Of a stretch of DNA of 64,000 nucleotides, positions 1 through 64,000 are shown piece after piece. The notes under the pieces were generated by a model. The model saw only the letters and a list, made by a program, of their open reading frames with translations, did not search any database and was not told the origin of the DNA. This DNA is from Styela clava (Eukaryota): positions 11,780,001-11,844,000 of the forward strand of contig NC_135260.1 of assembly GCF_964204865.1 (NCBI RefSeq), written 5' to 3'. The translations under genes were made by a program, and so were the position numbers. The first letter of the stretch is position 1; the number at the start of each line of letters is the position of its first letter.

Positions 1-68
1 TTGAGCAAGCTATCCTGAAATAAAATATTTCTCAGGTAACTTGTACTGTCATCTATTGATGCAGATCA

Positions 69-746
69 CTATAGTCGTGCCCCTTCTGCTATGTAAAAAA
101 TTGAAATAATAATTTTTTTTTCATTGTTCAATAATATATATTTTGTCGAAGTAGCTGCATATTATCAATAAAAATAAAGTCAGCTTTAATCGCTTAAGTT
201 CATGACGCACCTACCCAGTTTTGATAATTCTGATAGCACTAATTCGTTAACTTACCTAAATACACAAACGGTTGTTGACACCGTGTCGCCGATTTTGCTA
301 CGTTGGTGTTAGACCCAGTACAACATCCAACAGAAAGAAATATTCCTAAATAAAAACACTTTAAATAATATTTGATCAAGTAGGCCTAAATAGAATCAGT
401 CTTCATAATAAAGATACAGATTTCATCTCAGACTGGACTGCTGCAAAATGGTACTTTTCTACAGTTCTAGGACGAGCTTTTAAAAATTTATTTAAATTGA
501 TTATCCCTCTTTTTCCGTGGGATTTCGCTCATTACAATTAAAAAACACTTGTACATATTTCTTAATTCAATTTTAAATCTCGGTGGTCTAAAAACAAGGA
601 AATTTTAACAGTAACAGCCCTAGCAGTATATACACGACATCAAATTGATATCTTCTCGCATATTTTCGAAAACAAAAATTGATATTACCGATTGAGCCTA
701 CATCTAGACAAGACTCACCAATAGCAATCCACAAAATAATTTTCAT
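69..746 (-). CDS. Candidate small secreted-protein gene (exons 746-719, 345-256, tentative 88-69; may instead continue beyond the window edge)
   Basis: ATG at 746, donor GTGAGT, acceptor TTTAG, donor GTAAGT, all phase 1. Joined peptide MKIILWIAIGIFLSVGCCTG-SNTNVAKSATRCQQPFVYL begins with a hydrophobic signal-peptide-like stretch. Third exon uncertain. Confidence 0.35.
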
Positions 747-2741
747 ATTTTCGCTTCGTTCTGAAATATGGGCTACTTGGTTAACTGCTTCCCAGTTCAA
801 CAGTATGGCGCAATTTCAATTGGTCTCTCCTAGATCTCCTTTTACTCCGATTGTAACTGTTCAAATATTCGGTATTTGATTGCGGACTATTCTTATCAAA
901 ATTGAACGTAATAAAATTCACAACTTCTTTAGCAGTGGAGAAATGCACTATTCAAGCTCATACATTGGCGAGGCCAGCTCGTTAGTATTTGGAGTATTGG
1001 CGGAAATACTCCAATTTGAAATGAGGTGATATTTATTTTGTAATCGTAATTTGAGCTTACGAGGGCCAACTTAAAACTGTCGGGTTTTTGTAAACGAAAG
1101 ACACAAGGCTAGAGCGCCAACGTGTGTTTACCTTCATACCTTTTCAACTCATCGGCAAAAGAATTAGGCGTTGAAAGTGTATTTATATGGTATATTTTAA
1201 GAAATACAAAAACAAACTAGGTTTTGAAAATATTTTAGATTAACATAGCTGAATATCTTGACAAAATCCCTGCAGAAATATCTGATCAGAACATAGTCAT
1301 GCTAGAATCAACTTCCGCCCTCATTCGCACAGTCATCAATCATAGCCTTTTTTCACTAGGAAAAGTGTAGCTGTAGCTAGTGAATCGTTCGTTCTCTTGT
1401 GTTTGAAGGTAATTGAACAACATACTCATCCCATCGATTACGCTGCTGTCCCACTAATGCCCAGGTCAATGATATCCATAGCTATGGTCCCTTATTCACC
1501 TCTTCGTTGTTGCTAAACCTTCAGATAGATACTTCCCTAACAATGTACCGCATCAGTCGTAATATTTTCTGATGAAACTAGGTGGCAGGTGTGCACAGGA
1601 TAAGTTTCAATCACCTAAGCCAATTTGTACGCTTCAAACGACATTTTGTTAAACTTTTTACCAACCCAAGTAGACCCAGATAGCAAACATTCTCACAAAT
1701 CCCTTTGACCGCATTGAAATATCAGTCACCTCCAGTTAAAAGATAGTTGCTGACTGATCTTCGTTCCTTTTCAAATTACACAGGTTAGGGACAGACTTTT
1801 TATAATAGATGTAAAAAAAATTGAGAATCTTATATATTGGAAATCGTTGCTCTGTAGAATAACTGGATCCTCAAAGATTAATTAGTCACAATCTTGGGAA
1901 GCAAAGTGTAGTCCATACTGAACAAGTATCTATACAATCAACGTAGAACACCAGAACAACCATTTATTAATACAATATTGGCACTTTCCATACAATATAC
2001 CCATGACTGGGATTAAAGCAAGTTTCTTTTTTCATGTTTAAAAAGGATAAGACAAATGGCATTAACAAGAACAGTATTATTACATTTGAACGATTTTCAA
2101 AATGCAATATACCAAAAGCAGAGAATGAATTTATTTATTCTTGACCAATATATGAAATATTTACATTTGTATAATAAACTTTGAACATTCAGTTAAACCA
2201 ATGTATTAGTGATATCAGTGCGTTTATGTCATCATATATTCATTTCTTCTGAATTACTAAATGGAAACTAAACAATATAGAATAAACCAATGTAAATTAC
2301 AATAACTATCAACATATTATATTTAAACAGGTCATTTCAAATCATTTCTATGGAGTCTCAGGTTCTGAATGCAATCACAATAGATTGTGCCAACAAGCCT
2401 TATTTACTAGTAGTGATTTATTATATCTAATATAACTGAATTTACCACAGAGGAATCTCTTGCAAATGTCATCTTTTTATACAAGTTTATATGGTAGTTC
2501 TAAAAGTCAATGGCGAGACATTGTAAAGATTCCCAACACTCAAAATAACATTTCTTGTGTTATTTATATCTCAATGAAAGCCGTTGATAAAATTGGTCAG
2601 TTTCCATGAAACGTTTCAGCTCAGTATTGGTTCGAATTCATATCAAACGACTGCAATCATCGTTCTCATCAAGTCAATATTATGAAATAAAAAGTTTGTC
2701 ATATTTATAAAGCAGCGCAGTCCTTGCTTGTGTTACACCCA

Positions 2742-3625
2742 CTAGCTTCCGACAATAATGTTGTTGATTGGAATGTGGATGAGTTTGACAAAAAATCCAA
2801 TAAAACCCATTATTGCAAATCCAATCGCAGTTGCCAAGGCGATCTTTTGAAATTCTTTCCTATCTGGTTTGGTACATCTTTTTACCAATCTGATTGAATC
2901 TTTGCTGAATTGCTTCAGAGGTTCAACATATACCATAATCTGTATGAAGAAATTTAAACAAACGTCAATTAAATTTTTTCAAATTGAATTTTTATTAAGC
3001 ATACTCTTAATAACACAAGAGTGTTTGCTGTTATATTGATGCTGGCAAATGGATATACAGGGATCGTACAGTAGAGTTTGAAAACTGTAGTTAAAATATT
3101 ATGAATGTATTAATAAACAATTTTGGTATTGTCTGGCTTTGTTATTAGCACAGATTGAGACATAATAATAAAAAACTGCATATTATATGTACTAACAATG
3201 GGTTGGAAAACAATCTCAAATCATAGAAATGGCATAGTTATAATTTCACCAAAATAAATGCTGAACACTTGTAATTTTTTGACAGTCCCAACTTTTCTAT
3301 GAAACCAGAAAAAAGAGAAATCTTAGTTAAGATTATATTCAATCCTTAAAATAATCCATAGTGTAGTAATATTGATTCCTATTTTTAGTATATGATGTTG
3401 AGACAATACGAAATAGGTTCAGATATCAATCAGCAATTAGAAACCAATTTGGGCATTATCACATTCATTCTGACTTTTACTATATAATGGTTGAAATTAC
3501 AGAGCAACTATGCAAGTTCGCGAAAAAAAATTCACGTAAAACACAAAAACTGATTAGTGCTAAGTTAAATGATTTTAGAATCTATTCTATTATACAGTTA
3601 TAAGTCCAATGCATACCTGATCCAT
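2742..3625 (-). CDS. SEC61G: Protein transport protein Sec61 subunit gamma, 68 aa, 2 coding exons (3625-3617; 2939-2742)
   Basis: MDQ|[65 protein letters not shown] closely matches the canonical metazoan sequence. Phase-0 intron GTATGC...ATACAG. Confidence 0.97.
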
Positions 3626-4147
3626 CCTGGAATATTATAAAGTTCTTTCGTTGTCTTGAATAGAAAATAAAAAAATTCTTTTGATCACTCGCTATAGTAC
3701 AGGCAACTGGGACGCACAGCAACTAACACGTAGCGAGAAATGTGACAGATCGACACGAAATTCTGAACGCTAGCGAGTGCGCTGGTAAATATGACGAAAG
3801 AGAAGTCTACAGTTGTGGTGACGTTGCAGCTACTGTCGGTCATGCGTATCGAAATTGGATTTTAGAATGATACCCTTTATCGCCTCTGGCGTTACTCGTA
3901 CTGGCTTGTGAATGTGAACGAAAAAGATTTCGATTTAACAATCATTAATGGAATTTAATTAATGACTAGAGCAATATGTATTATAAATATATACATATCT
4001 AGTAATAGAGCAAATTTGTGCAGCAGTGGTTATACACGAATTACTGCTCCTAAAATACGGTAAATTAATACAAACAAATACTGATTCGCCATTCACGAAT
4101 CTTAATAAACGACGAAAAAGACTCCAAACAGATCCCAACCAGATATT

Positions 4148-5547
4148 CTATCCAACAAATACGTCAAATATCTTACCGAATTTGATTTCTTCATATGGTA
4201 TCTTATGAACATCTCCCTTTGCTTTACACAAAAAAACTCTTTCATCCGTAATATGTTCACAACTAATTCGATTAAACCTAAATATTACGTTTTGCGAATC
4301 ATGATCGTTTCATATGATGAATATGAATATATATATATACTTATACATCATCAGTCGGAAAAAATGTAAAATTTAAAATTGTACCAGCATGCCTACAGTG
4401 TTGAAAAGCTCGTATAATTAGATACAATTTACTATCACAGTATACACCCTCACTAATTTTGTTTGAAATACTCCTCGGTTCTTCGACACAGGCACTGGGT
4501 GTTTTCATTTGCACTATTCTGAACGAAAAAAAAAATATTGAGCTTCTAAGATTGACTTTGCTATAAATTATCAAAGTTGTCGGTATAAATAATTAAATTC
4601 ATTATCGCTGTAGACATGAGCTGACCATGACTGAAAAATTGGATAACAGCTTGGAGCATACTCGGTGAGGGCCTAGGCCACTTTTATTGAAGCAGATAAG
4701 TTATTAATATACATGACTACGAGACTGCTGCATAAAATAGTTCGGTGTAAATCATTTGCGACCTGCACGACAGATCCAGCAGTCAAGGAAGATAGGAACC
4801 TCAGTTGCGTTTCCCATCAAAAATAATTGATCATGTGTATTTCAGTCACATAAGTACCAAAGGTGACATCAGTTACCATACTCATGGATATATATATATA
4901 TGTCCAGTCAATTGCAATAGACTTGATATCCGAACAAAAAATCTGCATATCGCATAGGACGTATGGGTGAATCGACGGTTACGTGTATGTATAAGAGAGG
5001 TTTTGCGTGGTTTCGGGCAGAATTAAGATTAGGATAAATTATAGAAAATATTTTCAAAATATAATTCAAGTTCATGGACGCCATCTTGTGCCATATTTAG
5101 GAAACGCGGAACAATAGAGTCTTATGGGAAATTTTCGTCGTGTTGTTGTACCGAATCGGATAAGTCAGCTGTTATGAGGGCGAGAATGAAGCCGAAGGGT
5201 GGATTTTGAACTTTAAGCTACATGCTACCTAAATATATAACAAACTATCTAACTATCTATATAAAAAACTATCTAACGCGTTGAATTTGACCACAAACAC
5301 AAGGTAGAACCACTTTTGATCATTTTTTCGTAAATTTTATAGTGATACGTCAATTTGACGCTGTAAAATGTCTCCGCAAAAATCTTACAATGTCATTTGT
5401 TCTTATATTCGTATGCAGTGAATTACGTGAGCCGTTAAGGGTTAGTATTATCTTTTTCCTGTTCGTATTTTAACGATTCATAGAACTTGATGTACGACGA
5501 AAACGACTCCTTAGTCTCGACAGTTTTTAAAATTGTTTTGAACCCAT
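4148..5547 (-). pseudogene. Paralog B1 of the unrecognised tandem gene family (5' exons degenerate, middle exons apparently missing, last two exons open)
   Basis: First exon ATG GGT TCA AAA CAA TTT TAA (MGSKQF*). 4760-5020 is homologous to 9340-9610. Exons ~4518-4453 and ~4262-4148 splice in frame to ...TEEYFKQNYCEHITDERVFLCKAKGDVHKIPYEEIKFGKIFDVFVG*, homologous to 6250-6640. Confidence 0.55.
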
Positions 5548-6249
5548 CAGTCAAAATCTGACGACCTACAAAACTTAATGTTTAGCAACAAGATGCTTGT
5601 CGGAGACTTCAAAATGGCTTCATATATAATATATACATATTTTGAAAGTTTTTAAGAGAAAACTTTAAGAAACAAGAGAGCAATGATGAATCATAAGGAC
5701 ACGAAAGCCAAAACGAAGTAGTACGGGTTGCTAATCTTCTCTAATACCGGTACAGGGGCATAGTCTTCGCGACTTTGACTGACCACCACTAGATCGTAAC
5801 GAGCGCGGAACCGTGTGTAGAGTCAACAATACAAAATATAGTCCATATAGAATTATATATATATTTCATAAATATTTATTACTAAAATGGTATATTATAC
5901 TGGAAATAGAATTATAAATAGATATAATTAATACATATAAATTAAGGAGATAAAATAGTTAATCAGAATAGGAAATAATAGGCGAAGCTGGAGAACAGGC
6001 AATCCCGGGCCATCTAATGTTGTGATATCCTGAAATTTTAAAAATAGTAGTATTATGAAAAAAGGTTCTCATAATTTTGATTCAAGCATAAAATGTAAAA
6101 ATTGAGAGCGGATATCCAGCAAATTATTTTGTAATAGCAAGTTCATTTTGTCGCTATACAATTTCCCTTCAAATCATTCCTGTTTTATTAAAAATAATTA
6201 TAAAGACTGGGTAAATCTTCTCATTAGTGTAGCAATACACGGTAGTGCT

Positions 6250-9200
6250 CATGATTCGATTGCGAGAAAGAAGAAAGATATAAACAGATCCAAACCAGAT
6301 TTTCTAACCAACAAAACCTTGAAGATCTTACCAAATTTAATTTCTTCATACGGTAGTTTTTCGAGTTCTCCCTCAAGAATGGCATGGAACTATGCAAAAG
6401 AATATTTATATCAAAAAACTTTTAATCTGTGATATGTTCCTCCCTAACTCAGTCTAATAATGCCAATTTTATATTTATACGTTAAAATATGAACATAAAT
6501 CATTACAGTATTCAATGTAATTTATCATCAGAGTATACCACACTTACTAATTTGGTTTGAAATACTCCTCGATAGTCAGACACAGGAGCTGGATATTTTC
6601 TTTTGCTCTTCTCCCCAATGCCTCCCTCTCTTACATTGTTCTAAAAAAAATTGATCTTTCATAAATACATCTGATAAAACTTAAATTAAAAATATCTGCA
6701 TATAATATTAATCAAACATTGTGGTCTTTAGCTCACCATAACATGAAGAATATTCGGTAATCTACGCTATTTTCTATCGAAGCAGTTATTGAACTAAACT
6801 ACAGATTTGCTTGGTACCTAAGCAACATCCAGGGTGCTCCAGAAAGGTAACCAATATGGAAGTAAACTCATTTTGTTTGCCTACTTTACAAACTATGGAC
6901 AAGGGGCTAACACGGACAGTCTCCGAACTCCTAATAGAACTAAAATATTTCCAGTTCAACCGGAAAGCTTGAGAAATATCGGAATAAAAGTATGACCTAA
7001 CCCTAATCCGTATTTGCTCTGGTACATATATATATTATGGGAATACCACATCCAGTATTATATAACCTTAGAGAAATATTTTCATCATAACATGTATTCA
7101 TTAATACTAACATTACAAGATCGAACAGAAGTGCTTTTCCGGCGTTGATTGAAAAACCTGGAATTACAATAATTTATTTTAAAATTTATGTTCCATGTAT
7201 TATAGTTTGGGAGTAGTTTTACATTTTCTTCGCAAACGAACAATATAATTTAATACTAATCATTGCTTCAAATCTCAAATAAGAATCCCTGGTGGACACT
7301 GCGGAGTCGCATGCTTTCTTTACAGAGTAACTTACTTGTTTGCCTTGTGCTCAAAACTTCCTGAGTCAGGAATGTGCTTGTTTGATTTATCAACTCGGAA
7401 TTTCTTGGTAACATTTTTGATTCTTTTATCATCGCCTTTAGCTGGGATTCTCAGCTGGGTGAAAATAATAAAATCAAGAAATAATTCAACGGACAACTCT
7501 AAGTGGTGTTTTCCATTAAGAACATCAAACTTTAAATTAAAAAAACGAGAACTTAGTATGCAACATTATCCAGGTAACATAAAAATATAGCAAAACAACT
7601 AATATACTGACTTCGGAAAATTTCGCCAATGCATCCTTCGTCGTCCATAATTTTTCTCGGAGTTTCTATAAAACATTGAGTTGATATTCGTTTTTCGTCA
7701 ATGTTTTTTAAGAAATTTAAATTTAAGACCAAATGTATGATGGACTCACTTCATTCGTTTTTCTTAACGCGGCATTTTCCGCTCGTAACTTTTCCAGTTC
7801 ACTGAAATTTATTTTCATATTGATTCGTTATTCTAATTACGAATGAAAAGAGAGGTTATGAAAATCGTTAAACGATAGTCATAGACATTCATAGTATTTT
7901 CTCTAGTTATTTCACGGAACTTGAAATGAATTTTGTCGAAATTAAAACAATTTATTTCTTGAGTAATAAGTATTTCCCTATTGCCCATTGTCAATTTATA
8001 TCAAATTCTTCGATGAAGTCTTAATTGGCTGTAATAGAAACTGTGCTTTATTGATCACATTAAGTATGCTCGCCAATCAACCAATATAGTTACACTCACG
8101 TCTGTTCTTCACAATCTTTAGATTTCTGAACAATAAAATAAAAATGATTTCACACAAAATAAATGTGTGGTTTCATCTTATTTATAATATAAAAATATGC
8201 TACAACCTTGCTGGGTGCAGATTCTATTGTTGCACTTCGATGTCCTACGGAACTAATCGTCAATAATGAATCCCAATTTGATGTTTCCTAAACATAAAAT
8301 CTTCAATAAGAAAAACATATGATGAAAACTAGGCGCTCCCAGAAGTAAAATTGAAATGCAAAGCACAACACGGTTTCTGAAACAGTTCAAATTACCTTAT
8401 GTTTATTTGAAGCGAAGTTCTGACTAGTTATGGCGAGTGTTGATTCCTCGCCAGAAGTTTGTAGATAATTTTCTCCTCTAATAACCACATTCTGCAAAAA
8501 TAAAATTAATTTTAAAAAATAACGTAAACAACGATTATACTCATATCGTTCAACACAAAAAAAAAACTTCCCCGGACTTTGGCCGTACGTGAAAAGTCAT
8601 ATTATATTAGATATTGCTGATATTCTAAAAAGAAAACGTTATTTGATAACTTACATTTCCACGAAGCATGCCAACAACGAGTCCTCGCAAGAGTTGCGAA
8701 ATATAATCGGGAACAAACGCTCTCGTCGAGTATGTAACGTTTGAAGCCCACAGAACCATATGTGTTCTCGCCGTTCGCAATGCTTCTCGCATCCTAGATG
8801 GACGAGAAGAAAGACGTGGAATTTTTCAGATTTGATATTCATTCACCATATTTTATTAAATATATCAATACACACTCACTGTCTACGTCTTCTGATGTTC
8901 TTTTCAAATTCCGATTCGTGGACCCAATTTGCTTCAGCGAAAGCTCCGGTTCTAAAATAGAATATCGATAGATTTCATATCATTCATGGTGAATTTAAAT
9001 AAATATAAATTCAAAAATGTTGTGTGTAGTAATTGTGGTGAAATGTAACCGCATTATACTGGAATTCAAAAGTGAGATCTTCCAACTTTGATCAAGTATG
9101 AATATCAAAGAGTATACTAGGTTGAGAAATTTCAAAAACCAAAGACAAGCTTCTCTTTCTTCGTAAATGAAATTGGGATCGATAAAAGCAGCTCTTCTTT

Positions 9201-10237
9201 TCAAATGGAGACGATCTTTTTTGTCAAACGAAGAATCCGCTTATTACAATTGTATTACGGAATTTGCGGATTATCGAAGGTATCGCTTTCAGATTACAAG
9301 AAGTCAACTTAAAATAGTTTGTTGAAATTCACAAAAGACCTGCATAACAGATCCTTGCAGAAGACGATGTGACCGGAACCTCAGTCTCGTATTTCCCATC
9401 AGAAAACGATGATCGATTGTATTTTCATTCCCATATCATTATTGAATGTTGGTGTCTATGAGCTTGGATATGTCCGACCGATTGTCGTAGTCCACCTTAC
9501 TAGACTCAATATCCGAACGAAAAATCTATATATTGCAAAGGGTTTATGGGTGGATGAATGGTTATGTACATGGAAGATGATTTATGTGTTTGCGTATTAT
9601 TAGGTAGAATTATGATTCGGTGACATATATACGAGTTATTCAAAAAAAGAAGAAATGTGAAATGAAAAAAAATAAAATATGTTAACGAAACTACGTTTTG
9701 ATCTGAATAAGTTATTTGGAAATTTCTCAGTGAGTTCGGCATAAATTGTGTAGTATTCTAACGACCATAAACTATATTGCTAGCTGTAGACTTGCTATTT
9801 TTAAAAGTATACTGAACACAGTAACATCTCAATGTATTAAAAAATAAACAGTTATATGAATTAACGTTACCAAAACATATAAATAATGTTTTAAAAAAAG
9901 ATATAATGAACTATTGCTTCAATTTTTAATCAAATGTTCCTGCATCGCATAAATATGTCAGTTGCATTAAAAAATTCAATTAGTCTACTTACAGAAGCGA
10001 GAGTTGTTTTGTCCTGACATTTTTCTTCTCGCTACCAAATCCATCTTGCTTTGCGGAATCTTTGGACATAGGCTTGTCTAAAGGTGTTTTGTTGTTTTCC
10101 GTGCTGTTCTGTCCCGCCATCGCATATTTTTGTTTCCGCAGTTTCCACTTTCTCTTATTCCCATGAAGTGATTCATTGCTATTAAATTTATCACCCGAAG
10201 TCTTTCCTCTTTTCAATTTACAACAATTCGAGCCCAT
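6250..10237 (-). CDS. Paralog A1: multi-exon uncharacterised protein with MGSNCC N-terminus (predicted myristoylation plus palmitoylation) and a short coiled coil; partly degenerate, gene or recent pseudogene
   Basis: Exon 1 is 10237-9993. About ten consecutive phase-compatible GT-AG exons between ~8951 and ~6737 read TGAFAEANWVHESEFEKNIRRRR/MREALRTARTHM...GMLRGN/NVVIRGENYLQTSGEE.../ETSNWDSLL.../KSKDCEEQ/ELEKLRAENAALRKTNE/KLREKLW.../LRIPAKGDDK.../FFNQRR.../FSSITAS.... Stops occur in the exon-2 region (~9340-9600) and the last exons. Confidence 0.6.
6833..7047. mobile_element. Merlin-like MITE (GG termini, 8-bp TSD ACATCCAG), intronic; duplicated at 19258-19472
   Basis: ACATCCAG|GGTGCTCC...GGAATACC|ACATCCAG; internal CCTAACCCTAA. 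Confidence 0.7.
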
Positions 10238-10714
10238 TCTCAGGTATTAGTAGGATAATTTCAGATGTATTCGTCGCAAAACCTGTAATCTAACTGAAAG
10301 TTAGAGATCTAGATGGGGAAAATAATGGTAACTAATTAGGTTGCTGCCCTCAAAATACTGAGCAATAAATTGAAATAGGTAAAGACTAGTGTTGCAATAA
10401 CCTACAATAAAAGCATACCTAGCATTCGACTTTTATAACTGCACAACCGAAGTATTAGCTGGAACTAAAATAGCTAGAACTATCTCTATTTGATAAATTG
10501 CAACAAATAGTTAATGGACAGGCAGTAGGTAACCTGGGTAACCTTCATATATTATGGCGTCATTATGTATTACCATTGTGACTGTCAAGGATTGTTGCTT
10601 GGGAATGAAAGGTCAAAGTTCTTGACTTTCGTATAAACTTCAAATCGGGCAACTATGAACATGAGGAAGCATTCTAATATATCGACAATATGAAAGCACT
10701 CACTGCTTGAGACT

Positions 10715-10846
10715 AGAGATGTACCGATACCACTTTTGTCGCCGAAACCAATACCGATCCGGTACCAACGGAAAAATGTCGATACCGATTCGCTAATATT
10801 TCAAAAAGCCGATATAGCCGATACCAATATTCGAATACTATGTTAT
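10715..10846 (+). mobile_element. hAT-type element left end (TAGAGATG terminus, CCGATACC subterminal repeats); second copy ~23065-23188
   Basis: TAGAGATGTACCGATACC followed by several CCGATA(C) repeats. No matching right end found. Confidence 0.55.
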
Positions 10847-11755
10847 AATTTCGTTAAGTGTGCAGGACACACGGCTTGAAACAATAGTTTGTGAGCATTA
10901 CTCAGAGTGTACGTTATTTCAGATTAAAAAATAAATATTTCAGACAATGAGAAATTGATGTTTGTGATCCAAATGCATTAATTGATTCAGATGCATCGTG
11001 CACCGGCGCTAGTAATGTCGGTGTTCTATTGGAAAACTCATAGGATTTGGCTACCATAAGTGGTAAAATAAATAAATGTTTACTTATCCTAATCTGACGT
11101 TTGTTTGACGTCGTCTGCTGCTGAACTCAGCAAACACGGTGTCGCTGACACGATGACTCCGATAGTCTTTCGCGTCCCGCGTCATTTGCGGAAATATTGA
11201 ATATCTCTTTATTGGACACGTTAGTTCAGAAGGCTATTAATTTTATTTATTTCTAAATTTCCTATGAATCTTTTGAGATCTAATATTTCCTCTAAAATTT
11301 CGCTGTATTACTTCTTGAATATGGGAATACGGTTTTTAATCCGCCAAGCGTGACGGCTAATTCTACAAATTGTTCCTACTCGGAACTCGGAAGTTTTTTG
11401 AGGTTACCGGTAATGCTAAAGGTGTGGTAAACTGCTGCAGTGAGTATTTTTTTGGTTGGTGTTAATATAATTGTAGACTGTGCTGTCATGATACCGTAGT
11501 AAATTGAATCAGTTGGCAGGTTGGTATTTCAATTCACGTAGAAACGGAATCGTCACAGGACCTTGAAAATCCGTGTACCGGTCTATCTGTCTCACAAACG
11601 AGGACCCTCTGACATTGCGACTTTTTGTTAAAACTTTCGAATGCTAAGTTTTTTTCCGGTAGATCGGATTATTTTTTATCAAAGGAATTCATTGGTGACG
11701 TTTTTAAATTGCGTTTTTTTGCGCGGTGTTGGTTTGTCGATATGGTTGCCTAAAC

Positions 11756-11830
11756 CAGTGGACCCCAACCTTTCTACTGGTGAAACTGAAAAAAAAAATG
11801 TACTCGCGGACCGGCAAAAATTGAAATGAG
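11756..11830 (+). mobile_element. Truncated hAT (Charlie-like) MITE end
   Basis: CAGTGGACCCCAACCTTT...CGCGGACCGGC resembles the CAGTGGTTCCCAAACT end at 32720. No partner TIR or TSD found. Confidence 0.4.
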
Positions 11831-12324
11831 TGGAACAGAAAATAATAACATATATTTGCGTAATGTCAGGCAATCACTATGCTTTTAGAACATCTTTAGT
11901 CACATCTTGACTATACTTGAAAATACATAACAACCTCGCTTGACTTACTTGAGGGACAGATTGACTTGTTTCAGCGGAATGGTTCACCAAACTGTTCTTC
12001 CACACTGCATTTCTAATAGGTGTTTCCTAAACGTGAAGTCTTAGATAAGAAAATCGTGATAGAAATATATAGTAAAATATTTTACATTTTGAGGGACAAT
12101 TCAGATTATCTTAAGTTGATTTGATTGCATGTTATCCTGAGTTATAGCGAGTCTTGACTCCCCGCGGGAAGTCTGTAGGAAATCTTCTCCTCTTCCAATC
12201 ACTACATTATTCTGTAATACATCAAATTCATATAAAAAATATATACTGCGAAAGTAACAACGATTATACTCGTACAAAATCTTTCCTTGACCTTGGTCCG
12301 AATATAAAATTCATATTATACTAT

Positions 12325-15263
12325 TAGGCCGCGAGCCGAGGCCATTTATCTTTCAGTTTCGTAGCGCACATCAGGTAACTACCTGAAAATGATTTTAAAA
12401 TGTTCCTTAGAAATTTAGTAACAAATATTGCCTTGTTCCCACTTCCAAAAGTTGCACGTTTTACAGAAAAGACGCTTTTACTACAATAAATATGTGTTAC
12501 CATCTGTCCTATTTTCTCTGCTTTTCCGGTATCATGGGCCAATGAACGCAGACTTCTGCACGACGTAACAGTCAAGTTAGTCAGCTGTAGGTGGATCCCC
12601 AGTGGTCGGATGAATATCAGATGTACTCAACTGCTCGCTTTTGCGTTGAGTAGCCTTTCCATAGTTTTTTTCAGTTACCGGTAATATTAGTCCAGTTATT
12701 CTAAGGAGGTGTTGAAAAGTATAGGTAAGATATTAAACACTTGTATATCCTTGCCATAAATAGCAATTTTAGTTGAGCACTAGCTCATAAGACGTTGTTA
12801 AATAGGTACGGTGCGGTAACTCCAAGGAAGGCTAGACCTAGAATAATATGTCACAAACAACGATATTTTCTGGCTTGCATGAAATGTTTATGATTAATTT
12901 AATGACTCTTCTTGACTATTCAGCAGACTTATACTACTATATAGGCCACAGCATATTTGGAAATAGAAATGAATGGCTGTTTCTGTAATGCACGGTTGTG
13001 TGAAAAAGAAGAAATTAATCAATTTTACTAATGTCGGTTGGTCTAAATCTAAATTCATAGAGTCGACAAGAACCTGGGAAGCAATGATACCTAAGTTATG
13101 CCGGAGTGGAAAGAAAGGTAGCATTGGAAATGATTGAGAGGTGAGAAATGAAGTTGTAGACAAACAGTTGATGTTTCAAAATATACCGTAGTCTATAGTC
13201 CATACTCATACTGCTGTACTGTCATAGGACATTTCAGACTGTGATATATCAAAATTTAGTGTAGATATAGTCTAGTAATGGTATGCAAACACTGCTGGAC
13301 TGTAGAACATGCAATGAGCATATATACGCTCATTTAGTACATCAGATAAAATGCATTATGTATTCAAGGTATTAGTTAGTATTTAGGGGTATTTTTAAAA
13401 TCATGCTGCTCCAAATATTATTTTCTTCCTTATTTTAGATACTGTACTACAAAAGAAAACGGCAATGTTCCACCAATCCGACCTAACGCAGGCTCTGATC
13501 CCTGCTGCTATCAGTGCTATAAAATGGATTAAACAAGAAGTCTTGAAGCTTAAAGGTATATGAGAATCATAATAGTTGCAAACAGCTTAGATGGGCTATT
13601 CATATTGAAATACTTTAGCACTTTTCTGCAATTGGAACTGCCCATCAAATTCATGTTGGAGACTTCATTGAGATTTTCAATTCATTTTTTTCCCTCGACT
13701 ATGAAGATCTTTTGAGGTTAACGAGGTATTAATAAATAAAGCTGAGGAATTTGAAGAGGATATGAAGAATGTAAATGATACCAGGGCACGTCTATTTAAC
13801 ACTGTCAAACATAAGGATTATACTCTCCACCCAACAATGATTCACTGAAGAAGCATGTGGCCCTCAAATCAGTTCTTGAGTTGGCAAACTGCAAAGAAAA
13901 ATAGTCAAAATAATTTATGAAAGTGTGCCAAAATCAACTTAAATTGCACAGATTTTTGTTTTTGTATTGACTGCAGAAATCACAGTACACCTATAGAGGA
14001 AAAGTCGATTTTTGAGATAGTGGATTTCGAAAACAATTCAGAAGAAAGTGAATTAGATATTACAGTTGATTTAATAAGTATCATACATTTGTTTTTTTTT
14101 TCGGACATTTGTTAGTGTCGTAGTCCTGTTTCTAGAAATATTATTGCCTTTGTTCAAATACATAACCACATAAACTAAAAAAAGATTAATTGTAAATTGT
14201 AATATTTCTGTTCACTATGTTATGTACATATTGTACATTGATTTAATTTTCTTGACTTTTGCGGTAAATTTCTAAGTGAGAAATAACTGATTTATTTGTG
14301 TTTTCGTGCTCACGATGTTAATTTGTGACTTCATTGCTTAAAAATAAATACGTTTGATACTTGATAGCTTCTATAAAATGGATGTAGCGTTTTATGCTGT
14401 TCTTGTTGTAAACTGCTTGTGGTTATTACATAAAATTTATTCTCAAATGTGAATCAGCGTTGTTGGTGTCGCTGCTTTCGAGGTCACTCCCGACTCCTGT
14501 CACACAATTAAAGTATTTTTTGTTGTTGGTTACATGTATGCCATATTTTTCGTAATCTACCTAATAAATTATGATTGACTGAGGAAGTCCGATTTTGGTC
14601 AGGCAAAACATTACAGGAATACATTTGTGTTAGTGTGCTGTAGGGCTCTCGAATTGTATAGTTCTTATGTATGCGTTGTAAACTTATGGTTATTGAATTT
14701 CCGGGAACCTCTTATATTCGATTTCGCACCAGGATTGTGGAACAAGCTGTAATGCGTTCATTATGTTCGTTTTCACACAAAACTGAAGAATTTATTTAGT
14801 TACCAGATGTGCGCTACGAAACTCATTTTCTGGGCGTTTTCATGGTTTCGTCTCACGGCCCATATCCGTGGTAAGGATCTACAAGTGTTTAATAATTTAC
14901 TTTCAACAACGTCTTAGCATAACTAAACAGGGCTATGGAAAGCCTGCCCAACTCAGCGCAAGGTCGAGCAGAAATAACTAATATTCATCCGCTCGCTAAC
15001 AGCTGGTTTAATTCAATTGTTACGTCATGCAGAAGTCATTGTTCAGTGCCGAAAATGTAGAGAATATAGGACAGATCGTAGCACATATTTCTTGTAGTAA
15101 AAGCGTCTTTTCCGTAAAACGTGCAACTTTTGGAAGTGGGAACAAGGCAATATTTGTTACTAAATTTTTAAGGAACATTTTAAAATCATTTTCAGGTAGT
15201 TACCTGATGTGCGCTACGAAACTCACTTTCTAGGCGTTTTTCAGGGCTTCGGCTCGCGGCCTA
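12325..15263 (+). mobile_element. Decayed Academ (AcademX-type) DNA transposon, 2.9 kb, long TIRs, 3-bp TSD TAT
   Basis: TAT|TAGGCCGCGAGCCGA...TCGGCTCGCGGCCTA|TAT. TIR near-perfect over ~190 bp and imperfect to ~430 bp. Internal remnant ~13760-13980 reads VNDTRARLF...PPNNDSLKKHV...SVLELANC...KCAKINLNCTDFCFCIDCRN, resembling the C-terminal Cys-rich finger of Academ proteins. Confidence 0.75.
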
Positions 15264-15798
15264 TATATACTGCAGATTATTTGATTGAAAAATAAAAATC
15301 TGAAAAATTTGAAAACTCACATTTTCATGAAGCCTGTCTATAACAAAGTCTCGTACAATTTGAGAAAAACAAGATGGGAGGTACATTCTTGCTGAGTTCG
15401 ACACACTCGTGGCCAACATACATATCTGCATCCTAGCGGTTCGCATAGCCCGCATCCTATGATGATGAAACGAACGATAAACGATATTCGTGTTTAATTT
15501 TCGACGTAGCTTATTTTATCAAATATATGATTGCACACTTACTCTCTACGTCCTACGTCTTCTTAAGTGTTTTTCAAACGTGATTCATGAACCCAATTTG
15601 CGCTTGCAAAAGCTCCGGTTCTAAAATAGTATCAAAGCATTTCATATTATTCGTATAATCAATCTAAATGGCGTAATTCGAGGGGGGTGATTAAATGTGT
15701 TTCTGTATGCTAAAATCATTGTTTGACTATAGATGTATATCATGAACTGTATTCGTACTATACAGAAGTTGAACGCCATATATATATATATATATATA

Positions 15799-16950
15799 TA
15801 GTAGGTCGGGGTAGTTCGGACACCCGGGGTATGATGGTCAGTCAAAATAAAATCCTCCTACTAGCGACACCTCGCGCTTTTTCGTCGCTCAAAACGCATC
15901 GCGTGAAAGAGCGACATCATGCGAACAACGACAGAACCAAGATTTTACATTTCAGGCTCGACAACTTACAAGGCGGTGCTTTTTGGGGAAGGGGTGTTTC
16001 TGTTGGGACAGAAAAACGTCAAATTATAGAGTCCCATGGTGGCGAAGAATAATTTTAGCCGGAAAAGTCTGCGAACTCGGTTCTATTTTGTTTATTTGTT
16101 GAAAGTAGTTGCATTAAATCGAATAAATTCTTAAGCAAACTGCCAGTACTCATTTTTGGGCTGGCAGGGTCACTTAAGAGGTAGGTTGAATTTTGAGTGG
16201 GGGAGGGGGGAGGATTTTTTTCAATATAGTCTGTTGGGAATGTCAATGGGCCGTCGTCATCGAAACTTATAAATAATTATTTTTTGGTACTAAGTACCCT
16301 TTTACAACAAAGATCAAAAGCACACCCATCGCCATATTTATATTGGATCTCTTAGAAGTTAAGCCCGGCGTAAAATTTCATCTTACCCCGTCAAATTATT
16401 TTTTTCATATGCGTATAAAATACGCCCAAGGTTATGCCAAGAAATTACAAAATAAATACTTCTAGATGTAGTCCGTGTAAAGAAGATAGAAAAATTGCAG
16501 TTGAAAAAGCGCAAACTAAATTTTAAATTTCTAGTTTTCCTAAAACTGTTCAAACTCTTTTGAAAATTGCCCTGTTATGTCCTTTATGGGGTAAGACGGA
16601 CATACTTTTTAATATGCAAGAAAAGTGATCTGTTTAAAAAATATTTAAGAGACATAATCCTGGGCCATCTAGGCGTTGATCGAAGTCTTATGACCGAAAT
16701 CTTAGACACCATCAAGTTAATTTTGGTGTGTGTCCGTCTTTTCCACAAAGTGTCTAACTTACCCCGATATTTTTTTAGCTGAAAATCGGGCGTAAATTCC
16801 GATTCGTTGCTATGGCAACAATGTGCAAATGTGGCAAGATAGCTGGAGGGTGGGTGCATGAATCAATCGTAGAACGAATGCAGCTGCGACATTATTTGAA
16901 GAGTTATTCAAAATAACTTATTAGTGGGTCCGACTTCCCCCGACCTACTA
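15799..16950. mobile_element. Non-autonomous TIR DNA transposon inserted in a (TA)n tract (Tc1/mariner-pogo-like targeting)
   Basis: (TA)n-GTAGGTCGGGGTAGTTCGGAC ... GTCCGACTTCCCCCGACCTAC-(TA)n. No credible transposase ORF. Confidence 0.7.
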
Positions 16951-17158
16951 TATATATATTTGTAAGTTTTGAGCCAATATGAATGCCAAGAAAAATATCA
17001 GGTTGAAAATATGAATCTACGAAACGAATCTTCTCCTTACGCTATATCTCTGTGAGTCAATAAGATCAATAAAAATATCTTATAAATTGAAAGGGAAGCA
17101 ACCTTGGATTGTATATCAGAAGAAAAGCCATGATTTACGATTGCATTAGCTTACAGAC

Positions 17159-20100
17159 TATTAAGATACATGACTACGAGACTGCTGCATAAAATAGTTC
17201 GGTGTAAATCATTTGCGACCTGCACGACAGATCCAGCAGTAAGGGAAGATAGGAACCTCAGTTGCGTTTCCAATCAAAAATAATTGATCATGTGTATTTC
17301 AGTCACATAAGTATCTCGGTTACCATACTCTTGGATATGTTCAGTCAATTGCAATAGACTTGATATCCGAACAAAAAATTTGCTTATTGCATAGGACGTA
17401 TGGGTGAATCGGCGGTTACGTGTATGTATAAGAGAGGTTTTGCGTGGTTTCGAGCAGCATTATGATTAGGTTTAAACATAGAAAATATGGATGCCATCTT
17501 GTGCCATTATTGGGAAACGAGAAACAATGGAGTCTTATGGGAAATTTTCGTGGCGTTATTGTACCGAATCGGATAAGTCAGCAGCTGTTATAAGGGCGAG
17601 AATGAAGCCGAAGGGTGGATTTTGAACTTTAAGCTATATGCTACCTAAATATATAACAAAATTAAGAAGAAAAAACTATTTAATGCGTTTAATTTGACCA
17701 CAAACACAACGTAGAACCACTTTTGATCATTTTTTTGTAGATTTTATAGTGATACGTCAATTTGACGCTGTAAAATGTCTCCGCTAAAATCCTACAATGT
17801 CATTTGTTCTTATATTTGTATGCAGTGAATTACGTGAGCCGTTAATGGTTAGTAATATCTTTTTCCTGTTCGTATTTTACCGATTCTAAGAACTTGATGT
17901 ACGACTCCTTTACCTCGTCAGTTTTTAAAATTGTTTTAAACCCATTAGTCAAAATCTGACGACCTACAAAACTTAATGTTTAGCAACAAGATGCTTGTCG
18001 GAGACTTCAAAATGGTTAAAAATGCTTCATATATACACATTTTGGAAGTTTTTAAAAGAAAACTTTAAGAAACAAGAGAGCAATGATGAATAATAAGGAC
18101 ACGAAAGCCTAAACGAAGAAGTACTGGTTGCTAATCTTCTCTAATACCGGTACGGGGGCATAGTCTTCGCGACTTTGACTGACCACCACCAGATCGTAAC
18201 GAGCGCGGAATCGTGTGTAGAGTCAACAATACAAAATATAGTTCATATAGATTATATATATATATTTCATAAATATTTAATACTAAAATGGTATATTATA
18301 CTGGAAATAGAATTATAAATAGATATAATTAATACATATAAATTAAGGAGATAAAATAGTTAATCAGAATAAGAAATAATAGGCGAAGCTGGAGAACAGG
18401 CAATCCCGGGCCATCTAATGTTGTGATATCCTGAAATTTTAAAAAATAGTAGTATTATGAAAAAAGGTTCTCATAATTTTGATTCAAGCATAAAATGTGA
18501 AAATTGAGAGCGGATATCCTGCAAATTATTTTGTAATAGCAAGTTCATTTTGTCGCCATACAATTTCCCTTCAAATCATTCCTGTTTTATTAAAAATAAT
18601 TATAAAGACTGGGTAAATCTTCTCATTAGTGTAGCAAAACACCGTTAAGATCCAAATTGGCTACAGTGCATGCTCATGATTCGATTGCAAGAAAGAAGCA
18701 AGATATAAACAGATCCAAACCAGATTTTCTAACCAACAAAACCTTGAAGATCTTACCAAATTTAATTTCTTCATACGGTAGTTTTTCGAGTTCTCCCTCA
18801 AGAATGGCATGGAACTATGCAAAAGAATATTTATATCAAAAAACTTTTAATCTGTGATATGTTCCTCCCTAACTCAGTATAATAAAGCCAATTTTATATT
18901 TATACGTTATAATATGAACATACATCACTACAGTATTTAATGTAATTTATCATCAGAGTATACCACACTTACTAATTTGGTTTGAAATACTCCTCGATAG
19001 TCAGACACAGGAGCTGGATATTTTCTTTTGCCCTTCTCGCCAATGCCTCCCTCTCTTACATTGTTCTAAAAAAAAATGATCTTTCCTAACTACATCTGAT
19101 AAAACTTAAATTAAAAATATCTGCATATAATATTAGTCAAACATTGTGGTCTTTAGCTCACCATAACATGAAGAATATTCGGAAATCTACGCTATTTTCT
19201 ATCGAAGCAGTTATCGAACTAAACTACAGATTTGCTTGGTACCTAAGCAACATCCAGGGTGCTCCAGAAAGGTAACCAATATGGAGGTAAAATAATTTTG
19301 TTTGCCTACATTACAACCTATGGACAGGGGGCTAACACAGACAGTTTCCGAACTCCTAATAGAACTAAACTATTTTCAGTTCAGCCGAAAAGCTTGAGAA
19401 AATTTGGAATAAAAGTATGACCTAACCCTAATCCGTATTTGCTCTGGTACATATATATACTATGGAAGTACCACATCCAGTATATGAAACAGAAACCTTA
19501 GAGAAATATTTTCATCATAACGTGTATTCATTAATACTAACATTACAAGATCGAACAGAAGTGCTTTTCCGGCGTTGATTGAAAAACCTGGAATTAGAAT
19601 AATTTATTTTAAAATTTGTGTTTCATTTATTATAGTTTGGGAGTAGTTTTACATTTTCTTCGCAAACGAACAATATAATTTAATACTAATCATTGCTTCA
19701 AATCTCAAACAAGAATCCCTGGTGGACACTGCGGAGTCGCATGCTTTCTTTACAGAGTAACTTACTTGTTTGCCTTGTACTCAAAACTTCCTGAGTCAGG
19801 AATGCGCTTGTTTGATTTATCAACTCGGAATTTCCTGGTAACATTTTTGATTCTTTTATCATCGCCTTTAGCTGGGATTCTCAGCTGGGTAAAAATAATA
19901 AAATCAAGAAATAATTCAACGGACAACTCTAAGTGATGTTTTCCATTAAGAACATCAAACTTCAAATTTAAAAAACAAGAACTTAGTACGCAACATTATC
20001 CAGGTAACATAAAAATATAGCAAAACAACTAATATACTGACTTCGGAAAATTTCGCCAATGCATCCTTCGTCGTCCATAATTTTTCTCGGAGTTTCTATA

Positions 20101-23100
20101 AAACATTGTTTAAGTTGATATTCGTTTTTCGTCAATGTTTTTTAAGAAATTTAAATTTAAGACCAAATGTATGATGGACTCACTTCATTCGTTTTTCTTA
20201 ACGCGGCATTTTCCGCTCGTAACTTTTCCAGTTCACTGAAATTTATTTTCATATTGATTCGTTATTCTAATTACGAATGAAAAGAGAGGTTATGAAAATC
20301 GTTAAACGATAGTCATAGACATTCATAGTATTTTCTCTAGTTATTTCACGGAACTTGAAATGAATTTTGTCGAAATTGAAACAATTTATTTCTTGAGTAA
20401 TAAGTATTTCCCTATTGCCCATTGTCAATTTATATCAAATTCTTCGATGAAGTCTTAATTGGCTGTAATATAAACTGTGCTTTATTGATCACATTAAGTA
20501 TGCTCGCCAATCACCCAATATAGTTACACTCACGTCTGTTCCACACAATCTTTAGATTTCTGAACAATAAAATAAAAATGATTTCACACAAAATAAATGT
20601 GTGGTTTCATCTTATTTATAAGATCAAAATAGGCTACAACCTTGCTGGGTGCAGATTCTATTGTTGCACTTAGATGTCCTACGGAACTAATCGTCAACAA
20701 TGAATCCCAATTTGATGTTTCCTAAACATAAAATTTTCAATAAGAAAAACATATGATGAAATCTAGGCGCTCCCAGAAGTAAAATTAAAATGCAAAGCAC
20801 AACACGGTTTCTGAAACAGTTCAAATTACCTTATGTTTATTTGAAGGGAAGTTCTGACTAGTTATGACGAGTGTTGATTCCTCGCCAGAAGTTTGTAGAT
20901 AATTTTCTCCTCTAATCACTACATTCTGCAAAAATAAAATTGATTTTAAAAATATACAGTAAAGTAAACAACGATTATACTCATATCGTTCAACACAAAA
21001 AAAAACTTTCCCGGACTTTGGCCGTAAGAGAAAAGTCATATTATATTAGATATTGCTGATATTCTAAAAAAGAAAACGGTATTTGATAACTTACATTTCC
21101 ACGAAACATGCCAACAACGAGTCCTCGCAAGAGTTGCGAAATATAATCAGGAACAAACGCTCTCGTCGAGTATGTAACGTTTGAAGCCCACAGAACCATA
21201 TGTGTTCTCGCCGTTCGCAATGCTTCTCGCATCCTAGATGGACGAGAAGAAAGACGTGGAATTTTTCAGATTTGATATTCATTCACCATATTTTATTAAA
21301 TATATCAATACACACTCACTGTCTACGTCTTCTGATGTTCTTTTCAAATTCCGATTCGTGGACCCAATTTGCTTCAGCGAAAGCTCCGGTTCTAAAATAG
21401 AATATCGATGGATTTCATATCATTCATGGTGAATTTAAATAAATATAAATTTAAAAATGTTGTGTGCAGTAATTGTGGTGAAATGTAACCGCATTATACT
21501 GGAATTCAAAAGTGAGATCTTCCAACTTTGATCAAGTATGAATATCAAAGAGTATACTAGGTTGAGAAATTTCAAAAACCAAAGACAAGCTTCTCTTTCT
21601 TCGTAAATGAAATTGTGATCGATAAAAGCAGCTCTTCTTTTCAAATGGAGACGATCTTTTTTGTCAAACGAAGAATCCGCCTATTACAATTGCATTACGG
21701 ATTTTGCGGATTATCGAAGGTATCGCTTTCAGATTACAAGAAGTCAACTTAAAATAGTTTGTTGAAATTCACAAAAGACCTGCATAACAGATCCTTGCAG
21801 AAGACGATGTGACCGGAACCTCAGTCTCGTATTTCCCATCAGAAAACGATGATCGATTGTATTTTCATTCCCATATCATTATTGAATGTTGGTGTCTATG
21901 AGCTTGGATATGTACGACCAATTGTCGTAGTCCACCTTACTAGACTCAATATCCGAACGAAAAATCTATATATTGCAAAGGGTTTATGGGTGGATGAATG
22001 GTTATGTACATGGAAGATGATTAATGTGTTCCCGTAATATTAGGTAGAAATATGATTCGGTGACATATGTATGAGATATTTAAAAAAAGAAGAAATGTGA
22101 AATGAAAAAAAATTAAATATGTTAACGAAACTACGTTTTGATCTGAATAAGTTATTTGGAAATTTCTCAGTGAGTTCGGCATAAATTGTATAGTATTCTA
22201 ACGACCATGAACAATATAGCTAGCTGTAGACTTGCTATTTTTAAAAGTATACCGAACACAGTAACATCTCAATGTATTAAAAAATAAACAGACGTATGAA
22301 TTAACGTTACCAAAACAGATAAATACTTTTTTGAAAAAGATATAATGAACTATTGCTTCAATTTTCAATCAAATGTTCCTGCATCGCATAAATATGTCAG
22401 TTGCATTAAAAAATTCAATTAGTCTACTTACAGAAGCGAGAGTTGTTTTGTCCTGACATTTTTCTTCTCGCTACCCAATCCATCTTGCTTCGCGGAATCT
22501 ATAGACATAGGCTTGTCTAAAGGTGTTTTGTTGTTTTCCGTGCTGTTCTGTCTCGCCATCGCATTTTTTTGTTTCCGCAGTTTCCACTTTTTCTTATTCC
22601 CATGAAGTGATTCATTGCTATTGGATTTATCACCCGAAGTCTTCCCTCTTTTAAATTTACAACAATTGGAGCCCATTCTCAGGTATTAGTAGGATAATTT
22701 CAGATGTATTCGTCCCAAAACCTGTAATCTAACTGAAAGTTAGAGATCTAGATGGGGAAAATAATAGTAATTAATTAGGTTGCTGCCCGCAAAATACTGA
22801 GCAATAAATTGAAATAGGTAAAGACTAGTGTTGCAATAACCTTCAATAAATGCATACCAGTTAATGGACAGGCAGTAGGTAACCATAGGTAACCTTCATA
22901 TATTATGGCGTCATTATGTATTACCATTGTGACAGTCAGGGATTGTTGCTTAGGAATGAAAGGTTAAAGTTCTTGACTTTCGTATAAACTTCAAATCGGG
23001 CAACTATGAACATGAGAAAGCATTCTAATATATTGACAATGTGAAAACACTCACTACTTGAGACTAGAGATGTACCGATACCACTTTTGTCGACGAAACC

Positions 23101-23188
23101 GATACCGATCCGGTACCAACGAAAAAATGTCGATACCGATACGCTAATATTTCAAAACGCCGATACCGATATTCGGATACTATGTTAT
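17159..23188 (+). repeat. Segmental duplication, copy 2 (partner 4702-10846)
   Basis: Direct repeat at ~12.4 kb offset. Lacks ~80 bp present near 10420-10508 and carries ~25 extra bp near 18645. Confidence 0.97.
18675..22676 (-). CDS. Paralog A2 (near-identical duplicate of A1)
   Basis: MGSNCCKFKRGK... exon 1 at 22676. Same exon series as A1. Retains an AG acceptor before GCGGATTCT (~21681) that is altered in A1. Confidence 0.6.
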
Positions 23189-23644
23189 TGGACCATATTT
23201 TAAGGGGATGTTAGTCAAAAATAATATGCATAATTTAATGAATTTTACGAACCGCAGACCGCCTCCAATAACCCCAGTTTTGTTAGCCAGTTTTTGCGAA
23301 AGGATATATTTATATAAATACAGTCACACTGAGACCGTGGCTTTGACATTAATTGCTTGAGACATGATTGCACACGGCAGCGATATTTTGGGAGTGGTTG
23401 GAAATTGTTTACCCTATTGAAGCATTAAATACTTTTTCAACGACGATCAAGAAAACATGGTAAAATACGTTCGTCGTCTTGCGGTTTCAGCAGGAATAAA
23501 AATGTCTATCAAGTCGTCTTAAAGTTATTATGCAACGACAAAATTCAGATCAAAACGTAAAAGCATAGAATCACACTAAAGAATAAATGCAACAAAAATT
23601 TCCAAATTAACACTATTTATTCGAAACTTCGAAATATATTATAT

Positions 23645-24817
23645 TTATGTCGGGGGTTGATTTTCCAGTTGTCGCAGTCGGCTCTCCTTTTCTTTATTTT
23701 CTTCTTTCAGTTTCTTTATATGTTCAGCAAGAAAGTTGCACTTCTTGTTGTGATCTTTCTGAAGCGATTCCAGAGCAGACATGGCTGATTTTTTTGAGGT
23801 GAAAGAGTCGTCTGTGTTCTTTGATCCGTCCGTTGATCTGCCGTTTGCACTACTTCCAGTTGACGAAGTACTGGGTCTGTCTGTAGGTCGCAGCTGCGAA
23901 TTCCCGTCTTGCAATGAAATGGGAATGATGCGGTTTCTGGCAGGTGAACTATCAGACACGTCTTTAAGTGTGGAATTCAACTGTGGGCGAAAAGAAATTG
24001 TTTTGGAAGTTGAAGATCCGTTTGGTGAAGAACGGTGCATCGAAGCTGACACATTCGAAAGTCCTAATATTTTTGAAGATGGCGAAGGTGCATGCGGTTC
24101 TAAAAATGATTTCCTATCTTGCAAAGCTTTTACCATATCCTCCAGCATTTCTAGCTCGCGACTGGTTTCTGTGACATCTCTTTCGCACATTTCAAGTCGT
24201 TTTTTCTGAGCAATATTGGCTGACCTTAACTCGTTGTTCAGTGCCAGGAGCGCTTCTTTTTCCGCAGCGCTTTGTCGCAAAATATCATCCCTTGACCTCA
24301 ATTCCGCGGAGACTTCGCCGTTGTATCTTCTCTCTTTCGCTAGCAACCTTTCTAACTCTGCACATTTCACTTTACATTTCTCGCCAATTTCTTTTTCTTC
24401 TAGGAGAATTTCAATGGTGTTTTTCTGTTCTAGTGCCAATGATCGGTAAGACGAAATTTCGTAAGACAATTCTTCCATTTCTCTATCTTTTCGTGCAATT
24501 AATTCCTTTAAATTTTGTTCCGTGCGGAGTCGTCTTCTAAGTTCATTTTCAGATGTTTCTTTAAACTCACGCCAGTCCTGTAATAGAACTCCTATTCGCT
24601 TTGAAGCTTCTCCTCTGACAACTTTTGCTTTATCTGAAAGCATCGTACCCGCGATGTCGGTATCCTGGTCCTCCAAAATGAACTTCAATCTTTCAGAAGT
24701 TGGAGAAGATGTTAACGCTCCGATTACTGTTTCGTCTAGTGATCTGTCTGTTTCTTGGCGCAATAATTTGAGTTTCTCGCGTAACTTCAAATTTTCCGTC
24801 TTAAGATTTTTTAACAT
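23645..24817 (-). CDS. Uncharacterised coiled-coil protein (390 aa ORF; true start may lie upstream)
   Basis: Long ORF rich in E/K/L/R heptads, then a Ser/Pro-rich linker and a C-terminal short coiled coil. AATAAA on the minus strand at ~23616-23621, just after the stop. Confidence 0.75.
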   Translation of the reverse strand: MLKNLKTENLKLREKLKLLRQETDRSLDETVIGALTSSPTSERLKFILEDQDTDIAGTMLSDKAKVVRGEASKRIGVLLQDWREFKETSENELRRRLRTEQNLKELIARKDREMEELSYEISSYRSLALEQKNTIEILLEEKEIGEKCKVKCAELERLLAKERRYNGEVSAELRSRDDILRQSAAEKEALLALNNELRSANIAQKKRLEMCERDVTETSRELEMLEDMVKALQDRKSFLEPHAPSPSSKILGLSNVSASMHRSSPNGSSTSKTISFRPQLNSTLKDVSDSSPARNRIIPISLQDGNSQLRPTDRPSTSSTGSSANGRSTDGSKNTDDSFTSKKSAMSALESLQKDHNKKCNFLAEHIKKLKEENKEKESRLRQLENQPPT

Positions 24818-36949: not shown

Positions 36950-38520
36950 AATGTGGCAACATTGATTACAAAATATAGAAATCAGGCACTTGTGAAATTT
37001 CAGGCACTTGGTCAAAACCTATTTTACAATGTATCTGATTACTCTAAAGCAGAAAATTAAATATATACACTTTGTATAGTTGAATTTACAACTTTTTGGT
37101 AAAATACAATACCGTTTGTGACTGATGGAGGCGTGTCATATTTCGCAAGTGCCTGATTTTTCATTTTTCTCGGTGATAGTTGCCATATTTTTTCGCAATT
37201 ATTTTCTTAAATTATTTGCGTCAGCACTTACTATTCTTTGCTTTCTAACGCAAATTCATTGTTCCACAACAATTTGAGCGTTTTTAATATTGCAATGAGT
37301 AATACCATTTGACAACATATGGTCAACCATTGTACTTTCTGGATTTATTTGAAATTGAATATGAATAATAAAATCTGGCAACCTCAAGCACAAAATACTA
37401 AAACCAGGCACTTGTGAAATTTCAGGCACTTCGTAAAAACCTATTTCTCGATGTTTTTACTTACTTTGAAGCAGAAAACTAAAATATACACTCTTTTGTA
37501 TGATTGAAATGACGTCTTTTTGGTAAAAAACAAGAACGATTGGGACTGGTCATGAGGGGTCAAATTTCGCAAGTGCCTGATTTTTCATTTTTTTCGATAA
37601 CAGTTGCCATATATTTTCGCAACAATTTTTCTAGATTATTTGCTTCAGCACTTACTATACTTTGCTTTCTAACGCAAATTCATTGTTCCACAACAATTTG
37701 AGCGTTTTTAATATTGCAATGAGCAATACCATTTGACAACATATGGTCAACCATCGTACTTTCTGTATTTATTTGAAATTGAATATGAATGATAAAATCT
37801 GGCAACCTCAAGCACAAAATACTAAAACCAGGCACTTGTGAAATTTCAGGCACTTCGTAAAAACCTATTTCTCGGTGTTTTTATACACTTTGAAGCAGAA
37901 AACTAAAATATACACTCTTTTTTATGATTGAAATGACGTCTTTTTGGTAAAAAACAAAAACGATTGGGACTGGTGATGAGGGGTCAAATTTTGCAAGTGC
38001 CTGATTTTTCATTATTTTCGATAACAGTTGCCATATATTTTCGCAGCAATTTTTCTAAATTATTTGAGTTAGAACTTCCTAATCATTTCTTTTTGAGTAG
38101 AATTCCTAGTTCTACAACAATTTCAGCGTTTTTACAATGAGCAATATTATTTGACAACATATACATAAACATCGTACTTTTTGGATTTATTTGAAATTGA
38201 ATAGGAATGATAAAATCTGGCAACAGCAAGCACAAAATACTAAAACCAGGCACTTGTGAAATTTCAGGCACTTTGTAAAAACCTATTTCTCGATGTTTAT
38301 ACTTACTTTGAAGCAGAAAACTAAAATATACACTCTTTTGTATGATTGAAATGACGTCTTTTTTGGTAAAAAAGAAAAACGATTGGGACTTGTGATGAGG
38401 GGTCAAATTTCGCAAGTGCCTGATTTTTCTTTTTTTTTCGATTACAGTTGCCATATATTTTGCAATATATTTCATAAAATCATTTTCGTCAGAACTTAGT
38501 ACTTACTATACTTTGCTTTC
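36950..38520 (+). repeat. ~420-bp tandem units (about 4) in the left foldback arm; mirrored at ~40530-42008
   Basis: Anchor TGTGAAATTTCAGGCACTT at 36991, 37413, 37837, 38255; reverse complement at ~40719, 41144, 41568, 41983. Confidence 0.92.
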
Positions 38521-38950
38521 TCGGTAAAATGTTTTTTAAGACAATCCGATGTATATTGAGTGCTATTCTTATCGCTAATTTCAATTCGACGTCTGCCCGA
38601 AGGTGGTGCAAGTATTTATATTTGAAGTGAGTACATACCTCTTCAAAACGCCCAGATGGAAGATTGAACAAGTCGGAGTCAACAAAAATTCAATTACATT
38701 TGGAACGTTGTCGCACTGCATCGTCGCCACTCATATACTCTGACATTCCGATGCATGGATTTTGCTTTCTGGAAAATAATAATTGGAGTGTCTGTTAAAG
38801 TGCGAAATGTATACGGGAGCACGTACAATATCAATGCTTCGTTTGCAAGCGTTGGTATCATGATACATGTGAGAAATTATCGAAAGCGAAATTGTGGAAG
38901 TGTAAAATTTGTATTCGGTAAGTCGGTGTTGCAAATGTGGGTATTTTCAG

Positions 38951-39067
38951 GGCGCTCCCGTAGTAGCCTATGTGCTCCAAGATGGCGCACAACCTATTAC
39001 CTCTATCTCGGTACACATACTATGTTCGGGTTGTGTGCCAACTTTGTGCACATACTACGGGAGCACC
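38951..39067. mobile_element. Merlin-like MITE nested in the foldback loop
   Basis: ATTTTCAG|GGCGCTCCCGTAGTA...TACTACGGGAGCACC|ATTTTCTG (7/8 TSD). Confidence 0.7.
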
Positions 39068-42008
39068 ATTTTCTGCACAACCTATTCTGATGCTCATTCG
39101 CGACATGAAGAAACTATACGCCCGACATATAAGAGTAGCAAACAATACACAAAACCTTTTCATGTTTAATTTCAGAACTGACATTTAAAATTTTCAATTC
39201 TTAGATCTGTGGTTTTACCTAATTGCAAGATACGTAAATCATATCATGTCAAAATAGAACAAATAGTAAGGATTTTCATTGGATACTCAATATTTCTAAT
39301 AATTTTCAAACTGAAAGCTTCGATTAGTGTTCACTCATACACTTCCTTTGTGAAGTTGTGTTTTTAATGTTTTATCTCCTTAATAAATTCAAATTTATAT
39401 CCCCAATTACTGATGAAGAAAGATCTATAATCGAGAGTTTAATACGGCTTCTGTGACATTAAAAACAATTACTGTTTTACGTTTTTATATATTTGTAACT
39501 TTTTGAATAACGCAAAAAAAATCGTTGACTGACTACTGGCGTGTTGAATATTGAAGGATTTTTATTGTAACATTCGTTTAACGATGCTTTTAAGCCTAAC
39601 TTTGGGCATATCAGCTACCTGATGTCATTCGCCGAGCGAATTTTGTTTAGGTGACATTGCCATCTCGTATTTACCATCCTGTAGCCATTCTTCTTATTTA
39701 GGAACTACGTGTTTTACAGTTATCTGTTACAGCATGAAATAATGTACAAATAATTCTACGTAAACTATCCATGAAATTCATTCCATAAACTATCCATGAA
39801 AAGATATTACAGTCAGATCTTCAGGTTGTAAAGAATATTATACAACAGCAACGTCAAGTGATTGAATATCTTTATTGTAGCCGTGGTTGAACACCGCTGG
39901 TTGTCAATATAGATTTTGCATAGGCTTTTATACATTTTGTGAACGGTAAATTATGTTCTATTAGGGGATAATGTGACTTGGATACGTATTATAAAAAATT
40001 CTATACGACATAAGTCAATTGTTTCTGTTATGTAGTTTATATGAAGTCATAGGCCGAATTACATTATTAAAATCGTCGTCCGATAACAATTAAAACTGGA
40101 ATTTCGAACTAATATTGCCAGAAGACAAATTAGGTTCTTTATAACAATGCGATTGTTGCTACCTGGGTAATATATTACGTCGAAATGTTTATAACAAATT
40201 AGAAGAAGTTTTGAACCAATTTCAAGGGTTCCGAACATTACTATAAAGATGTCGTCTGAATAACTAATATTCTTTACAGATCTGTCCAATTTAAACCCGT
40301 ATTTAAATAATACATATGTAATACTTTTGAATTAATAAAAATAAACAACACAATGTCATTCAAACTTTACAATATTCAAATAGTGATTGGTTTAATTAAA
40401 TACCAATTTCCGGAGTAGATACTGATGTTAAAAGTTTAATTCCATTTATGCTAAGTGGAGCTCTCATACAAACATTGACTTTTATAAAATAATGCAATAG
40501 GGAAACAACATATAAAAAAAAGAAAAAAATTATAGAGATATGGCAACTACCATTGACAAAACCAAAAAATCAGGCACTTGCTAAATTTGCCACATTCCTA
40601 CCAGTGACAGTTCTTCTTGTTTTGAACAATAAAAATACCAAATTCAGTCATACAAAATATGTATATTTGGATTTTCGGCTTTAAAGTAATCAAAAACATC
40701 GGGAAATGGTTTTTTACAAAGTGCCTGAAATTTCACAAGTGCCTGATTTTAGTATTTTGTGCTTGCGGTTGCCAGATTTTATCATTCCTATTCAATTTCA
40801 AATAAATCCAAAAGGTACGATGGTTATCTATATGTTGTCAAATGATATTGCTCATTGCATTATTAAAAACGCTGAAATTGTTGTAGAACTAGGAATTTCC
40901 TTTAAAAAGCAATGATTAGTAAGTTCTGACGAAAAAGATTTTATGAAAAGTATTGCAAAAATATATGGCAACTGTAATCAAAAAAAATGAAAAATCAGGC
41001 ACTTGCGAAATTTGACCCCTCATGACCAGTCCCAATCGTTCTTGTTTTTTACCAAAAAGACGTCATTTCAATCATACAAAAGAGTGTATATTTTAGTTTT
41101 CTGCTTCAAAGTAAGTAAAAACATCGAGAAATAGGTTTTTACGAAGTGCCTGAAATTTCACAAGTGCTTGGTTTTAGTATTTTGTGCTTGAGGTTGCCAG
41201 ATTTTATTATTCATATTCAATTTCAAATAAATCCAGAAAGTACGATGGTTGACCATATGTTGTCAAACGGTATTGCTCATTGCAATATTAAAAACGCTCA
41301 AATTGTTGTGGAACAATGAATTTGCGTTAGAAAGCAAAGTATAGTAAGTGCTGACGCAAATAATCTAGAAAAATTGTTGCGAAAATATATGGCAACTGTT
41401 ATCGAAAAAAATGAAAAATCAGGCACTTGCGAAATTTGACCCCTCATCACCAGTCCCAATCGTTCTTGTTTTTTACCAAAAAGACGTCATTTCAATCATA
41501 CAAAAGAGTGTATATTTTAGTTTTCTGCTTCAAAGTAAGTAAAAACATCGAGAAATAGGTTTTTACGAAGTGCCTGAAATTTCACAAGTGCCTGGTTTTA
41601 GTATTTTGTGCTTGAGGTTGCCAGATTTTATTATTCATATTCAATTTCAAATAAATCCAGAAAGTACGATGGTTGACCATATGTTGTCAAATAGTATTGT
41701 TCATTGCAATATTAAAAACGCTCAAATTGTTGTGGAACAATGAATTTGCGTTAGAAAGCAAAGAATAGTAAGTGCTGACGCAAATAATTCAAAAAATAAT
41801 TGCGAAAAAATATGGCAACTGTCACCGAGAAAAATCAGGCACTTGCGAAATATGACACGTCTCCATCAGTCACAAACGGTATTGTATTTTACCAAAATGT
41901 TGTAAATTCAACCATACAAAGTGTATATATTTAATTTTCTGTTTTAGAGTAATCAGATACATTGTAAAATAGGTTTTGACCAAGTGCCTGAAATTTCACA
42001 AGTGCCTG

Positions 42009-43122
42009 GGGCCCCATTCACAAAGCTTCGTTACCGCTTAACGTGTTAGTTAAGCACCGACTTTCTCGTGAAAAGCAAAAATGGTATTCACAGAGCTTCG
42101 TAAATATTCGAGAGAAATTATTCGAGAGAGTTTTTTTGGCGCCAAATGAGACGTCTCGTAAAGTGCCTTCTTCTCACATTTTATCGGGAATCGGTATTCA
42201 CGAAAGTTCTTTAACCGCTGAAGAGCTCGCTAGCTAACGAGAACAATCTTCGCCTCGTTAACAGTTCGGATTGCTCTCAGCAGTGATTCAAATTAAAATA
42301 GGCTCGTTGGGACGTTAGCATACTTTGTAAAAATTGGCATAGTATCAAGGGGCCTTACTCAGGTAAGCGTGTATGTAGTCTAGTGCCGTTAACTTAGCTG
42401 TGGAATATCTGCCGCATTTACAGATTAAACTAGGGTTGAGATTCAGAGATTGTTCAGTTGTTGAAGTCATTGTTTTTTGTTTATTCTAGCACTGGCCTAC
42501 AGTATTATGAACACAGATTCACAAATGGCTACCTATATTGAAGCTTGCAGAAGAAAAGTCCAACAATCTCTCCATGTCGTATCCGAAAGAAAAAAATTAG
42601 CTAGATGCAAATGAAAGGACCTTAATAGAGGACTATAGACTCAATGAAAAATTAAAAATATGGAATCTTAACAAGCTTTGGCAACTCACTGATTTTATTG
42701 TCTGTTACACAAATAGTTCACAATATGTAATTTGTTTTGTGGCAATAAATCTCTCTCTGTGTAACTTCAGCATTTATTCCATGTAGCCTATCCGTCAGTC
42801 TATAGATTACGCCACTGCTATATGAACAAAATTTCAAAACGCAGGCTGCAAAGGTGAAGCAGAGAAAGCCGATAGGTTACCGCGAAGGCGAAAGACGCTC
42901 GACCGTAAGCGGCGACAACTGATACGGCTGAGTGATCAGTCAGTGCATTTTGTTCAACTGCGACCGTGCGTAAGATTTCGAGAGAATGCTAGTGACCGTG
43001 CGTCAAGTGCTTACGAGGTCTTTGGTGAATCGCATTTAACGAGATTTCGCTATCACGATTCTGAGAGACACAGTTACGAGATCGTAAACCCGGCTTTTTA
43101 CGAAGTTTAGCGAATGGCGCCC
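42009..43122. mobile_element. PIF/Harbinger-like non-autonomous element (3-bp TSD CTG) nested in the right foldback arm
   Basis: CTG|GGGCCCCATTCACAAAGCTTCG...CGAAGTTTAGCGAATGGCGCCC|CTG. Removing it restores CAAGTGCCTGATTTC, the reverse complement of the left arm. Confidence 0.85.
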
Positions 43123-43402
43123 CTGATTTCTATATTTTGTAATCAATGTTGCCACATTTTACTATTGAAAAATAATTTATACCCTAATAAATTGGAAATA
43201 ATATTGTTTTATTGCAATATAGGGATGCAAAAAATTATTTAAAGTCTAATTATCTTGTCAGGTAAATTGGAAATCCCAATGACGTACGGTAAAAATAAAA
43301 AATATCAAAGTGCCTGAAATGGTGCCTGAAAAAGTGCCTGAATTCGCAAGTGCCTGGTTTTAGGGAGACCCTGCGAGATGCCAAAGCCTGAAACCGGCTT
43401 TC

Positions 43403-43752
43403 AGGATAGGATAGGATAGGATTTACATATTTATCCCGGGGGAGAGGAAAGCCGATAAGACGGCTTATCCATATGGCGAACCACGGCCTCTCGTCCGGTT
43501 ACCATTCCAAGTCGGGTATGGGATTAGTTTTACTGTATTGTTTGTTTTCGGAAGCATGGACTTGGTGGTGGAGGAAGCCGTAACCGACCAGCGGTTACGT
43601 GAACCACCCAACGACGGCGAGGAGTCCAGCAATCCTCTCGCACATAACCATCCCTGCATGGGATTCGAACCTGCGAACCCACGCAGAGTAGTTAGAGGTG
43701 CGGTGGCGAGCGTATTCCTAACGCTTAGCCCGTTGAGCCACACCGCCGCGCC
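43403..43752 (-). mobile_element. tRNA-derived SINE, full length (~350 bp)
   Basis: Minus strand starts GGCGCGGCGGTG, A box TGGCTCAACGGG, B box GGTTCGAATCC; 3' (ATCCT)n tail. Related copies at ~55710-55915 and ~63800-63962. Confidence 0.85.
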
Positions 43753-45289
43753 GAAGGGTCCGAAGACGTCCTCGGGAAAGCCGTAACACCGAATTTTATG
43801 GTTCAAAGAGTTAAGTCACCCTAAACAGTTACAAACTACCGTACTAAATTGCACATATCCATATCTAAATCAGCACCAGAACTTTTGAGAATCCGGCAGT
43901 TGATGGTTCGCAATCGCCACAATTGCCGGGAAAATCAATCAAACTCAACTGAGCAATAATAAATTTATCCACCGTTGCCAGATATGCAGGTAAACAAGTA
44001 TGAAATTCCACGCGGGGTCTCATGAAGGGAAAATTGAAATATAAGCCAAATATCACACCTGTTAACTTTCATGAATATAAAAGATAGGCATAAACAAACC
44101 AAAACTGATTTGCACATGTAGGTACCTATTTCTGTATTTTAAACTGAACAAGAATTCATAAGCAAATTAAAAATATATCGTACCGGCAGTCTATGAAATA
44201 ATTATCCAAGTTCAGAATATCTTCCAATATGATCTGATGTCAAGTTTTTTCTAAATTTTCGCTTCAAGTTATACTATTTTATTTATTAATTAACAATCTT
44301 AACACAACCAAATACTCCAAACAAAACGACGTGCATACAATGGACCTTTGACCCTCAAAAATATTTTTTCTATACTTTACCATTGCAAAATTTTTGGAGC
44401 TATTTTAAGTGCTTTTGCGATTTGGCGCCAGTAAAATGGAATATGTGTTTCAAACCATCATTATGATTCATCGCATACAACAATCTTTTTTTTTAAAGTA
44501 CAAGTAAAGATTTTTAGCCTAGTCTATCACAGCTATTTATACACTAATTTTTTATTACTGCAATTAAATTAAAACTCATAGGATGACAGAGTGATCACTG
44601 AATTATCTGATTTATATTTAAGTTTCCGAAACACGACTGAAAACTAACGAATAGAGTTCAAAAACTCGAAAACGAGGTAATGTTTACGACCACGCTTGAG
44701 AATCTGTCTGAGTGAGAAAAGTGTCTGAGCGGATGCTAAAAGGGAGCATTGTTACGTCATTTTTTGCATCTTGCTGATTGGCCAATGTCACGAAGTAAAC
44801 AAGGAAGTTGATGTTCGGAGAAAGGTTCATAAAGCGACAAGTACCAGGCAGCACAGTGTGAGAAAACAGAATATACACAATAAAAACACTTTGAACAGTA
44901 CTGATGAAAACTAATTCCCTGGCAACAACCAAAAACACAACGCTAAAATAACTGCAATGGCACTGTACTGAAACAATAATATCAGCCTACGGTCCAGCAT
45001 AAAACATCCAACAAATCCCCATTTCGCAGTCACAAACCACAAACAAACATCCCTGATAACCCACCGGGAACCAGAGGCACTCCCACAGACACTGGAACAG
45101 AACCGACAGTGTCACAGCGCCCCCAATGTCCCAACGCCAAAATACCAAATAAGGCAATAATATCACATGACAGCATTTAACAGATAAAACAAGGGTCGTC
45201 ACAAAAACATTTAACCACCGAGACACATTGCCTCGTTTTTGATGTCTAAATTCAACAGTCAAAACTGATTTGACGAATTATCTACCATG

Positions 45290-45600
45290 AAATTGAATGT
45301 ATAAAACCGTAAATATATACTACTACGATAAAACCCATGTCTAAAATGTATAAAACTTTTACTGCTCAATGGCAAGGAAATTGAAAGACTGAGTGAAATA
45401 AAATTCTTAAAAGATATCTTTGATGAAAATCTCTCTTGGAGATCATAAATTGCGCATGTCATCAGTAAACATTGAAACTTGGCAGTTGTAGCCAGGGCAT
45501 CCCAGCGTGTTAGCCAATCATCTTTATTGTCAATGTTTCAATCATTATCACTCAGCTACATCCGATACAGTTGCTCAGAATGGCTCCATGGGTAAAAATT
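45290..45600 (+). mobile_element. Decayed CR1/L2-type LINE reverse-transcriptase C-terminal fragment
   Basis: Frame reads LLLNGKEIERLSEIKFLKDIFDENLSWRS*IAHVISK, matching the NG..IE.V...KFLG..ID..L.W..HI..V..K pattern. Confidence 0.7.
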
Positions 45601-46388
45601 GCAAAGTATTTGTAGTCATTTTTCAAGAATTGTTTTTCGAAAAAGAAGACGTGAAAACTTACGCCATTACTCAAAATTTGAAATATTATCATTCGATTTT
45701 GACTTTTACAGTCATGCGCAACCAAACTGATTTGACGACATAATTGTAAAAAATAACGACGAAAAACCGAAGCCGTTACCGAACCGAACCGAAACGAAGA
45801 AGTAATTCCGATTTGTTCCTACCCTTCATGAGTAAATCAGTGAGTCGGCATGCCTTATGTTATACTGGACTCAAACTATGGAATTTTCTTCCCATAAATT
45901 ATTATTTCACAATCACACTGGTATAATTTAATTTGCTGTGGTGTTCTATGCTTTGTGTGAACTGAAATTTTGCGTATGGTTAGGGTTTTGCTGTAAAGTT
46001 TACATAATGGCCAACATGTGGATCGTTCCTAAGCTTTGACCGCAATTGAGTGTGTCTTTGCATGGTTTGTAAACACCAGTTTAATTATAATAATTCATAC
46101 TGATTGATAATATTTTGTATAATCTTGACTCTGATTTGGCTAGTTTTGGCTTTGGTAAGTGCTGAAGTGGTCTATCCCACCTCTTCGTGCATACAACTTG
46201 ACAATTCCAATTGGGCAATTTGGCATTACGAGACTCCAACCATAATCAGCTTGGCGATATCTGGAACCTTATATCCATCCGTATTTCTACCTTATACAGC
46301 AGGTTATATTGCACGGAAAGCGCTCGTGTATTTATTTACAGATATCTGACTGTATTTTAAGGCAAGCTCAATGATACCACAAGAATTG

Positions 46389-46533
46389 GGCGCTCCCAGT
46401 ATGTGGACCAAGATGGCGGACACATGAACGTAGTATATAGACCAAGTTGGGACATAAGTTTATTCTAATTTTTCTTATTTTCGTTCTATTACGACCCTAT
46501 CCGCCCTCTTGGTTCACATACTATACGGGTACC
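46389..46533. mobile_element. Merlin-like MITE
   Basis: AAGAATTG|GGCGCTCCC...CAAGATGGCGGA...GGGTACC|AAAAATTG (7/8 TSD). Confidence 0.65.
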
Positions 46534-48318
46534 AAAAATTGTTTGAAGCCCAGTTCCCGCAGCAACCCACTGGGTGCCAGACTAACAGGGCACTATGAAT
46601 CAAATTAAGACAAATCATATATGTATTGGTATATATATTGTATTGTATAGGACTAGGTATATATATATGTATTGTATATATACGTATTGATAAAAAGGTT
46701 ATAGTATACTCTATAACAACGCGTAAGTCGTTGTGGCATTTTTCCTTGCAATTTTTAATTCCAGACTGCTAAAATAACGAAGAATTAAATTTAGTGAATT
46801 CTCCAGAAATAGCGTATCAATTTTGACTTTGATCTGCCGAAACGTTCCTTAATTAGTGAATGGCTGACTCGTTGCATATATTGATTAGTTTGATTTTTCG
46901 GTAAAACCAAGAAATCCAAAAGTAATTAGCATAGCAAGTTATATTTAATCGATGCAAAAGGTTTAAAGTATTATTTGAGTGAATTGAGTTGCAAGTCTTT
47001 TGGCTAGAGGCAACAAATGCTAAAGACTTTTATATTGAACATTCTAAAGTGAACAAGGATTGTTTGCGCGAGATATATGCCAATCGACGAAAAAGGATCA
47101 GTATGTTTTTTATAGTTTTTTGTTTTCAATTTTAGTCACTTTCGTTATTCGAGAAATACAAATTGTACGCCCTCGATATTCATTCTATTTGAAATTAAGA
47201 AATAACGTAATCGATTATATTCGGTAATCTACATTACGCAGTTAAGATTATGCGGTAGTACACTTACAATTTTGTGCCAAAGGCACCCTAAAGTTTTATG
47301 ACGGCTTATATCACTAAATTTTATCACCGTGACGCATAAAAACGATACCCACGAACTATAGTTTTACTATCGTAAGAGTGCCGAAAGATTTTAATTAAGT
47401 TGCTTTATAATACAATAGCTATAAGGAGACTGCCAAAAAAACGTAAATCGTAATATCAAATATCAATTTGATTAAAAGTAAGGCATGGTTTCTGAGCTTC
47501 CAAGTTCGCTTGTTGTTAGTACTGATGGTCTTCTTACTTGTTTATATGAATGCGGTGTAAATTTTGTGATCGATTATTCGCAATAATGTATTTCAAATGT
47601 GTTTAAAACAGTCCCAAGAATGAATTAATGCCAATCAAACAAGTAAAAAAGACCATTCTGCGTCACTAATTGAATATTGGAAATAGATTATACAGCTACA
47701 TCATTCACTAAAGTGTGTTTATAATATTCATGTCAATAACTTGGGTGGTGTCTGATTTCATAAAAAAGGAAGCATGGAAAACCTGTAACAATCTGTTAAC
47801 CGCGTGAAAAATTTGAAAATAAACGTGAATTTTCTTTTTCGAAATTAAAAATTGATCATAGTTCAAAATGTTGCAAGGCTTGAAGCATAATGTATAAGGC
47901 AATTCGTCTGCGCTTTTTCACGTAATTTTTGCACAGCATTCCAAGAATTTCAATTCCCGTTTAAATATCAATTACGTAAATAATCGATACATGTTCGGCT
48001 TCAGTTCAACTAAAGTTTGATATCGTATTAAATCATTTGTGTAGAAATCTGTTGCTTTTCGTGTGTTTTTTTAATATATTTTGTATGATGTCTCATGCCC
48101 GCGGCGCTAAATTAGTCATTTTTAATTGAATTATTATCGTTGCAACACCTGTGGTGCATTCCCCATATCATGCAGAAGTTTCGCGTGCAATTTTGAGTAC
48201 ATTTATTTAGATGTAGGAAAGTTAGGACACACCCTTTGAGAGTCCCTGAAATTTACATTCAATATTTAGTTGTTTTTACAGTTTTAGTGAAAAAGTGTGG
48301 CACGCCTTATTTCAAATC

Positions 48319-51300
48319 ATGGATTCTCGCTTTATAATCATCGCACTTCTTCTAGTCAAGATCGGAAGCACGCAGGAATTATTAACAATTGGCGGTAAGA
48401 TATTTTTATAACATCATTGTTGAATAATTACCTTTAGTGCTTATCTGTTTACTCAAAGTAAAACGAGTGGAGTTTCAGTCAGTTGCACCATTTTTATGAA
48501 CTTCTTATCGCAATTAACTGCTCTGCACAAAAATAGTCAGGGTTCTAACTAAGCCATGAGCTTAACTAGATATTATATGGAAAAGAAAGTTCCTTGGAAA
48601 AATATCGAAATCAAAACGTCAAAAGTCACTTTTTGTAGCAATACTCGACCCGACATACGATCGAAAGAAAAATTCACAACATGTAACTGAACATTGTTTG
48701 ATGAATATTTCTACTTACACATTCGAAGTCTGCAACGGGTTAATTACAGTCAAATGTTCCTCATCGGTAAAAGTTCTATCATACTTTCGCGCCAATCTAG
48801 GCACTAGAAAACGGCTGCCGAAGCTCAATGACGTCCGCATTATCTTGTATTTAAAGCTGGGGTAATCACTAATCCGATATTTATTCCATACGGTATCGAC
48901 ATTGTCAAACCAAAGCGATGTCCAATAGTTCCATTTTAAGGGTGGATGTAAAGCAGCAGTTGTGGCTATAATCTGGGCAAAATACCAACTGATAAAATAA
49001 ACACCCTGCTTACAGTTATGAATAAATTTATATTTTCATGATGGACGTTTGAATATTAAATTTTATTAATCTGCACGCAATTGGCCCGAGGAAAGCTTTT
49101 AAATGGCTTATCTACAGCAGAATTGTTACGCATACACAGTAAGTCACGATTTATACGAGGCTAATAATCTGGTATAACTAGAAATCCTTTAGGAATAATC
49201 GATTGGATTGGATTTCAGACAGCACGTACGTTGAATCACGCATGCATTCGATAACTGTATGGATCTATATTTTATCGCGCGAATGTACATTGAGTCAAAG
49301 TATGTCACATGGTTCACTGGCAACATTCATTGAACAAAATAATGTTTATAAAAACAGTGTATACTAACTATGCACAAGCTATTTTAGAACTATAAAATAA
49401 TATTTGAATATGAAAATCATATTTATTTGCTCCAAAATCGTATGGCTATTTTGTATCATTAATTTAAACGGCGCGCTGGGATCGAAAAATCACTTTACGT
49501 TTACTCCAACAATACTCCATTGTTTCAGTGGTTTTTAGTTATCCAGGTATGTTTTACAGTATTTGTGGTCGTTTTCATAGTGCATTGACTTTTTTAAACT
49601 TGCTTTCCTGAGTTGTTAATTTACCTAATTGCAATAATATTTTAATAAATAAAATTTAGAATACTTTTTCAATTCTTTTTCTTTTCCTAGACGAGGAATT
49701 GGGTATTGTCGATGATCTCGATGTTTTGTCTCAAAAGTGCGAAAGCATCGTTACTGACAAAACGGAAGGAGTGATTACGAGTCCCAGTTTTCCAGATACA
49801 TACCCGCCTATCTCAAGATGTAACTTTACTATAATAGCGCCGGCGGGTCATGTGATCGAGGTAGACAAATATTTTGTGTTTATGATGAATATAAGCACGT
49901 TTTCTGTAAAAAAGTGTTTATGTTTTTCGTTCAGTTAACATTTATGATTCGTTAATTTAGTTTATAAATATAATATCGTATATTTAATGCATCTGACAGA
50001 ACGTTTGGATTTTGTGAAAATTATACACCGTAATGTAGATAAAATTTTTTAAAAAATTATATTGAATGAACGGTGAAGAAGTATCGATTGACAGCTTTTC
50101 ATGCAGTTCAGTAATTTTTTAATATTCCAGTATGAAAGCACATTTATGAATGTAGAGGAGCAGGATCCATCGTCGGCTTTGTGTGTTTATGACTACGTTA
50201 GAGTATACGATGGGGATGACGTTTCAAACACATACTGTGGCCAACAATCAATATATCCAAACGTTACAACTTCACCAATTTTAACGTAAGTGGGAACTCG
50301 CATCTAGCAATCTTACTGGTCCGATTTTACGTTAGCGAACCGTACATCTCAATTTCGATTTTATACTTTACATCTACCACATTGGGTACTCATGTATTAT
50401 GTGAACCAAGATGGCGGACACCGGGACGTAGTATGTGTAACAGGTTAAGGTTAGGCCATAATTTCAGGTACAAATACTACGGGAGTCACTTGACTATAGT
50501 CGTTGTACTAAAAGTAAAATGAGAAAAATTGGAATAAAATTATGCCCTAACCCTAATCTGGTACACATACTACGTTCCGGTGTCCGCCATCTTGGTTCAC
50601 ATATTACGGGAGCGCCCCACATTCTTCCTTTAACAACAAAATGCACTTCAGCTATTGTCAACTTATCTATAATATGTATGGGGTTTCACATTACCATATG
50701 TCAAAGTACTTTTTACGTGTGATGGAAACATTTTTCTGTATCTTTTCTTGAGATGCTTTTTCTTAAGTAATTATCTAGTCTTAAAGTTTTTTACAGATTA
50801 AAAAACCGTTTATATTTATTGTACACATCCACAATTTTACAGTATATGGTTTGTGTCTGACTACACAACTGAATTGGAAGGTTTTAGAATAGAATGGAAA
50901 ATAGTAAATCCGGAAGATCGAGATATTACGTTAAACTGTAATTTTGATGACGGCATTCCACTTTGTGCAGGTGGGTAACCACTCTGACCATATGTATGGT
51001 CAATCAACTAACTCTTGGGAAAATACCACAACTTTGAAAGTTATGAATATAATTTTGTATTTGAACAATTTTATCATATATATATATATATACAATTACA
51101 ACTTACAGCACCTATGAAAAAAAGTTGTATATAGACTGCTAAATCTGAATATAATTGAACGAAAAAAGCTATAAAAACCAATCAATAAATAATACAGCTT
51201 GAATGCCATGAACTACTTGTTTAAATATAAGTTTTGATGTTCCTGTTTTGTCACTTAGTAAGAAGCTATCAAGTTCGAGAAATCTCTGCCAACCAACAGT

Positions 51301-54300
51301 ATTTGCAGTTACTATATCAGTAAAATCAGCTGCAGATACTTTGTAACTCTGAAATGTAAGCTGCAACTTTTCTATACTTTATTTAATCTAAATTCAGGAT
51401 GGACAAACGAAAACAAGGAGTATAAATGGTTATTTACTAGAGGGCACACTCCGTCTGCCAATACTGGTCCAATAGCCGATCATACGACGGAAGGCTCAGG
51501 TAAAGTGCATTTAAATGTTGATACCATGCGGAAAGTCATTAGTTTATTTTATTACAATTGTAAAAATTGACACGAACTGCAATGATTACAAATCGGTAAG
51601 CCATACTGGCCCACCGCTTATTGTAAGAATATTGCATTTTAGTGTCTTGAGGTAGAATACATGTAGCCCACAGTCAACATATAATCCGAACAAAATGCAC
51701 AAAAACTGTTAACTCTGACCAGGAGAGTTAGTTCTATTTTCATTGCAGGTGGTAGATTTGCGTTCATTGAAGCTTCAAAAGTCGATGAAGATTCTACAGC
51801 GATATTACAATCTCCTGCTATTATATCGAGTGAGCATGAACAAACATTTGTGACTATTATTCACTAATTGGATTAAAAAATATATTTACAATAATAATGT
51901 GTGATAAAAATATTTCAAATAGAATACAGACAACTAGACAAGAACATTTTTAAAACAGTTTATGTCGCCACAACATATATTAATTTATTCCTAGCTAAGC
52001 TCAGAGCGGTTGGAGATATAGTTTGAAATGGGTAAACGTTTATTTCATTAACATTCTACTTTTTGTGAATATTCGTACAGGAAGCTATAAAATATGATTG
52101 TCTCATTTCAGGTTATTTGGTGTCTGTTTGCGGACCACTAAGAAAATATAATTTTTCTCACTCTGGTAGTGCTGGGTTCGGGTAGAAATCCAATCAAAAT
52201 AACTGAGAACTAATTGAAACGACACTGATTTATTTAAATTTTCAAGGTTATATCTAGAACATATGACGTAAATGTAAGTTATAAAATTACCGACGAGAAT
52301 TTTAGAATGGGTGTCATCGCCCACATCGCAAGTTTTGGTTGGTATTAATGCACTACCTAAACTTACTTTCATTTGAAAACATTTCCATTTTAGAAGGAAT
52401 CCAAGACAAAAGATGTTTAAGATTTTGGTATCATATGTTTGGAGAAGGAGGAATGGGTTCCTTGTCTGTTTACATCAAAGATGGTGAAGGCAATCCGACG
52501 CTATTGGCAAGTTTTTCCGGAGATAAAGGAGACATGTGGTTCGAAGGAGAATATACCATTACACTGGAATCGCTAATGAGCTGGGTATTAAATTTTACTT
52601 GACAAGTTTCAAATTTTTCATACTATTTTTTATTAGGTCAAAAAATGCATTCGTATTCAATGAAAACCCCAAACCAGGATGACCCATTGAAGTTAGGGAT
52701 TTAAATGCAAGCGCTTCACAAGAAACGAGTTTTTGTTAAAAAAAAACGAAAACGCGTCGGAAGTAAGCTTGCGATTCGTAAATAATGTTTCATACGGTTG
52801 ATGATATATGCTTATATATTGAACTGTTATATTCGTTTAAAATCAAATGTTTAGACATGTTTTCGCCAGGGAAACGAATAAACTTTTTTAATGCTATAGA
52901 AAAGGCATGTTTGTCCAAAAACGTGGATTCCTAAAATAATCGACCTCGAGTTTAAATATAAATACCTTCGCAAGGTGTGAGCCCTACAGCAACAACACAT
53001 TTTATTTTTTCCCGATTCCCAGAGAAATATCTGCGTGTTTCAGCTGCTATTTTTGTACAGATCACATTTGAAGGTAAGCGTGGTTCAAATTATAAGTCTG
53101 ATATGGCTATTGATGATATCAGCATAACGGAAGGAGACTGTAATCAACCACAAAGAACACTTGAAGGTCGGTCAGTATAATGATAGGAATAAATTGCAAT
53201 AGCAGCTATTTACACAATATGCTTCTCATTCAAAAACATTTTTGTGCTCACTCTTTGGTATTATTAAAATTATATCACGGAAAGATATTGATTGTCACAC
53301 CATTAATATTTTTCAGTCGACAACCAACCACCGATTTCTTTGACGCCTACACTAGAAGGAGGTTCACTGATTCCAAGTAAGTATATATATATATAACAAA
53401 AAGAATTTAAGTATATTGAAATCGCGTTTATTAAACCGTCATCAGAACTCTGGTAGGAAGAGTTGAATTTGATGACCTTATTTTCACATTACTGCTTCCT
53501 TTAGTGGATTCTGGCTGACGAAACAATGATGAAAAACGTAGATGTTTACTCCCTTCGTAATCGTAATAGTTAAACATTCCAACAATATCTTGCAGTACAG
53601 TGCCACAATAGTAATCAAAAGTTCAACAATCATCAGTTGTAATGGTTCAATGTGGATTGTCTTATTGATTTTCTGTATGATTGCCATTATGCGTACGAAT
53701 TACACACCAAAGAGAGAGTTTTCAGTTTCCATAGATACACAAAATGATTTGTAGATGGTCAAACATACCGAAGGAATAACAAATGCCCGAATTTGATGTA
53801 ATGTGGGTATTGCGCACACATTCCGTTATTTATGAGACATGAAACGGATTTATGGATCGCTTTTCTTTTTAACTACTGGAACAATTGCTATTTTTAGTGG
53901 TTAAAGCTTGCTGTTGTCGCTAGAAGGCTATTACTTTCATTAATTTTAAAAATATTTGTGGGCTCTATAGGATTGGTTTTCCACCCCGAAGTTCTGTGTG
54001 ATGAAGTCATCAAAATCACAAATTTCGTGTTGTGGTTCTTGATCTGGTGGTCAGACTATCGATACCGTAAAAGATTTGATACTACTTCGCTGTGGCGTTC
54101 GTGTCTATATATTTAAGAATTACTCTCTTGTATTAATAACAATACTCAATCCAGGCGATTGCCCAACCAACATGGAGCAAGGCAGCTGTGGCGATGGGTG
54201 CGTTCTATCTTGCGACAACCTAGATGAGTTAGGTGTAAGCATTTTCTGCGCGCGAGCTTGCTTCGGTGATTGCGCATGCCCTGTTGAACTACCAATTTTC

Positions 54301-55107
54301 AAAGATGGAAGGTAAGCAAAATTAGCGTAAAAATTTGCTATTAAAAGTAACATACTACATTTTGGTACCTCTATGCTTGTTTAATCTAAACAAGTAAAAA
54401 TGCTCATTTGCAATTTTACATGTTATTAAAGAAAGCTTGTCTAAGAATACCTCTATGCTTGTTTAATCTAAACGAGTAAAAATGCTTTTTTGCAATTAAA
54501 GAAAGTTTGTCTAAGGCTATGATTTTGCCGTCTCATATAATCAATACAAATACAATGTACAACTATACAGTGCATCTATTCCCGAATAAATATATACAGG
54601 GTGTCCATAAAATCCCTTTATAATTTCAAATGCATTATGAAGTCAGTTCTCAATATATCAGATTTGTTAATCAATATTTGTATTTTTACTTCATTTAAAA
54701 TCAGTGAGGGCCGAAACAATATTATGGTTTCGATGAATTCACTTTGCAATTTGAAAAAAAAAAATTTAAGACTTTATGGACATCCTATATATTTGCCGTG
54801 ATGACACTACAAATTCTTTACACTCATATCCTCATTAAATTTATATAACATTCCCTTATACTGTATATAAACATTCAGTTGCGTCTCGGTACAAGATTGC
54901 ACTTCGGAAAGCAACTCAACTGTAGGCCTAACTTCTACAACAGAACAAACAACACCAGGTTTGGTTGAAAGTACAACGAATCCTGTAGAAATGACAGCAA
55001 TGGTTAAAGACGCAAAACATAAGAAAAAAGAAGAGATACATGATCATATTGTCAGAAACGTACTTGATGCAATTGTTATTGCATTATCTGAATCCAAAAA
55101 GAATTAA
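48319..55107 (+). CDS. Secreted protein: signal peptide-CUB-MAM-TIL-Thr-rich tail, 484 aa, 11 coding exons
   Basis: Exons 48319-48394, 49691-49860, 50131-50285, 50843-50970, 51398-51499, 51749-51829, 52394-52584, 53061-53166, 53317-53376, 54155-54311, 54879-55107 are all GT-AG and phase-compatible (1455 nt). CUB: GVITSPSFPDTYP..RC, CVYDYVRVYDG, YCG, FVSD..GF. MAM: CNFD, TPSANTGPIADHT, CLRFWYHMFG, FEG..AIDDISI..GDC. TIL domain has 10 Cys. Confidence 0.9.
50385..50616. mobile_element. Merlin-like MITE in intron, long TIRs
   Basis: CCACATTG|GGTACTC...GAACCAAGATGGCGGACACC ... GGTGTCCGCCATCTTGGTTC...GAGCGCC|CCACATTC. Confidence 0.8.
54366..54515 (+). repeat. Intronic two-copy tandem duplication (~82 bp period)
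   Basis: TACCTCTATGCTTGTTTAATCTAAAC...TTAAAGAAAG.TTGTCTAAG occurs twice. Confidence 0.85.
54597..54787. mobile_element. Tc1/mariner-type MITE (TA target)
   Basis: TA|CAGGGTGTCCATAAAATCC...GACTTTATGGACATCCTA|TA. Confidence 0.7.
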
Positions 55108-55709
55108 ATTTTATGATATCTGTCTAGACGAGTTTAAGTTTTGCTGGGTTATTAAAGTGTCATTCATGATCATTAAAGATGTTTATTCATATTTTCTTGT
55201 TTGTTTCGTTTCTATTTTCAAATGAATTCTTGTTTTTTTCGTTCATTAGAAACATATATACATATTGACATCCAAGGAAAAGATAGAGAAAAAAATTTTT
55301 TCAAAAATAGAAGGCAATCGTGTATATTCAATAACTCAACAAAGATTCACAAGTTCGATTCTCATGGGAAATGATGTGTCAAAACCGAAATCTCAGCCGT
55401 TGCAGGCTGGTTCCTGTCATCACCTAGTTTCGTCATCTAAGTTCATGAGCAGCGACTACCTAACTATCTGCTTAATCGTGTAGGCATTGGCCATGATAAA
55501 TGAAATTCTTTGTCATGTCAGAACGGTAGCTGTGTTTGACTGGCCCCCAAATAAAACCGACTGTCTATAAGGCAGTCCAAGCGTCTTTCTGATGAATCCA
55601 TTCAAATTACTATTGGTACACAATGTCCGGTAGCGGGATTAAAAATGGGTTCTTCATTGTATCGAATTCACTGAAAACAGATTTCTACATCACCCCAGAA
55701 CGGTTGTAG

Positions 55710-55915
55710 CCACTGGGACTAGTTATCCAGTTATTTGTTTCAGATGCATGGACTTGATAGTGGAGGAAGCTGTAACATACGAGCGGTTACGTTAAGCACC
55801 TCACGGCGGCGAGGAGTCCAGCAATATTCTCACACATAATCATCCCCCACTGGAATCGAACCTGTGAACCCACGCAGGGTAATCAGAAGTGCGATGACGA
55901 TGCACGATGCGCCAC
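55710..55915 (-). mobile_element. Degenerate copy of the tRNA-SINE
   Basis: GCATGGACTTGATAGTGGAGGAAGC...GGCGAGGAGTCCAGCAAT...TCGAACCTGTGAACCCACGCAG aligns to 43550-43750. Confidence 0.85.
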
Positions 55916-56732
55916 CAAAACGTTTGGAATATAAGTTGCGGGGTTTTATCAAAAAGGAATGGGTTGTTTTCACTAACTTAGAGTATTGAATTATTTCACT
56001 CGTACACACACACGACACAATCGAAGAAAGAAAACGCAAGAAACTTGAGATAAATTACATAATAAACAAAAAAAATATCCTAAACAAAATGAAGTATTTT
56101 TACACCATATTAATAATTTTATAACAGTCGCCAAACTGAATATCGATTTTGTAAACAAGAGTGAACAGTAAAGAAGAATATTTATCAAAAAGCGTGAGGA
56201 AGGCGATTTGAGTTAGTTTCCCTGACCCTTGACACAAAAAACGGCATAATTACAAGGTATTTTATCTACAATCAAGTTTTTGGAACGCAACTGAAAGCTG
56301 ACACACAGCACGCAGAATCTCGAATAAAACGACATCGTCATCATTGACTTATTGCCGATTGGTCACTGTTACGGAAATAAACCAGAAAATCGATGTTCGG
56401 GGAAATACCTATCTCTGCACAAATGCAACGCACGCATGCAGGCAGCTCTGGCTTGTTTAGAAGTTTGATTTTTTTTCTGATGTAGGTAGGCTATGTTATG
56501 AATAAAAAGGCACGATCGCACAAAAACATGACAAAACAAAAATTAGTCAAAAATTAAGTGTAATCATTGCTCAGTTGCTTGCAAGGTCAGATCAGAGGGT
56601 TGTAGGGTCTGATATCTGGATATAGTTTAGTACGGGTCCTGTATAGTTTAGTACTGCATGCAATTCTAATACTGTAATAGGCCTGGCTCAACAATTTTAG
56701 CATAGATTCAGTAGATTTCCGGTGACATAGAT

Positions 56733-56920
56733 GGTGACCGTACATTTGAACCCATGTGTATATCCGCGGGTTCAATCTAGCCTATATGCAGGTGCTAAAA
56801 CCCATGGGTTAGGTTAGTACGGGTTCAAATATCCGCAAAACGAAAAAAATTTCCATAGGTGCAATAGTACCGGTACCGGTATGCAGGTGCAATTGTCGTG
56901 GGTTCAAATGTACGGGAACC
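56733..56920. mobile_element. MITE with 9-bp TSD GACATAGAT (Mutator- or Merlin-like)
   Basis: GACATAGAT|GGTGACCGTACATTTGAACCC...GGGTTCAAATGTACGGGAACC|GACATAGAT. Confidence 0.85.
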
Positions 56921-56998
56921 GACATAGATTCATACTGTCATAGAGGTGTTATAGCAACTGATGTAAAACTTTTAATTTCAAGCTGATGTGAAAACTTC

Positions 56999-57457
56999 GG
57001 GTCTAGTATAGTTTAGTACCACAAGTACGGTACTTCCGGTGGGCGTAGCATAACGAATTTTGCATATGCTATTCCTAACCCCCACCTGACTATGCCATCC
57101 AAAAATTACGTCACTACGACGTCACCATCATGTCATAAGGATTGCCAAAGTATAATTATGATCGCCCGAAATGTCATCTGCGCCGCCGATAACGAACTTG
57201 CTAAAGCCGGCGATCTCTCTCCTATCGTGATCGTTGTGACGAGAAAACGAGAGAAATTGCTTGCTCGATTTCGGATGATCGTCTGCGCGTTTTGGACGAC
57301 CATCCGCATACTTCGGTGGGCCTTATTACGCCACTGTGACGTCGAAATGACGTAATTTTTCGGTGATGTAGTCAGGTGGGGGTTGGGATTTACATATGCA
57401 AAAATTGTTGAGCCAGGTCAACTAGAAGTACATGTGGTACTAAACTATACCAGACCC
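56999..57457. mobile_element. MITE (459 bp, long TIR, 8-bp TSD AAAACTTY), first of a tandem pair
   Basis: AAAACTTC|GGGTCTAGTATAGTTTAGTACCAC...GTGGTACTAAACTATACCAGACCC|AAAACTTT. Confidence 0.85.
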
Positions 57458-57465
57458 AAAACTTT

Positions 57466-57909
57466 GTGTCTCATGTAGTTTCTTACCTAACATACTTCTA
57501 GTGGGCGTAGCATGACAATTTTTTTACGTATTAATCCTAACCCCCACCTGACTACACCATCCAAAAATTACGTCATTACGACGTCACAGTGACGTAATAG
57601 AGCCCTTCAAACTATACGAACTGCCATCCAAGACGCGCAAACGAGCACCCGAAATCGAACAGTTAGTTTTCTCGTCGCAAAGATTCCAATAGGAGAGAGA
57701 CCGATAACGTCAGTCAGTTCTTTATCGTCGGCGCCAATGCCATTTCGGTCGATCGTGCGTATGTTTGGCAAGCTCTATGACGTGATTGTGATGTCGTAGT
57801 GATTTAATTTTTGGATGGCGTAATCAGATGGGGGTTAGGATTGACATATCAAAAAATTGTTATGCTACGCCCACTAGAAGTACGTTAGGTATGAAACTAC
57901 ACGAGACCC
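57466..57909. mobile_element. Related MITE (444 bp) in opposite orientation, same target site
   Basis: AAAACTTT|GTGTCTCATGTAGTTTC...GAAACTACACGAGACCC|AAAACTTC. The internal segment is a diverged reverse complement of the first copy. Confidence 0.85.
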
Positions 57910-58045
57910 AAAACTTCTACCCTTAAAAATACAAAAAAACTAAAGCCAAAATAAAATTTATTGCAGGTTGGTTCAAGAAGAGTTATTTCTCTTTTAAATG
58001 CTCCACTAGTATTTTAAATTCACAGCTAGAAGACTGGAACCAAAA

Positions 58046-60202
58046 ATGAAACGGCGACAAAATATTTTACAGTGCTTCCGGAAAATTCCAAGAACTGAAC
58101 TTGATAAAGCATGTGTAAAACAAAATGGACAACAAGCATTGGATCATGATATTACGACCAAAAATATGAATGATTTGCAAAATAGTAGTCGTGAGGTGGA
58201 TGAAGAAGTTTCAGCTATTCCAGACTGCTGGAGTATGAATCAATTTATTAACTTTAAACAAAAATATGATGGTTTAACACTTCGCAATAAAAGACTTGGT
58301 TGTGATTACTGTGGTAGATTTCCATCTGAATTAGTAAATTCTAAAGGCATTCACTTGTCAATGGAATGGGCTAATTGCCGAGTTGCAGCTTCAGGAAAGA
58401 ATAAAAAAGTCCAGCAAGCTTCTCTGCGAAAAAAGATGAATTTACACTTTTCGTCGAAGGCGCACCATATTTGCGTTATGGGGTTGCGGGATTATCCAAA
58501 TATTATTGCAGATTGCATTGATAATCTAAATAAGAGTTGTATAAATTCTACGATCAAAGTCTTTAATACAGTTTACAGTTTCGCGAAAAAAAGTCGCCCA
58601 TTTTCTGATATTGAAGATGAAATCGCGCTGCAAATAAAAAATGGAGTAGATATGGGCGCAGGACCTCATTGTCGCAAAACTGCTATGAAAATAGTAGACC
58701 ACATTGCAAGACAAATTAGAAAAGAAATATTCACAAAAATCATTGAAAAAAACTTAAAAATCTGTGTTATTATTGATGAAGCGTTAACTGTGTTTAGTAA
58801 ACCCGTCATTGTAATATTCATAAAGGTCGAAGATTGCAATTTTTCTCCGATGATATTTTTGGATTTAGCTGAATTGGAACAACATGGAGCAGAAGAAATA
58901 TATGCAACCTTATTAAATAGCTTGCATCTTGTTGGATTCGATGAGGCATATTTGGAAAAAAACCTAATCGCTTTCTGTACCGATGGAGCAAGTGTAATGC
59001 TCGGTCGTAGATCTGGATTAGGCATAAAACTCAAAAATAATTTCCCTGATATTATTCTTTGGCATTGCTTGAATCATCGCCTGCAACTAGTTTTAGATGC
59101 CGCTATCACTGATATAAAACAAGTGAATCACTTGGAAATTTTCATGGATAAAATACACACTATTTTTCATAAGTCAAATAAAAACCAAATGGAAATTTTC
59201 AAAATTTCTGAAGAACTTGGACAGCAAATAGCGGAGATTGGTAGAGTTTCTGGATCAAAATGGTCTGCTTGCAGCTTAGAGTCTGCACTCGCTGTATGGC
59301 ATGCTTATCCTGCCTTGTGGAAATATTTTTCTAAGTTTACCAAACATTCAGGAATGGTTGCTCGTCTTGGGAACAAATATTTTCTAGATGATTTAGCATT
59401 AATGATTGATATACTGCAAGAATTGTCCTTTCTTTCTGAAGCTCTTCAAGCTAGATGTGTAACTTTGACACAAGCTGAAAAATTAGTACTTGAGTCCATT
59501 AAAGCATTTGAACTACTAATAGAAAGTAAAGGGACATTTGAAAACAAAATTACCGACAGAATTGCTTCTGAGGAATTTAAAGATGTCCAGCTTATTGAAA
59601 ACCACAAATTTTTATGCCTTCCTCGGAAAAAGCTGCTTGAAGAAATTATCGAAAACATGAGAAAGAAACTAATGGATAATGGTCATTTGACATCAGGAAG
59701 TGATGACCAGGAAAACACGGAATTTCATCAAGTGGTAAATTTGTTAGAGTCAGACACCTGGAATACTCAGGAAGTAGTTGTACCCTGGCTTGCTGCTGAA
59801 GAAAAACTGTGCAGGTTCACTGACATTTTTCATTATGAAATTCCTGTCAATGATTTCCGTGATTACGTGAAAAATGTATTGCAAAATTTTAAAAACCCTG
59901 TAATTCCTCGAAGTGTTCAAAAAGCCAAAGCCATAGTAAGCACAATTGCTGTCAGCTCTGCTGAACTGGAAAGAGGCTTCTCCAGTATGAATCATATTTG
60001 CTCAGATAAGAGCCTTGTTGTTGAAAATATAGCAAATTTGATGACAATTAACCTTATTGGCCTCCCTTTTGAGATATGGGACGCCGCACCTTATGCTAAA
60101 ACATGGCTGAGAAACCACGTTGCTGATGATCAAAAGCTACAGCAGAGAGTAGTCCAGGAATATGATTGCAATCAAGTTGCCATTTGGAATTTACTAAAAT
60201 AA
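58046..60202 (+). CDS. hAT-transposase-derived protein, KIAA1586/ZNF862-like, 718 aa, uninterrupted ORF
   Basis: Zn-finger-like N-terminus (CDYC...H...HH), AKKSRPFSD, IIDEA (D1), CTDGAS (D2), WHCLNHRLQL (CxxH), SKWS (RW motif), SSAELERGFSSMN (E, hATC dimerisation region). Splice acceptor ...TTCACAG ends at 58025; AATAAA at the stop and ~60322. Confidence 0.88.
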   Translation: MKRRQNILQCFRKIPRTELDKACVKQNGQQALDHDITTKNMNDLQNSSREVDEEVSAIPDCWSMNQFINFKQKYDGLTLRNKRLGCDYCGRFPSELVNSKGIHLSMEWANCRVAASGKNKKVQQASLRKKMNLHFSSKAHHICVMGLRDYPNIIADCIDNLNKSCINSTIKVFNTVYSFAKKSRPFSDIEDEIALQIKNGVDMGAGPHCRKTAMKIVDHIARQIRKEIFTKIIEKNLKICVIIDEALTVFSKPVIVIFIKVEDCNFSPMIFLDLAELEQHGAEEIYATLLNSLHLVGFDEAYLEKNLIAFCTDGASVMLGRRSGLGIKLKNNFPDIILWHCLNHRLQLVLDAAITDIKQVNHLEIFMDKIHTIFHKSNKNQMEIFKISEELGQQIAEIGRVSGSKWSACSLESALAVWHAYPALWKYFSKFTKHSGMVARLGNKYFLDDLALMIDILQELSFLSEALQARCVTLTQAEKLVLESIKAFELLIESKGTFENKITDRIASEEFKDVQLIENHKFLCLPRKKLLEEIIENMRKKLMDNGHLTSGSDDQENTEFHQVVNLLESDTWNTQEVVVPWLAAEEKLCRFTDIFHYEIPVNDFRDYVKNVLQNFKNPVIPRSVQKAKAIVSTIAVSSAELERGFSSMNHICSDKSLVVENIANLMTINLIGLPFEIWDAAPYAKTWLRNHVADDQKLQQRVVQEYDCNQVAIWNLLK

Positions 60203-60740
60203 AAGATTTTGAATGTGGTATTGTTGGGGCACACGGAACAGACCCCAGTTACTATATTTATACTTTTCAACTACATTCAATTTGTTTAAACTTTTAATTG
60301 TGTATTGTTTATTAATATTGAAATAAAGTGCATTTTTCTCAAGGTCTGATTTTATATAATTCCCAAATGTAGTTTTCATCAAAGTAGTTAGGCCACTTCA
60401 ATTGTCTTTGAACCAAACTATGCCAATTCCCCCAGTTACACTTGTTTTCAGTATTGCTGACCATATGATTGTGAGTGAGTCACTTGTTCTCATGTTTTCT
60501 TTTGGAAATGTTCTCATTGTATTTTATGCCTCGGCTTATTCAATTTTCATTCATTCGTATTAGAAAATAAATTTTGTTTGAATCATCTCATCCAGTTGCA
60601 GAGCCATAGGTTCGGCAACGTTTTCCTAGAATGAGGAAACCCGTTGTTAGTGAGTTCGACACAACAGAGAACCTGTTTTTAAAATTTGGAACCACTCCAT
60701 AAATTCAACCGTGTTTCTCTATGTGTGGTTGGCTTTACAA

Positions 60741-62305
60741 TGTGGCCCATGTATGCAGATGTGCTGGCCCAATTATATTCAATACCTATATATCTTCATG
60801 AGTGCGTGGCCCATGTATGCAGATGTGCTGGCCCAATTATATTCAATACCTATATCTTCATGAGTGCGTGGCCCATTTATGCAGATGAAGTGGCCCAATT
60901 ATATTCAATAACTATATATCTTCATGAGTGTGTGGCCCATTTATGCAGATGTACTGGGTCAATGATATTCAATGACTATATATCTTCATGAGTGTGTGGC
61001 CCATTTATGCAGATGTACTGGCCCAATGATATTCAATAACTGTATATCTTCATGAGTGTGTGGCCCATTTATGCAGATGTACTGGCTCAATGATATTCAA
61101 TGACTATATATCTTCATGAGTGTGTGGCCCATTTATGCAGATGTACTGGCCCAATGATATTCAATAACTATATATCTTCAGGAGTGTTTGGCCCATTTAT
61201 GCAGATGTACTGGCACAATGATATTTAATAACTATATATCTTCAGGAGTGTTTGGCCCATTCATGCAGATGTACTGGCCTAATGATATTCAATGACTATA
61301 TATCTTCAGGAATGTTTGGCCCATTTATGCAGATGTAATGGCTCAATGATATTCAATAACTATATATATTCATGAGTGTGTGGCCCATTTATGCAGATGT
61401 ACTGGCTCAATGATATTCAATGACTATATATATTCATGAGTGTGTGGCCCATTTATGCAGATGTACTGGCTCAATGATATTCAATGACTATATATCTTCA
61501 GGAGTGTTTGGCCCATTTATGCAGATGTACTGGCACAATGATATTCAATAACTATATATCTTCAGGAGTGTTTGGCCCATTTATGCAGATGTACTGGCTC
61601 AATGATATTCAATGACTATATATCTTCAGGAGTGTTTGGCCCATTTATGCAGAAGTACTGGCACAGTGATATTCAATGAATATATATCTTCAGGAGTGTT
61701 TGGCCCATTTATGCAGATGTACTGGCACAATGATATTCAATAACTATATATCTTCAGGAGTGTTTGGCCCATTTATGCAGATGTACTGGCCCAATGATAT
61801 TCAATAACTATATATCTTCATGAGTGTGTGGCCCATTTATGCAGATGTACTGGCTCAATGATATTCAATGACTATATATCTTCAGGAGTGTGTGGCCCAT
61901 TTATGCAGATGTACTGGCCCAATGATATTCAATAACTATATATCTTCATGAGTGTGTGGCCCATTTATGCAGATGTACTGGCCCAATGATATTCAATAAC
62001 TATACATCTTCATGAGTGTGTGGCCCATTTATGCAGATGTACTGGCACAATGATATTCAATAACTATATATCTTCATGAGTGTGTGGCCCATTTATGCAG
62101 ATGTACTGGCCCAATGATATTCAATAACTGTATATCTTCATGAGTGTGTGGCCCATTTATGCAGATGTACTGGCCCAATGATATTCAATAACTGTATATC
62201 TTCATGAGTGTGTGGCCCATTTATGCAGATGTACTGGCCCAATGATATTCAATAACTATATATCTTCAGGAGTGTTTGACCCATTTATGCAGATGTGCGC
62301 TGGTC
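60741..62305. repeat. 64-bp tandem satellite/minisatellite, about 24 copies
   Basis: Unit GTGTGGCCCATTTATGCAGATGTACTGGCCCAATGATATTCAATAACTATATATCTTCATGAGT; period 64 measured between 61131 and 61195. Confidence 0.97.
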
Positions 62306-62643
62306 CAATGGTATTCACGAGGATTTGCTAAAGTAACAGATGCATTAGCTTATGCCTGAAGTTGTAATAACATTAACTCAAGCCTATTTGGATTAGTGAT
62401 TTGAACCCTACAGCTGATCTGGGAACATTTGAATAGCTAATGATGTATCTTCATTCCACCCTATTTGAAATAAACAACTCAGGGGCCAGAATGAAAATAA
62501 TTGCTGTTCAAATTTTAATGCAAAATGAAAGTTATATACAATTATTAGAATCATTATAAAGAACAGTGATCGGACACCATCACAATGAAAATTGTATCTA
62601 CTATTCGGAACAGAATGAACAAATGAAACTACAATAAAAAATG

Positions 62644-62744
62644 GGACCTCTGAAGTATGTGCACCAAGATGGCGCACAACCTGAAATCAGGTTGTGTACC
62701 AGGTTAGGGTTCAGGAATGTTGGTGCGCATACTTCAAGAGTACC
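62644..62744. mobile_element. Merlin-like MITE (short, internally deleted)
   Basis: AAAAAATG|GGACCTCTGAAGTATGTGCACCAAGATGGCG...TTGGTGCGCATACTTCAAGAGTACC|AAAAAATG. Confidence 0.75.
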
Positions 62745-63799
62745 AAAAAATGTCATATGATTAAAAGAACTATTTTATATCGAATATCACCATTTTCTGA
62801 TAGGGTAGGTTCGGATTATTACTTTATAAGGTAATCAAAGGATTTTACATTTGATTACAATTTCGGAATCTTAATAGCAAAATTCAACATCTTGAAAAGG
62901 CATAAATTAGCACTTAAATTTAAAAAAAACTTATTTACATGATTAAATTAAGCAGTTTTGAGCGAAGAGACAGCTAGATAAAATATGAGCACGAGGAGAA
63001 GGCACTTTAAAACAGAACAGTATGACAATCACTGAGGAAATTAATCCCAAAATTAGCGATATTTAAAGTAGGCATTCATTTTCTACATTACATGCTAAAT
63101 GTAAGTATAAGAGGAGAATAAAAATTAACTTCATGAAAAATATCTTTAATAATTTATTCTAAGACGGACAGACACTAATTTGAATCACTGCCATTGTTTC
63201 AAACTTTTACAATATCTAACTTCCCAATTTAATAGTTTGGAGATTTGATGACATACGATTATTGTGCAAATACATTCAGTAAGGATATTGGTCCGCCATA
63301 AAAAAACAGGGTTGCAACTACACATTGAGCTGAACTAATCAGTACATCAATGTTAATTCATCAAACCACAATGCATTATACATTATTAGACTGTATAATC
63401 AAGTATTGTAATTAATAGTGAAACGCAAATGACATTTTACTGCTTTGCAAAGATTGCGCAAAATTTAAAGGAGCAATTATATTAATTTACATTGGTGTGT
63501 TTTCCATTGCTGGATTATCAAACGAAAATTCGATTTCTTCTTGCCCATTCTTTCTCTTTGCAGCATTGAGTGCAGCAGTCAGATTTTCTGCATCATTTGA
63601 GTCATCAAAGTCAATATCAATGTCATTCAACTCATCATATTCCTGACCCAATCCCTCTTGATCCTGTTATGAGATTGACATTATCTTACCGGCCGTGGAA
63701 AAGGACATTTTATGTTTTTATCAAGAAAAACACTACCTTACCTGGGTGCGTAGCATACACTAAGTACAATAACTCAAAAAGGGTTCTGAGGTTGATGCA

Positions 63800-63962
63800 T
63801 CGCGTTAAGGGCTAGGAATACGCTTACTCCACCATAAGTCTATGCATCTGAAGCAAATACTAATCCCATACCCGGCATGGAATGGTAACTCAACAACAGG
63901 CTGCGGTACGCCATAAAATTTGCTTTTTTCGCCCCGAGATAAAAAACGAAAATCTTATCCTA
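63800..63962 (+). mobile_element. Internally deleted, degenerate tRNA-SINE copy
   Basis: TAGGAATACGCT and CTAATCCCATACCCGGCATGGAATGGTAAC match the head and body of the 43403-43752 SINE read on its sense strand. Confidence 0.6.
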
Positions 63963-64000
63963 AGCTTTTGGATTATGGAAAACACATAAATTGATGATAT

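Follow-up and report, generated by a model that had tools for sequence, protein, structure and literature searches.

The window, a 64,000-nucleotide stretch of the Styela clava genome, contains two intact genes and one dead, split paralog of a protein family for which the searches we ran found neither a relative beyond S. clava nor an assignable domain. The N-terminus of the intact proteins is likely a myristoyl and palmitoyl anchor, and on balance we favor a role as a non-enzymatic, Styela-restricted scaffold or adaptor at the inner leaflet, probably as a dimer. The two intact genes (A1 and A2) match RefSeq LOC120347926 and LOC120347924 letter for letter; RefSeq calls them "uncharacterized" and assigns them no function. 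RefSeq already includes both genes. We describe the B pseudogene, the duplication history, and a corrected reading of the model in an earlier note that was made from the sequence alone. Coordinates are given in Table 1.

Table 1. Features of the A and B loci, numbered from the first letter of the window.
Feature	Position	Strand	Remarks
A1 gene	5959..10237	minus	13 coding exons, 383 aa; identical to LOC120347926 isoform X1
A1 exons	10237-9993, 8951-8880, 8793-8655, 8491-8396, 8287-8207, 8125-8100, 7801-7750, 7665-7612, 7454-7336, 7157-7112, 6640-6548, 6389-6332, 6029-5959	minus	
A2 gene	18360..22676	minus	13 coding exons, 383 aa; spliced CDS identical to LOC120347924 isoform X1
A2 exons	22676-22432, 21391-21320, 21233-21095, 20925-20830, 20721-20641, 20559-20534, 20235-20184, 20095-20042, 19884-19766, 19587-19542, 19065-18973, 18814-18757, 18430-18360	minus	
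Predicted dual-acylation N-terminus MGSNCCK-x-K (A1)	10211..10237	minus	Gly2, Cys5, Cys6, Lys7, Lys9
MGSNCCK-x-K, A2 copy	22650-22676	minus	same motif as A1
Predicted coiled coil, exons 6-8 (A1)	7612..8125	minus	residues ~215-255; predicted helix 215-253
C-terminal module, exons 11-13 (A1)	5959..6640	minus	residues 321-383; GYHNIRWPG and CSPxSP follow two predicted helices
B pseudogene exons 2 and 3	15321..15620	minus	exon 2: 1-nt deletion, frameshift, stop
B pseudogene exons 4 and 5	11949..12211	minus	exon 4 donor AT versus GT in A; A homology stops in intron 5 near 11850
B pseudogene exons 11 and 12	4177..4513	minus	exon 11: in-frame TGA, 5' part missing
B intron-1 remnant	16968..17806; second copy 4715-5410	minus	~65% identity to A intron 1 (z 20); contains GSVVQ
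Expected B exon 1 site	17834..17963; second copy 5427-5565	minus	no resemblance to A exon 1 detected
Duplicated block, copy 1	4702..10846		entire A gene with its upstream region; upstream region and intron 1 of B
Duplicated block, copy 2	17159..23188		counterpart of copy 1
Insertion in B intron 3	12325..15263		terminal inverted repeats of 19 nt that start with TA; subterminal inverted repeat of 175 nt (95%); multi-copy depth very high
Second insertion, B intron 1	15785..16964		bounded by inverted repeats; set in TA repeat
Sec61-gamma gene, last exon	2742..2939	minus	PF00584, E 3e-16; joint 2939-3617, upstream exon ends at 3617

The spliced coding sequence of A2 corresponds exactly to the RefSeq product, and 12 of 12 introns are GT-AG. 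For A1, at least 10 of the 12 introns were matched by GT-AG RNA joints among the best 15 of 89 joints; within the same best 15, intron-matching joints numbered 10 in run X1, 8 in X2, and 8 in X3, with none in the DNA-like run X10. (X1, X2, and X3 come from three studies; their RNA nature is our guess, and none is recorded as RNA.) As the earlier note had it, the exons are small (30-140 bp for 11 of 13 A exons). At each of the three intact loci of the family, RefSeq also models an anchor-less form of 277 residues. The neighbors that we identified are Sec61-gamma, which served as our single-copy and expression control, and a homeobox gene. An Rfam scan of 2400-24000 gave no matches.

The locus had been described as a four-member array, but "B1" and "B2" do not overlap and are parts of a single older dead paralog. 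Exons 2-5 of B are found only at 15620-11949 and exons 11-12 only at about 4513-4177, so beyond intron 1 each B exon is present at most once. Nucleotide alignment of the two gaps did not reveal exons 6-10 (z of -0.2 and 1.0), and no exon 13 was recognized at the 4177-4513 piece. The sequence that B shares with A scores z = 29, 21, and 13 against shuffles in nucleotide alignments. The lesions of B are a frameshift, a stop, a lost donor, and two transposon-like insertions. RNA-like contigs do not cover 3876-4859, and the best 15 of 89 joints include none from B, which is not evidence of silence. The MG(S/L) starts that had been proposed for B, at 5547 and 17945, both run into a stop six codons on. 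Furthermore, the expected exon 1 of B does not resemble exon 1 of A at the nucleotide level (z of 0.2 and 0.0), and the best of 12 protein-frame tests of the B start, at 4 of 300 shuffles, did not recur in the other copy.

Several of the blocks that were said to unite A and B are real: TGAFA.ANWVHES, MR..RTAR, RGE..LQTS..ES.LAIT, and PYEEIKF are common to both and lie at homologous splice sites. Other blocks are not coding as they were read. GSV(M/V)Q falls in intron 1, which is skipped by the joint 8951-9993 in all three RNA-like runs, and is noncoding in the main transcript. EEYFK.N is in the wrong frame; the spliced frame gives YRGVFQTKL, with an A-B dN/dS of 0.32 as compared to 0.92 for the frame that was originally read. 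Finally, in PYEEIKFGKIF the KIF comes from reading through the exon-12 donor (the exon ends after the first G of GGTAAG), and the protein continues as KFGYHNIRWPG, as seen in the joint 6028-6331 (2 of 3 RNA-like runs) and in the RefSeq product.

A1 and A2 arose by one recent duplication of about 6.1 kb. The copies are 94.5% identical between 4702-10419 and 17159-22858 and 92% identical between 10509-10846 and 22859-23188; the introns of A1 and A2 are about 3% apart (3.1%) and dS is 0.048. An alternative is that A1 and A2 are two alleles of one locus that the assembler placed in tandem. Their divergence is just two to three times the heterozygosity of 1.72% given for S. clava (PMC7540406), and they differ at 16 residues, which is fewer than the 20 between two RefSeq versions of another locus of the family (C, described below). 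But both block junctions are present in X10 contigs (a contig crosses the 4702 boundary and a joint links 17150 to 4702), and X10 depth is elevated over A1: 41-69 in 8 of 9 bins, the ninth being a repeat, versus 17-31 in 5 flanking bins, although depth of this kind does not give a copy number, and X10 is possibly not independent of the assembly. Also, two loci are present in both the older and the newer RefSeq accessions. We consider it highly improbable that A1 and A2 are alleles. The simplest history would be a tandem duplication that took in A and the 5' half of B, up to a point within B intron 5, after which the other copy lost B exons 2-10; this order of rearrangements, read from a single haplotype, is provisional. 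The "birth and death" of the earlier note is supported, by one recent duplication and one pseudogene.

The third intact locus, LOC120327207 (paralog C), is on a different contig and is 49% identical to A. Across 155 residues, the number of identities is 85 for A-B, 81 for B-C, and 77 for A-C; because these are nearly equal, the three lineages are about equally old. A1 and A2 are under purifying selection, and dN/dS among the paralogs shows no positive selection. Between A1 and A2, dN/dS is 0.38 (12 synonymous and 16 non-synonymous changes, Fisher p 0.019), a value built on 28 changes with polymorphism mixed in, and between A and B it is 0.39 (162 codons, bootstrap 0.24-0.60).

These data also bear on the suggestion that this is a set of four genes with rapid turnover that serves immunity, allorecognition, or gamete recognition. 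In its favor, we see a birth and a death, the 383-residue product of paralog C varies at 20 positions between two RefSeq versions, and the Botryllus histocompatibility factor (BHF), which is a lipid-anchored cytoplasmic protein, is described as sitting in a tunicate allorecognition locus (PMC12065747). But with dN/dS well below 1, three known intact loci, only two intact genes plus a split pseudogene in the array, no transmembrane segment, no match to a family of extracellular domains, and Sec61-gamma and a homeobox gene as neighbors, such a role seems very unlikely.

From the N- to the C-terminus, the identities between A and C by block are 8/9, 14/61, 43/75, 15/35, 7/34, 33/41, 18/65, and 42/63. 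The conserved parts are MGSNCCK-x-K, a helical block (residues 71-145), a leucine zipper (215-255, the 33/41 block), and a C-terminal module (321-383, the 42/63 block); residues 10-70, 181-214, and 256-320 are variable stretches of low hydrophobicity. The protein has no transmembrane segment (the top 19-residue hydropathy is 1.2) and no IQ-type motif. In the heptads of the predicted coiled coil (ELLLTF / LNNLLR), Leu occupies one core position and two Asn occupy the other, and helix 215-253 is the sole part of the structure model with pLDDT of 70-80. The region after the anchor is helical in this low-confidence model. Mean pLDDT was 43 for the whole protein and 54 for the C-terminal part, with alignments of 3 and 2 sequences; given such poor models, a hidden folded or catalytic domain might be present. 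We rejected a bZIP factor: there is a zipper, but the block just before it (146-214), where a basic DNA-binding region would lie, has net charges of +2 and -1, and there is no bZIP match in Pfam.

Both of the MGSNCCK starts in the earlier note, each followed by a basic stretch, hold up (22676 and 10237, minus strand). The Met is encoded by the exon's first ATG, and an in-frame stop lies three codons ahead of it. Net charge across residues 1-40 is +10 in A and +8 to +10 in all three intact paralogs, which also share Cys5 and Cys6. The N-terminus of A fits the PROSITE myristoylation pattern. Furthermore, the anchor is selectively conserved: the first nine residues are nearly unchanged in paralog C (8 identical), as compared to 14 of the 61 that follow. 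This supports the proposed lipid-anchored N-terminus, and MGSNCCK-x-K is likely a myristoyl plus palmitoyl anchor. Met1 would be removed, Gly2 would be myristoylated, and Cys5 and/or Cys6 would be palmitoylated, while the basic stretch would add affinity for acidic lipid. The signal resembles the SH4 of Src-family kinases such as Fyn and Lck, which have Gly2, a nearby Cys, Lys7, and Lys9; Gly2 with Lys7 and Lys9 agrees with what is described for myristoylation in the Src family (PMC2133112). The same source gives Ser or Thr as preferred at position 6, which is Cys in the A proteins. The likeness is confined to this 9-residue signal, as A is without SH3, SH2, and kinase domains.

Searches for relatives pointed back to S. 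clava. phmmer against 1.84 billion representatives gave two hits, exon 1 against longer proteins matched 2 of 18 candidates, the whole-protein search kept 3 hits (E ≤ 1) from 2183 candidates, and the C-terminal profile gave 2 of 83 candidates at E ≤ 10, all from S. clava. (These results apply to the libraries searched, whose coverage of other stolidobranch proteomes is uncertain.) In Pfam, none of four whole proteins and two C-terminal pieces reached a curated cut-off; PH_29 scored 16 bits versus a cut-off of 27 and was absent in paralog C. Sequence search of the PDB gave three matches at E of 0.8-6.7, two of them coiled coils, and none for the C-terminal profile. Language-model neighbors and features in the ESM Atlas were all below 0.9 and its structure rows fell below the reporting bar; with the low-confidence models, the best Foldseek E was 3.7 and the best VIA Z was 2.9. 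We considered whether the C-terminal module might resemble half an ankyrin repeat or a kinase helix; neither gained support from these searches. A literature search by locus and protein identifiers found no paper on the family (supplements may use other identifiers), and the available portion of the S. plicata genome paper has nothing on it (PMC12627437). Thus the homology, Pfam, PDB, and fold searches support the earlier proposal of a lineage-restricted family with no assignable domain. The A-B dN/dS of 0.39, the spliced transcripts, and the lack of a confident match to a characterized family all agree with it.

Could the family belong with a conserved ciliary, sperm, or cytoskeletal coiled-coil membrane protein, as an ortholog that has evolved too fast to be detected by sequence? 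Its 13 exons and three lineages at about 50% identity imply age, profiles of 2-3 sequences make for low search sensitivity, and, when set against Sec61-gamma, contig depth in X1 is about 20-fold different from that in X2/X3, which hints weakly at restriction to a tissue or stage, contig depth being a poor measure of expression. The two phmmer hits, both from S. clava, the lack of a Pfam match at cut-off, and the neighbors below 0.9 argue against it, and we consider such an ortholog possible but unlikely. For now, this is a well-supported but ordinary taxon-restricted family; S. clava is reported to have 547 gene families that are unique to it among five ascidians (PMC7540406).

The cytoplasmic scaffold or adaptor that we favor takes the observed gene structure, splicing, purifying selection, lineages, death of B, and duplication of A as its base and predicts the localization, the dimer, and the partners. 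The Leu/Asn zipper would form a parallel dimer, the variable linkers would act as flexible spacers, and the helical block and the C-terminal module would bind partners, so that the protein would cluster them at the membrane. The modeled 277-residue form, without the anchor, would be a soluble isoform.

A more specific idea is that the A proteins are phosphotyrosine docking proteins in the style of FRS2, LAT, or Botryllus BHF, with a membrane tyrosine kinase acting on the C-terminal tyrosines to recruit SH2 proteins. Tyr 326, 333, 362, and 381 are invariant among the three intact paralogs. Residue 355 begins a YEEI in A1, A2, and dead B, a motif that arises in 0.26% of shuffles, and pYEEI is described as a high-affinity ligand of the Src SH2 domain (PMC2888578). 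Across the intact paralogs, YRG(V/I) is conserved and YHNI is invariant; the latter fits the Grb2 pYxN type. But these motifs were noticed after the fact, and the numbers of YxN and Yxx[ILV] motifs are what chance would give (48% and 15% of shuffles). Paralog C has FEEI at 355, and Tyr and Phe interchange at 355 and 360, as for structural aromatics in a helix. No PTB or PH domain was detected: Pfam gave no family at its cut-off, with PH_29 subthreshold, and the low-confidence model is helical after the anchor. Overall, we view phosphotyrosine docking as improbable.

Known proteins offer partial parallels. Like the A proteins, FRS2alpha is described as having Gly2 and an adjacent Cys pair as its anchor and tyrosine motifs towards its C-terminus (PMC13143043); but in FRS2 a PTB domain follows the anchor, and we detected none in A, which has a zipper instead, and we found no sequence similarity. 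BHF is likewise described as a tunicate cytoplasmic protein with disordered stretches and helices, whose N-terminal cysteines keep it under the plasma membrane and which has YxxI/L motifs (PMC12065747). We compared A with BHF by description only; no BHF-named protein was among our search hits, and the neighbors of A that we identified are not fuhc genes.

The value of the family lies in its corrected gene model, its clear targeting signal, and its small, conserved module at the C-terminus, which may be a new domain. The most far-reaching version, to which we give a small chance, is an independently invented, styelid-specific phosphotyrosine docking adaptor: dually acylated and zipper-dimerized, with the C-terminal module as a new domain bearing Src- and Grb2-type SH2 sites, and with the 277-residue isoform providing a switch between membrane and cytosol. 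If true, the sister group of the vertebrates would have made a functional counterpart of FRS2, LAT, and BHF from unrelated sequence, and as a convergently evolved signaling adaptor the family would show how docking proteins of the membrane come about from such sequence in chordates.

We found that the A locus holds two intact genes, A1 and A2, and that a protein search with the A first exon returned RefSeq proteins of Styela clava. Contigs were mapped over 2400-17150 from four of the 13 runs listed: three that we guess to be RNA (X1, X2 and X3, from three studies) and one that is DNA-like. Among the 15 joints listed of 89, RNA joints coincide with 10 of the 12 introns of A1 (10 in X1, 8 in X2, 8 in X3 and 0 in the DNA-like run), and introns 4 and 9 have no match among these 15. 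At codon 322, the letter found in transcript contigs is that of A2 in X1 and that of A1 in X2 and X3, which hints that both genes are expressed, with shared polymorphism precluding firm assignment.

A1 and A2 differ by 12 synonymous and 16 non-synonymous changes (dN/dS 0.38; Fisher p 0.019) and at 97 of 3122 intron sites. That they are alleles of one locus, placed in tandem by an assembly artefact, is weakened by a roughly doubled depth of DNA contigs over A (depth being only a cautious guide to copy number) and by the presence of both duplication junctions in contigs. T195 and A246 are common to older RefSeq versions of both A loci and absent from A1 and A2 here, and T195 is present in RNA and DNA contigs. 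This pattern suggests either gene conversion or shared polymorphism, or else that reads were mixed in the older assembly.

The earlier note described four members in a B1-A1-B2-A2 array, but most of B exists once: exons 2-5 (15620-11949) and exons 11-12 (~4513-4177) are single, and neither of the two gaps yielded exons 6-10. The supposed MG(S/L) starts of B meet a stop six codons on and do not resemble exon 1 of A or of C (LOC120327207), a third intact paralog, 49% identical, on a separate contig. In B, exon 2 is also frameshifted, the donor that follows exon 4 is lost and exon 11 contains a stop; two insertions (2.9 and 1.2 kb) bounded by inverted repeats interrupt B as well. Within a transposon-like insertion, a GT-AG joint at 13138-13437 (+) appears in all three RNA-like runs; it probably reflects transcripts of a multi-copy element, perhaps from another copy.

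Self-comparison of the window gave one duplicated block (4702-10846 versus 17159-23188) containing the entire A gene, the B upstream region and B intron 1. The simplest history would start from an A-B pair that underwent a tandem duplication whose end lay in B intron 5, after which the other copy lost B exons 2-10; one duplicative insertion into B accounts for the locus equally well. Both histories leave two genes and one split pseudogene here. Identities over 155 common columns (A-B 85, B-C 81, A-C 77) are close to one another, which makes the three lineages about equally old. Excluding codons at gaps or stops, A-B dN/dS is 0.39 over 162 codons (bootstrap 0.24-0.60), which is compatible with a B gene that functioned through much of its past, although constraint acting only on the A branch would likewise depress this value.

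We confirm the A starts, the small size of the exons and four of the blocks said to be shared by A and B, but three quoted blocks do not belong to the protein. GSV(M/V)Q lies within intron 1, is spliced out in 3/3 RNA-like runs, and is a piece of broader A-B homology in that intron (z ~20). EEYFK.N is off-frame: the spliced frame reads YRGVFQTKL, with an A-B dN/dS of 0.32 versus 0.92 in the frame proposed. The KIF of PYEEIKFGKIF is the conserved exon-12 donor, and the protein runs on into exon 13, which had been missed.

Protein, profile and phmmer-type sequence searches found no relative outside S. clava, and Pfam, PDB sequence and language-model searches found no domain in the A protein. Four modules are conserved between A and C (residues 1-9, 8/9 identical; 71-145, 43/75; 215-255, 33/41; 321-383, 42/63), set apart by variable charged linkers. 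The pI is ~10, and no transmembrane segment was found. AlphaFold2 on a three-sequence alignment placed helices at 69-150, 215-253 and 330-363 at a mean pLDDT of 43; the coiled coil (215-253) alone exceeded 70, and the C-terminal piece modelled by itself reached a mean of 54. Fold searches with these low-confidence models gave no match, a result that with such models speaks for a new fold no more than for a known one.

Gly2, Cys5, Cys6, Lys7 and Lys9 are conserved while the remainder of exon 1 diverges, an argument for a working acylation signal at the N-terminus, of the kind described in the available parts of papers on Fyn (PMC2133112) and FRS2alpha (PMC13143043). Cys at position 6 departs from the preferred Ser/Thr. 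In the zipper core, one position is occupied by Leu, while the other has two Asn. Such a core favours a parallel dimer in leucine zippers, and this zipper would be predicted to pair likewise. Because of the conserved anchor and this core, we lean slightly towards the A protein being a putative dimeric scaffold at the inner leaflet, whose helical block and C-terminal module would bind partners.

More narrowly, the A protein may be a phosphotyrosine adaptor: YHNI is invariant, and YEEI, a Src SH2 ligand type according to the accessible part of one source (PMC2888578), arises in 0.26% of shuffles. However, these motifs were picked out after the fact, YxN is no more frequent than chance, and C has FEEI in place of YEEI. 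No PTB or PH domain, as expected of an FRS2-type docking protein, and no basic region, as expected of a bZIP protein, was found. The parallel with LAT follows the paper on BHF (Botryllus histocompatibility factor). The proposed scaffold may work like FRS2, LAT or BHF, although membership in none is established (PMC12065747, in the part available).

At each of the three intact loci, RefSeq has a model of a 277-aa isoform that begins in exon 3; as modelled, it would lack the membrane anchor. Part of intron 1 is more similar between A and B (~78% over 67 bp) than the whole intron, and may serve this isoform as an alternative promoter or first exon. An RNA-like X2 contig at 9993-10310 (-) has 20 extra letters before 10310, which suggests a non-coding first exon of A. 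Read-through of the exon-12 donor (6250-6332 and 18675-18757, -) would yield a hydrophobic C-terminus, ...FFLAIES, with no sign of use. Elsewhere in the window, we take the paired open frames to resemble a PQBP1-type WW-domain gene, the 730-aa frame a domesticated hAT-type transposase, and the candidate extracellular exons CUB, MAM and TIL-type domains.

Features of the window, in window positions
Feature	Position	Strand	Basis
A1, 13 exons	10237-5959	-	GT-AG splicing; 383-aa product identical to LOC120347926 X1
A2, 13 exons	22676-18360	-	GT-AG splicing; 383-aa product identical to LOC120347924 X1
Better-conserved intron-1 part	A: 9290-9570, 21730-22010; B: 4715-4984, 17170-17440	-	A-B comparison
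392-aa open frame, coiled-coil-like, upstream neighbour of A2	23645-24823	-	no Pfam match
Homeodomain gene	30060-31238	+	PF00046, E 3e-22
Two open frames	34391-36297	-	separate pieces, no Pfam match at E 0.001
Tandem array, ~425-bp units, and inverted copy	36942-38521 and 40520-42009		self-comparison, 80-92% identity
Exons of candidate multidomain extracellular protein	~49660-54315	+	resemblance to CUB, MAM and TIL-type domains
730-aa unbroken open frame	58010-60202	+	no Pfam match at E 0.001
64-bp minisatellite, ~24 copies	60741-62317		self-comparison

The main texts of the literature searched gave no mention of the locus and protein identifiers. The family is real, expressed, uncharacterised and lineage-restricted; it is smaller and less dynamic than first envisaged. 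Species-restricted families are common in S. clava, with 547 among five ascidians according to the part of the source available (PMC7540406).
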